Below, piece by piece: positions 1 through 64,000 of a stretch of 64,000 nucleotides of DNA (positions are counted from its first letter, which is position 1; every line of letters begins with the position of its first letter). Made by a program: the position numbers and the translations under genes. The DNA is taken from NCBI GenBank assembly GCA_902612805.1, contig CACMEY010000001.1:138805-202804 (forward strand), in the 5' to 3' direction. The notes below the pieces were generated by a model. That model ran no database searches. It was not told the origin of the DNA and saw nothing but the letters and a program-made list of their open reading frames with translations. The DNA is from an uncultured Alphaproteobacteria bacterium (GTDB lineage Bacteria > Pseudomonadota > Alphaproteobacteria > HIMB59 > GCA-002718135).

Positions 1-698
1 GTTCTGGTGAAATAAGAGCTGGTAACTTTGAAACCGATTCAGAAACAGAAATTTTAAATCCTGATCAATTAATTATGACCTTAGATTCTAATGCTGATGT
101 TGAAATTGAAGCAAATGTTGAAACTGGCAAAGGATATGTTTCTGCTGAAGTTGCCGAAGATGAAAATAAAGTTATTGGTGAAATTAAACTAGACGCAATG
201 TTTAGCCCAGTAGTTAAAGCTTCATATAAAGTAGAAAATAGTAGAGTTGGCCAAGTAACTGATTTTGATAAATTAGTTTTTGAGGTTGAAACAAATGGTG
301 CAATAACGCCTGACGATGCTATTGCTTTAGCAGCAAGAATTTTACAGGATCAATTACAACCTTTTATCAATTTTGATGAACCAGAAATACTTCCTGATCA
401 ATCACAGACAGAAAAGCTTTCGTTCAATTCTAACTTATTAAAAAAAGTTGAGGAATTAGAACTTTCTGTTAGATCCGCTAATTGCTTAAAAAATGATAAT
501 ATCATTTATATTGGAGACCTGGTTCAAAAATCAGAATCTGAAATGTTACGCACTCCTAACTTTGGAAGAAAATCACTTAATGAAATCAAAGAAGTTCTGC
601 AGCAAATGGAACTTAATTTAGGAATGTCGGTTCCAGATTGGCCTCCTGAAAATATTGATGAACTTGCAAAAAAATATGAGGATCCATTTAACAAGTAG
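1..698 (+). CDS. rpoA: DNA-directed RNA polymerase alpha subunit, 3' part (5' end lies upstream of the window)
   Basis: The frame is open from base 3, with no stop before the listed Met at 75. The alpha-CTD block [24 protein letters not shown]...[17 protein letters not shown] is present. rplQ follows, as in the conserved operon end. Confidence 0.95.
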
Positions 699-703
699 TT
701 AAA

Positions 704-1144
704 ATGAAACATAATATAAAAAATAAAAAGTTAAATAAAACTAGCTCCCATAGAAAAGCAATGTTCATGAATATGTCAAATGCTCTTATAAAACATGAAC
801 AAATAACAACAACTTTAGCAAAAGCTAAAGAACTTAGAAGATTTGTAGAAAAAATAATAACTTTAGGTAAAAAAGGTGATTTATTTTCACGAAGAAAGGC
901 AATTTCGATTTTACAAGATCAAAAAATGTCAAAAAAAGTTTTTGATGTTCTTTCAGATAGATATAAAAGTAGAGATGGAGGATATACTCGAATTATAAAG
1001 CTTGGAAATAGATTTGGTGATAATGCGCCTACAGCAGTAATTGAATTTGTTGATAGAGATGAAAATGCCAAAGGATTAGATAGCGGTCCAGTCATTGAAA
1101 AAAAATCTTCAGAAGAAGAACTAGAACAACAACCTCAAATTTAG
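704..1144 (+). CDS. rplQ: 50S ribosomal protein L17
   Basis: L17 signature [15 protein letters not shown]...[23 protein letters not shown]. The gene starts 5 nt after the rpoA stop. Confidence 0.95.
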
Positions 1145-1150
1145 AAGCTA

Positions 1151-1516
1151 TTGTTTAATATTATTCTTGTAGCCACAGGTGGAGCAACCGGAGCTGTTCT
1201 AAGATTTATATTAACTAATTTAAGTAAATCTTTGTTTGCAACTAGTATTTATGGGACACTTTCAGTTAATATTTTAGGATCTTTCTTGATTGGATATCTT
1301 ATTACTTCTAATTATCTAAAGAGTTTTTCTGAAGACTTTATTAAATTTTTTTTAATTATTGGATTACTCGGATCTTTTACTACTTTTTCTGCATTTTCTT
1401 ATGAAGCACTTAATTTAATTATGGAAAAAAAAATCTTTGTATCTTTTGTTTATATTTTATTTTCAATATCGATTTGTATTTTATCTGCATATTTAGGAAT
1501 AATAATAAATAAGTAA
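1151..1516 (+). CDS. crcB: Fluoride ion channel CrcB/FluC
   Basis: 121 aa with four hydrophobic segments. Motifs GGATGAVLRF and GSFTTFSAFSYE are present. TTG start 6 nt after the rplQ stop. Confidence 0.85.
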   Translation: MFNIILVATGGATGAVLRFILTNLSKSLFATSIYGTLSVNILGSFLIGYLITSNYLKSFSEDFIKFFLIIGLLGSFTTFSAFSYEALNLIMEKKIFVSFVYILFSISICILSAYLGIIINK

Positions 1517-1520
1517 CAAA

Positions 1521-2435
1521 TTGATAAAAAATATTAAAATTAAAGAAAATTATGAAGTGAGATTAGATAAGTATTTGAAAAATTTATACACTTCTCTTAC
1601 TCAAAGTTTTATTGAAAAAAATATAAGAAAAAAAAATATATTAATTAATAATCGTCGCACTACTTCAAATTATCTCGTTAAAATTAATGATAATTTAAGT
1701 ATTTTAAACTTTCATGACCAATTATATAAAAATAGAATAATTTATAAGAAAAACATAAAAATTTCTAAAAAAGATTTAATAAAGTTTAATAAATCAATAA
1801 TATTTCAAAATAATGATTTTCTGGTTTTAAACAAATGGGATGAGATTGCCACTCAAGGTGGTAGTAAAATTAATGTATCTATTGATCATATAATTAAAAC
1901 GATTAACTTAAATTATAGACTCGTACATAGACTAGACAAAGAAACTACAGGCTTACTACTAATTGCTAAAAATTTAAAATATGCAAAATATTTTTCTGCG
2001 CTTTTTAAACAGAAACTTATTAAAAAGATTTATATAGCTTTATGTGACGGAACTCCTAAAAATAAAACATCACAAGTAAATTTGATTATAAAAAATAAAA
2101 AACTCAAAACTGAAAATAGTGTAACTAATTATAAACTACTTAATACAAAAAATGGGATTTCTCAGTTATTATATAATCCTAAAACTGGCAAAACGCATCA
2201 GTTAAGAATTGTTTCAAAAAATCTTGGCTGTCCTATTATAGGTGATAAAAAATATAATGCTTTATCCAAGTTAAGAAAAGAAAAATTAATGCTACATGCT
2301 TATAGTTTAAAATTTTCAATTAATAATAAGTTAGTAGAGTATGTTGCAGATTTACCAGATCATTTTATAACTTTTATTAAAAAAAATGATTTAAAATTAG
2401 TTAAAAATTTCCAAGCTTATTTAGATTCTTTTTAA
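1521..2435 (+). CDS. RluA-family 23S rRNA pseudouridine synthase (RluC/RluD-like)
   Basis: S4-like N-terminus, catalytic-Asp motif HRLDKETTGLLLIAK, and KTGKTHQLRI. TTG start. Confidence 0.85.
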   Translation: MIKNIKIKENYEVRLDKYLKNLYTSLTQSFIEKNIRKKNILINNRRTTSNYLVKINDNLSILNFHDQLYKNRIIYKKNIKISKKDLIKFNKSIIFQNNDFLVLNKWDEIATQGGSKINVSIDHIIKTINLNYRLVHRLDKETTGLLLIAKNLKYAKYFSALFKQKLIKKIYIALCDGTPKNKTSQVNLIIKNKKLKTENSVTNYKLLNTKNGISQLLYNPKTGKTHQLRIVSKNLGCPIIGDKKYNALSKLRKEKLMLHAYSLKFSINNKLVEYVADLPDHFITFIKKNDLKLVKNFQAYLDSF

Positions 2436-3068
2436 CTTATCTATAAATATATTTTTAAAATATTCATCAAACTCACTTTGATCCAAATTAATACCTAATT
2501 CTTCCATGGAAGTATTTTCATATTCTTTTAAACCACATGAGTGAATATAATCATAATATCTCAGATCAGGATTAATATTAAAACTCATACCATGATAAGT
2601 AATCCATTTTTTTACTCTAAGACCAATAGCACCAATTTTTTTTTCTTTATCAAAAGATATTTTATTATTTTTAATTACCCAAATACCCACTCTATCTTTG
2701 AATGCTCTAGCCTCAATATTGTAATTTTTTAAAAAGGTAATTAACGAATCTTCGATTAAAGATATGAACTTTCGTATATCTTTTTTTTTATTATTTAAAT
2801 TTAACATAAAATAAACAATTCTTTGACCTGGGCCATGATATGTTGTTTTACCTCCACGATTTGTTTTAATTACATCAATAATACTTGATTTTAATATCTC
2901 ATCATTTTTAGCACTAGTCCCTTGAGTAAAAACATGATTATGATTTAAAAACCATAATAATTCTTTAGACAGATTGTTATGTATGTTTTCTACTTTTGAT
3001 TCCATGAATCTGACTGCCTCATCATAATTTATTTCATTCCTAGATATTTTAACTTCTATCTCTTTCAT
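2421..3068 (-). CDS. lipB: Octanoyltransferase (lipoyl(octanoyl) transferase)
   Basis: Blocks TTYHGPGQRIVYFML and KIGAIGLRVKKWITYHG are typical of LipB. The 3' end overlaps the convergent rlu gene by 15 nt. Confidence 0.9.
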   Translation of the reverse strand: MKEIEVKISRNEINYDEAVRFMESKVENIHNNLSKELLWFLNHNHVFTQGTSAKNDEILKSSIIDVIKTNRGGKTTYHGPGQRIVYFMLNLNNKKKDIRKFISLIEDSLITFLKNYNIEARAFKDRVGIWVIKNNKISFDKEKKIGAIGLRVKKWITYHGMSFNINPDLRYYDYIHSCGLKEYENTSMEELGINLDQSEFDEYFKNIFIDKLKRI

Positions 3069-3085
3069 CTTGTTTATTTTACTTT

Positions 3086-3114
3086 ATTGCTAGTTAATAT
3101 TCTATCTGATATTT
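3086..3114 (+). promoter_or_regulatory. Candidate sigma70-type promoter for tRNA-Leu/mgtE
   Basis: TTGCTA (3086-3091), a 17-nt spacer, then TATTTA (3109-3114). This sits about 15 nt upstream of the mature tRNA 5' end. In AT-rich DNA such matches arise by chance. Confidence 0.3.
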
Positions 3115-3128
3115 AATCTACTATATAG

Positions 3129-3215
3129 GCGGCTGTGGCGGAATTGGTATACGCGCAGCGTTGAGGTCGCTGTGGGATTTATCCTGTGGAAGTTCAAGTC
3201 TTCTCAGCCGCACCA
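3129..3215 (+). tRNA. tRNA-Leu (anticodon GAG), type II with long variable arm, CCA encoded
   Basis: Hand-folded. The acceptor GCGGCTG pairs with CAGCCGC. The D stem is GCG/CGC. The anticodon stem is CAGCG/CGCTG with loop TTGAGGT (anticodon GAG). The long variable arm is TGGGATTTATCCTGT. The T arm is GGAAG-TTCAAGT-CTTCT. Discriminator A plus CCA ends at 3215. Confidence 0.9.
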
Positions 3216-3221
3216 ATTTAT

Positions 3222-4589
3222 ATGGAAGAAATTATTATTAAAAAAGACCAGGATTTTTCAAGTAAATCTGTTGAATTAGTAACTGATTATTTAGAAAATT
3301 ATAAATATGATAACGTTTTATCTTATTTAAAAGATATTCATAATGCAGATATTGCAGATATTCTTCAAAATTTAGACCCAGTTTTAAGATTAAGCCTATT
3401 GAATATAATTGATAAGAATTTTGATCCTGAAATTTTAACTTATTTAAATGATAGTGTTAGGGAGGAAATAATTGAAACTTTAGATATAAAACAATTAGCT
3501 AATAATTCTAAAAGTTTAGATATTGATGATGCTGTTGACTTGGCCGAAGATTTAGAAGAAAAAGATCAGACTATATTCTTAGAAAATTTAGATAAAGAAG
3601 AACGAACATTGGTTGAAGAAGGATTAAATTATCCTCAAGACTCAGCTGGAAGATTAATGCAAAGACAATTCGTTGCTGTTATTCAGTCATGGAATGTAGG
3701 TCAAGCAATTGACTATTTACGAAACAATAAAGGTAATTTGCCTGAAGATTTTTATGATATTTATTTAATCAACAATAATAAAGAAGTAAAAGGCGTAGTT
3801 CCATTGGGAAGATTAATGGGTTCAAAAAGAGAAATAGAATTGAATTCAATAATAAATAAAGATTTAAGATTAATAGATGTAAATACCGATCAAGAGGATG
3901 TAGCATTATTATTTAATAAATATGGATTAGTCAGTGCCCCAGTGATTAATAATCAAAAAAAAATAATTGGATCAATTACAGTTGATGATGTTGTAGAGGT
4001 TATAGAAGAAGAAAGAGAAGAAGATATTTTAAAGCTTGGAGGTGTAGATCATACAGATTTATATGAGTCAGTTGTTACTACAACAAAATCAAGAATTTCA
4101 TGGTTAATTGTAAATTTAATGACAGCCGTAGTAGCTTCTATAGTCATAGGTTTATTTGAAGCTGCTATAGAAAAAGTAGTAGCCTTAGCTATTCTAATGC
4201 CAATAGTAGCTTCAATGGGTGCCAATGCTGGCACTCAAACTTTAACAGTTGCAGTGCGAGCTATTGCAGTGAAAAAATTAACAGCTAGCAATGCTCTAAA
4301 AATTATAACAAAAGAGACTCTCATTGGGGGTATAAATGGTATAATATTCGCTATTATAATATCTTTAATTTCTATTTATTGGTTTGATAATTTGCTTTTG
4401 GGTTTAATAATAGGTCTTGCTATGATACTTAATTTACTTATTGCTGGTTTTTCAGGTATTGTAATTCCACTAATTTTAGATAAGTTGAAAATTGATCCTG
4501 CTTTAGCATCTGCAGTAATTTTGACAACAATAACTGATGTTTTTGGCTTTTTATCTTTTCTTGGATTAGCAACTTTATTTTTAATATAA
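3222..4589 (+). CDS. mgtE: Magnesium transporter MgtE
   Basis: An acidic MgtE N-domain, tandem CBS region and a C-terminal TM domain with the GANAGTQ motif. I moved the start to ATG 3222 because the ORF-track GTG at 3186 lies inside the tRNA. Confidence 0.9.
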   Translation: MEEIIIKKDQDFSSKSVELVTDYLENYKYDNVLSYLKDIHNADIADILQNLDPVLRLSLLNIIDKNFDPEILTYLNDSVREEIIETLDIKQLANNSKSLDIDDAVDLAEDLEEKDQTIFLENLDKEERTLVEEGLNYPQDSAGRLMQRQFVAVIQSWNVGQAIDYLRNNKGNLPEDFYDIYLINNNKEVKGVVPLGRLMGSKREIELNSIINKDLRLIDVNTDQEDVALLFNKYGLVSAPVINNQKKIIGSITVDDVVEVIEEEREEDILKLGGVDHTDLYESVVTTTKSRISWLIVNLMTAVVASIVIGLFEAAIEKVVALAILMPIVASMGANAGTQTLTVAVRAIAVKKLTASNALKIITKETLIGGINGIIFAIIISLISIYWFDNLLLGLIIGLAMILNLLIAGFSGIVIPLILDKLKIDPALASAVILTTITDVFGFLSFLGLATLFLI

Positions 4590-4612
4590 CCTGGCCTATT
4601 TAACTTGAAACA

Positions 4613-5953
4613 ATGCTAAGAAAAAACGATCTAATAGGTTACTTTTATAAAGGAATTAAAGACAAGAATGATTTACGCATAGGAGTAGAACACGAGAAAT
4701 TTGTTTTAAAAAAAGACAGTTTACAACAATTATCTTATGAAGAGTCAAATGGTATTAAAGATATTCTTTTAAAATTTGTAAATAAGGGATGGAAACCAAA
4801 GTATGATGATAAAAATACTACAATAATTGCTCTAGAAAGATTTGGTGAAAATATAACTCTAGAACCAGGCGGGCAGATTGAATTATCTGGAGCTCAATTA
4901 AAAAATATTCATCAAACCTGCACAGAAACAAATAGGCATTTAAAAGAGTTAAAAGAAATTGGTGAAGAATTTAATTTTATATTATTGGGCTTAGGTGTGG
5001 AACCTAGCTTATCCCTAGATGAATTACCTTGGATGCCAAAACAAAGATATTCCATAATGAAAAAATATATGCCTAAAGTTGGTACTCTGGGACATCATAT
5101 GATGAAACGTACTTGTACTAACCAAGTAAATTTGGATTATCATTCTGAAGAAGACATGATTGCTAAGTTTAGATTAATGTTAAATCTTGAAGGTATTGCA
5201 ACTGCAATATTTGCTAACTCACCTTTTGATCAAAAAAAAGTTTCTAAATATAAGAGTTTAAGATCTCATTTTTGGCATCACACAGACAAAGATAGAACAG
5301 GTTTATTACCATTTGTTTTTGATAAAGATTTTAATTTTGAAAAATATGCGGAGCATGCGCTTGACGTGCCAATGTATTTTGTAATTAGAAATCATAAATA
5401 TATAGATATGACTAATTATACTTTTAGAGATTTTATTAAAAACAATATTTCTAAAGATTTACACATTGAACCTACTATTGAAGATTGGATAAACCACTTA
5501 TCAACTTTATTTCCTCAAGTTAGATTAAAGCAATTCTTAGAAATACGTTCCATGGATGCATGTTCATGGGATTTAATATGTTCTCAACCTGCTTTTTGGA
5601 TTGGCATTTTATATAATGATGATGGTATTGATAAAACTAATGAAATCGTTGAGAGCTGGACTCAAAATGATAGAAATTTAATAAATAGTTTAGTTCCAAG
5701 AGAAGGTCTACAAACCAAATTCAAAAATGGCATTTTGTTGGATATTGCACAAAAATTATTTGAAATTGCAAAATCAGGTTTAGAAAAAAGAAATATTCTA
5801 GTAAAAAATGAAAAATATAATGAAACATTTTATCTTAAAGATTTAGAACAAAATCTATCAAATGGCCATTCACCGGCTGATTTATTAATCCGTAAATATC
5901 ATGGTGAATGGAAAAAAAATATTAATAAAATATATGAGGAAGAAATTTTCTAA
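4613..5953 (+). CDS. gshA: Glutamate--cysteine ligase, plant/alphaproteobacterial type (GCS2)
   Basis: Blocks RIGVEHEKF and ITLEPGGQIELSG; about 446 aa. It is directly coupled to gshB: the TAATG junction shares 1 nt. Confidence 0.85.
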   Translation: MLRKNDLIGYFYKGIKDKNDLRIGVEHEKFVLKKDSLQQLSYEESNGIKDILLKFVNKGWKPKYDDKNTTIIALERFGENITLEPGGQIELSGAQLKNIHQTCTETNRHLKELKEIGEEFNFILLGLGVEPSLSLDELPWMPKQRYSIMKKYMPKVGTLGHHMMKRTCTNQVNLDYHSEEDMIAKFRLMLNLEGIATAIFANSPFDQKKVSKYKSLRSHFWHHTDKDRTGLLPFVFDKDFNFEKYAEHALDVPMYFVIRNHKYIDMTNYTFRDFIKNNISKDLHIEPTIEDWINHLSTLFPQVRLKQFLEIRSMDACSWDLICSQPAFWIGILYNDDGIDKTNEIVESWTQNDRNLINSLVPREGLQTKFKNGILLDIAQKLFEIAKSGLEKRNILVKNEKYNETFYLKDLEQNLSNGHSPADLLIRKYHGEWKKNINKIYEEEIF

Positions 5954-6891
5954 TGAAAAAAAGTATAGCAATTCAAATGGATAATATTGAAAAAATTGAT
6001 TATGAATTCGATACATCTTTTTTAATAGGTTATGAGGCGCAAGACAGAGATTATGATATTTTTTATTACAATCCAAAAGATTTATTCATAAAAGAGAATA
6101 CTATTCAAGCTTCTGGATATTATTTAGAGTTATTGCTAGATGAAAAAAATTATTTTAATTTTAAATCTAATAAAATAATTGCCAAATTAGAAGATTTTCA
6201 ATTTGTCTTTTTAAGACAAGATCCTCCTTTTGATATGAATTATATCACATCGACTTATATTTTGGACTTACTTCCATCTTCAACAGTTGTTGTGAATGAT
6301 CCAACAGCAGTTAGAAATTCTACTGAAAAATTATTTACATTTAATTTTAAAGAATTTATGCCACCTACTTTAGTAACAAAAGATTTAAAAATTATTGAAG
6401 AATTTTTAGATAAAGAAGAAGATATCATAACCAAGCCCCTTTATGGCAATGGAGGGGAGGGGATACATAGATTTGATAAAAGTAATTTCAATTCTAAAAT
6501 ATTAGAGGAATATTTACACTTGCCTATAATGGTCCAAAAATTTATCAATGAGATAGAGCATGGTGACAGGAGGATCATTTTTTTTGATGGTGAATATTTT
6601 GGTTCAGTTGCTAGAATACCCCAAGAAGGTAATTTAAAGGCAAATTTTCATGCTGGCGGAAAGGCTAGTAAAACTGACTTAGTTTATAGAGACAAAGAAA
6701 TCATCGAAAATTTGGGACCGAAGCTAAAAGAGCACAATCTGTTTTTTGTTGGAATTGATATAATTGGAAATTATCTGACTGAAATCAATGTAACTTCACC
6801 TACAGGATTGAAGCAAATTAATGCATTAAACAATGTAAAATTAGAGAAAGATTTTTGGGATAAGCTTGAAGCAAAATATAAATTAGTTTAA
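5953..6891 (+). CDS. gshB: Glutathione synthetase (ATP-grasp)
   Basis: Blocks FLRQDPPFDMNYITSTYIL, KPLYGNGGEGI, GDRRIIFFDGE and EINVTSPTG. Confidence 0.9.
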   Translation: MKKSIAIQMDNIEKIDYEFDTSFLIGYEAQDRDYDIFYYNPKDLFIKENTIQASGYYLELLLDEKNYFNFKSNKIIAKLEDFQFVFLRQDPPFDMNYITSTYILDLLPSSTVVVNDPTAVRNSTEKLFTFNFKEFMPPTLVTKDLKIIEEFLDKEEDIITKPLYGNGGEGIHRFDKSNFNSKILEEYLHLPIMVQKFINEIEHGDRRIIFFDGEYFGSVARIPQEGNLKANFHAGGKASKTDLVYRDKEIIENLGPKLKEHNLFFVGIDIIGNYLTEINVTSPTGLKQINALNNVKLEKDFWDKLEAKYKLV

Positions 6892-6914
6892 TTATACTAT
6901 TTAAAGGAAAACAT

Positions 6915-7481
6915 ATGCACGAAAATAGAATTTTAATAAACAAACTAAAAAATTTTGAAAATATAAATTCAAATTTTCTTATAATAACATTGATGTTATT
7001 TGGTTCAATTTTATTAGCGATTTCCGCTAAAGTTCAAGTACCATTTTGGCCAGTGCCAATGACAATGCAGACGTTTGTCATATTCTTAATAGGAATGACA
7101 TATAGTGTTAGATTATCTTTTGCTACAGTTGCATTTTACCTTTTTCAAGGAGCTATAGGACTTCCTGTCTTTGCATCAGGTGGTGGAATTGCTTATTTAG
7201 TTGGCCCAACTGCAGGATATCTTTATGGTATGTTATTTGCATCTATTGTTATAAGCTATTTAGCAAATTTAGGTTTTAGCAAAACATATTTTAAGGCAAC
7301 ATTATCTCTATTAATTGGTTCTACTATTATATTTTTATTTGGTATTATTTATCTTGGTTATATTATTGGTTTCGAAAAAGCAGTAGCCGCTGGTCTTTTA
7401 CCATTTATTCCAAGCGAACTGTTTAAAATTGCATTAGCAGTTGCTTTGATTCCAACTTTACATAAAATTATTACAAAATAA
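6915..7481 (+). CDS. bioY: Biotin transporter BioY (solitary; no bioMN nearby)
   Basis: 188 aa with about 6 TM segments. The BioY-like core is PFWPVPMTMQTFVIFLIGM...GLPVFA. Confidence 0.8.
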   Translation: MHENRILINKLKNFENINSNFLIITLMLFGSILLAISAKVQVPFWPVPMTMQTFVIFLIGMTYSVRLSFATVAFYLFQGAIGLPVFASGGGIAYLVGPTAGYLYGMLFASIVISYLANLGFSKTYFKATLSLLIGSTIIFLFGIIYLGYIIGFEKAVAAGLLPFIPSELFKIALAVALIPTLHKIITK

Positions 7482-7487
7482 TAATTA

Positions 7488-8378
7488 ATGAAAATTGGTA
7501 TTGATGTAGGTGGTACCAAAACTGAAGGTATTCTTTTAGATCCAAATGGAACTGAAATAGATAGAAAAAGAATAAATACTGAAAAAAGTTATGATGGAAC
7601 AATTAAGGGAATACTATCCATTATAAATCATTTCGAAGATAAACACGGCAAAGCAGAGTCTGTTGGTATGGGAATGCCAGGAGCCATATCAAATGATACA
7701 GCTTTAATTAAAAATGCTAATTCTATATGGTTAAATGGCAAACCTTTTAAGCAAGATTTAGATAAAATTTTGGATAGAAATGTGAATTTGGAAAATGATG
7801 CTAATTGTTTTACTCTTTCTGAAGCTGTAGATGGAGCTGGTAAAGGGTTTGAAATTGTTTTCGGAGTCATAATAGGAACTGGTGTAGGTGGTGGTATCAG
7901 TATCAACCAAAAAGTAATAAGAGGTCGTAATAGCATAAGCGGAGAGTGGGGACACGTAGTTTTGCCGAGTAGAACAGAAGATGAAAAAAAATATGTCAAA
8001 AAATGTTATTGTGGAAAAGATGGGTGCTTAGAGACCTATATATCTGGACCAGGCTTTTCATCTGTCTATAATTTACGTTGCAATAAAAATTATAATTCAC
8101 ATCAAATATTAGATGGTTTTAATAATAAAGAAAAAGATAGTATCTTTGCACTAAATCAATATGTCGATCATTTAGCAAGAGGCTTATCTCTAGTTTGTAA
8201 TATTCTTGATCCAGATGTGATTGTTTTGGGTGGAGGTATGTCAAACATCGATTTTATTTACGAAAATATAAATGATGCTCTAAAAAAATATGTTTTTACA
8301 GATACCCTTCACACAAAAGTTGTAAAAAATATTCATGGTGATTCAAGTGGTGTAAGAGGAGCTGCTTGGCTTTCTTAA
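7488..8378 (+). CDS. mak: ROK-family sugar kinase, closest by recollection to E. coli Mak/YajF fructo(manno)kinase
   Basis: Blocks IGIDVGGTKTE, NANSIWLNGKPF, NDANCFTLSEAVDGAG, the ROK Zn motif CYCGKDGCLETYISGPG, ILDPDVIVLGGGMSN, and the C-terminal HGDSSGVRGAAWL. Confidence 0.75.
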   Translation: MKIGIDVGGTKTEGILLDPNGTEIDRKRINTEKSYDGTIKGILSIINHFEDKHGKAESVGMGMPGAISNDTALIKNANSIWLNGKPFKQDLDKILDRNVNLENDANCFTLSEAVDGAGKGFEIVFGVIIGTGVGGGISINQKVIRGRNSISGEWGHVVLPSRTEDEKKYVKKCYCGKDGCLETYISGPGFSSVYNLRCNKNYNSHQILDGFNNKEKDSIFALNQYVDHLARGLSLVCNILDPDVIVLGGGMSNIDFIYENINDALKKYVFTDTLHTKVVKNIHGDSSGVRGAAWLS

Positions 8379-9826
8379 ATACCACCCATTGAAATATATT
8401 TTATAGTTAAATAGTCATCAAGGCCATAACGAGAACCTTCTCTTCCCATTCCTGATTCTTTTACACCTCCAAAAGGCACTTCAGCAATTGTTGGTAGTCC
8501 ATTATTGATAGATACAATCCCATATTCAAGTGCTTCAGCTACTCTCCAAATTCTTCCTATGTCTCTTGAATAGAAATATGAAGCTAATCCATATGGTGTA
8601 TCATTAGCCATTTTAATCACCTCATCATCACTAGAAAATTTATAAAGAGGTGCAACAGGTCCAAATGTTTCTTCAAAAGTTATTTTTGCTTTTGTAGATA
8701 CATTTGAGAGAACAGTTGGTTGATAGAAATTACCACCAAGCGAATGCACATCTCCACCAATTGCTATTTTAGCTCCTGTATTTACTGCATCTTGAACATG
8801 ATCAATTACTTTTTCTAAAGAGGATTGATCAATTAAAGGACCAGATACAATTCCATCTTCAAGCCCATTACCCACTGTTATTTTACTGACTTCATTTGTA
8901 AATTTTTCTAGGAATTCATCATAAATATTTTCATGGACAAAAATTCTATTTGAACAAATACATGTTTGACCACTATTTCTAAATTTACTTTGAAGCGCGC
9001 CTGCAACAGCTTCATCCATATCTGCATCATCGAAAACAATAAAGGGTGCATGACCACCAAGTTCCATAGAAACTTTTTTTACTGTTGAGGCACTTTGCTC
9101 TAAAAGTATTTTTCCAACCTCCGTAGATCCTGTAAAAGAAATTTTTCTTACAATTGGGTTACTTGTTAGCTCTTTACCAATCTCACTTGCCGATCCAGTG
9201 ATTACATTAAATACACCATCTGGAAAACCAGCTTCTTTAGCAAGCACTGCTACAGCTAGTGCTGAATAGGGTGTTTGACTTGCTGGTTTAACAACAGTAG
9301 TACAACCAACAGCTAGAGCGGCTGCACATTTTCTTGTGATCATTGAATTTGGAAAATTCCATGGAGTTATTGCTCCCACAACACCAACAGGTTGTTTAAT
9401 TATTACAATTCTTTTTCCAGGTCTTGGATCAGGAACTATATCACCATACACTCTTTTTGCTTCCTCAGCATAAAATTCAATATATGAAGCACCCATTAGT
9501 ATTTCACCCTTTGCTTCAGCTAGAGGTTTACCTTGCTCAACAGTCATGATTTTAGCTAAATCATCTGCATTTACTGTAATTAGCTCACCCCATTTTTTAA
9601 GAATAACTGATCTTTCTTTCGCAGTAGTTTCTTTCCAAGTTTGGAAAGCAGTATCGGCATCATCTATAGCTTTTTTAGTTTCTGAAACTGAGCATTTTGG
9701 AACGTTGCCAATTATTTCAAGAGATGCTGGATTATTTACCTCAAGAGTTTCACCTGAAGAACTTTCAACCCATTCCCCATTTATAAAACATTTTTGTTTA
9801 AAGAGTGATTTGTTATTTAATTCCAT
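8375..9826 (-). CDS. gabD: NAD(P)+ succinate-semialdehyde dehydrogenase-like aldehyde dehydrogenase (GabD/Ssd/DoeC-like)
   Basis: ALDH motifs ITPWNFP, MELGGHAPFIVF, GQTCICSNR and EETFGPVAPL. It is divergent from the 9870 operon, with 43 nt between start codons. Confidence 0.8.
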   Translation of the reverse strand: MELNNKSLFKQKCFINGEWVESSSGETLEVNNPASLEIIGNVPKCSVSETKKAIDDADTAFQTWKETTAKERSVILKKWGELITVNADDLAKIMTVEQGKPLAEAKGEILMGASYIEFYAEEAKRVYGDIVPDPRPGKRIVIIKQPVGVVGAITPWNFPNSMITRKCAAALAVGCTTVVKPASQTPYSALAVAVLAKEAGFPDGVFNVITGSASEIGKELTSNPIVRKISFTGSTEVGKILLEQSASTVKKVSMELGGHAPFIVFDDADMDEAVAGALQSKFRNSGQTCICSNRIFVHENIYDEFLEKFTNEVSKITVGNGLEDGIVSGPLIDQSSLEKVIDHVQDAVNTGAKIAIGGDVHSLGGNFYQPTVLSNVSTKAKITFEETFGPVAPLYKFSSDDEVIKMANDTPYGLASYFYSRDIGRIWRVAEALEYGIVSINNGLPTIAEVPFGGVKESGMGREGSRYGLDDYLTIKYISMGGI

Positions 9827-9869
9827 ATGTTTTAATTATAATGCTTAGTTTTAAATTAAGGAAAATATA

Positions 9870-10973
9870 ATGACAATAGTTAATTCTTGGAATGAATGGG
9901 ATCCATTAAAACATGTTATAGTTGGAGCAGTTGAAAATGCCAACATACCTCCAATGGAACCGGCACTTGAACCAAAAATAAGTAAAGATAGTGGTATGGC
10001 AGGATCTCACGGACCACGCTCACAGGAGTCAATTGATAAAGCAAATATACAATTAGAAAACTTTGTTAAAATATTAAATTCCCTAAATATAAAAGTTGAT
10101 AGACCAACACCTATTGATTTTTCTAAGAGTATTGAGACACCCGATTGGTCTAATGATGGTATGTTTGGTTGTATGCCTCCAAGAGATGTTATTCTTACTG
10201 TAGGAAATGAAATGCTAGAGGCGCCCATGTCTTACAGATGTAGATGGTTTGAGTACCTTGCTTATAGGCCACTACTTGAAAAATATTATTCAGAAGATAA
10301 AAATATGAGATGGGAGTCGGCACCTAAACCAAGATTAACAAATCAATCTTATAAGTCTAATTATCTTCCTGAAGGCATAACGGAAGAAGAACGATATAAA
10401 AAAATCGAAAATAGAGACATGATATTGACCGAAAAAGAACCACTTTTTGATGCAGCAGAAATTTTACGTTTTGGAAAAGATCTTTTTTATCATAACAATT
10501 TTACATCAAATTTAAGTGGTTTAGATTGGTTAAGAAGGCATTATCCAAATCATCGTGTTCATCAAATTAATTTACCAGGTGATTTAATTCCAACTCACAT
10601 TGATGCATGTTTTACTCCTATTAAACCAGGAGTTATAATTATTAATCCGAATAGAAAAATATCATCAGAGCAAAGAAAAATTTTCGATGATAATAAATGG
10701 GAAATTTATGAAGCAGCACCTTCTATTCATAATAGTCCACCACCTATGTGTTATTCATCAATCTGGTTGTCAATGAATGTTTTGATAATTGATCCTAAAA
10801 CTATATGTGTCGAAGCAACGGAAGAAAAAATGATTAAACAAATGGAAAGTTTTGGATTGGATGTTATTCCTGTTCCTTTTAGAGACGTTTATGCATTTGG
10901 TGGTAGTCTACATTGTGCCACTACTGATGTTCATAGAGAGGGTGAGTGTGAGGATTATTTTCCAAATCAATAA
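9870..10973 (+). CDS. Amidinotransferase-family protein (glycine / inosamine-phosphate amidinotransferase-like, GME fold)
   Basis: 367 aa. The C-terminal catalytic-Cys block FGGSLHCATTDV is typical of amidinotransferases. Overall length matches StrB1/AGAT-type enzymes. Confidence 0.7.
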   Translation: MTIVNSWNEWDPLKHVIVGAVENANIPPMEPALEPKISKDSGMAGSHGPRSQESIDKANIQLENFVKILNSLNIKVDRPTPIDFSKSIETPDWSNDGMFGCMPPRDVILTVGNEMLEAPMSYRCRWFEYLAYRPLLEKYYSEDKNMRWESAPKPRLTNQSYKSNYLPEGITEEERYKKIENRDMILTEKEPLFDAAEILRFGKDLFYHNNFTSNLSGLDWLRRHYPNHRVHQINLPGDLIPTHIDACFTPIKPGVIIINPNRKISSEQRKIFDDNKWEIYEAAPSIHNSPPPMCYSSIWLSMNVLIIDPKTICVEATEEKMIKQMESFGLDVIPVPFRDVYAFGGSLHCATTDVHREGECEDYFPNQ

Positions 10974-11728
10974 TGAATAGTTTTAATCAAAATAATTTTA
11001 AAGCCAATTTACATGACACAAACTTTTCTAGAATTGGTATAATTACACTATCAACGGATTTTACCATAGAGCAGGATTTTAGAAAAATTTGCCATAATTT
11101 ACCAGTTGATCTATTTTTTAATAGGATACCTTTTTTAAATCCTCTAACTCATGAAAATTATATGAGAATGGCTGATCATCTTACAGAAACAACAAACCAA
11201 ATACTACCCAATGAAAAAATACAAGTTGTAGCGTATGGATGTACTTCGGGTACTATTGAAATTGGTGAAAAAAGAATAAGATCTGAAATTTTCAAGGCTA
11301 AACCTGATACTTTAATTACTACACCTATTACAGCAGCTGTCAAAGCACTTAAATTGTTAAACCATAAAAAAATTGCTGTTCTTACTCCCTATCCAAAAGA
11401 TGTTAATGTTAAAGTTTACAAATATTTAATTGATAGTGGATTTGAAATTAAATCATTTAGTTCATTTAATTTAAATTATGATTCGGAAATCGCCAAAGTT
11501 ACTCATGATAGTTTAATGCAAACAATTTCTTCAATTAATTTAACAGATGTTGATAGTATTTTTGTTTCTTGTACTGCATTAAAAGTAATTGATATTATCG
11601 AAACATTAGAGTCAAAATTAAGTACAGATATCATTTCAAGTAATCAAGCTATTATTTGGGATTCATTAAGATTATCTAATATTAATCAAAAAATTGATGG
11701 TTTTGGTAACCTATTTAAATTACATTAA
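10973..11728 (+). CDS. eutA: Asp/Glu-racemase-fold protein (maleate isomerase / arylmalonate decarboxylase family), EutA-like
   Basis: Two-Cys motifs YGCTSGT and FVSCTAL; about 250 aa. It is immediately followed by a threonine-dehydratase-like and a cyclodeaminase-like gene, which is the EutABC order. Confidence 0.6.
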   Translation: MNSFNQNNFKANLHDTNFSRIGIITLSTDFTIEQDFRKICHNLPVDLFFNRIPFLNPLTHENYMRMADHLTETTNQILPNEKIQVVAYGCTSGTIEIGEKRIRSEIFKAKPDTLITTPITAAVKALKLLNHKKIAVLTPYPKDVNVKVYKYLIDSGFEIKSFSSFNLNYDSEIAKVTHDSLMQTISSINLTDVDSIFVSCTALKVIDIIETLESKLSTDIISSNQAIIWDSLRLSNINQKIDGFGNLFKLH

Positions 11729-11740
11729 ATAGGGTTTAAA

Positions 11741-12703
11741 TTGATTACGCTTCAACAAATACAAGATGCACATAAGAAAATTTTACCTTATGTTAATTAT
11801 ACACCATTAATTAATTCTAATTTCTTATCAAAAAATACTACAGTAAAACTAAAGTTAGAAAATTTTCAAATCACTGGTTCATTTAAGTTAAGAGGTGCTG
11901 TTAATAAACTTCTTTCTTTAAGTGAAGATGACAAAAGAAAAGGAGTCATTGCAGTTTCTACAGGCAATCACGGTAAAGGGGTTGCTTATGCTTCAAACGT
12001 ATTGGGCATTCAATCAACAATATATATGTCTTCAATGGTTCCAGAATATAGAAAAGAAGCTATTGAAAAATTAGGTGCAAAAGTAGAAATTATTGGAAAG
12101 AATAGTGATGAAGCAGATTTGTATGCTAAACAAATTGCGAAAGAAAAAAATATCCCATTAATTCATCCTTTTGATGATGAAGATATTATTATTGGTCAAG
12201 GTACAGTTGGCCTTGAAATGCTTACTGAATTTCCCGAAGTTGATACAGTAATTATACCAACATCTGGTGGCGGTCTTATATCTGGAATAGCACAAGCAAT
12301 TAAACTTCAAAAACCTAACACAAAAATTATTGCCGTATCTATGGAAAGAGGCCCTTCAATGTATGAAAGTCTAAAAGAAGGTAAGCCTGTTGATGTAGAG
12401 GAAACTGAAACTTTAGCTGATTGTTTAGGGGGTAGTATTGGTCTAGATAATAAATTTACGTTTAATATTGTACAAAAATACGTAGATGACTTTGTTTTAG
12501 TGAGTGAAGAAAAAATAGCCGAGGGAATTAGAATAAATTTTTTAGAACATAAAATTGTATCAGAAGGTGCAGCAGCAACAAGTGTAATGGTTGTTAAAGA
12601 AAAACTGACATCACATTTAGGAAAAAATATAATCTGTTTAATTTGTGGTGGAAATATTGACTCGGAACTATTTAACAAAGTTTTAAGCCATGCTCATCCT
12701 TAA
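11741..12703 (+). CDS. eutB: Threonine/serine dehydratase-like PLP enzyme, EutB-like
   Basis: PLP-Lys motif GSFKLRGA, plus STGNHGKGVA and TSGGGLISG. TTG start. Confidence 0.65.
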   Translation: MITLQQIQDAHKKILPYVNYTPLINSNFLSKNTTVKLKLENFQITGSFKLRGAVNKLLSLSEDDKRKGVIAVSTGNHGKGVAYASNVLGIQSTIYMSSMVPEYRKEAIEKLGAKVEIIGKNSDEADLYAKQIAKEKNIPLIHPFDDEDIIIGQGTVGLEMLTEFPEVDTVIIPTSGGGLISGIAQAIKLQKPNTKIIAVSMERGPSMYESLKEGKPVDVEETETLADCLGGSIGLDNKFTFNIVQKYVDDFVLVSEEKIAEGIRINFLEHKIVSEGAAATSVMVVKEKLTSHLGKNIICLICGGNIDSELFNKVLSHAHP

Positions 12704-13664
12704 TAAAAATGATATTATTCAACATGTAGATTTAAATAAAAATCTCATACCAATAATAGAGGAGGCTTTCATAAGTTTATCAAAGGGATTGGTAATGATG
12801 CCACCTATAATGAGAATTGATATTGAAAAATATCATGGTGAATCAGATGTTAAAGCTGCATACGTTGAGGGTCTTGATAGTTTTGCAATAAAAATCGCTT
12901 CAGGTTTTTTCGATAATCCAAAACTTGGTTTGCCATCTAGTAATGGACTGATGGTTTTATTAGATTCAAAGACTGGAGTTGTAAAATCTGTTTTATTGGA
13001 TGAAGGTTATCTTACAGATACTAGAACAGCTATAGCAGGAGCAATAGCTACAAAATATTTATCAAATCAAAATGCTAATTCTGTTGGTATTATTGGTGCT
13101 GGAATTCAAGCCAAATTACAACTTCGAGCAATAATGTTAGTTAGAAAAATAAAAAAAATAATAGTCTGGACAAGAGATGAGACAAAAGCAAACCAATTTA
13201 TCGAAGGTTTTAAAGATTTAGATTTAGATTTGTATGTAGCTTCTTCTTGCAAGGAGTTGGCAAGTTTATCAGAAATAATCGTTACAACGACTCCTAGTAA
13301 AAAACCACTTTTGGAATTTGATTGGATAAATAAAGGGACTCACATAACAGCAATGGGATCAGATGCAGAACAAAAAAATGAATTAGATCCTCAGATGTTA
13401 AAACATTGCGATCAATATGTACCTGACAATCAATTACAAACAAGTGTTTTGGGTGAATTACATCATGCTTTAAAACAAAATATAATTTCTTCTAAAGAAA
13501 AATTTAATGAACTTGGCGATATTATTAACGATCCAAGCTTAGGAAGAAAAAATAAAGAAGATATAACAATATGTGATTTGACAGGAACTGGCGTACAAGA
13601 TACTGCAATATCAAGATTTGCTTATAATCTTTGTAAAATAAATTATTTAGGCATCAATATTTAA
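12690..13664 (+). CDS. eutC: Ornithine cyclodeaminase / mu-crystallin family protein, EutC-like
   Basis: Rossmann motif IIGAGIQAKLQ; 324 aa, a length typical of the OCD family. It overlaps the eutB-like gene by 14 nt. Confidence 0.65.
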   Translation: MLILNKNDIIQHVDLNKNLIPIIEEAFISLSKGLVMMPPIMRIDIEKYHGESDVKAAYVEGLDSFAIKIASGFFDNPKLGLPSSNGLMVLLDSKTGVVKSVLLDEGYLTDTRTAIAGAIATKYLSNQNANSVGIIGAGIQAKLQLRAIMLVRKIKKIIVWTRDETKANQFIEGFKDLDLDLYVASSCKELASLSEIIVTTTPSKKPLLEFDWINKGTHITAMGSDAEQKNELDPQMLKHCDQYVPDNQLQTSVLGELHHALKQNIISSKEKFNELGDIINDPSLGRKNKEDITICDLTGTGVQDTAISRFAYNLCKINYLGINI

Positions 13665-13667
13665 TTT

Positions 13668-15110
13668 ATGAGTCAAGCAGTAATAAAAAAAACGTCTGAT
13701 TACTTCAAATCAAAAGGAGTTGTCTTGCCCAGTATTAGTGAACTTCAAGACCCTCAAATTATTAATGATGATATTAAAAATTCTCTAAAAAAAATAAATA
13801 ATAACGATATCAATCCTCTTAACCTCTTTAGAGTTCATTGGTTTAATAAAAGAGATCAATCAGGTTTTGGAAATGAGCCTGAATATATTGTGCTACCAAC
13901 AGAATTCACGGGTGTTAAGGCAAAGATAATTGTAAATATGGGACGATATTTTCCCTTAATAACAGCTCATAAAGTTTTGGCAGCTTATGGTTGTTTGCTT
14001 CCAAGAATATTAAATGGCACTTTTGATTTTGAAAAACATAAAGCAGTTTGGCCTTCTACAGGAAATTATTGTAGGGGCGGAGTAGCAATATCTCGGATAA
14101 TGGGTCTTAATAGTATTGCAATACTTCCTGAAGGAATGAGTAATGAGAGATTTGAATGGTTGAATAATTGGGTTGAAGATAAAAAAAATATCATAAAGAC
14201 AAAAGGCACAGAAAGTAATGTTAAAGAAATTTACGATGCTTGTAATGAATTAAAAAAAGATAATCAAAATGATATTATAAATCAATTTGATGAGTATTAT
14301 AATTACGGTATTCATCGTTCTGTAACCGGTCCATCTTTTGAAAAATCATTTCTTAAAGTTAAAGGTAACAGTAATTTAACTCCTAGGTTTTACGTAAGTG
14401 CTTCAGGATCAAGTGGTACTCTAGCAGCAGGAGATTATCTTAAAGATAAATTACAGACGAAGATTGCAGTTGTTGAAGCTTTGGAGTGCCCAACTTTGCT
14501 TCATGGAGGTTATGGTGAACATAATATACAAGGAATTGGTGACAAACATGTTCCCCTTATTCATAATGTAATGAATACAGATTTTGTCGTAGATGTTTCT
14601 GATCAAGCTACCAATAATCTAAATATGATTTTTAATACTGAAATAGGAAAAAAGTTTTTAATTGAGAAAAAAAATTTTGAGCCTGATTTTGTTTCACGAC
14701 TTCCTGAGTTTGGCTTTTCAGCAATAGCAAATATATTGGCATCAATAAAACTAGCTAAATATATGGATTTAAATAGTGATGACGCAATTATAACGGTCGC
14801 TACAGATGGTGCAGATTTATACATGTCAGAGTTGAACAAGACCATTGCTGATTTTAAAAATAATTATGATGAAATAGTTTGTGCTGAACTATTTGGAAAA
14901 CACTTATCAGGAATATCTACTGATAATATGCTAGAACTTTCTTACATGGATAAGAAAAGAATATTTAATTTAGGGTACTTTACTTGGGTAGAGCAACAAG
15001 GTGTAAGTCTTGAAGAATTTGAAAAAAGAAAAGATCAAAAATTTTGGAATTCACATTATGAATATATGCTTTCTCTAGACAATAAGATTAAAGAATTTAA
15101 TAATATGTAG
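13668..15110 (+). CDS. Fold-type-II PLP enzyme (cysteine synthase/CBS-like core) with N- and C-terminal extensions; function unknown
   Basis: CysK-like blocks STGNYCRGGVA, SASGSSGTLAAG (phosphate loop) and QGIGD. The candidate PLP-Lys is in LITAHKVLAAY. At 480 aa it is much longer than CysK. Confidence 0.55.
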   Translation: MSQAVIKKTSDYFKSKGVVLPSISELQDPQIINDDIKNSLKKINNNDINPLNLFRVHWFNKRDQSGFGNEPEYIVLPTEFTGVKAKIIVNMGRYFPLITAHKVLAAYGCLLPRILNGTFDFEKHKAVWPSTGNYCRGGVAISRIMGLNSIAILPEGMSNERFEWLNNWVEDKKNIIKTKGTESNVKEIYDACNELKKDNQNDIINQFDEYYNYGIHRSVTGPSFEKSFLKVKGNSNLTPRFYVSASGSSGTLAAGDYLKDKLQTKIAVVEALECPTLLHGGYGEHNIQGIGDKHVPLIHNVMNTDFVVDVSDQATNNLNMIFNTEIGKKFLIEKKNFEPDFVSRLPEFGFSAIANILASIKLAKYMDLNSDDAIITVATDGADLYMSELNKTIADFKNNYDEIVCAELFGKHLSGISTDNMLELSYMDKKRIFNLGYFTWVEQQGVSLEEFEKRKDQKFWNSHYEYMLSLDNKIKEFNNM

Positions 15111-15113
15111 GTT

Positions 15114-16268
15114 ATGAAAACTCAGTCATTACATAACCAATTAGTAGAATGGCGTCATGATCTTCATATGCACCCACAATTAAGTTTTGAAGAAGAGTAT
15201 GCTGCAGCAAAAGTGTCAACACTTCTAAAAGAGTTTGGAATAGAAGTTCATTCTGGTATTGCCAGAACTGGAGTAGTTGGAATTTTAAAAAAAGGAAATA
15301 GTTCAAAATCTATAGGTATAAGAGCTGACATGGATGCCCTTCCTATACATGAAACTAATAAGTTTAGTTATAAGTCCAAGTTTGATAACAGAATGCATGC
15401 ATGTGGGCATGACGGTCACACAACAATGTTATTAGGTGCAGCAAAATATTTATCAGAAAAAGGTAACTTTAACGGTACGGTATATTTTATTTTTCAACCT
15501 GATGAAGAGAATACATTCGGTGCAAAAACAATGATAGATGAAGGATTGTTTGATAAATTTAACATTGATGAAGTTTACGCTATGCACAATATTCCTAATA
15601 TGGAAATTGGAACATTTGGTACAAGAAATGGAGCTATTACAGCCAGCGAAAATTTATTTGAAATTGAAATAAAAACTAAAGGTGGGCACGCTGCATTACC
15701 TCATATGGGGGTAGATGCAATAACTGTTGGTTCTCAAATAGCTGTAGCACTTCAATCGATAGTGTCTAGGAAATTAAATCCAGCAGACAATGGTATAGTG
15801 TCTATTACCGAATTTATAACCGATGGTAAAAAAAATGTTCTGCCAGGTATGGTAAAAATGACTGGTGACGCGAGAGCTTTATCAAAAGAAACAAATGAAA
15901 AAATTGCTTCTAAAATGTTACAAATTGTTGAAGGGATTTGCAATGCACATGGTGTTAATGGTAGTGTTAAATATGAAACAGCCTGTCCTGTAACTTTTAA
16001 TTCAAAAAATCAAACTGAGTCTGCAACAAAAGCTGCAGTTTCTTTACTTGGTAGTGATAAATGTAATGGTAATATAGAACCACGTTTATTCTCAGAAGAT
16101 TTTTCTGTTATGGCAAATGAAAAACCTGGTTGCTTTGTTTTAATGGGTAACGGAACATCAGAGCAGCATTCCAGACCTTTACATGCTGATAATTATGATT
16201 TTAATGACGAATTATTAGTCATAGGTTCTTCATATTGGACTGAATTGGTAGAACAACAATTAAAATAA
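15114..16268 (+). CDS. M20D-family amidohydrolase (hippurate hydrolase / N-acyl-amino-acid deacylase-like)
   Basis: Motifs HACGHDGHTTMLLGAAK and FQPDEE; 384 aa. Confidence 0.8.
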   Translation: MKTQSLHNQLVEWRHDLHMHPQLSFEEEYAAAKVSTLLKEFGIEVHSGIARTGVVGILKKGNSSKSIGIRADMDALPIHETNKFSYKSKFDNRMHACGHDGHTTMLLGAAKYLSEKGNFNGTVYFIFQPDEENTFGAKTMIDEGLFDKFNIDEVYAMHNIPNMEIGTFGTRNGAITASENLFEIEIKTKGGHAALPHMGVDAITVGSQIAVALQSIVSRKLNPADNGIVSITEFITDGKKNVLPGMVKMTGDARALSKETNEKIASKMLQIVEGICNAHGVNGSVKYETACPVTFNSKNQTESATKAAVSLLGSDKCNGNIEPRLFSEDFSVMANEKPGCFVLMGNGTSEQHSRPLHADNYDFNDELLVIGSSYWTELVEQQLK

Positions 16269-17441
16269 ATGTTTTCTGAAAACCTAAATAAACTAAAGAA
16301 AAAAATGTCTGAGAACAATATTGATCTCTCAATTATAACTGATGATGACTCGATATATTATTTCACAGGATACCATGACTTCCTTCATATGGATTTTTAT
16401 CGACCAACATTATTAGTTGTTTCAAATGATCATAAAACTTATTTAATTACACCTCTTCTTGATGTTTTATTAGTACCAGAATCTTGTCCTGTAGATATGG
16501 TTGAAACATGGAATGATGGTATTGGAAATGAATGGAGAGAACTATTACCTCAAATCATCAATCAGCATAAAAATATTTTTATTGAAAAATTTAAAATTAA
16601 TCCAATGGTTAAGAGTTATTTAGACGAATTACTTCAAGACCATCCTGGGGATTTAACCAAATTAATAGATAATATAAGAATGATTAAATCTAATCATGAA
16701 TTGAATATAGCTCGTCATGCTGGCGAAGTTGGTATGGCTATGATGGAGGCAGCAAAAAAAACAATTGGTCATAATGTTCCTGAGTATGAGGTTGCACTTG
16801 CACAATCACAAGCCGGAACAAGAAAAGCTGCAGATCTTTTAAAAGAATTTTATCCTGATAATATCAATATGTCCCCAAATATTCACTTTTTACCTGTTAT
16901 GACATCGGGTCATGATTTACCTAAAACTCACCATCGTGCTTCAACCAAAATTATAAAAAAAGGTGATCCCGTATTCGTATGTTATTGTGGTTCTACAAAT
17001 TTCCATAGGTTTAAATTAGGTTTTGACAGAATATTTTGGGTAGAAGAAATTCAATCTGATGAACAAATAAAAGCTTTTGAGACTGCAGTTAAATCTCAAA
17101 AAGCTGCTCTTGAAATTCTTGGTCCTGGAGTAACAGCTGAAGAAGTTCATGCTGCTTATGCAGATACTATACAGTCTGAGGGATACCCTTATCCTACTTT
17201 TCGATGTGGAAGAGGTACAGGCTTTAGCTTTTTAGAGGAACCACAATTAGTAGTTGGTAATAAAACAGTACTGGAGCCTGGAATGGTATTTGCCGTTGAT
17301 GGCGGAGCAAGTGCAAATAATTTTAGATCACAAGTTGGTGATAGTTTTATTATAACAAAAGATGGATACGAACAAATTACACATCATTCTAAAAATATTG
17401 ATGACCTAATAATTTCACATGGACGAAATCACAGTATTTAA
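16269..17441 (+). CDS. M24-fold protein of the creatinase / ectoine-hydrolase (EutD/DoeA) type
   Basis: Creatinase_N-like N-terminal half plus a pita-bread C-terminal half. The block VPEYEVAL is present. The canonical M24B metal ligands appear substituted (see findings). Confidence 0.65.
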   Translation: MFSENLNKLKKKMSENNIDLSIITDDDSIYYFTGYHDFLHMDFYRPTLLVVSNDHKTYLITPLLDVLLVPESCPVDMVETWNDGIGNEWRELLPQIINQHKNIFIEKFKINPMVKSYLDELLQDHPGDLTKLIDNIRMIKSNHELNIARHAGEVGMAMMEAAKKTIGHNVPEYEVALAQSQAGTRKAADLLKEFYPDNINMSPNIHFLPVMTSGHDLPKTHHRASTKIIKKGDPVFVCYCGSTNFHRFKLGFDRIFWVEEIQSDEQIKAFETAVKSQKAALEILGPGVTAEEVHAAYADTIQSEGYPYPTFRCGRGTGFSFLEEPQLVVGNKTVLEPGMVFAVDGGASANNFRSQVGDSFIITKDGYEQITHHSKNIDDLIISHGRNHSI

Positions 17442-18444
17442 CACACATTGCTGTGGTGAAATTGGAGATGTTGTAACTGGAATTAAAGGTTTGAAGTTTA
17501 ATTCACCTGAGGAAGCTTCTAAAAAACTTTTTTTAGATAAAAAATGGAGAAATTTTTTTTTAAATGAACCTCGGGGAGGGGTTTTTAAACATTGTAATAT
17601 TATTTTAGAACCTTCAAATAAAAATGCAGATGCTGGATTTGTAATTATGGAACCAGAAGATAATCCTCCAATGAGCGGATCAAATGCAATTTGTGTAACG
17701 ACAGTCTTATTAGAAAAAAATATTGTTCAAATGAAATATCCTAAAACCATGCTTACACTTGAAGCTCCCGGTGGTTTAATAAAAGTTGTTGCTGATTGTG
17801 AAAATAAGAAAGTTAAAAGTGTCACTTTAACTAATCTTGCCTGCTTTGCAGATAAAATAGATGTAGATTTAAAGACTAAAAATTATGGTACAATTAAAGT
17901 AAGTACTGCTTTTGGAGGTGACAGTTTTTTAATTTGTAATGCTAGTGATTTTAATCTTAAAATTGAACCAAAGAATGCAAATAAATTTGTAAATGTTGCT
18001 AAAGAATTATTGAAAGAAGCAAACGCATCTATAGGATTTGAACATCCTACAATTAAAGGATTAGACTATCTTTCCTTTTGCCAATTTATTGAACCCTTAA
18101 AAAAAAATAATCAATCATTACTTACAGGATTAAATACAGTTGTTATACGACCTGGGAAACTTGATCGTTCACCCTGTGGTACAGGCACTTCAGCAAGATT
18201 AGCAGTAATGAAAGAAAAAAATGAAATACAAATAAATGAAGAGTTTATATCAAAGTCTATTATAGGATCTTCATTTAAAGCAAGTATTGAAAAGGAAATT
18301 AAAATTAATAACAAAAATTGTATTATTCCAAAAATAACAGGTAGTGCATTTATTACTGGAAAACAAAGTTTATATATCGATAAGGATGATCCTTTTCCAG
18401 AAGGTTATAGATTAAATGACACATGGCCAGATTCATTAAGTTAA
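17419..18444 (+). CDS. Proline-racemase-superfamily protein (hydroxyproline epimerase / 3-hydroxyproline dehydratase-like), Ser/Cys type
   Basis: The second catalytic motif SPCGTGTSAR is present. The first catalytic position reads MSGS instead of MCGH. It overlaps the M24 gene by 23 nt. Confidence 0.75.
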   Translation: MDEITVFNTHCCGEIGDVVTGIKGLKFNSPEEASKKLFLDKKWRNFFLNEPRGGVFKHCNIILEPSNKNADAGFVIMEPEDNPPMSGSNAICVTTVLLEKNIVQMKYPKTMLTLEAPGGLIKVVADCENKKVKSVTLTNLACFADKIDVDLKTKNYGTIKVSTAFGGDSFLICNASDFNLKIEPKNANKFVNVAKELLKEANASIGFEHPTIKGLDYLSFCQFIEPLKKNNQSLLTGLNTVVIRPGKLDRSPCGTGTSARLAVMKEKNEIQINEEFISKSIIGSSFKASIEKEIKINNKNCIIPKITGSAFITGKQSLYIDKDDPFPEGYRLNDTWPDSLS

Positions 18445-18520
18445 CTGTGATTAAATAACACTAGCATGGCGATTTAATTCATTTTACTTTCATCAACTAT
18501 TCTAATAATTAATAAAACAA

Positions 18521-19786
18521 ATGACAAAATTTAATGCCTGGAATGTAATTAAAAACGGTTTAAATGGTCAGTCTTATTGGACTAGACAATGGCGTGATCC
18601 AGAACCAAAAAGTAGTTATGATGTTGTAATAATTGGTGGAGGTTTACACGGTCTTGCCACGGCATATTATTTGGCAAAGAATCATAATATAAAAAATGTA
18701 GCTGTCTTAGAAAAAGGCTGGATTGGTGGAGGAAACGCTGGACGTAATACAACTATTGTAAGATCAAATTATATGATGCCAGGCAACCACGAATTTTATG
18801 AACATTCTTTAAAGTTATGGGAAAATTTAAGTCACGAATTAAATTATAATGTAATGTTTAGCCAACGAGCTCATGTCTCGTTATTTCATAGCCCTGGTGC
18901 TAAAGATTCAGTTTCACGGATTTATAATATTATGCGACTCCACGGAACTGATGCAGAACTTTGGGATTTAAAAACTTTAAAGAAAAAAATTCCGCATTTA
19001 AATTATCATAATTCTAGATTTCCAATACTTGGAGCTGCAGTTCAAAAAAGAGCAGGCAATGCAAGACACGATGCAGTTGCATGGGGTTATGCAAGGGCTG
19101 CAGATACATTAGGTGTAGACATTCTGCAAAATTGTGAAGTTACAGGTTTTACAAGAAAGAATGGAAATATTGAAAGTATTCAAACTTCAAGAGGAATTAT
19201 AAAAGGAAAGAAAATAGGATTTGCTGTTGCAGGCAATACTTCAGTATTATGGCAAATGGCAGAATTAGGCAACCTGCCAATTGAATCCCATAAACTACAA
19301 GCATTTGTATCTGAGGCTGTTAAACCACTTCTAGACCAGGTTGTTGTTTATGGTGTAGGTGGTGCGCATTTCTATATATCGCAGTCAGACAAAGGAAGCA
19401 TGGTGTTTGGTGGTGATCTTGACTGGTATAAATCATATGCTCAAAGAGGAAATCTTCCTATGGTTCAAGATGTTGCCGAAGCGGCCATGGCAATATTTCC
19501 TTCACTTGGAAGAATAAGATTACTTCGTCATTGGGCAGGTGTTATGGACATGACAATGGACGGATCATTTTTTATTTGTAAAACGCCAATATCTAATCTC
19601 TATTTAAATGCTGGTTGGAACTATGGCGGTTTCAAAGCTAGTCCTGCATCAGGTTGGTATTTTGCCGACTTAATTGCAAATGAAAGCCCGCATAACTACG
19701 TGCAAAATCATAATTTAGAAAGATTTGAAAAAGGTATCAATATTGATGAACGTGGCGCAGGACCTGATCCAAAATTGCACGGTTAA
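18521..19786 (+). CDS. soxB: Heterotetrameric sarcosine oxidase, beta subunit
   Basis: FAD motif VVIIGGGLHGLATAYYLAK; 421 aa. soxD, soxA and soxG follow in the canonical order. Confidence 0.9.
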   Translation: MTKFNAWNVIKNGLNGQSYWTRQWRDPEPKSSYDVVIIGGGLHGLATAYYLAKNHNIKNVAVLEKGWIGGGNAGRNTTIVRSNYMMPGNHEFYEHSLKLWENLSHELNYNVMFSQRAHVSLFHSPGAKDSVSRIYNIMRLHGTDAELWDLKTLKKKIPHLNYHNSRFPILGAAVQKRAGNARHDAVAWGYARAADTLGVDILQNCEVTGFTRKNGNIESIQTSRGIIKGKKIGFAVAGNTSVLWQMAELGNLPIESHKLQAFVSEAVKPLLDQVVVYGVGGAHFYISQSDKGSMVFGGDLDWYKSYAQRGNLPMVQDVAEAAMAIFPSLGRIRLLRHWAGVMDMTMDGSFFICKTPISNLYLNAGWNYGGFKASPASGWYFADLIANESPHNYVQNHNLERFEKGINIDERGAGPDPKLHG

Positions 19787-20071
19787 ATGATTAGAATCAA
19801 TTGTCCTTATTGTGGTGAAAGAGATCATAGTGAATTTAGTTATGGAGGTGATGCAACAATCAATTATCCTTCGTTAGATGCATCAGAGAAAGAATGGACT
19901 GAAGCTATATTTTTCAGAAAAAATATAAAAGGTTTTCAATTTGAAACATGGCATCATTCTAATGGATGTAGAATGTGGTTGGTAGTTGAACGTTCTACTA
20001 TCACTCATGAAATAAAAAGTGTCAAACCATGCCATCCGGATTTACAGAAGGTTGTAAAAAATAATAAATGA
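19787..20071 (+). CDS. soxD: Sarcosine oxidase, delta subunit
   Basis: 94 aa. Zn-type motif CPYCGERDHSEFSYGG...HHSNGC. ATG immediately follows the soxB stop. Confidence 0.9.
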   Translation: MIRINCPYCGERDHSEFSYGGDATINYPSLDASEKEWTEAIFFRKNIKGFQFETWHHSNGCRMWLVVERSTITHEIKSVKPCHPDLQKVVKNNK

Positions 20072-23025
20072 AGACAAGAAGAATAGATAACTATGGAAAA
20101 ATTAATAGAGATAAAATTTTATCCTTTAGGTGGGATAAAAAAAATTACAAAGGTTTTGAAGGAGATACTCTAGCATCAGCATTACTTGCAAATAATATCG
20201 GTATAGTTGGTAGAAGTTTTAAGTATCATAGACCAAGGGGAATATTTTCTAGTGGAGTCGAGGAATCCGGGGCTTTAGTTACTATTGGTTCAAAAGATAG
20301 AAGAGATCCAAATGTAAGAGCAACAACACAAGAATTATATAATGGTTTGGAAGCAAGTGGTCAAAATGCATTTCCAAATGTAAATTTTGATCTAGCTGGA
20401 ATAAATAATTATTTAGGTAGGTTTTTTGCAGCTGGTTTTTATTATAAAACTTTTATAGGAATACCTCCACTTGAATGGGGTAAAGGAACAGCCATATGGA
20501 TGTTTTTTGAAAAGTTTATTAGAAAAGCTGCGGGAATGGGAAGTGCTTCTGGGTTACCTGATCCAGATACTTATGAGCATGCTCATGATTTTTGCGATTT
20601 AATTGTAGTAGGATCAGGACCTGCTGGTGTTGCAGCTGCAATAGAGGCAGCAGAAAAAAAATTAGATGTTATTTTAGTTGAGCAAGATAGTCTTATTGGA
20701 GGAAATCAACTTGCAGAAAATGATTTTGATAACTCGCAAATTAAAAATCAACTTGAAAATCTAGGCATAAAAATAATGACTAGAACTACTGCATTTGGAT
20801 TATATGATAATTGCGTTGTTGGTTTATTAGAGAGAGTAACAGACCATATATCAGCGCCAAATGTAAACATGCCACGCCAAAGATTTTGGACCATTAGAGC
20901 AAAGCATATAATTGTTGGTGCTGGAGCAATTGAAAGACACATTGCATTTAATAATAATGATATTCCTGGTGTAATGACTGTAAATGCATCAAAGCATTAT
21001 TTGAATAGATATGGTGTACTAACCGGAAAAAGAATTGTGATAGCTACAAATAATGATTCTGTTTATGAAACAGCAAATCAATTATCAGAAGCGGGGGCCA
21101 ATGTAACTGTTCTTGATTCACGAACTAATCTTGAAATTGAGACAAATAAAAGTTTTGAAATTAGAAAAGGGTATGTGCCTTATAATATTAATGGTTCAAA
21201 AAAAATTGATAGTTTAGATATATCAAAAAGTGAAACTATTAATAAATCTGAAACTATAAATTGTGATCAAGTTCTATTATCAGGTGGCTGGTCACCTGCT
21301 GTACATTTGTTATCTCACAGAGGCGTAAAGCCTAAATGGGATTATAACAATGCTTGTTTTTTACCAAGTGACACAAAAGAAAATATTACAATAGTAGGTT
21401 CTTCTAGAGGTTTATGGAATAAAAATGATTGTATTGCTTCCGGGATAGCAGGAACTACTGATGCGTTGAACCGTTTAGGTCTTTCTAAAACAAATTATTT
21501 TTTCCCAAAACCTGGTGGATGGAAAAATCCCATACAACCACTTTATGAAGTAAAATATAAAAAATCTAGATCAAAAAGTTTTGTAGATTATCAACATGAT
21601 GTAACAACAGATGACGTAAGACTCGCACATCGTGAAGGTTTCATTTCGGTAGAGCATCTTAAAAGATACACAACTTTAGGTATGGCAAACGATCAAGGAA
21701 AAATGGGAAATATCATTGGATTATCTTTAATGGCTGAACTTTTAAATAAAGAAATTCCAGAAGTTGGAACTACTGTTTTTAGACCACCTTATACTCCTGT
21801 ATCTATAGGTGCCTTAAGCGGAAGAAATGTTGGAAAACATTTTAGGCCGTTAAGAGTAACGCCAATGCATCAATGGAATATTGATCATGGTGCAAAAATG
21901 ATTGAAGTTGGATTGTATCAAAGACCTTGGTATTATCCCAAAGAAAATGAAACTTTAAGTGACTCTTATATAAGAGAAGCATCAACAGTAAGAAAAACAG
22001 TTGGAATTTGTGATGTAACATCATTAGGCAAAATTGCTATTCAAGGACCAGGCTCTACCGAATTTTTAAATAGAATTTATTCGAATGGTTTTTCAAAACT
22101 ACAAGTTGGAAAAGCTAGATATGGTATCATGTTGCGTGATGACGGTATTGTAATGGACGATGGCACATCTTGGAGATTAGCAGAAAATGAATATTTTATG
22201 ACGACGTCTACAGGTGAAGCTGCAAAAGTGATGTCATGGTTAGAAGAATTACTTCAAACTAGATGGACAGATCTTAATGTTAATGTGACTAGTGTTTCTG
22301 AACAATGGGCAGGCGTATCAGTTGCAGGACCTAAATCTAGAGAAGTTCTCAATAATTGTGTCGATGATTCTATGGTTATAACTAATAATAACTTACCTTT
22401 TATGGGTGTTACTTCAACATTTCTTAAAGGTAATATTCCTTGTAGGATTGCAAGAATTAGTTTTTCCGGCGAATTAGCTTTTGAAGTTTATGTCAAATCA
22501 GATTTTGCCAATACAATGATGGACTTACTTTGGGAAAATGCAAAAAAATATGATGGATGTTTATATGGATTAGAAGCTTTAGGTGCACTTAGAGTTGAAA
22601 AAGGTCATGTAACAGCTGCTGAGCTTGATGGGAGGGTAACAATTGATGATGCAGGTTTAAGCAAAATGGCATCTACAAAAAAATCATATATTGGAAGCGC
22701 AATGAGAAAACGAGGAGTTTTAAAAAATAATGATCGTGAAATTCTAGTAGGCTTCTTTCCTACAAACCTAAAAGAAACTTTTAATGCTGGAACTATTGTC
22801 TGTGAAAAAAATAATATTAAAGGACAGGGTATCGGAAGAATTACTTCAGTTACTTATTCTCCTGAACTTGGACATTGGATTGGATTAGGTTTTGTCAAGG
22901 GTGGTTTAGATAAATGGAAAGATACCAATTTAGTTGGGGCAGATCCTGTAAGAAATAAACAAATGAATTTAAAAGTTGTTTCACCACATATGATTGATCC
23001 TAAAGGAGAACGAATGTATGCATAG
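20068..23025 (+). CDS. soxA: Sarcosine oxidase, alpha subunit
   Basis: 985 aa. N-terminal FEGDTLASALLANNI, NAD/FAD motif VVGSGPAGVAAA, and a C-terminal GcvT-like folate domain (ISFSGELAFEVYV). Confidence 0.9.
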   Translation: MKTRRIDNYGKINRDKILSFRWDKKNYKGFEGDTLASALLANNIGIVGRSFKYHRPRGIFSSGVEESGALVTIGSKDRRDPNVRATTQELYNGLEASGQNAFPNVNFDLAGINNYLGRFFAAGFYYKTFIGIPPLEWGKGTAIWMFFEKFIRKAAGMGSASGLPDPDTYEHAHDFCDLIVVGSGPAGVAAAIEAAEKKLDVILVEQDSLIGGNQLAENDFDNSQIKNQLENLGIKIMTRTTAFGLYDNCVVGLLERVTDHISAPNVNMPRQRFWTIRAKHIIVGAGAIERHIAFNNNDIPGVMTVNASKHYLNRYGVLTGKRIVIATNNDSVYETANQLSEAGANVTVLDSRTNLEIETNKSFEIRKGYVPYNINGSKKIDSLDISKSETINKSETINCDQVLLSGGWSPAVHLLSHRGVKPKWDYNNACFLPSDTKENITIVGSSRGLWNKNDCIASGIAGTTDALNRLGLSKTNYFFPKPGGWKNPIQPLYEVKYKKSRSKSFVDYQHDVTTDDVRLAHREGFISVEHLKRYTTLGMANDQGKMGNIIGLSLMAELLNKEIPEVGTTVFRPPYTPVSIGALSGRNVGKHFRPLRVTPMHQWNIDHGAKMIEVGLYQRPWYYPKENETLSDSYIREASTVRKTVGICDVTSLGKIAIQGPGSTEFLNRIYSNGFSKLQVGKARYGIMLRDDGIVMDDGTSWRLAENEYFMTTSTGEAAKVMSWLEELLQTRWTDLNVNVTSVSEQWAGVSVAGPKSREVLNNCVDDSMVITNNNLPFMGVTSTFLKGNIPCRIARISFSGELAFEVYVKSDFANTMMDLLWENAKKYDGCLYGLEALGALRVEKGHVTAAELDGRVTIDDAGLSKMASTKKSYIGSAMRKRGVLKNNDREILVGFFPTNLKETFNAGTIVCEKNNIKGQGIGRITSVTYSPELGHWIGLGFVKGGLDKWKDTNLVGADPVRNKQMNLKVVSPHMIDPKGERMYA

Positions 23026-23581
23026 ACATTCTGCACTAGAAACAATTTATAAGGTTGGAAAATATTCATCAAGCGAGAAACAATCTCTAACATTTAAAGA
23101 ATTAAAAAGTTTAGAAATTTTACAAATTGCTTGTTGGCCTGACAAAATTGATGAAATGAATAATTTAATATCAAAAGAACTAAAAATTAAAAATATTCCT
23201 AGTTTTAATAAAGGGATAATTTTTGAAAATAAATCATTATGGAGAATGGAACCTTTGAAATGGTGGCTATTTAATAAAGAAATTGAAATAAGTGAGCAAA
23301 TCGCAACAATTTTAGACATGTCTCATGCTTTCACAGGTATTGAAATTACAGGAGATAATTCATCATTATTTTTAAATAGACATCTTCCAATTGATTTAAG
23401 AGCTAGGAATTTTCCAGGTCTATCATCTGCTAGCACAGCCATTCATCATGTTAGTGTTAAGCTATTTAAAATAACTTCCAATAACTACTGTCTATATATA
23501 CCAAGAGGTTTTGCTTTATCAATTTGGGAGATCCTTCTTGAAACAGCAGATCAGTTTGGATACGAAGTATTAGAGAGATAG
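22994..23581 (+). CDS. soxG: Sarcosine oxidase, gamma subunit
   Basis: About 190 aa, directly after and overlapping soxA. An alternative start at ATG 23018 (ATGCATAG junction) is equally plausible. Confidence 0.75.
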   Translation: MILKENECMHRHSALETIYKVGKYSSSEKQSLTFKELKSLEILQIACWPDKIDEMNNLISKELKIKNIPSFNKGIIFENKSLWRMEPLKWWLFNKEIEISEQIATILDMSHAFTGIEITGDNSSLFLNRHLPIDLRARNFPGLSSASTAIHHVSVKLFKITSNNYCLYIPRGFALSIWEILLETADQFGYEVLER

Positions 23582-23655
23582 ATAGATTATCTTAGAGTAA
23601 TGGAAACTGGTTATCAACTAATTACTAATGTATTTAGCAATTTGCGTATAGTAAA

Positions 23656-24372
23656 TTAATCATTTGCATCGCCACCTCCGGCACCTTTTGCCCTAGATTC
23701 CTCTGACTCAGGAACAAAAGTTCTAAAAGCTATTTTAGATATTTGATCCCAAGATTTTTTATCAGGATTAATACCCTTAGAGAGCATATTATCTATATTT
23801 GATGATGAAATATTAATATCTAATTTTTGTTCATTAAAAATTTTCTTTGTGAGTAAAAGATCAAAATTTCTTTGATAATTTGTAGAGATAATTTCTCTAT
23901 TAACCCTAATATTTTCATTTGTTATTTGTACATCAATTTTTTGATCTAACAAAAACTGTGAATAGATATTTTTTTTGGCATACTTATAAAGCAAAGGTAT
24001 TAGGAATATGGGGTCACTACAATTTTTAAAAGTTAATTTAAAATCATCCCTTTTATCTATTTTTGATACTAAATAATCAATCAATCCCGGGCCTATCACC
24101 AAAAAAGATTTATTTTCACAATCAAACTCATCATTTATTTTTGACGGATCTATACTGGCATTGAAAGTGTTATCTAATTCTTCAATTTTTAATTTTAATA
24201 ATTTGATCCCATCCAAACCAAATATTTCAAGCCATGTTGTAATAAATGCAGCATCCTCATCTGATCCATAAGTGAATCCTAATCCTGAAAAAGCTCGTTG
24301 TGTATTAGTGTAGACTTCATAGTAAGAATAACTCACAGATATTAATATGTACTCATTGTTGCAAAACCCCAT
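23656..24372 (-). CDS. Hypothetical protein (238 aa), no family recognised; coupled to the upstream 554-aa ORF
   Basis: Long open frame. Its ATG lies 31 nt inside the upstream gene. No TM segment or signal peptide. Gly/acidic C-terminal tail AKGAGGGDAND. Confidence 0.6.
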   Translation of the reverse strand: MGFCNNEYILISVSYSYYEVYTNTQRAFSGLGFTYGSDEDAAFITTWLEIFGLDGIKLLKLKIEELDNTFNASIDPSKINDEFDCENKSFLVIGPGLIDYLVSKIDKRDDFKLTFKNCSDPIFLIPLLYKYAKKNIYSQFLLDQKIDVQITNENIRVNREIISTNYQRNFDLLLTKKIFNEQKLDINISSSNIDNMLSKGINPDKKSWDQISKIAFRTFVPESEESRAKGAGGGDAND

Positions 24373-26006
24373 TCATCAACATTTTTATTACTCAGATCTG
24401 ATAAATAAGGGGCTCCAGAAAAAAAACTTACTCTTAACCATCTATCTGACTTAGGATCATAACGATTAGCTCCAAAAAAAGATAACTTAAATCTTAACAT
24501 ATCAATTGGCATTGTTTTTTTATCAAGAACATTATCTTGAACTTCTGAAAAAGGATAATTTTTTAAAGATTGAATTCTCTTAACAATTCCTCTGTATTCT
24601 GGATGCATTAACAAAAATTCACAAATTAATTGATTTTCATCTACATCTTTAATTTGCTTAAATAATTCATTAACCATTTTTGCAATTCCTAGATTTTGCT
24701 CCAATTCACTTCCCTGTTCATTATATCTTTCACCCAGTCTAGGTTCTAACTTAGCTGCTGAAACATACCAAAATAAATAATTGCTATCTTTATTATTAAA
24801 ATCAATATTTTTTATCCAAGAATATTTATCATTGATTGTTTTTTTCAAATCTCCAATAGATTGATTTCCATCAATATCCATTATCTCCTCATCTGCCATA
24901 TCTTCTGCTAACTCTTCTGATATTTGAGGATACAATTCAATTAGTTGTACTCTTGCAATTTCCTTAGTATCATTATTAAAATTCGAATCACAATAATCTA
25001 AAATATCTAACCATTTAAATTTTTGAGAAAGATCTAGGTCATTAATGTAGGAAATATATTTTTTTAAATCTTCAGTAGTTAATTTATTTTTATTAATTTG
25101 GAATTCATCACTTGTGTTAACTTCTTCAAGATAATTTAGAGCTTTATTCAAAAGATTTTTATATTTTTCGAAAACTATATTATCTAACTCAATTTGAGAA
25201 ATTTCTTCTAATGTCTTTGTGTACTGTTTCATCCACTTATTAATCAACTTTGGATGTTTAATGATAAAAGGTGCCATACCTAAACCTGTTGAATTACCAA
25301 TACCTAAATGTTGTTTAATTTTTCTATCTAACTTTACTGCTTTTTTTGGGTTTATTTGCCTTGCAACATGTTCAACTAATTCAATACTGAATTCTCTAAT
25401 TAAATAAACTGATAACATTTCTGCTCTAAAGGGCTGATTGAAAACAGTTGTATTTTTTGTATTAGTAAAATCTGATAATCCAAATTTACCACTACCATAA
25501 ACAGCAGTAGTTCTTAACAAATAGCCAACTTTATTTATTTCGTAAATATCTGGCTGATTACCATTTGAAAGACAATCGACAACATACTGAAACAATCTTA
25601 CACTTTTATTTGCTCTGCTAAGAATTAACTCATCTGGAGAATTACGACCTGATTCTTGAAGAGGAATTGTTTTTTTTAATCTATTTAGATCTTGATCAGA
25701 TAATTTACCTACATGTAATGTATAGGCTGTATCCCATTTACTAGCGATAACTCTATCACTTCTATCCTTATCATCTAGGAAAGCAGAGAAACATACAAGT
25801 GAATAAGTTTGCTTATTAATAATTATTTCATAAACAACCGTGCCGAAACCATGTTTATCTAAATCAAATTTCGACTTATGTATTTCCCAGTTGTCGTTGA
25901 TCAATCTTCTTAACATACTTCTAGAAAAACTAAGCCGAGAAGGATAGCGTGAACCCATTCTTGATAGTTTCATGAAGTTATCGTTTTCTCTTACTTTTTG
26001 TAACAT
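24342..26006 (-). CDS. Hypothetical protein (554 aa), no family recognised
   Basis: 1.66-kb uninterrupted frame. Ordered-looking blocks include SRANKSVRLF, LRTTAVYGSGKFGLSDF and HLGIGNSTGLGMAPFIIKHP. No TM segment, signal peptide or P-loop. Confidence 0.65.
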   Translation of the reverse strand: MLQKVRENDNFMKLSRMGSRYPSRLSFSRSMLRRLINDNWEIHKSKFDLDKHGFGTVVYEIIINKQTYSLVCFSAFLDDKDRSDRVIASKWDTAYTLHVGKLSDQDLNRLKKTIPLQESGRNSPDELILSRANKSVRLFQYVVDCLSNGNQPDIYEINKVGYLLRTTAVYGSGKFGLSDFTNTKNTTVFNQPFRAEMLSVYLIREFSIELVEHVARQINPKKAVKLDRKIKQHLGIGNSTGLGMAPFIIKHPKLINKWMKQYTKTLEEISQIELDNIVFEKYKNLLNKALNYLEEVNTSDEFQINKNKLTTEDLKKYISYINDLDLSQKFKWLDILDYCDSNFNNDTKEIARVQLIELYPQISEELAEDMADEEIMDIDGNQSIGDLKKTINDKYSWIKNIDFNNKDSNYLFWYVSAAKLEPRLGERYNEQGSELEQNLGIAKMVNELFKQIKDVDENQLICEFLLMHPEYRGIVKRIQSLKNYPFSEVQDNVLDKKTMPIDMLRFKLSFFGANRYDPKSDRWLRVSFFSGAPYLSDLSNKNVDEWGFATMSTY

Positions 26007-26060
26007 TTATTAAATATCTATAGTTAATTTTGGTTTTTTCATTAATAGAAGTATTAATCT

Positions 26061-27047
26061 ATGTCAAAAATAAGTGAAGATATACTTCTAATTGATGGAT
26101 TGGAATATTGTAACTGGAACAGGGAATTATTTGAAAATGCCCACCAAGCTGGATTAAATGCAATTCATGTGACATTAGTGTATTGGGAAAATACTGAAGA
26201 GTCTTTTGAAAAAATAAATTATTGGCACCGTCTTTTTAAAGAGCATCATGATATTATTGCTCACGCAAAAACTACCGAAGATATTTTGGATGCTAAAAAA
26301 AATAATAAAGTTGCAATTATTTTTGGTTTTCAAAATTCTGCTCCTATTGCGAATGATATATTTTTAATTGAAAAATTTTTTGAAGCAGGTGTGAGATTTA
26401 TGCAACTCACCTATAATAATCAAACCCCACTTGCTGGAGGATGTTTTGAACCTAAAGACTCAGGTGTTTCAAGATTTGGAAAAGCTGTTATTGAAGAAAT
26501 GAATAGACTTGGCATGATTGTAGATTTAAGTCATGCAGGAAAGCAAACTTGTCTTGATGCTATTGAATTCTCAAATAAACCTGTGGCAATTTCTCATGCT
26601 AATCCAAATTTCTTTCATAAATCTAAAAGAAACATTGATACTGATATTTTACAAAAACTTGTTAAAAAAAATGGTTTTATTGGGTTAAGTTTATATCCTT
26701 ACCATCTTAAAAATTTAGGTGATTGTACTATAGAAGATTTTTGTGAAATGATTAAGGAGCTAGTAAACCTAATTGGTGAAGACAATATTGGAATAGGTTC
26801 TGATCTTTGTTTAAATTGGCCTGATGATGTAGTTATGTGGATGAGAAATGGAAAGTGGACCAAAAATATCGACTATGGAGAATCTAAAGATAAAAATCCA
26901 AAATGGCCTAAGTTACCAAGTTGGTATAAGCAACCAAGTGACTTAAATAATTTATTTTATTTAATGTGTGAAAATAATATTTCAGAAAAAGTTTCTACAA
27001 AAATAATAGGTCAGAATTGGTTTAACTTCATGAAAAATCAATTTTAG
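26061..27047 (+). CDS. M19 (renal/membrane dipeptidase) family amidohydrolase homologue, atypical active site
   Basis: Family blocks MQLTYNNQTPLAGG, DLSHAG, ISHANP and GIGSDL. The N-terminal DGHND motif reads DGLEY (see findings). Confidence 0.7.
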   Translation: MSKISEDILLIDGLEYCNWNRELFENAHQAGLNAIHVTLVYWENTEESFEKINYWHRLFKEHHDIIAHAKTTEDILDAKKNNKVAIIFGFQNSAPIANDIFLIEKFFEAGVRFMQLTYNNQTPLAGGCFEPKDSGVSRFGKAVIEEMNRLGMIVDLSHAGKQTCLDAIEFSNKPVAISHANPNFFHKSKRNIDTDILQKLVKKNGFIGLSLYPYHLKNLGDCTIEDFCEMIKELVNLIGEDNIGIGSDLCLNWPDDVVMWMRNGKWTKNIDYGESKDKNPKWPKLPSWYKQPSDLNNLFYLMCENNISEKVSTKIIGQNWFNFMKNQF

Positions 27048-27907
27048 TTTCTACGACTAATAAAAGAAGCTGATAGCAAACTTATTATTACAATCGAAGC
27101 ACCAATCATTTGATAAGTTTCTAAATTTTCTTTTAATAAAAAAACAGCTCCAAGAACACCTACCACTGGTTCTAAATACAAAAATAAAGCAGTATATGAT
27201 TGTCCAATCTTTGGGATAGCAATTAATTGTGATAAAAGTGCAAAGCTATAACATACCGAAGGAATTAAAATTAAAAGATAAATATTGATATCAAAATTAA
27301 AATTTAAAGAAAAAAATATTTTTAATATTACAAAGAAGAAAAAAGTATTAAAAACATTTATAAAGATATTAATTGGTATTGGTGAAATACCTTTAATAGA
27401 CATTTTTTGATTTACTATAATCATACTAGTTGATCCCAGTGATGCAAGAAAAGCCAAAAGAATACCTACTATATTTATAACTTTAAAAGATGGCCCTATA
27501 ACTAAAATAATTCCTAAAAATGTAACAAAAAAGAGAATCCTTACAGTTAATGAAATTTTTTCTTTATCGACAATAATAGAAAATAAAAGAACATATATTG
27601 GGTAGAGGCAAAAAATAAGAATTGTAAAACTAACTTCAATAAATATAACTGAAGTCAATAATCCAAGCGTTAAAAATATTGAACCCGCTGATATAGATAA
27701 AAAATATTTTAAGTTCTTTTTAAAAATTTTTAATAGATTATTTTGATAAGGGATAAAAGGTAATATAATTATCGAGGCAACTGCGTAACGTAAAAAAATA
27801 GTTAATGCTACAGAAGCACCAGAATTATATGCTATTTTTGTAGTAGGACCAATTAAGCCAAACAAAATTCCAGCAACTAAAGCAAAAATCACTCCAAATA
27901 TGAACAT
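27044..27907 (-). CDS. EamA/DMT-superfamily transporter
   Basis: 287 aa with about 10 hydrophobic helices in a two-repeat architecture. Confidence 0.75.
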   Translation of the reverse strand: MFIFGVIFALVAGILFGLIGPTTKIAYNSGASVALTIFLRYAVASIIILPFIPYQNNLLKIFKKNLKYFLSISAGSIFLTLGLLTSVIFIEVSFTILIFCLYPIYVLLFSIIVDKEKISLTVRILFFVTFLGIILVIGPSFKVINIVGILLAFLASLGSTSMIIVNQKMSIKGISPIPINIFINVFNTFFFFVILKIFFSLNFNFDINIYLLILIPSVCYSFALLSQLIAIPKIGQSYTALFLYLEPVVGVLGAVFLLKENLETYQMIGASIVIISLLSASFISRRN

Positions 27908-27922
27908 TTTTTAAATTAACTT

Positions 27923-27951
27923 TTGACTATTTGTTTTCATGCAGTTATTCA
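27923..27951 (+). promoter_or_regulatory. Candidate promoter of the ABC importer operon
   Basis: TTGACT (27923-27928), a 17-nt spacer, then TATTCA (27946-27951), upstream of ATG 27973. Confidence 0.35.
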
Positions 27952-27972
27952 AGCTTCATTACAATATATATT

Positions 27973-29061
27973 ATGAATGACACATCTCAAAGTTTCGTTA
28001 AATTTGAAAAGATCGATAAAAGTTATGATGGAGAAGTACTAGTAGTAAAAAACTTAAACTTGGATATTGCTAAGGGTGAGTTTGTAACAATGTTGGGTCC
28101 ATCAGGATCAGGTAAAACAACAACCTTGATGATGTTAGCTGGTTTTGAAACACCTACAAACGGTGAAATATTTTTAGATACTAAACCAATAAGTAAAATA
28201 CCACCCTATGAAAGAGAAATTGGAATGGTTTTTCAAAACTATGCTTTATTTCCTCATATGACTGTTGCGGAAAATTTGTCATTTCCGCTAGAAGTGAGAA
28301 AAATTTCAAAACCAGACATTAAAGAAAAAGTGCAGAAAGCACTTGATATGGTTGAGTTAGGTAATTTTGGTACAAGATTTCCAGCTCAATTATCTGGTGG
28401 ACAACAGCAAAGAGTCGCTTTGGCTAGAGCACTGGTATTTGAACCACGTCTAGTATTAATGGATGAACCTTTAGGTGCACTCGATAAGAATTTACGCGAA
28501 CAGATGCAATACGAAATAAAACATATTCATGATAGGATTGGCATAACAGTTGTCTATGTTACTCATGATCAAAGTGAAGCATTAACAATGTCTAATAGAA
28601 TTGCTGTATTCAATGATGGGGTTGTACAACAATTATCTACACCTGATATCTTGTATGAAAAACCTGAAAATTCTTTTGTTGCAAAATTTATAGGTGAAAA
28701 TAATACACTTAATGGTGTTGTTAGGGAAGTGAATGGATCCTCATGTACTGTTGAGTTAGATGGAGGATTTGGAATTGTTAAAGCGTTAAAAATTAATGTG
28801 AATGAAGTTGGAGAGAAAACTCAACTATCTATTAGACCAGAACGTGTATCAATAGACAATTCAGCATCTGGTTCCAACAATTTTTCAGGAAAAATTGAAG
28901 AATTAATTTACTTAGGTGATCATATTAGGGCTAGGCTTGATGTTTGTGGAAATAATGAATTCATAGTCAAGGTTCCAAATGAAGGAAGTTTTAATCATAA
29001 AGAAGGTGACGAACTTAAATTAAGCTGGAATTCTGAGGATGTTCGAGCATTAGATCTGTAA
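27973..29061 (+). CDS. ABC transporter ATPase, PotA/PotG-like (polyamine/opine-type importer)
   Basis: Walker A GPSGSGKTT, signature LSGGQQQRVALARAL, Walker B VLMDEPLGALD, and a C-terminal TOBE-like domain. I set the start to ATG 27973 (MNDTSQSFVKFEKI...) rather than TTG 27931. Confidence 0.85.
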   Translation: MNDTSQSFVKFEKIDKSYDGEVLVVKNLNLDIAKGEFVTMLGPSGSGKTTTLMMLAGFETPTNGEIFLDTKPISKIPPYEREIGMVFQNYALFPHMTVAENLSFPLEVRKISKPDIKEKVQKALDMVELGNFGTRFPAQLSGGQQQRVALARALVFEPRLVLMDEPLGALDKNLREQMQYEIKHIHDRIGITVVYVTHDQSEALTMSNRIAVFNDGVVQQLSTPDILYEKPENSFVAKFIGENNTLNGVVREVNGSSCTVELDGGFGIVKALKINVNEVGEKTQLSIRPERVSIDNSASGSNNFSGKIEELIYLGDHIRARLDVCGNNEFIVKVPNEGSFNHKEGDELKLSWNSEDVRALDL

Positions 29062-29192
29062 TTATACTTTTTTCTTTATATTTAGCCAAAATTTTTTACT
29101 TTTACCCCTTTTTTTTCATTTAACGACATGTTATTACACTCGCATTACGGACATAATCTTAAGATTAAATAATTAAAAATAGGAGGATATAT

Positions 29193-30296
29193 ATGTCTAA
29201 ATTTTTAAAAGCCTTCTTATTTGTGTCACTTGTATTTGCTCCTTTTGCAGCTAGTGCTGTAACGGTTGCATCATGGGGTGGTGCTTATACAGAAAGTCAA
29301 CAAAAAGCTTATGCTGATACATACTCTGATCCTAGCTCAATTGTATTTGAAAACTACAATGGAGGTTTAGGTGAAGTAAGAGCTCAAGTAGAAAGTGGAA
29401 GCGTTACTTGGGATCTAGTAGATGTTTTACCATCTGATGCAATAACTGGATGTGATGAAGGATTATTTGAAGATATTTCAAGTGAAATTGCTACTTTAGG
29501 TGTTCCTGGTCCTGACGGTGAGTCGATTGCAGAAGATATGGAAAATAATGGTCTTGAATACCACTCTGGTTGGGACTGTTGTGTACCACAAATCTTTTGG
29601 ACATACGTGGTATTTTACGATCCAGATGCATTCCCAGGTGAAAAACCAGACAGTATGGCAGATTTTTTTGATACAGAAAAATTTCCTGGCAAAAGAGGTA
29701 TTCATACTTGGGCAACAGGTATAATCGAAAAAGCAATGGTAGCAGATGGAGTAAGTCCAAATGCAGTACCAACTGTTTTAGCTAACCAAACAGGTGCTAT
29801 TGATAGAGCATTTGAAGTTATGGACAGAATTAAGGACGATGTTGTTTTCTGGTCTGCTGGTTCACAACCACTTGAGTTAGTAAAAAGTGGTGAAGTTATT
29901 ATGGCTATTGCATATAACGGTCGTGTAGGTGCAGCAAATTTAGCTGAAGGTGAAAACTTTGAGTATATTTGGGAAGGTCAGGTTTTAGATCAAGAGTATC
30001 TTTGTCTAACTGCTGGAGCTCCTAATAGAGATGCAGCTATTGACTTTATGATGCATGCTTCAACTCCTGAAGCTCAAGCTGAACAAGCTAAATATATTAC
30101 ATATGGACCAATGAGAGCATCTGGTATCCCAATCATTCAAAATAATGAGCCTTGGGGACCAGGAGGTGTTGATATTATGCCTCACATGCCTAACACACCA
30201 GAACGTTTAAAAGTTTCAATCGTAAGTGATCCTCAATGGTGGTCAGATTACGGTGCAGAAATTAATGAGCGTTATGCTGCTTGGATGGGTAACTAA
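29193..30296 (+). CDS. Periplasmic solute-binding protein, PotD/PotF-like (family 1)
   Basis: Signal peptide MSKFLKAFLFVSLVFAPFAASA. Perfect SD AGGAGG at 29181-29186. Codon usage is noticeably less AT-biased than in neighbouring genes, as expected for a highly expressed SBP. Confidence 0.8.
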   Translation: MSKFLKAFLFVSLVFAPFAASAVTVASWGGAYTESQQKAYADTYSDPSSIVFENYNGGLGEVRAQVESGSVTWDLVDVLPSDAITGCDEGLFEDISSEIATLGVPGPDGESIAEDMENNGLEYHSGWDCCVPQIFWTYVVFYDPDAFPGEKPDSMADFFDTEKFPGKRGIHTWATGIIEKAMVADGVSPNAVPTVLANQTGAIDRAFEVMDRIKDDVVFWSAGSQPLELVKSGEVIMAIAYNGRVGAANLAEGENFEYIWEGQVLDQEYLCLTAGAPNRDAAIDFMMHASTPEAQAEQAKYITYGPMRASGIPIIQNNEPWGPGGVDIMPHMPNTPERLKVSIVSDPQWWSDYGAEINERYAAWMGN

Positions 30297-30330
30297 GCTT
30301 GAAAAAATAAAATTTGTAATTTAATCTAAA

Positions 30331-30355
30331 GGCGAGAATTATCTCGCCTTTTTTA
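30331..30355 (+). terminator. Rho-independent terminator/attenuator between the SBP and permease genes
   Basis: GGCGAGA-ATTA-TCTCGCC hairpin followed by TTTTTTATTT. The permease start codon follows immediately at 30357. Confidence 0.7.
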
Positions 30356-30356
30356 T

Positions 30357-31634
30357 TTGGAGGTTACTATTTCTACAGCGGAATTATTAACAACAGACGG
30401 AATTCCACTCAAACAAAGTCTTCGTAAGGCTGAAAGAAGAAATAAACTACGTGCATTTCTTCTTGTTTTTCCTTTACTCCTTTTCATTTTTGTAACTTTT
30501 GTAATGCCTATTGGAGATATGCTTCTTAGGAGCGTTGATGATAGTCAAATTAATTCAGTTTTTCCTAATACTTTTGATGAATACAAAAATTGGGATAAAG
30601 GAGCTGACGAACTACCACCTGAAGAAGTATATAAAAGTCTTTTTTTTGAATTAGCCAATGGAGACAAGAGACAAATAGGTAAAGCCTTAACAAGAATGAA
30701 TTATGCAAAATCTGGTTGGAAAAGTTTAATAAAAAAAACAACTAGAGAAATAAAAAAAATTGTAAAAAAAGGCGAAGAACCAGTTTCTTATAAAGATACA
30801 TTTATTAATATAAATAAGCTGTGGGCGGATCCAACTTATTGGTACTCATTTAATCAAATGGTAAAAGATAGATCTTCAATTTATTATTGGAATGCTCTCG
30901 ATAGAACATTTGATGAAGAAGGAGATGTCGTTTTACAAGATGAAAAAAGAAGAATGTATATTAAAACGTGGCTTAGAACTTTTAAGGTCAGTGTCTATGT
31001 AACAATTTTTTGCTTAATTCTTGGTTTCCCGGTTGCTCATCTCTTAGCTAATTTACCTCTAAGATACAGCAATCTTCTGATGATTTTTGTATTACTTCCA
31101 TTTTGGACCTCTTTACTTGTGAGAACAACAGCATGGATTGTAATGCTTCAACAAAATGGAGTTATAAATGGAATTTTAGTTTGGCTAGGCGTTATAAGCG
31201 ACGATGGTCGAATACAAATGGTTTATAATGAAGTTGGAACATTAATAGCAATGACTCAAATTTTATTACCATTTATGATTTTACCTTTGTACAGTGTAAT
31301 GAGGGTTATTCCAAAAAGCCACATGAGAGCTGCTCAAAATTTAGGAGCAAAACCTGTAACTGCATTTTTGCGAGTTTACTTACCTCAGACTATTCCTGGT
31401 ATAAGTGCTGGCGGTTTATTGGTTTTTGTACTTGCCATTGGGTATTTTATAACACCTGAATTAGTTGGCGGAAAAGATGGTAAATTGATTGGGAGTTGGA
31501 TTGCTTATCATTTAAAAACAACACTTAACTGGGGATTGTGTGCTGCTCTTGGCGCTATACTTCTTGGTATAATGCTGATCTTCTATTGGCTTTACAATAA
31601 AATTGTCGGAATAGATAACATAAAGTTAGGATAA
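30357..31634 (+). CDS. ABC transporter permease, PotB-like, with about 150-aa periplasmic insertion after TM1
   Basis: EAA-loop block AAQNLGAKPVTAFLRVYLPQTIPG. 425 aa against about 280 for typical PotB. TTG start (the exact start is uncertain). Confidence 0.8.
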   Translation: MEVTISTAELLTTDGIPLKQSLRKAERRNKLRAFLLVFPLLLFIFVTFVMPIGDMLLRSVDDSQINSVFPNTFDEYKNWDKGADELPPEEVYKSLFFELANGDKRQIGKALTRMNYAKSGWKSLIKKTTREIKKIVKKGEEPVSYKDTFININKLWADPTYWYSFNQMVKDRSSIYYWNALDRTFDEEGDVVLQDEKRRMYIKTWLRTFKVSVYVTIFCLILGFPVAHLLANLPLRYSNLLMIFVLLPFWTSLLVRTTAWIVMLQQNGVINGILVWLGVISDDGRIQMVYNEVGTLIAMTQILLPFMILPLYSVMRVIPKSHMRAAQNLGAKPVTAFLRVYLPQTIPGISAGGLLVFVLAIGYFITPELVGGKDGKLIGSWIAYHLKTTLNWGLCAALGAILLGIMLIFYWLYNKIVGIDNIKLG

Positions 31635-31638
31635 TAGT

Positions 31639-32535
31639 ATGGCTCTCCCAAGTTACGCATCACCAGTTCAAAGAACTTACTATTATTTTTACTTATTTTT
31701 TTGTACGGTAGTTTTCTTTTTTTTAATAGCACCACTATTTGCAATTATTCCAATATCTTTTAGTGTTTCTCCTTTTATGGTTTTTACCGAAGGAATGCTT
31801 GCATGGCCTCCTGATCCAGAAGCATGGTCAATTAGATGGTATAGAAATATGATTGGTGATTGTAGTGCTGATGTTGTTTCCTCTACTGTTCCTTGTTCAA
31901 CAAAATGGATGAAAGGTACAGTAAATAGTTTTTATATTGGTATCATAGCAACTGTTATTGCTACGGCCTTAGGCACTTTAGCCGCATTAGGATTAAGCAG
32001 GCCTCACATGCCATATAAAGGTTTGATAATGGCAATCTTAATTTCACCAATGATCGTTCCACTAATTATAACAGCTGCAGGAATGTTCTTCTTCTATGCA
32101 AGAATAAATCTTGTTTATACTTTCACAGGTGTAATTCTTGCACACGTTGCTCTTGCTACACCCTTTGTAGTAATTACTGTAACGGCAACATTAGTTGGTT
32201 TTGATATGAATATGGTAAAAGCTGCACAAAGTTTAGGTGCTAAACCAATGAGAACATTTTTTAAAGTCATTATGCCGTTGATTTTACCAGGTATTATATC
32301 AGGAGCTTTATTTGCTTTTATTACATCCTTTGATGAAGTCGTTATAGTTATGTTTATGGCAAGTATTGATCAGTTAACTATTCCAAAACAAATGTGGGCC
32401 GGAATACGACAAGAAATTAGCCCTGTTATTTTATGTATGGCTACATGTTTAGTACTTCTTTCTATATTCTTATTAACTACAGTTGAAGTACTTAGAAGAA
32501 GATCTGAAAAACTCAGAGGTATTAAAGCTCGATAG
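31639..32535 (+). CDS. ABC transporter permease, PotC-like
   Basis: EAA-loop block AAQSLGAKPMRTFFKVIMPLILPG; 6 TM segments. Confidence 0.85.
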   Translation: MALPSYASPVQRTYYYFYLFFCTVVFFFLIAPLFAIIPISFSVSPFMVFTEGMLAWPPDPEAWSIRWYRNMIGDCSADVVSSTVPCSTKWMKGTVNSFYIGIIATVIATALGTLAALGLSRPHMPYKGLIMAILISPMIVPLIITAAGMFFFYARINLVYTFTGVILAHVALATPFVVITVTATLVGFDMNMVKAAQSLGAKPMRTFFKVIMPLILPGIISGALFAFITSFDEVVIVMFMASIDQLTIPKQMWAGIRQEISPVILCMATCLVLLSIFLLTTVEVLRRRSEKLRGIKAR

Positions 32536-32539
32536 AACA

Positions 32540-33769
32540 GTGAAGAACATTGCTGTTATTGGTGCTGGTATAGTTGGTATATGTAGCGCATATTTTTTAA
32601 AAAAATCTGGATTTAATGTAACTTTAATTGACAGGGAGCAGCCTGGTTCAATGACAAGTTTTGGGCATGCTTGTACTTTTGCAGACTATGCAAATGTTCC
32701 TGTAAATTATCCTGGATTGATTTGGGATATACCATCAATGCTTTTAAGAAAAGATGGACCTTTGGCAGTTGATTTTTTTTATATTTTGAAGAACTTACCT
32801 TGGGCAATTAGTTTTTTAAAAAATTGTAAAAAAGAAAAAGTTAATGAAATAGCAAGCTCTCTCACCAACCTTTTAAAACACTCGCAAATATCTTACGATG
32901 AAATTTTTCAAGATGTAAATGTAAAAGAATATATTAACTATGAAGAAAATCTTTATCTTTTTGATTCAAAAAAATCTTATGAAAATTATGAATACGCAAA
33001 CATTATTAGAAAAAATAATAACGTTAAAGTAAGAAACTTAAATAAAGATGAAGTTAAAGAATTAGAACCAAATTTAGCTGATGTTTATTATTCTGGGCAA
33101 GTCTTCACTGGATCGAGACACACAACAAATCCTTTAGCAATAAGTACTAAAATTTTTGAAAAGTTTTTAGAATTAGGTGGTATTTATATAGATCAAAATA
33201 TAAAAAATTTAACGCAGAAAGAAAAAAATATTGAATTATTTTTAGAAAATAAAAAACTTTATTTTGATAAAATAATTGTAAGTGCTGGTGCTTGGTCCAA
33301 TCAAATTGCGAATAAGCTTGGAGATAAATTCCCTCTTGATACCGAAAGAGGATATCACCTTTTATTTGAAACTGATGAGAAATTAATAAGTCGTCCCGTT
33401 GCTTGGTCTGAATCTGGATTTTATTTAATACAAATTCATGATGGGATAAGAGCTGCTGGTACAGTTGAAATAGCAGGTTTAAATAAACCACCTAATAAAA
33501 AACGTCTTAAAATGATAGAGAGACAATCAAGAAAGGTTTTACCCCAATTGAAAGAAGTGAAATCAACATGGATGGGGAGAAGGCCTACCTTACCAGACTC
33601 ATTACCTGTTATTGGAAAGTCTCGCAAAAATAATAATGTCATTTATGCTTTTGGACATCAACATATTGGCTGGACTTTAGGGGCTGTTACAGGAAAAATT
33701 ATTGATAGTTTATCAAAAGATCAATTGCCAAATATAGATATTGGCGCTTATTCTCCTAACCGATTTTAA
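32540..33769 (+). CDS. FAD-dependent oxidoreductase, DAO family (D-amino-acid dehydrogenase / PuuB-like)
   Basis: The dinucleotide motif NIAVIGAGIVGICSAYFL sits right at the N-terminus if GTG 32540 is the start, 4 nt after the permease stop. The ORF-track start 32483 would overlap the permease by 53 nt. Confidence 0.75.
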   Translation: MKNIAVIGAGIVGICSAYFLKKSGFNVTLIDREQPGSMTSFGHACTFADYANVPVNYPGLIWDIPSMLLRKDGPLAVDFFYILKNLPWAISFLKNCKKEKVNEIASSLTNLLKHSQISYDEIFQDVNVKEYINYEENLYLFDSKKSYENYEYANIIRKNNNVKVRNLNKDEVKELEPNLADVYYSGQVFTGSRHTTNPLAISTKIFEKFLELGGIYIDQNIKNLTQKEKNIELFLENKKLYFDKIIVSAGAWSNQIANKLGDKFPLDTERGYHLLFETDEKLISRPVAWSESGFYLIQIHDGIRAAGTVEIAGLNKPPNKKRLKMIERQSRKVLPQLKEVKSTWMGRRPTLPDSLPVIGKSRKNNNVIYAFGHQHIGWTLGAVTGKIIDSLSKDQLPNIDIGAYSPNRF

Positions 33770-35199
33770 CCTAAACTAATTCCAACATTTTTGACTTGAA
33801 GATAAGATTTAAGTCCATCTACTCCTTTTTCACGGCTATATCCTGATTGTTTATAACCTCCAAAAGGAGTTGCATGATTTCCGGTAAACCATTTGTTTAC
33901 ATATACTTGACCAGCTTCTAATTTGCTTGCAGTCCAAGATGCTTTTTTAAGATCTTTTGTAAAAACTCCAGCACCTAAACCATACTCAGTATCATTCGCA
34001 ATATCAATTGCTTCTTCTTGATCTTCATATTCAAGAACTGAGAGAACCGGACCAAAAATTTCTTCTCTAGCTACAGTCATACTTTGTTTAACATTGTTTA
34101 GAACTGTTGGTTCCATAAAATATCCATCACGTTCTAATCTTTTTCCTCCATATGCCGCTTCTGCTCCTTCTTGGATTCCTGATCTTGCATAACCTTCAAC
34201 TTTTTGAAGCTGATTTTCTGATATAACTGGAGTTAGGTCTGTATCTTTTTCTATACCAGGTCCAATTTTTAACGATTTACTCATATCAACAAGCTTATCT
34301 ACTAATTCATCTTTGATTGATTTATGAACTACCAATCTAGACATCGCTGTACATATTTGACCAGCAACACTAAAAATTCCTGAACGTGCACTTTCTAGAA
34401 CCTCATTTAAATCAGCATCAGGGTAAACAATACCAGCTGACTTACCGCCTAATTCAACTACAGCAGGAATAGCTTTGTCTGCACAAGCATGAAGTATCTT
34501 TTTTCCAGTTGCGACTGAACCTGTAAAAACTACGTGATTTACATCTTCATGAGATACAAGATAAGATCCTGCTTCATTTCCGTATCCACAAATTATGTTA
34601 ATTAGTCCATCTGGAACACCAGCATTTTGGATTGCTTTAGCAAAAATTGTTGCGGACAAAGGAGTTAATTCTGCAGTTTTTATAATTGTTGAATTTCCTG
34701 TAGCAAAAGAACATGACAGTGATCTTCCAATCATTGATAATGGAAAATTCCATGGCACAACATGTGCTGATACACCAAATGGTTCTAAAACTGTGTAATC
34801 AAAAACATTTTTTGCAACAGGTATTGTTTTACCCTCAAGTTTATCTGTTAAGCCTGCATAATAATCAAACATATCTGCTACATCATTGAATTCTTTAATT
34901 GCTGAAGCGATATTTTTTCCATTTTCATAACAAAGAAGCTCACCACCTTCTTTTGAAACCTTTCTTGTCTCTTCTGCAATTTTTCTCATTAGTTTTGCTC
35001 TTGAAAGTAAAGGCATATCAACAAGTACTCTGCTGTTGTAAGAATTTTTAGCTGCTTCAACCGCAAGATCAACTTCATTTTTTTTTGCACATGAAATTTC
35101 GCCAATGATTTTACCATTTGAAGGATCATCAACCTTTATTGTTTCTTTGGACTCACTTTCAATCCATTTATTATTTATAAAATTCTTATATTTTTCCAT
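33766..35199 (-). CDS. NAD+ aldehyde dehydrogenase (PuuC/aminoaldehyde dehydrogenase-like)
   Basis: Motifs VPWNFP, ELGGKSAGIVY, GQICTAMSR and EEIFGPVLSV. Confidence 0.8.
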   Translation of the reverse strand: MEKYKNFINNKWIESESKETIKVDDPSNGKIIGEISCAKKNEVDLAVEAAKNSYNSRVLVDMPLLSRAKLMRKIAEETRKVSKEGGELLCYENGKNIASAIKEFNDVADMFDYYAGLTDKLEGKTIPVAKNVFDYTVLEPFGVSAHVVPWNFPLSMIGRSLSCSFATGNSTIIKTAELTPLSATIFAKAIQNAGVPDGLINIICGYGNEAGSYLVSHEDVNHVVFTGSVATGKKILHACADKAIPAVVELGGKSAGIVYPDADLNEVLESARSGIFSVAGQICTAMSRLVVHKSIKDELVDKLVDMSKSLKIGPGIEKDTDLTPVISENQLQKVEGYARSGIQEGAEAAYGGKRLERDGYFMEPTVLNNVKQSMTVAREEIFGPVLSVLEYEDQEEAIDIANDTEYGLGAGVFTKDLKKASWTASKLEAGQVYVNKWFTGNHATPFGGYKQSGYSREKGVDGLKSYLQVKNVGISLG

Positions 35200-35238
35200 T
35201 TTCTGCGTTTTTTAATCAATTATTTTTGTTTCATTCTT

Positions 35239-35263
35239 TATCATTTAGGATATGAAAATGATA
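35239..35263. promoter_or_regulatory. Inverted repeat TATCATTT-N9-AAATGATA in a divergent promoter region (candidate operator)
   Basis: A perfect 8-bp inverted repeat in the 84-nt spacer between the ALDH start (35199, minus strand) and the GS-like start (35284, plus strand). Confidence 0.25.
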
Positions 35264-35283
35264 CAAATTTAATTTTAAGAAAC

Positions 35284-36642
35284 ATGAGCATTACATTTAA
35301 TCAGTTAAAAAAACTAATAACAAAAAAAGAAATAGATACAGTTTTAGTTTGCGTATCAGATATGCAAGGTAGACTAAATGGTAAAAGAGTTACTGGAAAA
35401 GCTTTTATTGATTATGTCTATAAAGAAACGCATATGTGCGATTATCTCTATACCGTCGATATGGATATGTTTACTGTACCCGGATATAAATCTTCTTCAT
35501 GGGAAACGGGTTATGGTGATATGACTGTAATTCCAGATCTCAAAACGATAAAGATAGCAAATTGGTTAAATAAAACAGCTATAGTAATATGTGATTGTTT
35601 AGACCATTCAGGAAAAAAACCACTTATTCATTCAACAAGACAGATATTAAAAGATGTTTTAGCTAAGGCGGACAAAATGGGATTTCAATCTATGGTTGGT
35701 TCAGAATTAGAATTTTTTCTTTTTAATCAAACTTATGAAGAAATTCATAATAATAATTATACAAAACTTAAAGAGTCTTCTTGGTATATTGAAGATTATA
35801 TGATTTTCCAAACTACGAAAGAAGAGGATGTGATGCAGGAATTAAGGAATTCTCTTCTAGATAGTGGAATTTATGTAGAATGTTCAAAGGGTGAAGCAGC
35901 TCCAGGACAAGAAGAAATCAATGTTGTTTTTTCCGATGCATTAAACATGGCTGACAATCATATTTTAATTAAAAATGCGACAAAAGAAATTGCTTACAAA
36001 CATAACAAAGCCGTAACCTTTATGGCTAAATACAACAAAGAAGTTTGTGGAAGTTCATGTCATATTCATAACTCTTTATTCGATAAGAAAACAAAGAAAA
36101 ATATTTTTTATAACCCTAAGGATAAATATGGAATGTCTGATATTTTTAAAAGTTATCTTGCGGGACAAATTAAATTATTACCAGATATTTCAATTTTTTT
36201 AGCACCAAATATTAATTCTTATAAAAGATTTCAAGATGGATCATTTGCTCCTACAAAATCTGTTTGGGGCATTGATAATCGTACTGCTGGGTTTAGACTA
36301 GCTGGTCATGGATCATCCATAAGAATTGAATGTCGAGTCCCAGGAGCGGATGTTAATCCTTATCTTTCTTTTGCAGCTTTAGTTGGTGCTGGGTTATACG
36401 GTATTAAAAATAAACTTAAATTAGATAAACCTTATTCAGGGAATATATATGAGAAAAAAGTAAATGAAGTTCCTAAAACACTTAACGAAGCAATCCAACT
36501 TGCTAAAAAATCTAAATTTTTAAAAGAGATATTTCCACAAGATGTACTTGATCATTATATCCATGCTGCTGAATGGGAGCAAAAAGATTATGATGGGTCA
36601 GTTAATGATTGGCAATTACGAAGATATTTCGAACGAGGCTAA
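35284..36642 (+). CDS. Glutamine-synthetase-family gamma-glutamyl-amine ligase (PuuA/GmaS/IpuC-like)
   Basis: GS catalytic blocks GSELEFFLF, GSSCHIHNSLF and NINSYKRF; 452 aa. Confidence 0.75.
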   Translation: MSITFNQLKKLITKKEIDTVLVCVSDMQGRLNGKRVTGKAFIDYVYKETHMCDYLYTVDMDMFTVPGYKSSSWETGYGDMTVIPDLKTIKIANWLNKTAIVICDCLDHSGKKPLIHSTRQILKDVLAKADKMGFQSMVGSELEFFLFNQTYEEIHNNNYTKLKESSWYIEDYMIFQTTKEEDVMQELRNSLLDSGIYVECSKGEAAPGQEEINVVFSDALNMADNHILIKNATKEIAYKHNKAVTFMAKYNKEVCGSSCHIHNSLFDKKTKKNIFYNPKDKYGMSDIFKSYLAGQIKLLPDISIFLAPNINSYKRFQDGSFAPTKSVWGIDNRTAGFRLAGHGSSIRIECRVPGADVNPYLSFAALVGAGLYGIKNKLKLDKPYSGNIYEKKVNEVPKTLNEAIQLAKKSKFLKEIFPQDVLDHYIHAAEWEQKDYDGSVNDWQLRRYFERG

Positions 36643-36651
36643 TTCTACTAA

Positions 36652-38028
36652 ATGTTTGAGACTATTACTCCAATAGACAACTCCGTCTTAGTTAAAAGAG
36701 AATATGCAACAGAAGAAGATATTGAAAAAAGTCTCAGTAATTCCTATTCTGTAAGAGAGCATTGGAAAAATATATCTCTAGAAGAAAGAAAAAAGTCAGT
36801 TTTAAATTTTGTAGAAATATTTTTAAAAAATAAGGATGTTGCTAGTAATTTATGTAAGCAAATAGGCAGACCTATAGCACAGTGCCCAGGAGAGATGCGA
36901 GGTTTTGAAGAAAGAGCTCGTTATATGATTGAAAATGCTGATAGAGCACTATCAAGAGTTGTATCAATTAAAAATGATGAATTTGATAATTATATAAACA
37001 AAGAACCACTAGGGACTATATTTGTAATTGCACCATGGAATTACCCTTTCAACACTTCTGTTAATTCAATTGTACCAAGTTTACTTGCCGGTAATGCAGT
37101 TATATTAAAACATTCTTCTCAAACCCCACTCTGTGCTGAAGAATTATATGAGGCAGCTAAACAATCTTCATTACCTAAAAATATTTTTCAGTATTTACAT
37201 TTAGATCATGATCAAACATCAAGAATAATTTCAGATTCAAGAATTAATCATGTTTTATTTACAGGTTCTGTAAGTGGAGGAAAGCAAATAAAAAAATCTA
37301 TAGGCACTAGATTTATTGGTGCTGGTTTAGAGTTAGGTGGAAAAGATCCTGCTTATGTTAGAGCTGATTGTGACTTAGATCATGCTGTTGAAAATTTAGT
37401 TGATGGATCATACTTCAATTCTGGCCAATCTTGTTGTGGTATTGAAAGAATTTATGTTGATAAAAAAATATACAACATATTTGTAGAAAAATTTAAAGAT
37501 GTAACTGAGAAATATGTTTTAGGAAATCCACTAGAGTTGGAGACAAATTTAGGTCCAGTAGTGAAGCAATCTGCTGCAAATAATATTAGATCTGAAGTTA
37601 ACAACGCAATTAGTCAAGGTGGAAAGAATATTATAGATAACAAAAAATTTAATTTAGATGATGGTAATAATTGTTATGTAAGCCCTAGTGCACTCATCAA
37701 TGTCGATCATTCGATGAAATACATGATGGAAGAAATATTTGGCCCTTCGGTGGGAATAATGAAAGTAGAAAATGAAAATGAAGCTTTATCTCTAATGAAT
37801 GATAGTTCTTATGGATTAACAGCAAGTATTTGGACAAATGATAAGTCTTTTGCAGAAAATTTTGGAAAAAATGTTGAGACAGGAACTTTTTTTATGAATA
37901 GATGTGATTACTTAGATCCCGGCTTAGCATGGACCGGTGTAAAAGATACTGGTATTGGTGTTACTTTATCTGTTCTAGGATTTGATCATTTAACGAGAGC
38001 AAAAAGTTATCATATTAGAAATATTTAA
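36652..38028 (+). CDS. Aldehyde dehydrogenase family protein (second copy in this module)
   Basis: Motifs APWNYPF, ELGGKDPAYV, GQSCCGIERIYV and EEIFGPSVGI. Confidence 0.8.
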   Translation: MFETITPIDNSVLVKREYATEEDIEKSLSNSYSVREHWKNISLEERKKSVLNFVEIFLKNKDVASNLCKQIGRPIAQCPGEMRGFEERARYMIENADRALSRVVSIKNDEFDNYINKEPLGTIFVIAPWNYPFNTSVNSIVPSLLAGNAVILKHSSQTPLCAEELYEAAKQSSLPKNIFQYLHLDHDQTSRIISDSRINHVLFTGSVSGGKQIKKSIGTRFIGAGLELGGKDPAYVRADCDLDHAVENLVDGSYFNSGQSCCGIERIYVDKKIYNIFVEKFKDVTEKYVLGNPLELETNLGPVVKQSAANNIRSEVNNAISQGGKNIIDNKKFNLDDGNNCYVSPSALINVDHSMKYMMEEIFGPSVGIMKVENENEALSLMNDSSYGLTASIWTNDKSFAENFGKNVETGTFFMNRCDYLDPGLAWTGVKDTGIGVTLSVLGFDHLTRAKSYHIRNI

Positions 38029-38032
38029 GATT

Positions 38033-39181
38033 ATGGAAAATATAAATTGGAATTATCCTACTACAATCTGGTTTGGTGTTGATAGAATAATAGAAATACA
38101 AAAAGCCTGTGAAGAATTAAATATTCAAAAACCATTAATTGTAACTGATAATGGAATTTTAAAAACAAACATTATTAATAAGGTAAATGATTGTTTAGAT
38201 AAACAGGCAATTGTTTTTAGTGATGTTAAATCAAATCCTACAGGTAAAAATGTTGAAGATGGTGTTAAAGCATTTAATGAAAATAATCATGATGGAGTAA
38301 TAGCTGTTGGGGGAGGCTCGGGTATGGATACAGGAAAGGCAATTGCATTCATGGCCAAGCAAGAAAGACCAATCTGGGATTTTGAAGATATTGGTGACTG
38401 GTGGACTAGAGCTAATGCAGATTCAATTTTTCCTATAATTGCTTTACCTACTACAGCCGGTACTGGCTCTGAAACAGGGAGAGCATCAGTCTTTACTAAC
38501 GAACAAACACAAGAAAAAAAAATAATTTTTCATCCAAAAATGCTTCCTTCAATTGTTATCCTTGATCCAAATTTGACTATTCCACTCCCCGCAAATCTAA
38601 CAGCCTTTACAGGAATGGATGCACTAGCTCATTGCTTAGAAGCATATTTGTCGAATATTTTTCATCCTTATTCGCAAGGTATTGCAATAGAGGGAATTAG
38701 ATTAGTAAAAAATAATCTTGTTCTTGCTTTTAATGATGGATCAAATCTAGAAGCTAGATCGCATATGCTAGCATCTTCATCTATGGGCTCAATAGCTTTC
38801 CAGAAAGGTTTAGGCGCTATTCATTCTTTAAGTCATCCTGTTGGTGCAATTTATAATACACATCATGGATTAACTAATGCAGTTTTTATGCCATATGTTT
38901 TACAATATAATAAAAAAGGTATTGAAGAAAAAATTATTGATATTGCAAGATATATTAATTTAAAATCAGCAACATTTAATAATTTTATGGATTGGATTTT
39001 AGAGCTCAGATCTAATTTAAATATTCCTCATACTTTAAGTGAAATAATTGATGATGACAAAAATTTAGAAAAAATGAGTTTAATGGCTTTTAATGATCCT
39101 TCCACAAGTACAAATCCTATACCAGTTAATGCAGAAGATTTTTTAAAAATGTATATTAACGCTTTTAAAGGTGATTTATAA
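38033..39181 (+). CDS. Iron-containing (group III) alcohol dehydrogenase
   Basis: Motifs GGGSGMDTGKAIA, DALAHCLEAY and HSLSHPVGAIYNTHHG. Confidence 0.85.
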   Translation: MENINWNYPTTIWFGVDRIIEIQKACEELNIQKPLIVTDNGILKTNIINKVNDCLDKQAIVFSDVKSNPTGKNVEDGVKAFNENNHDGVIAVGGGSGMDTGKAIAFMAKQERPIWDFEDIGDWWTRANADSIFPIIALPTTAGTGSETGRASVFTNEQTQEKKIIFHPKMLPSIVILDPNLTIPLPANLTAFTGMDALAHCLEAYLSNIFHPYSQGIAIEGIRLVKNNLVLAFNDGSNLEARSHMLASSSMGSIAFQKGLGAIHSLSHPVGAIYNTHHGLTNAVFMPYVLQYNKKGIEEKIIDIARYINLKSATFNNFMDWILELRSNLNIPHTLSEIIDDDKNLEKMSLMAFNDPSTSTNPIPVNAEDFLKMYINAFKGDL

Positions 39182-39183
39182 AT

Positions 39184-40686
39184 TTATAGCGTTGCTCCAA
39201 TTATCCAAGGATTAAATTCATCATCACCATAATCATTTATTTCACTCTTTGATTTTTCACCAGATGCAACTGAAATTATTTTATCAAATATTTCTTTGCC
39301 AACTTCATTAACGCTTGCAACGTTATCCATAATAGTACCAGCATTGATATCCATATCTTCACTAAGTTTATTATACATATTTGTATTTGTTGCTATTTTA
39401 ATACTTGGAGTGGGTTTAAATCCAAAGCACGAACCTCGACCAGTAGTAAAACAAATAACATTAGCACCAGAAGCAACTTGACCAGTTACAGATACAGGAT
39501 CGTAACCTGGAGAATTCATAAAGTTAAAACCTTTGGTTTTTACCTGTTCAGCATAATCGAGAACATCAACCATATTTCTATTTCCAGCTTTGGATACTGC
39601 ACCTAATGATTTTTCCAGAATTGTAGTTAAACCTCCTTTTTTATTACCAGGACTTGGATTATTATCTAATGTGCTATCGTTGCTAGCAACATATTTTTTC
39701 CACCATTCAATTTGTTTGTTTAGTTTATCTATATTTTTTTCATTGGATGATTTTTCAAATAATAAATGTTCTGCTCCATATATTTCTGGAGTCTCTGATA
39801 GTAATGTTGTTCCACCATGATCAATAATCATATCAGAAGCAAAGCCTAGTGCAGGATTTGCAGTTATCCCAGAATACGAATCTGAACCACCACATTGCAA
39901 AGCAACTGTTAGTTCTGCAATGGGTATATTTGTTCTAGAAATACTATTAATTTCATTTAGTTGATTAATAATTTTTGAAGTTACTTTCGTTATTATTTCA
40001 TTTGTTCCACCTTCATCTTGAATATTCAAATATTCAATATTTCTTTTTTCCTGATCATTGTTGTACAAACTTATTTGGGCACATTCACATCCAAGTCCGA
40101 TAACAAAAACTTTTCCAAAATTAGGATGAATTTTAAAACCTTCAATAGTTCTGTTAAATACATTCATGGCGTATCCAGAAGTATTCATCCCACAACCTGA
40201 TGAATGTTTTAAACAAACTGCCCCATCAATGTTATCAAAATTATTATTTTTTAAATAATTATTTATTTTATCAGATATTTTCTTAACAACTGTTGCTGAA
40301 CAATTAACTGTACTAATTAAACCTATATAATTCCTAGTACCTGATGATCCATTATTCCTTTTAAAGCCTTTAAAGTATTCTGTCTTTTCACTTTTATTAA
40401 TATCATTTCTAATATCTTTACGGATATATTCTCTTTTGAATTCACTATATCCCATATTATGGGAATGTACATGTTCACCGGGTTCTATATTTTTATTAGA
40501 GATTCCTATTATCTGACCATACTTAAAAATAAAATCACCACTTTTAATTTTTTTTAAAGAAATTTTATGGCCATAAGGAATATTATTTATAGATTTAATT
40601 CCATAATTTATATTAATATTCTGAGGAATATCCATTGGAGCAATTCCAATATTATCTTTTTCATTTAATTTGATTATGTTAAACAT
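39184..40686 (-). CDS. UxaA-family sugar-acid dehydratase (altronate/galactarate dehydratase-like) with N-terminal SAF domain
   Basis: 500 aa. SAF-like N-terminus (KKIKSGDFIFKYGQIIG) and a Cys-rich central region (SGCGM, GLGCECAQ, ALQCGGSDS) typical of UxaA/GarD. Confidence 0.75.
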   Translation of the reverse strand: MFNIIKLNEKDNIGIAPMDIPQNININYGIKSINNIPYGHKISLKKIKSGDFIFKYGQIIGISNKNIEPGEHVHSHNMGYSEFKREYIRKDIRNDINKSEKTEYFKGFKRNNGSSGTRNYIGLISTVNCSATVVKKISDKINNYLKNNNFDNIDGAVCLKHSSGCGMNTSGYAMNVFNRTIEGFKIHPNFGKVFVIGLGCECAQISLYNNDQEKRNIEYLNIQDEGGTNEIITKVTSKIINQLNEINSISRTNIPIAELTVALQCGGSDSYSGITANPALGFASDMIIDHGGTTLLSETPEIYGAEHLLFEKSSNEKNIDKLNKQIEWWKKYVASNDSTLDNNPSPGNKKGGLTTILEKSLGAVSKAGNRNMVDVLDYAEQVKTKGFNFMNSPGYDPVSVTGQVASGANVICFTTGRGSCFGFKPTPSIKIATNTNMYNKLSEDMDINAGTIMDNVASVNEVGKEIFDKIISVASGEKSKSEINDYGDDEFNPWIIGATL

Positions 40687-40714
40687 AACTTAGATTAATA
40701 TATCATAAATAATC

Positions 40715-41485
40715 ATGAACGAAATCGCAACTTATCCATCACTAAAAGATAGAGTAGTGCTTATTACAGGGGGCGCCTCAGGAATTGGGGAAAGTATTGT
40801 CGAGCAATTTGCTTCTCAAAAATCAAAAGTTGCATTTTTAGATATAAATGATGAGTTAGGTAACGAGTTATCAAAAAAAATTAAAAACAAATATGATATT
40901 GATAGTCTATTTATAAAATGTGATTTAAAAAATATAGATCAACTTAAAAGTTCATTAGAAAAAGTAAAAAAAGAAATTGGGCCAATTTCAATTCTGGTAA
41001 ATAATGCAGCAAATGATGAGAGACATGATCTAGATAGTGTCACCCCTGAATATTGGGATGATAGAATGAATATTAATTTAAGACATTATTTTTTTGCAAC
41101 CCAAGCTGTCTATAAAGACATGAAAGATTTAGGAAAAGGTTCTGTTGTAAATATAGGTAGTTTTTCATGGATGATTTCTCAAGGTGGTATGCCTGGATAT
41201 ACCACTGCAAAATCTGCTATTATGGGATTAACAAGAACTTTAGCAAGAGATTTAGGTGTCTATAACATCAGAGTAAATTGTATTGTTCCTGGTTGGATCA
41301 TTACGGAGAGGCAAAAAAAATTATGGCTTACTCCAGAAATTAAAAAAACTCAACTTGAGAGACAATGTATTAAGAGAATGCTTATGCCCGAAGATATATC
41401 AAAGCCGGTTTTGTTTTTTGCATCTGATCAAAGTTCTGGTTGTACCGCACAAAATTATGTAATTGATGGTGGCATAGTTAATTAA
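40715..41485 (+). CDS. Short-chain dehydrogenase/reductase (SDR)
   Basis: Motifs TGGASGIG and NNAAND, and the catalytic YTTAKSA. Confidence 0.85.
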   Translation: MNEIATYPSLKDRVVLITGGASGIGESIVEQFASQKSKVAFLDINDELGNELSKKIKNKYDIDSLFIKCDLKNIDQLKSSLEKVKKEIGPISILVNNAANDERHDLDSVTPEYWDDRMNINLRHYFFATQAVYKDMKDLGKGSVVNIGSFSWMISQGGMPGYTTAKSAIMGLTRTLARDLGVYNIRVNCIVPGWIITERQKKLWLTPEIKKTQLERQCIKRMLMPEDISKPVLFFASDQSSGCTAQNYVIDGGIVN

Positions 41486-42672
41486 TGAAAAAAAAATCCA
41501 AAATTGCTTTTGGTAGATTAGACTTACTTAGAAATGATACTTTAAATAATAAAAATAAAATTAGAATTGGTTTTATTGGTGGAGGTCCTAATTCATTTAT
41601 TGGATACACTCATAGGTTATCAGCAAGATTTGATAATAAATTTGAATTTGTTGCTGGAATATTTTCAAAAGATAAAAAAAAATCTAAATCTTTTGGTTCT
41701 TCATTAGGATTAGCTGATGATCGTTGTTACAGTGATTATAAGTCTATGGCATCCGCTGAGTCAAAAAGAAATGATGGTATTCAAGCGCTTGGAATAATGA
41801 CTCCATCGGGTGATCATTATAAGATAGCAAAAGTATTTATTGAAAAAGGAATACATATTATTTGTGACAAGCCTTTAACCGCAACGGTTGAGGATGCTGT
41901 TAAATTAAAAAAAGTAATTTTAAAAAATAAAATTGTATTTGCATTAACACACAATTACTCAAGCTATCCAATGCTACGAGAGGCAAAAAATATTATTTCA
42001 AATCATAAATTAGGAAAAATCAATTTAATAAATGTTGAGTACCCCCAAGGTTATACAGTCGGAGTAAAAAAGAAAGATGAAAAAAGAACATTAAAATGGA
42101 GACTAGATAAAAAACAATCTGGACCCTCAATGATATTATCTGAAATTGGAACTCACGCGTATCATTTGTTGAGATATGTGACTGGATTAGAAGCAAACGA
42201 AATATCAGCAGAAGTAAATTCATTATCCTCAGAAATTTCAGTTGATGATAATGCTTTTGTATTATTAAGAATGCGAAATAAGGCAAGAGGTATAATCTGG
42301 GTATCGTCTGCTGCTACTGGTGGAGAAAATGGTCTAAAAATTAGAGTGTATGGAACAAAAGGTTCAATAGAATGGTTACAGGATGATCCAAATAATCTAA
42401 AGTTTACAGAACTAGATAAACCAATGAAAGTTATAACAAGAGCAAGTAAATTAGTATCTAAATTTTCACTATCATCTTCAAGAATTGCTGCTGGTCACCC
42501 AGAAGGTTTTTTTGAAGCTTTTGCAAATATTTATTCAGAATTTGCTGATCAGATTCATAATAAAAACAAAAAATTTTCATTTCCAACAATTGATGATGGT
42601 GTAGCTGGTATTAAATTTATTTATGCAGCAAAAAAATCTTCTAATTTAAATTCAAAGTGGATAAAAATCTAA
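41485..42672 (+). CDS. Gfo/Idh/MocA-family NAD(P) oxidoreductase
   Basis: N-terminal Rossmann IGFIGGGPNSFIG and a CDKP motif; 395 aa. Confidence 0.75.
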   Translation: MKKKSKIAFGRLDLLRNDTLNNKNKIRIGFIGGGPNSFIGYTHRLSARFDNKFEFVAGIFSKDKKKSKSFGSSLGLADDRCYSDYKSMASAESKRNDGIQALGIMTPSGDHYKIAKVFIEKGIHIICDKPLTATVEDAVKLKKVILKNKIVFALTHNYSSYPMLREAKNIISNHKLGKINLINVEYPQGYTVGVKKKDEKRTLKWRLDKKQSGPSMILSEIGTHAYHLLRYVTGLEANEISAEVNSLSSEISVDDNAFVLLRMRNKARGIIWVSSAATGGENGLKIRVYGTKGSIEWLQDDPNNLKFTELDKPMKVITRASKLVSKFSLSSSRIAAGHPEGFFEAFANIYSEFADQIHNKNKKFSFPTIDDGVAGIKFIYAAKKSSNLNSKWIKI

Positions 42673-42673
42673 A

Positions 42674-43675
42674 ATGATTAATTTTACCTTACTAGGCACA
42701 GGAAGAATTGGGAAATTACATGCGTCAATCATAAATGATCATCCAGAAGCGAGCCTCAAATATGTTTATGACATCGATACAAGCTCTGCTAAAAAAATTG
42801 CAAAAAAATATAGTTGTGAAGTTGCAAAGACTGCAAAGGAAGCAATTTCTTCAGATCAAATAAATGCTATTTTAATTGCTTCTGCCACCCCGACTCATAC
42901 AGATTATATTTCTCTAGGAGCAGAATGTAATAAAGCTATATTATGCGAAAAGCCAATTGATTTAGATATAAATAAAGTAAATAAATGTTGGCAAAAAATT
43001 AAAAAATATAAACCAATTATTCAAATTGGTTTTAATCGTAGATTTGATCCTAATCATAATAAAGTACAAAGTGAGGTTCTAGCAGGAAAGATTGGTAAAA
43101 TTGAAATGATTGTAATCACAAGTAGAGACCCTTCTCCACCTGGTATTGATTATTTAAAACAATCAGGTGGAATTTTTAGAGATTGTTCAATACATGATTT
43201 TGATTTGGCACGATTTATTCTTAATAATGATCCAATTGTAGAAGTTTTTGCACAAGGTTCTGTAAATGTCTCAAATGATTTTAAGGTTACCAATGATTAT
43301 GACACAACTATGTGTTTTATGAAATCAAAAAAAGGGGTTTTAGTTCATATAAATAATTCAAGAAGAGCCGTCTATGGTTATGATCAAAGACTCGAAGTAT
43401 TTGGAAGTAATGGAATGTTAATTTCTGATAATGTTCCAAATAATGATATCAATTACTATAATCAAAATTTATCATTTGCAAAAAAACCTATTAAAAATTT
43501 TTTTATCGAAAGATACAAAGATGCTTATCAAATACAATTAGATCAATTTATTAAATCAATAAAAAATAAAAAAAATCCATCAGTCACTTTTGAAGATGGA
43601 AAGAATGCTTTAATTCTTGCGAATTCAGCTACTAAATCAGTAAAATTAAATAAAGTTGTAAAACCAAAATTTTAG
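42674..43675 (+). CDS. Gfo/Idh/MocA oxidoreductase, inositol 2-dehydrogenase (IolG)-like
   Basis: Motifs LLGTGRIGKLHA, ILCEKP and GFNRRFDP. Confidence 0.7.
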   Translation: MINFTLLGTGRIGKLHASIINDHPEASLKYVYDIDTSSAKKIAKKYSCEVAKTAKEAISSDQINAILIASATPTHTDYISLGAECNKAILCEKPIDLDINKVNKCWQKIKKYKPIIQIGFNRRFDPNHNKVQSEVLAGKIGKIEMIVITSRDPSPPGIDYLKQSGGIFRDCSIHDFDLARFILNNDPIVEVFAQGSVNVSNDFKVTNDYDTTMCFMKSKKGVLVHINNSRRAVYGYDQRLEVFGSNGMLISDNVPNNDINYYNQNLSFAKKPIKNFFIERYKDAYQIQLDQFIKSIKNKKNPSVTFEDGKNALILANSATKSVKLNKVVKPKF

Positions 43676-43690
43676 TTATAGATAAATTCT

Positions 43691-44521
43691 ATGAATGAAC
43701 AATTTAAAGATAAGGTCATTATAGTTACAGGTAGTACACAAGGTAGTGGTGCTGAAACAGCAAGATTATTAGCTAGCAGAGGTGCGAAAGCAATTACAAT
43801 TTGTGGGAGACAAGAAAATAAAGGTCTTGAAGTTAAAAATCAGATTGAAAAATTAGGCACTGAGTGTTTGTATATAAAAGCAGACCTTAAAAATGTTGAT
43901 GATTGCAAAAAAATTGTTTTGGAGACTGATAAAAAATTTGGAACAATAAATTCTTTAATTAATGTTGCAGGATACACAGAAAGAGGAACAATTCTAAGTG
44001 CTACTCTAGAAAATTATGAAAATAATTATAATATTAATACCCGTGCACCTTTCATATTAATGCAAGAGACAATTAAAATAATGATTAGAGATAAGAACAA
44101 AGGAACAATTGCAAATGTATTATCTATGGCGATGTATAGTGGTATGCCATTTATTGTTGCTTATAGTGGATCAAAAGCTGCTTTAGCTACAATGACAAAA
44201 AATATTGCAAATTCTGTCGCTAGTTATCAAATAAGAGTAAACGCCTTAAATATTGGATGGACGGATACTCCTGCTGAACATGATATTCAAACAAGAGTTC
44301 ATAAAAAAAATCCTAATTGGTTACAAGATGAAGAAAAAAAAGTTCCTTTTAACAGATTGATTAAACCTATTGATGTAGCAAAGGGATTAGCTTTTATGTG
44401 CTCAGAAGAATCTGGATTAATGACAGGTAGTGTAATTGATTTTGATCAAACAGTACATGGCTGGCATTCTTATTCAGCATATGAAACTAGAGTTTTGGAT
44501 GATTCTCTACTCGGAGAATAA
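43691..44521 (+). CDS. Short-chain dehydrogenase/reductase (SDR)
   Basis: Motif VTGSTQGSGAETA and the catalytic YSGSKAAL. Confidence 0.8.
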   Translation: MNEQFKDKVIIVTGSTQGSGAETARLLASRGAKAITICGRQENKGLEVKNQIEKLGTECLYIKADLKNVDDCKKIVLETDKKFGTINSLINVAGYTERGTILSATLENYENNYNINTRAPFILMQETIKIMIRDKNKGTIANVLSMAMYSGMPFIVAYSGSKAALATMTKNIANSVASYQIRVNALNIGWTDTPAEHDIQTRVHKKNPNWLQDEEKKVPFNRLIKPIDVAKGLAFMCSEESGLMTGSVIDFDQTVHGWHSYSAYETRVLDDSLLGE

Positions 44522-44607
44522 TTAATCATTTATTTCTCAACCATTTTTTTATTTTTAACTATAATTTATAATTTACACATATTTAAATATTAATTAATAA
44601 AATAAAA

Positions 44608-45684
44608 ATGGGAAAAAAAATAATTTCTATTAATGAAGGAAAATTATCAGAGTTTAAACTGCATAGTATTTGGCTTCGTGAAAGATTAAATGGGAGTGAA
44701 TTTGTAGACCAAAATAATTTACAACGTTTATATGAACCAAGCCTCTTAGATGATAATCTATTTATAAATTTTCATAATGTTAACGAAAATATATTAAATG
44801 TTGAATTTAGTGATGGAGCAAAAGGATCTTTTAATGTCGATGATCTTTATAATGAAATCAATAATATTGATGTCATACCTGAAAAAAAAATATGGAATGT
44901 CAGTGAACAAAATTTAGAAATTTTTGATAATAATAAAATCTTTGAGAACAAAAAGGAACTTATCAATATGCTTAAAGTATTTTATCAATATGGTTATGTA
45001 ATAATCGAAAATACAAAAGCAGAAGAAGATGAAGTTATAAATTTTGCTGAAAAACTAGGCCCGGTTCGAGCAACAAATTTTGGAAAATTATTTAACGTTG
45101 TCTCAAAACCAAATCCAAATGATCTTGCCTATACTGCATTAGAGTTAACTTCGCATTCAGATAACCCATATAGAAAGCCTGTTCCTGGAATTCAATTACT
45201 TCATTGTATTGCTAATGAATCTACAGGAGGAGACTCAAGTTTAGTTGATGGTTTTAGTGTTGCAAATTTTTTAAAACATAACCAACCTGAATTTTATAAA
45301 GTATTAACTGAAACTAATGTTACTTTTAAATTTACAGATATTGATACTATTTTAGTTGATGAAGCAAAATTAATTGAACTAGATCATAATAATAACTTTA
45401 GACAAATACGATTTAGTGGAAGACTTGATTATGTTCCATTATTAGATGAAAATAATCTTGATCTTTTTTATAAGGCTAGAAAATATATGTTCAAACTTTG
45501 TAATTCTGATGATTTCAAAATTAAATTTAGATTATCTAAAGGAATGATTGCAATGTTTGATAACCTGAGATTATTACATGGAAGAACTAAATTTGACCCA
45601 AATACCGGTTTTAGACATCTACAGGGATGTTATATTGATCATGATGTCACTGAGGGTAAGCTTAGAAGGTTATTAAAACCTTAA
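44608..45684 (+). CDS. Fe(II)/2-oxoglutarate dioxygenase of the gamma-butyrobetaine hydroxylase / TauD family
   Basis: DUF971-like N-domain (LHSIWLRERL), facial-triad HxD in LTSHSDNPY, a distal His in RLLHGR, and GIQLLHC. Confidence 0.7.
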   Translation: MGKKIISINEGKLSEFKLHSIWLRERLNGSEFVDQNNLQRLYEPSLLDDNLFINFHNVNENILNVEFSDGAKGSFNVDDLYNEINNIDVIPEKKIWNVSEQNLEIFDNNKIFENKKELINMLKVFYQYGYVIIENTKAEEDEVINFAEKLGPVRATNFGKLFNVVSKPNPNDLAYTALELTSHSDNPYRKPVPGIQLLHCIANESTGGDSSLVDGFSVANFLKHNQPEFYKVLTETNVTFKFTDIDTILVDEAKLIELDHNNNFRQIRFSGRLDYVPLLDENNLDLFYKARKYMFKLCNSDDFKIKFRLSKGMIAMFDNLRLLHGRTKFDPNTGFRHLQGCYIDHDVTEGKLRRLLKP

Positions 45685-46748
45685 TTGACTTCGAAGATCT
45701 TTTCGGCAGGATAAAAATTTAATATTTTACTATACCAATTACTAAAATTATTTCTTTCAATTAATGAAACTGTAAAACCACCAAATCCACCACCAGTCAA
45801 TCTGGCGCCTAGAGCACCACATTCAACCGATTTCTGAACAATTAAATCAACATCTAAAGTAGATGCTTCAAAATCTTTAGAATATGATTCGTGACTCTTA
45901 TTCATTAAATTTCCAAACTCCTGAATATTATTTTCTATTAAATTTTTTTTTGCATTAATCACTCTATCATTTTCAAAAACTACATGCTTTGCTCTTTTTG
46001 CTATAGTATTATTGTCAAATTTATTTGTTTGAAAATTTTCTTTTTTAACTTCACCTAAATATTCTACACCAAGTTTTTTTTCAGCCTCTTGGAGTTCAGC
46101 AAATCTTTCATTATAAGAGCTATCTCTTAAATTTCGTTGTACTTCAGAGTCAATCAAACAAAATTTCCAATTTTCTGGAAAATTAATAAGTTCGTATTCT
46201 AAATTCTTACAATTCATAAAAAATGCTTTGCCATGAATACCAATAGAAGAAACCATTTGATCCATTATTCCACCAGAAACACCTATATAGTTGAATTCTA
46301 CTTTCTTTGCTAATTTTGCAATTTCTGGATCTTTGATTTTTGTTTCAAAAAAAGCATTAAGTGCTTTTAGTGTAGCAACACACAATGCTGAAGATGATGA
46401 AATACCTCTTTCTAAAGGTATATCAGATGAAATAAAAATGTTTAAAAATCTAGATGAAATCTTATTTTCATCAAAAAAAATATGCAAACAACCTTTTATA
46501 TAATCAACCCACTCATTGTTAGTTGATTTTTTGAAATCATTGAATGTTTTTTTTTCTTTAAAATGTTGAGAATAAACTATGAATTCATTAGAATTATTTT
46601 GAGATATCTCAATGTTATTTTTAAAAGATAAAAGTGTAGGCATAACATATCCACCAGTATAATCGGTATGTTCACCAATTAAATTGACTCTTGCGTGAGC
46701 ACTTTGCTTTACTTCTGCGTCTATATTAAATATATCTTTGAAGCTCAT
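45681..46748 (-). CDS. galK: Galactokinase-family GHMP kinase
   Basis: Galactokinase signature RVNLIGEHTDYTGG, GHMP motif GISSSSAL, and TGGGFGG. Confidence 0.8.
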   Translation of the reverse strand: MSFKDIFNIDAEVKQSAHARVNLIGEHTDYTGGYVMPTLLSFKNNIEISQNNSNEFIVYSQHFKEKKTFNDFKKSTNNEWVDYIKGCLHIFFDENKISSRFLNIFISSDIPLERGISSSSALCVATLKALNAFFETKIKDPEIAKLAKKVEFNYIGVSGGIMDQMVSSIGIHGKAFFMNCKNLEYELINFPENWKFCLIDSEVQRNLRDSSYNERFAELQEAEKKLGVEYLGEVKKENFQTNKFDNNTIAKRAKHVVFENDRVINAKKNLIENNIQEFGNLMNKSHESYSKDFEASTLDVDLIVQKSVECGALGARLTGGGFGGFTVSLIERNNFSNWYSKILNFYPAEKIFEVN

Positions 46749-46761
46749 ATAATTACTAGTT

Positions 46762-48624
46762 ATGACTAATCAAATTAATATATCTTTTACAAATGAAAAT
46801 AAATTAAAAATTATTCTTGATGATAAATTAGTAGATTCAAATTTGAAACTGTGTTTCTCATTAGTTTATTCAATAAAATCTATATCAGGAGGCGAAATAA
46901 CTAAGCAAATTGGACGTTATTACGAGTTATCTATAAAAAAAAATACAATTTTATTAGATTTACAAATTCCTAAAATTGGTAACTTCAACCTTTCGTGTGG
47001 TCCGGAAGGTATTTTCATTATCGATACATTAAACAATAGTAAATTAAATATAAATGTTTCAGATTTGATATTTGAAAAACCAATTAAAAAGAAAACTTAT
47101 GAAGATTTAAAAACAAAAAATTTTATACCTATTATTCCTGAGCCAGAAAAAATTCATTTACAAAATGAATTTATAAATATTGAAAATAAAATATTTAATC
47201 TGAATACAGAAATTGAGATTATTTCTAATTTGCAAAATATTATTTCCAAATTGGATATTAATTTTACTTCTGAAAAAGGATTTCCAATTTTCTTTAAAAA
47301 AGATGATCAGTTATTAAACGATCAATATTTTATGCAGATAACAAAAGATAATATTGAGATTAAATACAATACTTATGGTGGAAAGCTATATGGTCTTATA
47401 TCTTTAGTTCATTTAATTGATTTCTATCAAACAAAGCTTCCAATTTGTACAATACACGATAATCCAAAATATCTATGGAGAGGAATGCATCTCGATTGTG
47501 CAAGACAATTCTATACTATTGATGAAATCAAACGTTTATTTAATTACATGGCATTATTTAAGCTTAATAGATTCCACTGGCATTTAACAGATAACGAAGC
47601 GTGGAGAATTGAAATTAAAAAATATCCAGATCTAGCATTAAATGGAGGATACAGAGGATATAATTTTAAAATACCACCATTGTACGGAAGTGGTTATGAT
47701 AAATACGGCGGATATTACTCACAGGAAGATATCAAAGATTTAATTATATATGCAAAAAAATTAAATATCGAGATTATGCCTGAAATTGATTTACCAGCAC
47801 ATTCTTGGGCATTACTAGAAATCATGCCAGAACTCAGAGAACAGTCTTCAAATATAGTTAGTGAAGATGTTGGTTCGTATAAGAATAATACGATAAATCC
47901 TTCCTTAGAAAAAACTGTAACTTTTTTAAAAGATATGTTGAATGAAGTAAGTGATATTTTCTCATATGATGTAATTCATGTTGGCGTTGATGAAAGACCA
48001 AGTAATGCGTGGGAAGGTTCTCCAGCAATTATCGAGTTTATGAAAAAAAATAATATTAAATCACAAGAGGAATATCAAGATTACTATATGAATTTTTTAA
48101 TAGATTTTCTAAAATCAAAAAATAAAAGAACAGCTGCATGGAATGAGGCGGCAGTGTCTCCTCATATCGATCATGGTGTGGGTGGAAGTGCTGGAAAAAT
48201 TGATAAATCATGTTTGATCTTTTCATGGGAGCATTCAGATGTTGCAAAAGAAACTACAAATAAGGGATTTGAAACAATACTTTGTCCTGGTCAAAAAACA
48301 TATTTTGATATGGCTTATAATAATTCAACTGAAGAAAGAGGTATTTGTTGGGCTGCAACTATAGAAGTAAAAGATATTTATGAATGGGACCCAACAAAAG
48401 ATATAAATAAATCAGTATTGATAAAAGGGTTACAGGGTCAACTGTGGTCAGAGACAATTACAGATAAAAAATTTTTTGATCAAATGATCAACCCAAGATT
48501 AGCAACTTTATCAGAAGTTGCATGGAAAGGAAAAATTTCGAGAAAATGGATAGAATTTCGTTCAGCACTTCTAAATTCTATGAATTTTTTAAAAAAATTA
48601 GGCTGGCGATATCACAATTTTTAA
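46762..48624 (+). CDS. GH20 beta-N-acetylhexosaminidase, apparently cytoplasmic
   Basis: Blocks HLDCARQF, HWHLTDNEAWR, DLPAHS and the catalytic pair in HVGVDE. No signal peptide is visible. Confidence 0.85.
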   Translation: MTNQINISFTNENKLKIILDDKLVDSNLKLCFSLVYSIKSISGGEITKQIGRYYELSIKKNTILLDLQIPKIGNFNLSCGPEGIFIIDTLNNSKLNINVSDLIFEKPIKKKTYEDLKTKNFIPIIPEPEKIHLQNEFINIENKIFNLNTEIEIISNLQNIISKLDINFTSEKGFPIFFKKDDQLLNDQYFMQITKDNIEIKYNTYGGKLYGLISLVHLIDFYQTKLPICTIHDNPKYLWRGMHLDCARQFYTIDEIKRLFNYMALFKLNRFHWHLTDNEAWRIEIKKYPDLALNGGYRGYNFKIPPLYGSGYDKYGGYYSQEDIKDLIIYAKKLNIEIMPEIDLPAHSWALLEIMPELREQSSNIVSEDVGSYKNNTINPSLEKTVTFLKDMLNEVSDIFSYDVIHVGVDERPSNAWEGSPAIIEFMKKNNIKSQEEYQDYYMNFLIDFLKSKNKRTAAWNEAAVSPHIDHGVGGSAGKIDKSCLIFSWEHSDVAKETTNKGFETILCPGQKTYFDMAYNNSTEERGICWAATIEVKDIYEWDPTKDINKSVLIKGLQGQLWSETITDKKFFDQMINPRLATLSEVAWKGKISRKWIEFRSALLNSMNFLKKLGWRYHNF

Positions 48625-48642
48625 TGTTAAAGTAAAATAAAT

Positions 48643-49788
48643 ATGAAAATAGGCGCAGTTGGTTTTGGGAGTAGGACAGCAGGTGTTTATAATGAATTTT
48701 CAAAAGTTAATCCAAATTTTGAAATGGTTGCTTATGTAGATCCTCAGCCATTAGGTAAAGATTTTGCTGAGAAAAATAATTTTTTTCCAAATAGATCATA
48801 TTCAAGCTTAAGCGAAATGTTGGATCAAGAGAAATTAGATATGTTAATGATTGGCTCTCCTAATCATCTACATTTAGATCATATTAAGCTTGGATTGAAA
48901 GCTGGATTACAAATTTTCGCAGAAAAACCAATAGTAATAAATGAACAAGAAACTTTTGAGTTAGCAAAATTAATAAAAGAATATGGCAAAGAAAGAATTA
49001 TAGTTGGATTAGTTTTAAGATATTCACAGCAAGCAAGATCTGTAAGAAAATTATTAAATCAAAATGCTATTGGAAATATAATATCGATTGAAGCTTCAGA
49101 ACATATAGTACCTTCGCACGGTGCTTTTTTTATGAGAAACTGGAGAAGAAAACAAAAATATTCAGGAGGCTTTATGCTGGAAAAATGTTGCCATGATATT
49201 GACTTCTATTCAATGATTACGAAGAGTAGACCTATTAAAGTTGCTAGTTTTGGTTCAAGAAGATCTTTTATACCCGATAATCTTCCAGAGGGTTCACATG
49301 AACAATATACAAAAGACAGACTGAAAGGTTGGGAGTCAAAATCAAATGTTTTTGATAGTGATGCTGATATTGTCGATCATCAAGTAGCAATAATAGAATA
49401 TGCAAATAAAGCAGTACTCTCTTTTCACACTAATATGAAAGTTCCAGACGAATTTCGAAGATTTGCAGTTATAGGATCTGCAGGAATGATTGAGGGAGAT
49501 TTTGTTAGAGGATTTATGAAAGCACATGATGAAAATAATAATGTACTTATTGATGAAGATTATGGAGCAGCTTTTGGAAAAGAAATTAAAGGTCATTATG
49601 GCGCAGATAGCATGATGGCTCAAGACATTAACAATTATTTATTAAAAAATAATACAGAATTACCTGTTGGTGTAATAGAATGTATGGAGGCAGGAATTGT
49701 TGCTATGAAAATTGACGAAGCTAGAAATACTGGTAAAGTAATTGACTTAACAAGCACTTGGGATAAATTCGACTCCTTATTAAATTAG
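48643..49788 (+). CDS. Gfo/Idh/MocA-family oxidoreductase
   Basis: Motifs MKIGAVGFGSR and FAEKP; 381 aa. Confidence 0.7.
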   Translation: MKIGAVGFGSRTAGVYNEFSKVNPNFEMVAYVDPQPLGKDFAEKNNFFPNRSYSSLSEMLDQEKLDMLMIGSPNHLHLDHIKLGLKAGLQIFAEKPIVINEQETFELAKLIKEYGKERIIVGLVLRYSQQARSVRKLLNQNAIGNIISIEASEHIVPSHGAFFMRNWRRKQKYSGGFMLEKCCHDIDFYSMITKSRPIKVASFGSRRSFIPDNLPEGSHEQYTKDRLKGWESKSNVFDSDADIVDHQVAIIEYANKAVLSFHTNMKVPDEFRRFAVIGSAGMIEGDFVRGFMKAHDENNNVLIDEDYGAAFGKEIKGHYGADSMMAQDINNYLLKNNTELPVGVIECMEAGIVAMKIDEARNTGKVIDLTSTWDKFDSLLN

Positions 49789-49793
49789 TAATT

Positions 49794-50693
49794 ATGAATC
49801 AAAAATTAAAATCATATACAGCCCAAACATATATAGCATATGCACTAATCGCTCCTGCTGCTCTTTATATAATTCTTATAGTTGCATGGCCATTATTAGA
49901 AACAATTAGACTATCATTTACAAATTCAAGCTTAGCAGGAGAAGATTATGTTGGTTTAGAAAATTATCAAAAAATGTTTTCTAGTAAAAAATTTAATGGA
50001 ATAGTGACCAGAACATTTGTTTGGATGTTTTTTTCTGTCTCTTTAAAACTTATTATTGGTTTAATTGGAGCTGTTTTACTTAATGCTAATTTAAAAGGAA
50101 GATCAATTTTCAGGGTACTTGTAATGCCTCCATGGGTAGTCCCAATAGCAATTGGGATGCTTGGCTGGTTATGGTTATATAACGGTTATTTTGGAATTAT
50201 CGCAGGTGTAGGTATGCGAACTGGAATTTTGGACGGTCCTTTTGGATTTCTTGCTTACAAACAAAGTGCCTTTATTTCTACAATCATAGCAGATGTATGG
50301 GTTGGAACACCAATGGTAACCGTTTTCTTTCTAGCTGCAATGCAGGGTGTGCCAAGAGATTTATACGAAGCTGCTTATTGTGATGGTGCTTCAAGATGGG
50401 ATAGATTTTTTAAAATTACATTACCTCAAATCACTCCTGTCATTATTACAATGTCATTACTATCTGCTATTTGGACATTCAACTCCTTTGAAATAATTTG
50501 GATATTGACTGAAGGTGGGCCAAGAGGTTCAACAACTACATTAATTATCGACACCTATAAGCAAGCATTAGGAAATTATAAATTTGGAAGAGGGGCTGCT
50601 AGAGCCGTAGTCGTAATGATTTTACTAATGTTATTTGCAGGATTTTACTTAGCTTTACTTGCTAGAATCAATAAGAAAATTTCTCATGAATAA
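49794..50693 (+). CDS. CUT1 sugar ABC permease, MalF/UgpA-type
   Basis: EAA loop EAAYCDGASRWDRFFKITLPQITP; 6 TM segments. Confidence 0.85.
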   Translation: MNQKLKSYTAQTYIAYALIAPAALYIILIVAWPLLETIRLSFTNSSLAGEDYVGLENYQKMFSSKKFNGIVTRTFVWMFFSVSLKLIIGLIGAVLLNANLKGRSIFRVLVMPPWVVPIAIGMLGWLWLYNGYFGIIAGVGMRTGILDGPFGFLAYKQSAFISTIIADVWVGTPMVTVFFLAAMQGVPRDLYEAAYCDGASRWDRFFKITLPQITPVIITMSLLSAIWTFNSFEIIWILTEGGPRGSTTTLIIDTYKQALGNYKFGRGAARAVVVMILLMLFAGFYLALLARINKKISHE

Positions 50694-51525
50694 ATATAAT
50701 CCTTTTGAAAAAATATTGATCTATTTTGGCATCTTTGTCTTCATGACTTTTATTCTTTTGCCTTTTATTGAAATGTTTTATGCATCGCTTCGACCCTTAG
50801 ATCATTTATTTCGCTCACCATACCAATTTTATTCAGATGATTTATCTTTTTGGGCTTATCAAGAAATGTGGAATACCGTACCAATGCTTGGAAGATATAT
50901 CTTTAATAGTTTTTTTCTGGCTTCCTGCGTTGCTATACTAACTCTTATTTTTGTTATTCCTGCAGCTTACGCATACGCACGTTTTAAATTTCCAGCTAAG
51001 AATACGAGCTTATACATACTCTTAGCAATTAATATGTTTTCAGGAGCAGTAATTTTAATACCTCTATACAAATTGTTAAGGACTTTAGGTTTATTAAATA
51101 GTTATCAATCTATGATTATTCCTGGGGTGGCTTTTTTAATTCCAACTGCAATTTGGCTGCTAAAGTCTTACTTTGAAAAAATACCAATAGATTTAGAAGA
51201 GGCAGCTTTTGTTGACGGAGCTTCTAGAGTACAAATACTCAGACACATCATAGCTCCTTTAAGTACACCTGGATTAGTTGTAGTTGGTATTTATGCATTT
51301 ATAGGTGCATATGCTCAACAATTTTTATTTGCGATTACATTTAATCAGAAAAAAGAATACATGCCAATTCCAACAGGGTTATATGAATTTATAGGATATC
51401 AAAGTGTTAAATGGAATGAAATGATGGCAGCTGCTTTAGTAGGAATGTTGCCTGTTTTATTATTATTTGTATTTTTACAAAAGTATATAGTTGAGGGACT
51501 TACCGCAGGTGCGGTAAAAAACTAA
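50686..51525 (+). CDS. CUT1 sugar ABC permease, MalG/UgpE-type, copy 1
   Basis: EAA loop EAAFVDGASRVQILRHIIAPLSTPG. I set the start to ATG 50686 (MNKYNPFEK) because it aligns residue-for-residue with copy 2 (MDKYNIYEK). Confidence 0.85.
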   Translation: MNKYNPFEKILIYFGIFVFMTFILLPFIEMFYASLRPLDHLFRSPYQFYSDDLSFWAYQEMWNTVPMLGRYIFNSFFLASCVAILTLIFVIPAAYAYARFKFPAKNTSLYILLAINMFSGAVILIPLYKLLRTLGLLNSYQSMIIPGVAFLIPTAIWLLKSYFEKIPIDLEEAAFVDGASRVQILRHIIAPLSTPGLVVVGIYAFIGAYAQQFLFAITFNQKKEYMPIPTGLYEFIGYQSVKWNEMMAAALVGMLPVLLLFVFLQKYIVEGLTAGAVKN

Positions 51526-51526
51526 A

Positions 51527-52366
51527 TTGGATAAATATAATATATACGAAAAGATATTATTATATTTGGGAATATTAATCTTTATGATTTTTATTCTTTT
51601 GCCTTTTGTCGAAATGTTTTATGCATCGCTTCGACCTTTAGATCATTTATTTAGATCTCCATACCAATTTTATTCAGATGATTTATCTTTTTGGGCCTAT
51701 AGAGAAATGTGGAATACCGTACCAATGCTTCCACGATATATTTTTAATAGTTTTTTTCTTGCCTCAGTTACTTCTATTATTACTTTGCTTTTTGTAATTC
51801 CTGCAGCTTACTCTTATGCACGTTTTAAATTTCCTTTTAAAAATTCTTCACTCTATATTTTATTAGCAATTAATATGTTTTCAGGGGCAGTTTTATTAAT
51901 TCCTCTCTATAAAGTATTAAGAACATTTGGTTTGCTAAATACATATCAAGCTATGATTGTTCCCGGTGTTGCTTTTTTAATTCCAACTGCAATTTGGTTG
52001 CTAAAGTCTTACTTTGAGAAAATACCAATAGATTTAGAAGAGGCAGCTTTTGTAGATGGGGCTTCAAGAGTACAAATACTTAGACACATCATCGCACCTC
52101 TTAGTACACCTGGTCTGGTAGTTGTTGGGATATACGCTTTTATAGGATCTTATGCTCAACAATTCTTATTTGCGATTACATTTAATCAGAAAAAAGAATA
52201 TATGCCTATCCCTTCAGGACTGTATGAATTTATTGGCTACACAACAGTCAAATGGAATGAAATGATGGCAGCTTCTCTTGTTGGTATAGCCCCTGTTTTA
52301 ATAATTTTTCTTTTTCTACAGAAATATATTGTTGCTGGACTCACTTCTGGGGCAGTAAAAAACTAG
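51527..52366 (+). CDS. CUT1 sugar ABC permease, MalG/UgpE-type, copy 2 (tandem paralogue)
   Basis: 279 aa, collinear with copy 1 with no indels. TTG start 1 nt after the copy-1 stop. Confidence 0.85.
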   Translation: MDKYNIYEKILLYLGILIFMIFILLPFVEMFYASLRPLDHLFRSPYQFYSDDLSFWAYREMWNTVPMLPRYIFNSFFLASVTSIITLLFVIPAAYSYARFKFPFKNSSLYILLAINMFSGAVLLIPLYKVLRTFGLLNTYQAMIVPGVAFLIPTAIWLLKSYFEKIPIDLEEAAFVDGASRVQILRHIIAPLSTPGLVVVGIYAFIGSYAQQFLFAITFNQKKEYMPIPSGLYEFIGYTTVKWNEMMAASLVGIAPVLIIFLFLQKYIVAGLTSGAVKN

Positions 52367-52441
52367 AAAAATACCCAAAAACTAACTTGCTTCATAGAGC
52401 CAGTTAATGTTATCTCTTTTTTATATTTAAATGGAGGAATT

Positions 52442-53653
52442 ATGAATTTCAAAAAACTATCTTCATTTCTTACAATTGCTATACTTTCACTAGTTGGTTT
52501 TAAAACTTATGCTGCTGAAGTACACGGAGTATTCTGTGGCGGTGAGCTAAGACCTAACTATGTTGAAATAGCTGATAAGTACATGGAAGACAATCCTGGA
52601 GTTACTGTAACTCTAGAGGCTGTTCCTTGGGGAACATGTCAGGATAAAGTAATCAATCTTGCAATTGCAGGTGATCCCGTTGCATTTTCATATGTTGGAT
52701 CAAGAACTCTAAAAGGTCTTGCAGAAAACGGACATATTTTAGAAACAAATATTCCTGATTCACAAAAAGCAATGTATCAACCAGGTATCTTAAATACAGT
52801 TACACATATGGGTAAAACTTGGGGTTTCCCTCATGCGTTTTCAACTAAAGCACTTTTCATGAATTGTGGTCTTTTAGAAAAAGCAGGTGTTGCATGTGAA
52901 GGTCCTCAAAGTTGGGATGAATTATATTCAATGGCTGAAGCTGTAACAAAAAATGTTGATGGAGCAGCAGGAATTGGACTAGCTGGTAAAGATTTTGATA
53001 ATACTATGCACCAATTCTTAAACTACCTATACAGTAATGGTGGACAAGTTATTGATCCAATGACAAATGAAATAACTTTGAATTCATCTAATACTGTTGA
53101 AACATTAGAATTTTATGGAAAGTTAGCAAACGTTGCTCAGGAAGGTCCTTTAGCTTGGGAGAGATCTCAGTTAACAGAACTATTTAATGATGAAAAAATT
53201 GCTATGTATATTAATGGACCTTGGGGTAGAGGTCAGCATAAGGAAGGTCTAGATGTTAAAACAGTTAGAATTCCAGCTGGACCACAAGGAAGCCAAGGTA
53301 CGCTTTTAATCACTGATAGTGTTGCAGTTTTCTCAAACACAGGTGTTGAAAAAGAAGCAATGGAATTAGCTAGCATAATCACATCAGGTGATTCTCAATA
53401 CAGTCTTGATACTGACTGGGGTCTAACACCAATTATGCAATATCCTCAAATTGGAAATGAAGCTCCATACAATGAAGATTATTGGATGATGTTTATTGAT
53501 TCTATTGGCGATGGTGGACCAGAGCCACTATTTGTAGACTACAAAGCTTTTCAAACTGTTATGAACTCTATGATCCAAGGTGCAATTCTTGGTGAAGGAG
53601 ATGCTGCAGATTTAGTAGCTGAAGCTGCTGAAGAGCTAGAAGAATACAAATAA
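52442..53653 (+). CDS. Periplasmic sugar-binding protein (CUT1 family 1 SBP)
   Basis: Signal peptide MNFKKLSSFLTIAILSLVGFKTYAA, SD GGAGG at 52433-52437, and less AT-biased codon usage. Confidence 0.8.
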   Translation: MNFKKLSSFLTIAILSLVGFKTYAAEVHGVFCGGELRPNYVEIADKYMEDNPGVTVTLEAVPWGTCQDKVINLAIAGDPVAFSYVGSRTLKGLAENGHILETNIPDSQKAMYQPGILNTVTHMGKTWGFPHAFSTKALFMNCGLLEKAGVACEGPQSWDELYSMAEAVTKNVDGAAGIGLAGKDFDNTMHQFLNYLYSNGGQVIDPMTNEITLNSSNTVETLEFYGKLANVAQEGPLAWERSQLTELFNDEKIAMYINGPWGRGQHKEGLDVKTVRIPAGPQGSQGTLLITDSVAVFSNTGVEKEAMELASIITSGDSQYSLDTDWGLTPIMQYPQIGNEAPYNEDYWMMFIDSIGDGGPEPLFVDYKAFQTVMNSMIQGAILGEGDAADLVAEAAEELEEYK

Positions 53654-53664
53654 ACAAAACTTAT

Positions 53665-53689
53665 TACTGGGGCAAACATTGCCCCAGTA
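53665..53689 (+). terminator. GC-rich hairpin after the SBP gene (11-bp stem, 3-nt loop), no U-tract
   Basis: TACTGGGGCAA-ACA-TTGCCCCAGTA, a perfect stem 11 nt after the SBP stop. CTCAACAAAAA follows, so it is an attenuator/stabiliser rather than a canonical terminator. Confidence 0.45.
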
Positions 53690-53705
53690 CTCAACAAAAA
53701 TTCTC

Positions 53706-54434
53706 ATGAGTAAATTAACAAGAAGTTATGCTTCTAAAATAAATACAATTTTAAAAAAAATTATTAAGGAAGAAGAAAAAAAATTTTTAGAATGTGCTAG
53801 ATTAATTAGTAATTCATATAAAAAAGGTGGTCAATTATATATTTTTGGTACAGGCCATTCTAGATTATTAGGGGAAGAATCTTTCCATAGAGCAGGGGGG
53901 TTTGCTGCTGCATGTCCTATAAGAGATGATAATTTAAGTTTTAAAAAAGGTGCAAGAAAAGCAACAGCATTAGAAAGAACACCTAATATTGCAAAAAATG
54001 CTCTAGCTAAGTATAAAATTACTAAAAAAGATATTTTGATGATCGTTTCAAATTCAGGTGTTAATCATGCTCCCGTAGAAGCTGCATTAATTGCAAAAGA
54101 AAAAAAAATTAAAACTATTTCATTAACATCAGTAAAATATTCAAAAAAGGCACCTTTATCGAAATTAAATAAAAGGTTATTTGAAATTACTGATATTTTT
54201 ATAGATAATAAAATACCTCCTGGTGATGCTATTATAAATATAAAAAATAATATGGTAGGACCTGCTTCCACAATTACAGGTTCATTTATTTTAAACTCAA
54301 TATTAATAGAAGTTGGAAATATTTTGAAAAATGAAAAATTATTCCCTTTCTATATTAGCGTTAATATGCCTAATGCTAAAAAAAATAATGATAAATTAGA
54401 GAAAAAATTTAGAAAAATTAATCCTCATCTATAA
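53706..54434 (+). CDS. SIS-domain protein (UPF0309 / SIS_2 type)
   Basis: Block LYIFGTGHSRLLGEESFHRAGGFAA...IVSNSGVNHAPVEAAL. I set the start to ATG 53706 because the ORF-track start 53679 lies inside the hairpin. Confidence 0.7.
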   Translation: MSKLTRSYASKINTILKKIIKEEEKKFLECARLISNSYKKGGQLYIFGTGHSRLLGEESFHRAGGFAAACPIRDDNLSFKKGARKATALERTPNIAKNALAKYKITKKDILMIVSNSGVNHAPVEAALIAKEKKIKTISLTSVKYSKKAPLSKLNKRLFEITDIFIDNKIPPGDAIINIKNNMVGPASTITGSFILNSILIEVGNILKNEKLFPFYISVNMPNAKKNNDKLEKKFRKINPHL

Positions 54435-54485
54435 AACTGGTAAGTTTATTTAAAATTGAAAAATTGCTATATAAAACATTTATAA

Positions 54486-55577
54486 ATGAATGATCAGCAC
54501 AAGATAACTGGTAAAATAATTAATCATGATTCTTCTTTTATTGGAGACCTATATTTCAATGAAAATATCACTGATATAAAAAAAAATAATTCTAATGATT
54601 TTGAAAATTTCATTCTTCCAGGTTTTATTGATTTGCATTGTCATGGAGGTAATGGATTTGATGTAATGGATGGATCACTATCAATCATCGAAATGTCAAA
54701 ATATCATTTACAGCATGGAACAACTTCAATAATGCCAACTACTTGGACTAATTCACTAGAAAATACTATTTCAGCATTAAAAGGATTTAATGAAATAAAG
54801 AATGATCATGCAAATATTCTTGGAATCCATTTAGAGGGGCCTTTTATTAATCCTAATAAACTTGGCGCTCAACCAAATTTAACAGAGAAACCATCTTTAG
54901 ATTTTATAAAAAAAATTCTTGAAATTTCTCATGTAAAAATAATTACTTTAGCTCCAGAAATTGATGGGATGCATAAATTTATAAATGATTTAGTAGATCT
55001 AAATATTAAGGTTCAGTTTGGCCACACCTTAGCAGATTTTTCTTGCTGTGAAAAAATTATGAAAGATCATGAAGTTGGTTTTACACATTTGTATAATGCT
55101 ATGTCTGGTAATGATCATAGATCTCCTGGAGTTTTATCAGCCGCTCTTTCAAAAGGAAAATATGCTGAAATAATTTGTGATAATATACATGTTAGTAAAG
55201 AAGCAATTAAAATTGCCAAAAAATGTATTCCTGGGTTGTATGCAATAACAGATTCTATTAACGCTAGTGGACTGAACGATGGAGAATATATTTTTGCAAA
55301 AAATAATATAAAAAAAGAAAATAATTCAGTAAAAATTAAGTCTGACGGTACTTTAGCAGGAAGTATTATTACTATGGATCAAACTTTTAAAAATTTAATA
55401 TCAATGGACTTTTCATTAGAAGAAGCAGTTGCCTTAACTAGTTATAATGCTTCTAAATATTTGAATCTAGATAGTGTCGGTATAATCAAAAAAAATTTTT
55501 TAAGTAATTTCCTTATTTTAGATAAAGAATTTAATCTTAAAGAAGTTTATTTAAGAGGAAAAAAAATTAATGTCTAG
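54486..55577 (+). CDS. nagA: N-acetylglucosamine-6-phosphate deacetylase
   Basis: Blocks PGFIDLHCHGGNGFD, HLEGPFI and GHTLA. Confidence 0.8.
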   Translation: MNDQHKITGKIINHDSSFIGDLYFNENITDIKKNNSNDFENFILPGFIDLHCHGGNGFDVMDGSLSIIEMSKYHLQHGTTSIMPTTWTNSLENTISALKGFNEIKNDHANILGIHLEGPFINPNKLGAQPNLTEKPSLDFIKKILEISHVKIITLAPEIDGMHKFINDLVDLNIKVQFGHTLADFSCCEKIMKDHEVGFTHLYNAMSGNDHRSPGVLSAALSKGKYAEIICDNIHVSKEAIKIAKKCIPGLYAITDSINASGLNDGEYIFAKNNIKKENNSVKIKSDGTLAGSIITMDQTFKNLISMDFSLEEAVALTSYNASKYLNLDSVGIIKKNFLSNFLILDKEFNLKEVYLRGKKINV

Positions 55578-56592
55578 TTCACAGGTTTTATCCGAAGCAC
55601 TTTCAATTCCAAATAAAATCAATCATTTTAGCTTGAATGATAAAAATAATTATCAAGAAATATCAAATTTAATATTAGAAAAGAAAATTGATTATGTTGT
55701 TACTGTTGCAAGAGGTACTTCAGATTGTGCAGCTCTTTATTTGTCTTATATGTTTGCAAAATATCTTGGTTTACCAACATACAGCATGCCTCCATCTATA
55801 ATAACTTTAGAAGAATCAAAATTTGATTTTTCTAGAGCATTAGTTTTCATCATTACTCAATCTGGAAAAAGTGAAGATTTAATTGAATGTCATAAAATGG
55901 TACAAAAAATGGGAGCAAAGACCATATTAATAAGTAATAATTTAAATAGCCCCATTTTAAAAACATCCAATTATTTTTTTGATATAAATGCTGGAGAAGA
56001 AAAAAGTGTTGCAGCAACAAAAACTTTTGTTTTGTCTTTATTGATAATTTTAAAGCTTGTTTTTAATACTCTCAATAAAAAAGATATTAATAAGTATATT
56101 GAAAAGCTAAGTGATAATTTAATTTTAGATAATCAAAATCAATGGAATTCAAATATATTAGATAAAACGATAAGTAATGGATATATAATTAGTAGGGGCG
56201 TTGGTTACGCAATTTCTAATGAAATATCTTTAAAGTTTAAAGAGTTATGTCAAGAAATGATAGAACCTTTTAGTAGCGCTGAAGTAATGCATGGTCCAAA
56301 AAGCTTGATAGAAAACTCATTCAAGTTATTTACTATATCACTTAGAGATAAAAGTGGTATGATAGTAGCAAAAGATTCTAGTCAAATAATTTCACTAACT
56401 AATCTTCATTATGAAATTACCTATGATGAAAACTCAAATACAAAATTAAGATATAAAACTAGTGAAATGATAGAGTTAGATCCAATTATAGTACTATCAA
56501 AATTTTATCCATGGATAATTAACTATTCTTTTGAAAAGGGATTAGATCCAGACAATCCTAGATATTTAACTAAAGTAACACAAACATTCTAA
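55570..56592 (+). CDS. Double-SIS sugar-phosphate isomerase/deaminase (AgaS / GlmS C-terminal-like)
   Basis: 340 aa with two SIS repeats (VTVARGTSDCAALY...ITQSGKSEDL and ISRGVGYAISNE). It overlaps nagA by 8 nt. Confidence 0.65.
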   Translation: MSSSQVLSEALSIPNKINHFSLNDKNNYQEISNLILEKKIDYVVTVARGTSDCAALYLSYMFAKYLGLPTYSMPPSIITLEESKFDFSRALVFIITQSGKSEDLIECHKMVQKMGAKTILISNNLNSPILKTSNYFFDINAGEEKSVAATKTFVLSLLIILKLVFNTLNKKDINKYIEKLSDNLILDNQNQWNSNILDKTISNGYIISRGVGYAISNEISLKFKELCQEMIEPFSSAEVMHGPKSLIENSFKLFTISLRDKSGMIVAKDSSQIISLTNLHYEITYDENSNTKLRYKTSEMIELDPIIVLSKFYPWIINYSFEKGLDPDNPRYLTKVTQTF

Positions 56593-56593
56593 T

Positions 56594-58207
56594 TTGAATA
56601 ATATTGATATAGCAATTATTGGTGCAGGCTCTGCAGGAAGTATAATAGCAAATAAACTCCTGAGAAAAACTAATTTCAATATAGCTCTTATTGAGGCTGG
56701 GCCAAAAGATAACAATCCTATTATTGACGTTCCTCTTGGTTATGGAATGACATTTTACAATAAAAAAATTAATTGGAACTTCTATTCAGAAAAACAAGAT
56801 AATTTATTTAATAGGAAAATTTATTATCCAAGAGGAAAGGTTTTAGGAGGCTCTGGCTCTATAAATGCAATGGTCTATGCAAGAGGATTAGAAACAGATT
56901 ATGAGAATTGGGGCAGTAATAAGGAATGGAGTTTTGAAAATATTAAAAAAGTATACAGTTCTATGGAGCAACAAATAAATGATGATAAAGCATTTCTTAC
57001 TAAAGAAAAGATCCCAGTAAATAATGTAAGTAAGTACCATCATCCAATTTTAGAATATTTTTTTAATGCTAGTAATGAAATTGGTATTAAAAAAAATACA
57101 AATTTAACTACATCAATTAAAAATCAAGTAGGTCATTATAATATTAATACTTACAACGGTATTAGACATTCATCATCAAAAGTATTTTTAAAGCCTGTAT
57201 TAAAAAATCCTAGGCTAACTTTACTAAACAATACTCTAGTAAAAAATTTAATAATTAAAGATAAAAAAATTATAGGTATTAAAATTAAAAATAAATCAAC
57301 AGAACAGATAATCAAACTATCTCATGGAGCGATTTTATGCTCTGGGTCAATAATGACACCTTATTTATTAATGCATTCTGGTATTGGTGATAAAGAGCAT
57401 TTAAAACAATTTGATAAAGAAATAAAAATTGATAATTCTAATGTTGGAAGAAATCTTCAAGATCATCTAGGATTAGATTATTTATTTAAAACTCATCATC
57501 ATTCATTAAATAAATCTTTAGGAACTTGGCCAGGCCGAATTACTTCTGTACTAGGATATCTTTATAATAGGAAAGGACCATTATCACTAAGTATTAATCA
57601 ATCTGGAGGATATATAAATTGGAACTCAAAGCATCATTATCCTAATTTACAAATATATTTTAATCCGTTAACTTATTCAATTACTCATAAAAATAAAAGA
57701 CCTCTCTTAAAAACTGATAAATTTAATGGTTTTATTATTGGTTATAATTCATGTCGACCAAAAAGTTTGGGTAGAGTTGCATTGCAATCTCCTTATTTTT
57801 ATGATGCTCCAGTGATTGATCCAAATTTTCTTTCGCATGAGGAAGATATATATGATGTTAAATGTGCAATAAATTTTTCTAAAGTTTTGGCAAATACAAA
57901 CAGTATAAAAAAAATAAGAAATGAAAGTGTTACGCATGATCTTTTAAATGCTAGCGAAGAAGAAATGATTGATCACTTTAAATCTAATGCAGTTTCTATT
58001 TATCATCCTTGTGGTACTTGTAAAATGGATGAAGATCCTAAAAAGGGAGTTGTTTCTGAAAGATTAAAAGTTCATGGAATGGAGAATCTTTGGATTGCTG
58101 ATGCATCTGTTTTTCCAAATATTACTTCTGGCAATATAAATGCACCTGTAATGATGCTTGCTAATCTTGGAAGTAAATTTATTATTGAGGATTTAAATAA
58201 AATTTAA
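56594..58207 (+). CDS. GMC-family FAD oxidoreductase (choline/alcohol/sugar dehydrogenase-like)
   Basis: Blocks IIGAGSAGS and GKVLGGSGSINAM, plus a C-terminal active-site region (IYHPCGTCKM, ADASVFP). TTG start. Confidence 0.8.
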   Translation: MNNIDIAIIGAGSAGSIIANKLLRKTNFNIALIEAGPKDNNPIIDVPLGYGMTFYNKKINWNFYSEKQDNLFNRKIYYPRGKVLGGSGSINAMVYARGLETDYENWGSNKEWSFENIKKVYSSMEQQINDDKAFLTKEKIPVNNVSKYHHPILEYFFNASNEIGIKKNTNLTTSIKNQVGHYNINTYNGIRHSSSKVFLKPVLKNPRLTLLNNTLVKNLIIKDKKIIGIKIKNKSTEQIIKLSHGAILCSGSIMTPYLLMHSGIGDKEHLKQFDKEIKIDNSNVGRNLQDHLGLDYLFKTHHHSLNKSLGTWPGRITSVLGYLYNRKGPLSLSINQSGGYINWNSKHHYPNLQIYFNPLTYSITHKNKRPLLKTDKFNGFIIGYNSCRPKSLGRVALQSPYFYDAPVIDPNFLSHEEDIYDVKCAINFSKVLANTNSIKKIRNESVTHDLLNASEEEMIDHFKSNAVSIYHPCGTCKMDEDPKKGVVSERLKVHGMENLWIADASVFPNITSGNINAPVMMLANLGSKFIIEDLNKI

Positions 58208-58210
58208 TTT

Positions 58211-59311
58211 ATGAAAATAGTTAAACTTGAAACATTCACAAAACCATATGTAAGTTTTGTAAAAATAACAGTTGAAGATGGTTCAATTGGTTATGGTCAA
58301 ATGTCAACTTATCATGCAGATATCACAGCTCAAATTTTTCATAAACAAGTAGCGCCCTGGGTTTTAGGAAAAGAATATTTTGATTTCGATGATTTAGAAG
58401 ATTTTATCTTTGAAAGAGAACATAAATTTCCAGGATCATATCTTTTACGTGCAATTGCTGGTTTAGATACAGCATTATGGGATTTGAAAGGTAAAATAGA
58501 AGGTAAACCAGTAGTTTCATTGATAGGAGGATCACCAGGAAACTTAAGAATTTATGGCTCATCAATGAAAAGAGATATTACACCAGAAGAAGAAGCAAAT
58601 AGATTCAAGAAACTCTTTGATGAAAAGGGCGTCGATGCATTTAAATTTAGAGTTGGTTCTGAATGCGGAAGAGGAGTTGATGAATGGGAAGGAAGAACAC
58701 CTAGTATAGTCAAAACAATAAATTCGACTTTAGATAATAGTGTAATTAAAATGGTTGATGCAAACAGTTGTTATAGCTCTATACAAGCAATAGAAATTGG
58801 TAAACTTTTAGAAGATAATAATGTTTCTCACTTTGAAGAACCTTGCCCTTACTGGAAACCAGAAGAAACCAAAAAAGTTACTGATAGTTTGAAGATAGAT
58901 GTTACTGGGGGAGAGCAAGATTGTGATCTAAGAATTTGGAGAGATATGGTTAAAAGAAAAATTGTGAATATTTTTCAGCCTGATGTTATGTATATGGGAG
59001 GCTTAACAAAAGCTTTGAAGGTTGCTAAAATTATTGAAAAGGGTGGTTTTATATGTACCCCACATACAGCTAATTTATCTTTAGTAACAATTTGCACAAT
59101 GCATTTTTTAAAAGCAATAAATAATTCAGGACCCTATCTTGAATTTTCAATTGAGGGTAAAGATTATTATCCTTGGCAACAGAATTTATTTTTAGGTGAT
59201 CCATTTAAGATTTCTAATGGAATGGTTAAAATTGAAGATACACCTGGTTGGGGAATAGAGATAAATCCAGACTGGTTGAATGGGGCTGAATATAAAAAAT
59301 TAGAAATATAG
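58211..59311 (+). CDS. Enolase-superfamily protein (mandelate racemase/muconate lactonizing type; probable acid-sugar dehydratase)
   Basis: Metal-ligand blocks VDANSCY, HFEEPC and TGGEQD; 366 aa. Confidence 0.75.
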   Translation: MKIVKLETFTKPYVSFVKITVEDGSIGYGQMSTYHADITAQIFHKQVAPWVLGKEYFDFDDLEDFIFEREHKFPGSYLLRAIAGLDTALWDLKGKIEGKPVVSLIGGSPGNLRIYGSSMKRDITPEEEANRFKKLFDEKGVDAFKFRVGSECGRGVDEWEGRTPSIVKTINSTLDNSVIKMVDANSCYSSIQAIEIGKLLEDNNVSHFEEPCPYWKPEETKKVTDSLKIDVTGGEQDCDLRIWRDMVKRKIVNIFQPDVMYMGGLTKALKVAKIIEKGGFICTPHTANLSLVTICTMHFLKAINNSGPYLEFSIEGKDYYPWQQNLFLGDPFKISNGMVKIEDTPGWGIEINPDWLNGAEYKKLEI

Positions 59312-59363
59312 ATATAGTACTTTTAAATTTGTGAAACTATCCTTATAATATATATATAAATAT

Positions 59364-59555
59364 ATGGCGACATATGAGTGTAAAAGTTGTGGAATGGCAG
59401 TAAATGCAACATGTGCAAAATGTAATGCACCTTTAGTAAATGATACTTTAAATAAAGACGATGGTAGTGTTGTTCAGATTTCTAAATGCCCTAATGATCA
59501 TGGTAAAATAAAATCACCTCTATGCTGTGGTCAGGATATGGTTTGCACTACTTAA
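59364..59555 (+). CDS. Small Cys-rich metal-binding protein (63 aa), desulforedoxin-like CxxC...CCGxxM pattern
   Basis: 8 Cys residues: C6xxC9, C17xxC20, C42, C54C55 and C61. It has its own AT-rich upstream spacer with TATAAT. Confidence 0.55.
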   Translation: MATYECKSCGMAVNATCAKCNAPLVNDTLNKDDGSVVQISKCPNDHGKIKSPLCCGQDMVCTT

Positions 59556-59599
59556 AACAATCAATTCTTTATTTATTAACTTAGCAATTTAAATATTTT

Positions 59600-60259
59600 A
59601 TGGTTAAAAATATAATTTTTGATTTTGATGGTGTCATAGTTGATAGTGAGGTACTGGCTTCTAAAGCATTTGCTAAATATTTCAAAAAATTTGGTCATTC
59701 TTTTAAAGAGGAACAATTTTACAAATATGCTGGAAAAAAAACAGTTGAAGTAATAGATTTATTATCTGCTAAATATCAGATTGAAAATAAAAAAAAATTT
59801 ACAAACGATATATTCGATATTGTTTCAGAAGTTTATTCCAAAGATTTAAAACCAGTAGATGGAGCAAAAGATTATATAAGTAAGTCAGAAAAAAATCATT
59901 TCATTGGATCTAATAGTAATAAGGATAGAATTCTTGATGGATTGAAACTTGTTGGCTTAGATAAATTTTTTTTAAGTGATCAAGTTTACTCATTTGATAT
60001 GGTTAAAAGACCAAAACCTGACCCAGATATATACTTAAAGGTTTTAAATGATAATTCACTTAATTTAGAAGAAACAGTTATTATTGAAGATAGTGGTGTG
60101 GGTGTCAAGGCTGCTACTGCTGCAGGAGTAAGAGTATTTGGGCTTATTGCAGGAAAACATTGGCATTCAAATAGAGATGAAAATGAATTATTTGACAATG
60201 GCGCTTTGGATGTATTTAGTGATTATGAAAGTCTAGGTAAGGCAATAGAGGAGCTCTAA
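59600..60259 (+). CDS. HAD-IA hydrolase (beta-phosphoglucomutase/phosphatase-like)
   Basis: Motif I IIFDFDGVIVDSE and motif IV IIEDSGVGVKAA. Confidence 0.8.
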   Translation: MVKNIIFDFDGVIVDSEVLASKAFAKYFKKFGHSFKEEQFYKYAGKKTVEVIDLLSAKYQIENKKKFTNDIFDIVSEVYSKDLKPVDGAKDYISKSEKNHFIGSNSNKDRILDGLKLVGLDKFFLSDQVYSFDMVKRPKPDPDIYLKVLNDNSLNLEETVIIEDSGVGVKAATAAGVRVFGLIAGKHWHSNRDENELFDNGALDVFSDYESLGKAIEEL

Positions 60260-60718
60260 ATGGGACCAGATGTTAAAGGAAATCCACTTTATATTTCAGT
60301 TTATCTTTTGATAGCTTCCTACATTTTAGGCGAATTTATTTTTCCGAAGTATCCACTTTTGTATTTCCTTAATCTTTTAGGAATATTAATTATTATTTTA
60401 ATGCCGATTATATTTTTTTCTTCAAGAAATGCTTTTCAGGCTCATGAAGAAAAATTACCTCCACAAACTGAAACAAATAAAATTATAAAAACTGGAATTT
60501 ATGCTTATTCAAGAAATCCAATTTATTTATGTTTTGTTTTATTTCACTTTGGAATGTTTCTTACTTTTGAAAACATTATGTATTTTCTTTGTTCTATTGG
60601 ATTATTTTTTTGGTTAAATAATTTTGTAATTTATGAAGAAGAAAAATACTTACAAGAAAAATTTGGTGATGAATTTGAAAGGTATTGTAATTCAGTTAAA
60701 AGATGGATTTTTTTCTAG
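60260..60718 (+). CDS. Membrane methyltransferase of the ICMT/PEMT family
   Basis: 4-5 TM segments, the YAYSRNPIYL motif, and a C-terminal EEEKYLQEKFGDEFERY. Confidence 0.7.
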   Translation: MGPDVKGNPLYISVYLLIASYILGEFIFPKYPLLYFLNLLGILIIILMPIIFFSSRNAFQAHEEKLPPQTETNKIIKTGIYAYSRNPIYLCFVLFHFGMFLTFENIMYFLCSIGLFFWLNNFVIYEEEKYLQEKFGDEFERYCNSVKRWIFF

Positions 60719-61575
60719 TTAAAATTTAATTTAGAAATTTTATGATTCTTTTCAAATTTAATCACAATCTGAGCTTTTTTATTTAAATCTTTAATCATCC
60801 ATTTACTTATCTTCTCATAATGTTGAATAAAAACTTTAATTTCATTTGGAGTCATTCTTTTTGATTTTTTATTTTTTGATTGATTAGTTTTTTCCTGCTT
60901 TAATCGCCATTTAAAAACATTATCAAAAGAGGATGTTTTCAAAAAAATAAATTCATCAAATAGTTTAAATAATTTTTTATATTCAAATTTTAATTGATTA
61001 TTATAGAAATTTCTCCATTGATATTCTGGGTCTTGAATTTTTTCTAAATTATTTATATTTTTATTGAGAATTTTTTTTGGAATCTCTGAACTTCCACAAC
61101 ACCAGCCTTCTAAGAAAAGAATATCACATTTAGTTTTAGTTATTTTTGTTGATTTTGATGTGTCATCAATCAACTTATCAAATACTGGGGTTTTAATGGG
61201 GTATTTATCTTTATCGAATTGTTTTATATTTTTAACTAATTTTCCAATATCATGTGTTCCTGGAACACCTCTAGTTATTAACAATTGATGTATTTGCTTT
61301 GATAATAGTAATCTTTGTTTTTTTGATAAATAATAATTATCTAAACTTAGTAAAAGTATTTTCTTATTATAAAATTTTTCAATAGTTTTAGAGATGATAT
61401 TAATAAATGATGATTTTCCAATACCTTGAGAACCTCCAAATAGGAATTTTTTTGATTTACTAGAGCAAATATAATTTATGATTGGAATTAATTTATCTTC
61501 AATGTACTTTTTGGAATATTTTTTATTATATGTTTTGTGTATTTCTATTTGAATATAGTCTATTAATGCACTCAT
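60715..61575 (-). CDS. P-loop kinase, D-glycerate 3-kinase (GLYK/TDA10)-like
   Basis: P-loop GGSQGIGKSSF, followed by LSLDNYYLSKKQR...TRGVPGTHD...LEGWCCG, as in plant/cyanobacterial GLYK. Confidence 0.6.
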   Translation of the reverse strand: MSALIDYIQIEIHKTYNKKYSKKYIEDKLIPIINYICSSKSKKFLFGGSQGIGKSSFINIISKTIEKFYNKKILLLSLDNYYLSKKQRLLLSKQIHQLLITRGVPGTHDIGKLVKNIKQFDKDKYPIKTPVFDKLIDDTSKSTKITKTKCDILFLEGWCCGSSEIPKKILNKNINNLEKIQDPEYQWRNFYNNQLKFEYKKLFKLFDEFIFLKTSSFDNVFKWRLKQEKTNQSKNKKSKRMTPNEIKVFIQHYEKISKWMIKDLNKKAQIVIKFEKNHKISKLNFN

Positions 61576-61607
61576 TTAATATTTATTTATAAACAAAATA
61601 CTTATAC

Positions 61608-62198
61608 ATGAAATTTCTTTTTGATTTAGGCGGTGTTTTTTTTGATTGGGACCCTCACTATTTTTATAAAGATGTAATTAAAGACAAAGAGGAAAGAGAC
61701 AATTTCCTTAATAATATTTGCAATGATGAATGGAATATCCAACAAGATGCTGGAAGACTTATAAAAGATGCAGAAAAAGATCTTATAAATTCTTATCCTG
61801 ATTATGAAGATAAAATTAAATTATATTATAAAAATCATCATAAAATGTTCAGAAAAATTTTTCAATACTCAGTTAATGTTTTAGATGATTTAAAAAATAA
61901 AAAGTATGAGTGTTATGTTTTGTCAAACTGGTCTTGGGAAACATTTCAAGATATGGATAAAAAATATCCATTCTTAAATAAATTTGATGGCCTAATAATA
62001 TCTGGAAAAGAAAAATTGGTTAAACCTAATGCTGAAATATATAAGTTAGCTACAAGTCGTTTTAATCTTATTCCCGAGGAAACTGTATTTATTGATGATA
62101 AAAATGAGAATATTGAGGCTGCAAAGAAACTTGGTTTTTTAACTATACATTTAACTGACCCTGAAATAATAATTCAAGAAATTAATAAATTTATTTAA
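61608..62198 (+). CDS. HAD-superfamily hydrolase (subfamily IA variant 3-like)
   Basis: Motif I FLFDLGGVFFDW, plus SNWS and FIDDKNENIEAAKKLG. Confidence 0.7.
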   Translation: MKFLFDLGGVFFDWDPHYFYKDVIKDKEERDNFLNNICNDEWNIQQDAGRLIKDAEKDLINSYPDYEDKIKLYYKNHHKMFRKIFQYSVNVLDDLKNKKYECYVLSNWSWETFQDMDKKYPFLNKFDGLIISGKEKLVKPNAEIYKLATSRFNLIPEETVFIDDKNENIEAAKKLGFLTIHLTDPEIIIQEINKFI

Positions 62199-62205
62199 TT
62201 TAAGT

Positions 62206-63357
62206 ATGAATGAAACTTTTGATATTTTAGTTATTGGCGGAGGTATTAATGGTGCTGGAATTGTAAGAGACGCCTCAGGAAGAAATTTAAAAGTTTGTTT
62301 AGTTGAAAAAAATACAGTCGGCTCAGCCACTTCATCTTGGTCTACAAAATTAATACATGGCGGATTAAGGTATCTTGAAAATTATGAATTTCGCCTTGTA
62401 CGCGAATCTCTCAAAGAAAGAGAAGTAATTAAAAAAATTGCCAGTAATATAACAACACCATTACCTTTTATTATACCTTATCAAAAATCATTAAGACCTA
62501 AATGGTTAATAAAATTAGGATTATTTTTATATGATAATATTGGTGGTAAAATGACTATCCCAAAATCTTCAACAATAAATATTAAAAAGGAAATCCCTAA
62601 TATTTTAAAAGATCAATTTAAAATTGGTTTCCAATATTATGATTTACAAGTTGACGATAAAAAACTTGTACAGTTAAATGTTGAAGATGCAAAGAAAAAA
62701 GGCGCTATGATTATTCAAAATAGAAAAGTTATAGACGCAAAACGAAATAAAAATATTTGGGATATAACTTTAGATGATAATACTGTACTTAAATCTAAAA
62801 TTCTTATAAATGCTGCCGGACCTTGGATAAATGAAGTTTTAAGCAATGTCATTAAATTAAATTCAAATAAATCAATTCGACTTGTAAAAGGAAGTCACAT
62901 AATAACTAAAAGTCTTTACACTCAGAAAAAAGCTTTTACTTTACAAAATGAAGATAACAGAATAATTTTTGTTATCCCTTATAAAGATGAATATTCTCTT
63001 ATTGGCACCACCGAAACAGAAGTTTTTTCACCAGAAAATCCAAAAATTGATGAAAGTGAAATTAATTATTTATTAAGTTCAGTAAATAAATATTTCATTA
63101 AACAAATATCGAGAGATGATGTGGTAAGTTCTTATTCTGGAATTAGACCACTTATTGAAGATTTCAAAGAAGCTTCAAAAGTTACTAGAGACTATATATT
63201 CGATTTAAATGAAGATAGTTCACAGGCGCCATTATTAAACATTTATGGTGGAAAACTAACGACGTATAGAAAATTAGCTGAAAATGTTCTCTTAACTCTT
63301 AATAAACATATTCCAATAAATAAAGAAAATTCTTGGACTGCAAAACAAAAACTATAA
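62206..63357 (+). CDS. glpD: FAD-dependent glycerol-3-phosphate dehydrogenase, short form lacking the C-terminal domain
   Basis: DILVIGGGINGAGIVRDASGRNL...SATSSWSTKLIHGGLRYLE closely parallels the E. coli GlpD N-terminus. At 383 aa it ends where E. coli GlpD continues for about 115 aa. Confidence 0.8.
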   Translation: MNETFDILVIGGGINGAGIVRDASGRNLKVCLVEKNTVGSATSSWSTKLIHGGLRYLENYEFRLVRESLKEREVIKKIASNITTPLPFIIPYQKSLRPKWLIKLGLFLYDNIGGKMTIPKSSTINIKKEIPNILKDQFKIGFQYYDLQVDDKKLVQLNVEDAKKKGAMIIQNRKVIDAKRNKNIWDITLDDNTVLKSKILINAAGPWINEVLSNVIKLNSNKSIRLVKGSHIITKSLYTQKKAFTLQNEDNRIIFVIPYKDEYSLIGTTETEVFSPENPKIDESEINYLLSSVNKYFIKQISRDDVVSSYSGIRPLIEDFKEASKVTRDYIFDLNEDSSQAPLLNIYGGKLTTYRKLAENVLLTLNKHIPINKENSWTAKQKL

Positions 63358-63365
63358 TTGGTATC

Positions 63366-63473
63366 CCTCTTAAATAACTTTTCAAATTTGGTGGGCAGAA
63401 AAGTTTTATAAGAGGAATACTTCTTATAGGAGGAAATAATATGAACCCTCTGCCCATATCTATTCTAGTTTAA
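63366..63473 (+). other. Candidate structured RNA element with SD plus a 10-codon mini-ORF (MNPLPISILV)
   Basis: Outer stem TGGGCAGA (63392-99) / TCTGCCCA (63449-56). Inner hairpin TATAAGA (63407-13) / TCTTATA (63422-28). Alternative pairing CCTCTTA (63366-72) / TAAGAGG (63409-15). AGGAGG at 63428-33 sits 7 nt before ATG 63441. Strand and function are uncertain. Confidence 0.25.
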
Positions 63474-63510
63474 ATTTATGATATTTATTGAAAATTTTAG
63501 AAAAAGGATG

Positions 63511-63536
63511 TATTGCCCCTTAAATTAGGGGCAATA
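63511..63536 (-). terminator. Terminator hairpin for the convergent ABC ATPase gene (possibly bidirectional)
   Basis: TATTGCCCCT-TAAATT-AGGGGCAATA (10-bp stem), 15 nt past the minus-strand stop. On the minus strand CATCCTTTTTCT follows it. Confidence 0.6.
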
Positions 63537-63551
63537 ATTAATACGATTCTA

Positions 63552-64000
63552 TTATTTAAATGCTTGTCCTGAACTATCAAATAATTGGCATCTACCAGCA
63601 GGAAAACCAACTTTCACAGTATCACCAACTTTAATTTCTGAATGTCCTTCAGTTTCAGCAACTAATGGTTCTCCGTCTTTTTCAAGGTATAGGTAAGTAA
63701 CGTCACCAAGTTTTTCTACAACGAATACTTTACTTTCCCAAGATCCATCTGCGTCACCATTTACTACTAAATGTTCTGGTCTAATTCCTAGGGTTACTGA
63801 ATCACCCTCTGAGGAGGATGCTGACATTTTAGAGACTGATATTTTTGACATTCCCATAATATCAACTTCTGTAGCATCAGAACTTTTGCTTAATATCTTA
63901 CTTGATATAAAATTCATTTTTGGTGATCCAATAAATCCACCCACGAACATATTATTAGGTCTATCATAAAGTTCTAATGGAGATCCTTTTTGTGAAACGA
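63552..64000 (-). CDS. MalK/UgpC/MsiK-type sugar ABC transporter ATPase, 3' part (5' end beyond the window)
   Basis: The frame stays open upstream of the listed Met: ...VSQKGSPLELYDRPNNMFVGGFIGSPKMNF. This is the conserved post-H-loop block followed by a TOBE/regulatory domain. Confidence 0.8.
   Translation of the reverse strand, partial: VSQKGSPLELYDRPNNMFVGGFIGSPKMNFISSKILSKSSDATEVDIMGMSKISVSKMSASSSEGDSVTLGIRPEHLVVNGDADGSWESKVFVVEKLGDVTYLYLEKDGEPLVAETEGHSEIKVGDTVKVGFPAGRCQLFDSSGQAFK

Follow-up and report, generated by a model that had tools for sequence, protein, structure and literature searches.

The closest described systems are the Eut/Doe (ectoine/hydroxyectoine-utilisation) clusters, of which ehuABCD-eutABC-doeA-doeB of S. 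medicae is a canonical example; the chemistry of EutABC itself is so far only a proposal (PMC5924519). Ectoine is among the major exometabolites of Crocosphaera, and Synechococcus and Micromonas release it too (PMC13012070). In a 64-kb stretch of SAR11 DNA (the whole stretch analysed, hereafter the window), we find an operon that looks like a variant of the Eut/Doe kind and whose modules are found apart from one another in other Alphaproteobacteria; the EutA, EutB and EutC of S. medicae are 34, 42 and 50% identical to its trio. Our literature searches found no description of such a pathway or operon, as the initial annotation of this DNA had also stated.

Organization and conservation of the locus

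The features of the locus are:

8375-9826, minus strand: aldehyde dehydrogenase (ALDH) of the succinate-semialdehyde dehydrogenase (SSADH) type, divergent, 43 nt from the amidinotransferase gene
9827-9869: divergent intergenic region of 43 nt, putative shared promoter region
9870-10973, plus strand: AGAT-family amidinotransferase (AT)
10973-11728, plus strand: eutA-like, overlapping AT by 1 nt
11741-12703, plus strand: eutB-like, 12 nt after eutA-like
12690-13664, plus strand: eutC-like, overlapping eutB-like by 14 nt
13668-15110, plus strand: 480-aa PLP enzyme, CysK/CBS-like, 3 nt after eutC-like
15114-16268, plus strand: M20D amidohydrolase (M20), 3 nt after the PLP enzyme
16269-17441, plus strand: M24 "pita-bread" hydrolase, 0 nt after M20
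17419-18444, plus strand: proline-racemase-family gene (ProR), Ser86/Cys253 type, overlapping M24 by 23 nt
18521-19786, plus strand: soxB, 76 nt after ProR
19787-20071, plus strand: soxD
20068-23025, plus strand: soxA
22994-23581, plus strand: soxG

The list of open reading frames confirms the initially described layout: eight plus-strand genes (9870-18444), each overlapping the next or separated from it by no more than 12 nt, a divergent ALDH at 43 nt, and soxBDAG after 76 nt. All fold calls made at that stage hold in Pfam and NCBIfam profile searches and in a PDB sequence search, which provide the family assignments below. We examined the conservation of the eight-gene block across SAR11 and found it syntenic in about 50 species-representative SAR11/MarineAlpha5 genomes, including MarineAlpha5 bins, with ProR missing from several loci. 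Gene order and median spacings (-1, 12, -14, 3, 3, 0, -23 and 76 nt) are kept across these genomes down to 60-75% amino-acid identity, and because they recur so often the arrangement is not due to chance. The divergent ALDH is retained in almost all related loci with sufficient left flank. In its 43-nt intergenic region there are TATAAT and an AAGGAA motif resembling a ribosome-binding site; overall, scanning for promoters gave no signal above shuffled controls, so that a promoter shared by the ALDH and AT genes is something we can only infer.

Upstream of the block lie unrelated genes (mgtE, gshA, gshB and a ROK kinase gene), and the surrounding 30 kb is a succession of catabolic modules, made up of hom-like genes and of a polyamine-type ABC transporter accompanied by an oxidase, ALDHs and a GS-like gene. 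The block itself contains neither transporter nor regulator, and no DoeB-type deacetylase, Atf/DoeD aminotransferase, Ehu/Ueh transporter or EnuR/AsnC regulator was found in or beside it, as initially reported. Some related genomes carry a paralogous ABC transporter after M20, which the initial annotation had not covered; the same is true of the DoeA-like gene, the recurrent units and the possible N-methylglutamate dehydrogenase described below.

Assignment of the enzymes

The presence of a EutABC module, claimed at the outset, was borne out in part. EutA, EutB and EutC are the top NCBIfam matches of the trio, which stands in the alphaproteobacterial A-B-C order, and the EutC-like protein exceeds the NF006141 cut-off (446 > 408 bits), but the TIGR02992 EutC score (406 bits, cut-off 472) and those of EutA and EutB fall short. 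The EutA-like protein scores 213 bits against TIGR02990 (cut-off 318), its best family, and also matches Pfam Amdase; it is 30-34% identical to EutA-like genes adjoining M24 homologues elsewhere. With Cys90 (YGCTSG) and Cys200 (SCT) conserved, it is by its sequence signature a two-cysteine racemase/epimerase of the Asp/Glu racemase/arylmalonate decarboxylase superfamily. The EutB-like protein (NF005680, 377 bits; TIGR02991, 348 bits; cut-off 413 for both) has threonine ammonia-lyase as its runner-up family (321 bits), best PDB matches to TdcB and serine racemases, and conserved Lys49 and STGNHG, which suggests a PLP-dependent beta-hydroxy-amino-acid dehydratase. The EutC-like protein is probably an NAD(P)H imine (ketimine) reductase of the OCD/mu-crystallin family, its best PDB matches being alanine dehydrogenase 1omo, delta1-pyrroline-2-carboxylate reductase 6t3e and iminosuccinate reductase 6rqa. 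True ornithine cyclodeaminase reaches only 56 bits in the PDB sequence search, and the protein groups with EutC rather than with LhpI (68 bits).

The amidinotransferase, rightly noted at first as embedded in the operon, is a genuine member of the AGAT family, its catalytic triad apparently intact. Its full-length match to human L-arginine:glycine amidinotransferase (1jdw) scores 263 bits, followed by SxtG (227), HsvA (209) and StrB1 (193 bits). Asp170, Asp254, His303, Asp305, Arg322, Ser355 and Cys407 are conserved in the alignment with 1jdw, and Asn300 and Met302 are replaced by Ile and Thr. A Pfam search returned nothing above threshold, and NCBI labels its homologues "serine/threonine protein kinase". 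The divergent ALDH (Pfam Aldedh, 575 bits) passes the SSADH model TIGR01780 (724 > 646) and stays under the GabD cut-off NF008415 (734 < 828); on these scores it is of the NAD(P)-dependent SSADH type (GabD/Ssd/DoeC-like), in line with the first assignment.

The 480-aa enzyme gives weak PALP and CysK matches and carries N- and C-terminal extensions on a fold-type-II core. Lys102 does not vary among 23 homologues, and neither do the STGNY and SGSSGT loops; at 20-24% identity, its AF2 model (pLDDT 67, pTM 0.70) comes closest to cysteine synthases, CBS and beta-cyanoalanine synthase. We found relatives on 247 genome stretches and more than 8000 related proteins. It is a recurrent "hub" gene: it is accompanied by eutABC only in locus L072, adjoins AT and an Ehu-type ABC transporter in L067 (EhuA/C/D exceed their equivalog cut-offs), and occurs with an agmatinase-family protein and a BhcC-like aldolase in L071. 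In Rhodobacteraceae, EamA-type exporter-like genes lie beside its homologues.

M20 passes TIGR01891 (320 bits) and falls below DoeB2 (316, cut-off 550) and CpsA (319, cut-off 500), which points to an M20D amidohydrolase of the N-acyl-amino-acid deacylase type. M24 contains Creatinase_N and Peptidase_M24 domains, and neither initial proposal for it stood. As a EutD/DoeA orthologue it scores 57 bits (cut-off 613) at 21% identity, with different residues at all five former metal-ligand positions; as a creatinase it reaches 61 bits with 1chm, no better than with prolidases (70-86). Relative to P. furiosus prolidase, four of the five metal ligands are lost (D209 to Cys238, H284 to Arg315, E313 to Asp344, E327 to Gly357) and D220 is kept as Asp253. 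The protein belongs to an uncharacterised clade without the dinuclear metal site, within which this active-site signature is conserved; it differs from the signature of DoeA.

The M20-M24 pair is, like the 480-aa enzyme, a recurrent unit. M20 lies directly upstream of M24, co-directionally, in half of the metagenome loci (28/56), and a EutA-like gene directly downstream in 14/56; within 9 kb, soxB occurs in 12/75 and Ehu-type ABC genes in 11/75. On Roseovarius and Aminobacter plasmids, M24 homologues (54-56% identical; 41% in Mesorhizobium and Paraburkholderia) are immediately followed by a EutA-like gene and soxBDAG, and the amidohydrolases of these loci are 50-52% identical to M20. The proposed connection to soxBDAG is thus real, SoxB being 75-76% identical to its counterparts in loci linked to M24 homologues.

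SoxB exceeds its TIGR01373 cut-off (606 > 529), SoxD and SoxA carry the Pfam domains SoxD and GCV_T, and SoxB shares 50% identity with TSOX beta of S. maltophilia and 60% with MgdA of an Aminobacter mgsABC-gmaS-mgd cluster. We predict a heterotetrameric N-methyl-amino-acid oxidase/dehydrogenase of the sarcosine oxidase family acting on sarcosine or N-methylglutamate; the SAR11 sox genes could be N-methylglutamate dehydrogenase genes. Directly after soxG, 15 of about 42 sister loci carry a DoeA-like gene (462 bits against TIGR02993; 45% identity with DoeA of S. medicae) that reaches deep lineages at 72-74% identity and is absent from the 64-kb window. ProR scores 329 bits against Pfam Pro_racemase but is under its equivalog cut-off; it matches 4k8l (350 bits), which has Thr in place of Cys253, and 4k7g (318 bits); it is probably a 3-/4-hydroxyproline dehydratase or 2-epimerase, and an accessory gene, being missing from five related loci.

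A proposed pathway

Tentatively, we read the locus as a modular operon for the breakdown of ectoine-family, N-acylated or guanidino osmolytes; the active sites look intact (AT triad, EutA Cys90/Cys200, EutB Lys49, PLP enzyme Lys102). The metal-site-less M24 would open or cleave a C-N bond (amidine or amide), joined in about one third of sister genomes by the DoeA-like ectoine hydrolase; M20 would then take off the acyl group, by a chemistry that we infer. EutA (two-Cys epimerase), EutB (PLP beta-eliminating dehydratase) and EutC (NAD(P)H 2-imino-acid reductase) would jointly remove a beta-hydroxyl, and the CysK-like enzyme would act on a beta-substituted amino-acid intermediate by beta-replacement or beta-elimination. 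AT would shift amidino groups from guanidino substrates to an amino-acid acceptor. Urease is absent from SAR11 strains (PMC8437039), and such a transfer would let the urease-less cell retain nitrogen rather than release urea. SoxBDAG would demethylate an N-methyl amino-acid product, the SSADH would oxidise a semialdehyde end product, and ProR may provide accessory hydroxyproline entry via pyrroline-2-carboxylate and the EutC-type reductase. Breakdown would most likely yield glycine or glutamate along with a C1 unit; the other products would be succinate or aspartate and ammonia.

Against an ectoine substrate stand the window's lack of a DoeA-like gene, the distance of M24 from DoeA, the sub-threshold EutA, EutB and TIGR02992 scores, and the missing DoeB, Atf/DoeD, transporter and regulator. 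To our knowledge, known ectoine catabolism requires no N-demethylase, amidinotransferase or CysK-like enzyme.

Alternative readings

A single pathway is also questioned by the separate occurrence of the modules in other genomes, and co-location in a streamlined genome could mean co-regulation. It is possible, if somewhat unlikely, that the locus is a mosaic "nitrogen-scavenging island" of independent short pathways packed for co-expression, with no substrate common to all enzymes. AT would then deal with guanidino compounds and EutABC, together with the PLP enzyme, with beta-hydroxy amino acids; small peptides or amides would go to M20/M24, hydroxyproline to ProR and the OCD-type reductase, and sarcosine or N-methylglutamate to Sox. 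The partial gene sets of L072 and L067, the many Rhodobacterales contigs where M20-M24 stands alone, the operon variants that lack ProR or stop after M20, and the catabolic surroundings fit this, as do the few regulators of SAR11 and its reliance on multifunctional enzymes (PMC8437039). However, the genes overlap or are spaced by zero to 14 nt, and gene order is the same across lineages to about 60% identity, including MarineAlpha5, which argues for selection on the whole unit. Moreover, M20 bridges the halves, occurring with AT-eutABC-PLP enzyme in a truncated variant and with M24 elsewhere, and Ehu-type transporters recur with two different modules.

It is improbable that M24 is a creatinase-like amidinohydrolase feeding sarcosine to SoxBDAG, while AT converts arginine, glycine or sarcosine to guanidinoacetate or creatine and back. 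Creatinase likewise lacks a metal site, and M24 has lost its own while keeping a conserved His; AT is a bona fide AGAT relative, an arginase-family gene adjoins its homologue in one locus, and M24-sox linkage is kept in Roseovarius, Aminobacter and metagenome contigs. Creatine is made from sarcosine in marine communities by an unidentified enzyme (PMC9321204), and SAR11 has an arginine-binding protein of 32 pM affinity (PMC11485210). Apart from its creatinase score, however, the commonest partner of M24 is M20 rather than sox, five genes separate AT from M24, and the two are linked nowhere else. Creatine breakdown requires neither deacylase nor racemase, its urea would be useless to urease-less SAR11, and EutABC, the PLP enzyme and ProR are left unexplained.

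Distinctly improbable is a hydroxyproline route in which M20/M24 peptidases free 3-/4-hydroxyproline, ProR dehydrates or epimerises it and the OCD-family enzyme makes proline from pyrroline-2-carboxylate (Pyr2C). The closest ProR structures are 3-hydroxyproline dehydratase-type proteins, whose genes typically neighbour OCD-family Pyr2C reductases and peptidases (PMC4113996). In three loci, a ProR-like gene (42% identical) and an OCD-like one lie close to M20-M24, and a Pyr2C reductase is among EutC's best structural relatives. Yet several otherwise intact operons lack ProR, which is under its cut-off and whose Ser/Cys pair fits an epimerase as well as a dehydratase; M24 lacks four of the five ligands required for prolidase chemistry, EutC does not group with LhpI, and AT, EutA/B, the PLP enzyme and Sox go unexplained. 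A biosynthetic role, in which a pair resembling SbnA/SbnB (the CysK-like and OCD-like pair that makes 2,3-diaminopropionate) builds a diamino acid that AT guanidinylates to a guanidino or cyclic-amidine solute, is very improbable: the pair is adjacent (3 nt), the bacterial AGAT relatives SxtG, StrB1 and HsvA are biosynthetic and exporter-like genes adjoin the PLP enzyme homologues, but the family scores for SbnA (24 bits) and SbnB (100 bits) are very low, two hydrolases, SSADH and an N-demethylase are catabolic hallmarks, the modules elsewhere accompany uptake ABC transporters, and an eight-gene pathway of secondary metabolism is unlikely to persist so widely in a streamlined oligotroph.

Comparison with known systems

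Read as modular osmolyte catabolism, the operon is a concrete lead to the nitrogen-rich compounds consumed by SAR11. By analogy, its M24 and M20 steps would share the logic of the DoeA/DoeB pair, and EutB/EutC-type removal of a beta-hydroxyl would parallel BhcB/BhcD. The Roseovarius and Aminobacter loci combine AsnC, an EhuB-like binding protein, EhuCDA, M24, EutA-like, soxBDAG and M20. An M20D enzyme in DoeB's place, suggested initially, is not new in itself, given the NCBIfam "DoeB2" family and the pNGR234a cluster, ehuBCDA-M20-eutB-eutC-M24-M24, where an M20 27% identical to ours stands with eutBC and M24 genes behind an Ehu transporter.

A conserved operon-like block beside soxBDAG

Our ORF list matched the gene coordinates of the initial annotation exactly, and all of the folds named there were borne out by Pfam, NCBIfam and PDB sequence searches. 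Eight plus-strand genes (9870-18444) stand between a divergent ALDH gene of the SSADH subfamily, whose position is conserved among related loci, and soxBDAG, the genes of a heterotetrameric sarcosine-oxidase-family enzyme.

Genes of the block and of its immediate flanks (window positions)
8375-9826, minus strand: ALDH, divergent, 43 nt from the amidinotransferase gene
9870-10973, plus strand: amidinotransferase (AT), first gene of the block
10973-11728, plus strand: eutA-like, 1-nt overlap with AT
11741-12703, plus strand: eutB-like, 12-nt gap after eutA-like
12690-13664, plus strand: eutC-like, 14-nt overlap with eutB-like
13668-15110, plus strand: 480-aa PLP enzyme, 3-nt gap after eutC-like
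15114-16268, plus strand: M20, 3-nt gap after the PLP enzyme
16269-17441, plus strand: M24, 0 nt from M20
17419-18444, plus strand: proline-racemase family (ProR), 23-nt overlap with M24
18521-19786, plus strand: soxB, 76-nt gap after ProR
19787-20071, 20068-23025 and 22994-23581, plus strand: soxD, soxA and soxG, after soxB
23656-24372, minus strand: DUF3726 protein (Pfam family), directly downstream of soxG
24342-26006, minus strand: 554-aa protein without Pfam matches, 39-43% identity to Sulfitobacter/Aminobacter counterparts
26061-27047, plus strand: M19 dipeptidase, 39-43% identity to Sulfitobacter/Aminobacter counterparts

A scan with one genome per species yielded 247 stretches that hold a relative of the central PLP gene. 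In the 80 loci retained from these, the whole block recurs with its order and its median spacings preserved, which answers the question of conservation across SAR11 raised initially. The block is conserved in SAR11 single-cell genomes and MarineAlpha5 bins at protein identities down to 60-75%, the operon was found in most of the related species-level genomes examined, and every one of its proteins falls into a cluster of some 1300-2500 near-identical database entries. This is a real, conserved and operon-like arrangement. The G+C content of the window is ~30%, typical of SAR11.

The upstream flank (mgtE, gshA, gshB, a gene of no known identity and a ROK kinase) is unrelated to the operon; downstream lie hom-like genes, EamA and a PotA-type ABC transporter. 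As had been noted from the start, no aminotransferase (Atf/DoeD), transporter or regulator is encoded in the block; neither an Ehu (ABC) or Ueh/Tea (TRAP) transporter nor an EnuR/AsnC regulator was found adjoining it on either flank. Ehu-type transporters beside PLP-AT and M24 modules occur in other genomes only. Promoter and terminator scans gave no signal above shuffled controls; no terminator was found in the 76-nt ProR-soxB gap, and conservation in the alignment of this gap is limited to close relatives. An Rfam scan of the whole window returned a single tRNA and no riboswitch near the operon. The mgtE ORF, as called mechanically, has its GTG start (3186) within this tRNA gene (3129-3212, plus strand, 52.7 bits), and mgtE probably begins further downstream.

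The Eut-like trio

EutA, EutB and EutC were the top families for the three trio proteins, but EutC (NF006141) alone exceeded a curated cut-off. The EutA-like protein scored 213 bits (cut-off 318; 67%), the EutB-like protein 377 and 348 bits (cut-off 413; 91% at best), and the EutC-like protein 446 bits with NF006141 (cut-off 408) and 406 bits with TIGR02992 (cut-off 472; 86%). The proposed EutABC assignment is borne out in part: the best families and the A-B-C order agree with it, and the scores lie mostly below the equivalog cut-offs. The trio is 34, 42 and 50% identical to EutA, EutB and EutC of S. medicae, respectively, and keeps the order of that canonical ehuABCD-eutABC-doeA-doeB cluster; eutA-eutB-eutC is the gene order stated for Alphaproteobacteria (PMC13188858).

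Both catalytic cysteines of a two-base racemase are kept in the EutA-like protein, as is the PLP lysine in the EutB-like protein. Since the nearest solved relatives of the EutC-like protein are imine reductases (pyrroline-2-carboxylate reductase and iminosuccinate reductase, together with archaeal alanine dehydrogenase), we read EutB and EutC as a dehydratase and a 2-imino-acid reductase, which would jointly remove a beta-hydroxyl group in the manner of BhcB/BhcD. The EutABC chemistry itself has been called unproven (PMC5924519). A true ornithine cyclodeaminase (OCD) was ruled out for the EutC-like protein, which scored 56 bits to OCD against 160 to imine reductases.

The M20-M24 pair

The M24 protein had been suggested to be EutD/DoeA, and this did not hold: with the DoeA model it reached 57 bits (cut-off 613), its identity to S. 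medicae DoeA is 21%, and it differs from DoeA at all five active-site positions. Aligned to P. furiosus prolidase (1pv9), it retains one of the five metal ligands (Asp253), the others being Cys238, Arg315, Asp344 and Gly357, and so departs from the Asp, Asp, His, Glu, Glu set of a metal-dependent Xaa-Pro peptidase. Because four of five ligands are replaced and this signature is invariant within the clade and unlike that of DoeA, we take the protein to be a third kind of metal-site-less 'pita-bread' hydrolase. An AF2 model of M24 (pLDDT 51) was too poor for a fold search.

M20 is an M20D amidohydrolase scoring 316 bits with DoeB2 (cut-off 550). None of the ten genes at 8375-19786 had DoeB as a top Pfam or NCBIfam match, in agreement with the initial view that an M20D enzyme takes the place of the EutE/DoeB deacetylase. 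This substitution is not new in itself, since both the NCBIfam DoeB2 family and the pNGR234a-type cluster already imply it.

The closest annotated relatives of M24 (54-56% identity) are carried by plasmids of Roseovarius pelagicus and Aminobacter sp. SR38, in the order AsnC - EhuB-like binding protein - ehuC - ehuD - ehuA - LysR - M24 - EutA-like - soxB - soxD - soxA - soxG, with an amidohydrolase 50-52% identical to the SAR11 M20 a few genes off. Symbiosis plasmids of rhizobia and Paraburkholderia encode a 41%-identical M24 with an EutA-like gene, an amidase, a PotD-type ABC transporter and an N-formylglutamate-amidohydrolase-family gene. A metagenome scan for M24 homologues added 75 loci, 56 of them with enough flank for adjacency counts. 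An M20 homologue was the immediate upstream co-directional neighbour of M24 in 28 of the 56, and an EutA-like gene lay immediately downstream in 14/56; among all 75, soxB was present within 9 kb of M24 in 12 and Ehu-type ABC genes in 11. These counts identify the M20-M24 pair as the core unit which, by analogy with the DoeA/DoeB pair, would follow a hydrolase-deacetylase logic. The suspected link to soxBDAG is likewise real outside SAR11, as seen in the M24 - EutA-like - soxBDAG order of the plasmids and in the 12 metagenome loci.

On the Roseovarius pelagicus plasmid (L090, 1-21140), two EutA-like racemases, a DMGDH-like 816-aa flavoenzyme, choline dehydrogenase and an ALDH surround M24-sox; its Rieske oxygenase is not GbcA (133 bits, cut-off 670). 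This gene set suggests an N-methylated (betaine-like) substrate.

A DoeA-like gene in sister genomes

Of about 42 related loci of sufficient length, 15 carry, directly after soxG, a DoeA-like gene, a homologue of ectoine hydrolase (391 aa; 462 bits with the DoeA model; 45% identity to S. medicae DoeA). These loci include deep lineages (72-74% identity).

Related loci in which a DoeA-like gene was seen after soxG
L004, L021, L026 (e.g. L026:18912-20087), L027, L029-L031, L033, L034, L036, L042-L045, L054, L056, L073

No DoeA-like ORF was found anywhere in the 64 kb of the window, where convergent genes follow soxG after 74 nt; at this site, the genome has no gene for the canonical first enzyme. 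Of the loci with sufficient flank at both ends, 23 resemble the window, 12 have the DoeA-like gene added, 3 have it and are without ProR, and 4 end after M20 and continue with an ABC transporter and a DadA-like oxidase. The transporter of these four is paralogous (44-65% identity) to that at 27931-32535 of the window and 37-53% identical to the one beside the rhizobial M24. In L024, L035, L037 and L038, the paralogous transporter and DadA-like oxidase stand directly after M20 in place of M24-ProR-sox; in L048, only transporter genes are visible after M20 before the contig ends. Nothing ties the locus to ectoines more strongly than this DoeA-like polymorphism. The gene's presence or absence may mark SAR11 ecotypes, and would mark ecotypes differing in ectoine use if the locus serves ectoine-family solutes.

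The amidinotransferase

AT aligned with human AGAT over its full length (263 bits, residues 4-364) and keeps the equivalents of Cys407, His303 and Asp254, together with the Asp170, Asp305, Arg322 and Ser355 positions; the flap residues are altered (Asn300 to Ile, Met302 to Thr). From the AGAT structure literature, we take the first three to be the Cys-His-Asp triad, the next four to bind substrate (carboxylate and guanidino groups) and the last two to belong to the flap. Judged by its sequence, AT is a genuine AGAT-family amidinotransferase. It could allow the amidino nitrogen to be retained, as an alternative to ureohydrolases; SAR11 strains have no urease, and agmatine inhibits them, possibly by way of urea (PMC8437039).

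Contexts of AT homologues in L085-L088 were uninformative. The NCBI label 'serine/threonine protein kinase' on the AT homologues P0124, P0127, P0135, P0198 and P0228 is a propagated misannotation. Public names of the operon proteins are generic or wrong, and include 'cysteine synthase' and 'hippurate hydrolase' besides this kinase label.

The 480-aa PLP enzyme

This protein has a CysK/CBS fold with additional N- and C-terminal segments and an invariant Lys102. It scored 72 bits with the cysteine synthase (CysK/CysM) equivalog, whose cut-off is 351, and shares with CysK/CysM just the fold and the PLP-binding lysine. AF2 followed by Foldseek returned generic CysK/CBS neighbours only, and the homologue lists of both this enzyme and M24 were saturated by SAR11 sequences of at least 74% identity with no informative names. 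The enzyme has more than 8000 homologues, and their contexts vary: in L072, it is accompanied by eutABC only; in L067, it occurs with an AT homologue (62% identity) adjoining EhuA/C/D proteins above equivalog cut-offs, an EhuB-like binding protein, a MOSC protein and two dioxygenases; in L071, with an agmatinase-family ureohydrolase, a BhcC-like beta-hydroxy-D-amino-acid aldolase and a Lys/Arg/Orn-type ABC transporter; in Rhodobacteraceae, beside two EamA genes. S. meliloti EhuB is the best solved relative of the binding proteins beside PLP-AT and M24 modules. The recurrent partners are thus guanidino-removing enzymes, beta-hydroxy-amino-acid enzymes and Ehu-type transporters.

Two Rhodobacteraceae loci (L061/L062, ~9995-13280) have a DUF6165 protein and two EamA-family transporters next to the PLP-enzyme homologue, and in L069 (1810-4734) the homologue is divergent from mgsABC/gmaS-like methylamine-utilisation genes. 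These contexts hint that the function of the enzyme is able to stand alone.

Sarcosine oxidase or N-methylglutamate dehydrogenase

All four subunits of a heterotetrameric sarcosine oxidase (TSOX) are present in the order B-D-A-G, SoxB scored 606 bits (cut-off 529), and SoxA has GCV_T domains. SoxB is 50% identical to S. maltophilia TSOX, 60% to MgdA of the Aminobacter mgsABC-gmaS-mgd cluster and 75% to the M24-linked SoxB proteins; pairwise identities do not discriminate between sox and mgd, and no mgd genes were found in the Ruegeria conchae mgs region. Homarine is converted to N-methylglutamate by homABCD and then demethylated by NMGDH (mgdABCD), whose genes are routinely misannotated as soxBDAG, and SAR11 is said to carry hom genes (PMC13236597, 2026).

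Clusters in Sulfitobacter (L095) and Aminobacter (L096), with the order LysR-ALDH-dipeptidase-BCCT-567aa-DUF3726, have counterparts downstream of soxG in the window; the DUF3726 gene matches only at the level of the Pfam family, with no BLAST match. This type of cluster fits homABCD(R) as described, matched without family names in the text of PMC13236597. The adjoining hom-like genes would fit an mgd identity for soxBDAG, and if their identity holds, 'soxBDAG' may be N-methylglutamate dehydrogenase. Given the SoxB identities to MgdA and TSOX, the end product could be glutamate rather than glycine. The operon itself was ruled out as a homarine (hom) operon, as it has no HomA/HomB-like pair; the hom-like genes lie just downstream.

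Other features of the window

A polyamine-type catabolic module occupies 27931-39181. Its genes for a PotA-type ABC transporter, with ATPase, binding protein and two permeases, come first; behind them lie those for a DAO-type oxidase, for two ALDHs with a glutamine-synthetase-like gene between them, and for an Fe-alcohol dehydrogenase. A sugar or amino-sugar island (40715-59311) includes the gene for a GH20 beta-hexosaminidase, a type of enzyme that is unusual in a streamlined SAR11 genome. The island also encodes an SDR, three GFO/IDH/MocA oxidoreductases, a TauD-like dioxygenase, a galactokinase-like GHMP kinase, a sugar-type ABC binding protein, a GMC oxidoreductase and an enolase-superfamily enzyme. 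Two proteins at 46-49 kb gave no record in an exact-sequence look-up.

Possible roles of the operon

The most economical reading, which we hold tentatively, is a catabolic operon of modular, Eut/Doe-like build that serves solutes of the ectoine family and related amino-acid solutes of N-acylated, hydroxylated or guanidino type. It builds on observed family membership, intact catalytic residues, conserved synteny, modular recurrences and the DoeA-like polymorphism, from which we infer every substrate and reaction in it. Several findings speak against a single ectoine pathway: DoeA is missing here, as are an aminotransferase, a transporter and a regulator; a demethylase, an amidinotransferase and a CysK-like enzyme have no place in the known route; and the modules are separate in other genomes.

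A mosaic of independent scavenging modules is a sizeable possibility, somewhat less likely than this reading. It is rather unlikely that the eight genes and soxBDAG form one new pathway for an abundant marine metabolite, namely a hydroxylated, N-acylated or cyclic-amidine amino acid with a guanidino or N-methyl group, degraded with a metal-free M24/M20D pair, a CysK-like enzyme and an amidinotransferase used catabolically. In such a pathway, the new M24/M20D pair would perform ring-opening and deacylation, the new CysK-like family a beta-replacement, and the amidinotransferase would replace ureohydrolases so that the amidino nitrogen stays in the urease-less cell. Incidentally, AT could then be the very enzyme by which sarcosine and creatine are linked in seawater.

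A narrower creatine/guanidino role, for which AT and the sarcosine-oxidase-family genes might be cited, is improbable. The creatinase identity proposed for M24 failed, as its scores with characterised creatinases (61 bits to 1chm, 31 to 7yto) are no better than those with prolidases (70-86 bits). A hydroxyproline role is slightly more doubtful. ProR belongs to the proline racemase superfamily (329-bit Pfam match), ProR-like and OCD-like genes occur near M24 in 3 metagenome loci, and pyrroline-2-carboxylate reductase is among the relatives of the EutC-like protein; the dehydratase equivalog, however, gave 418 bits (cut-off 550), and the catalytic pair is Ser86/Cys253 rather than Cys/Thr or Ser/Thr. 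The closest structures are the Ser-type 4k8l and 4k7g, of which 4k8l has Thr at the Cys253 position. Since both a Ser/Cys member (4-hydroxyproline epimerase) and a Ser/Thr member (3-hydroxyproline dehydratase) have been described (PMC4113996), the activity of ProR is not assignable from sequence. A biosynthetic role, as known for relatives of AGAT, is very improbable in this catabolic context.

SAR11 is the most abundant heterotroph of the surface ocean, and its diet shapes marine carbon and nitrogen flux. Crocosphaera has ectoine among its leading exometabolites, and Synechococcus and Micromonas release it too (PMC13012070). If the ectoine-family reading is correct, SAR11 would be a sink for ectoine-type solutes from Crocosphaera and other phytoplankton. 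The comparison also defines three uncharacterised enzyme families recurrent across marine Alphaproteobacteria: the metal-less M24 clade, its M20D partner and the 480-aa CysK-like enzyme.

Comparison with known systems

The gene combination was not found described in the literature searched, as the initial annotation had supposed, nor were SAR11 ectoine catabolism, a SAR11 amidinotransferase, or growth of SAR11 on, or its induction by, ectoine or hydroxyectoine. AT resembles AGAT, SxtG, HsvA and StrB1 in its full-length similarity, triad and substrate-binding residues; these relatives act in creatine or natural-product biosynthesis, whereas the context of AT is catabolic and its flap residues differ. 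BhcB (beta-hydroxyaspartate dehydratase) and BhcD (iminosuccinate reductase) are the same family pair as EutB/EutC, a Thr-dehydratase-like PLP enzyme with an OCD-family imine reductase, and offer a mechanistic model in converting a beta-hydroxy amino acid to an amino acid, but the scores with both families were low (214 and 181 bits; cut-offs 550 and 500) and the substrate is another.

The Roseovarius pelagicus and Aminobacter sp. SR38 plasmids and many marine Rhodobacterales contigs carry M24, M20, SoxB (75% identity) and SoxA (57%) proteins that are probably orthologues of those of SAR11, and share the M24 active-site signature and the M20-M24 adjacency. Unlike the SAR11 block, they have their own transporter and LysR/AsnC/GntR regulators and an EutA-like gene directly after M24, sometimes with a Rieske oxygenase, a DMGDH-like enzyme or a diaminopropionate ammonia-lyase added, and are without AT, EutB/C, the 480-aa PLP enzyme and ProR. 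The uncharacterised pNGR234a-type variant (AsnC-ehuBCDA-M20-eutB-eutC-M24-M24), with the NCBIfam DoeA2/DoeB2 families, likewise combines eutBC and M24 genes with an M20 amidohydrolase in place of the DoeB-fold deacetylase, and the SAR11 M20 has DoeB2 among its top-scoring families. However, the M20 of that variant is 27% identical to that of SAR11, and its M24 proteins are DoeA-like (270 and 397 bits), which the SAR11 M24 is not.

With the ectoine/hydroxyectoine clusters of S. meliloti and R. pomeroyi (ehuABCD/uehABC-eutABCDE-asnC-ssd-atf) and the Doe genes of H. elongata, the locus shares the EutA-EutB-EutC order and best families, an M24 hydrolase with an amidohydrolase, the adjoining SSADH-type ALDH and, in sister genomes, the DoeA-like gene. 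It differs in the 34-50% identity and mostly sub-cut-off scores of the trio, in an M24 that is not DoeA, in lacking the DoeB-fold deacetylase, aminotransferase, Ehu/Ueh transporter and EnuR/AsnC regulator, and in its additional amidinotransferase, CysK-like enzyme, proline-racemase-family gene and soxBDAG. For these missing components and scores, we do not file it as a canonical ectoine cluster; it would work like an Eut/Doe system, to which it is partly homologous.
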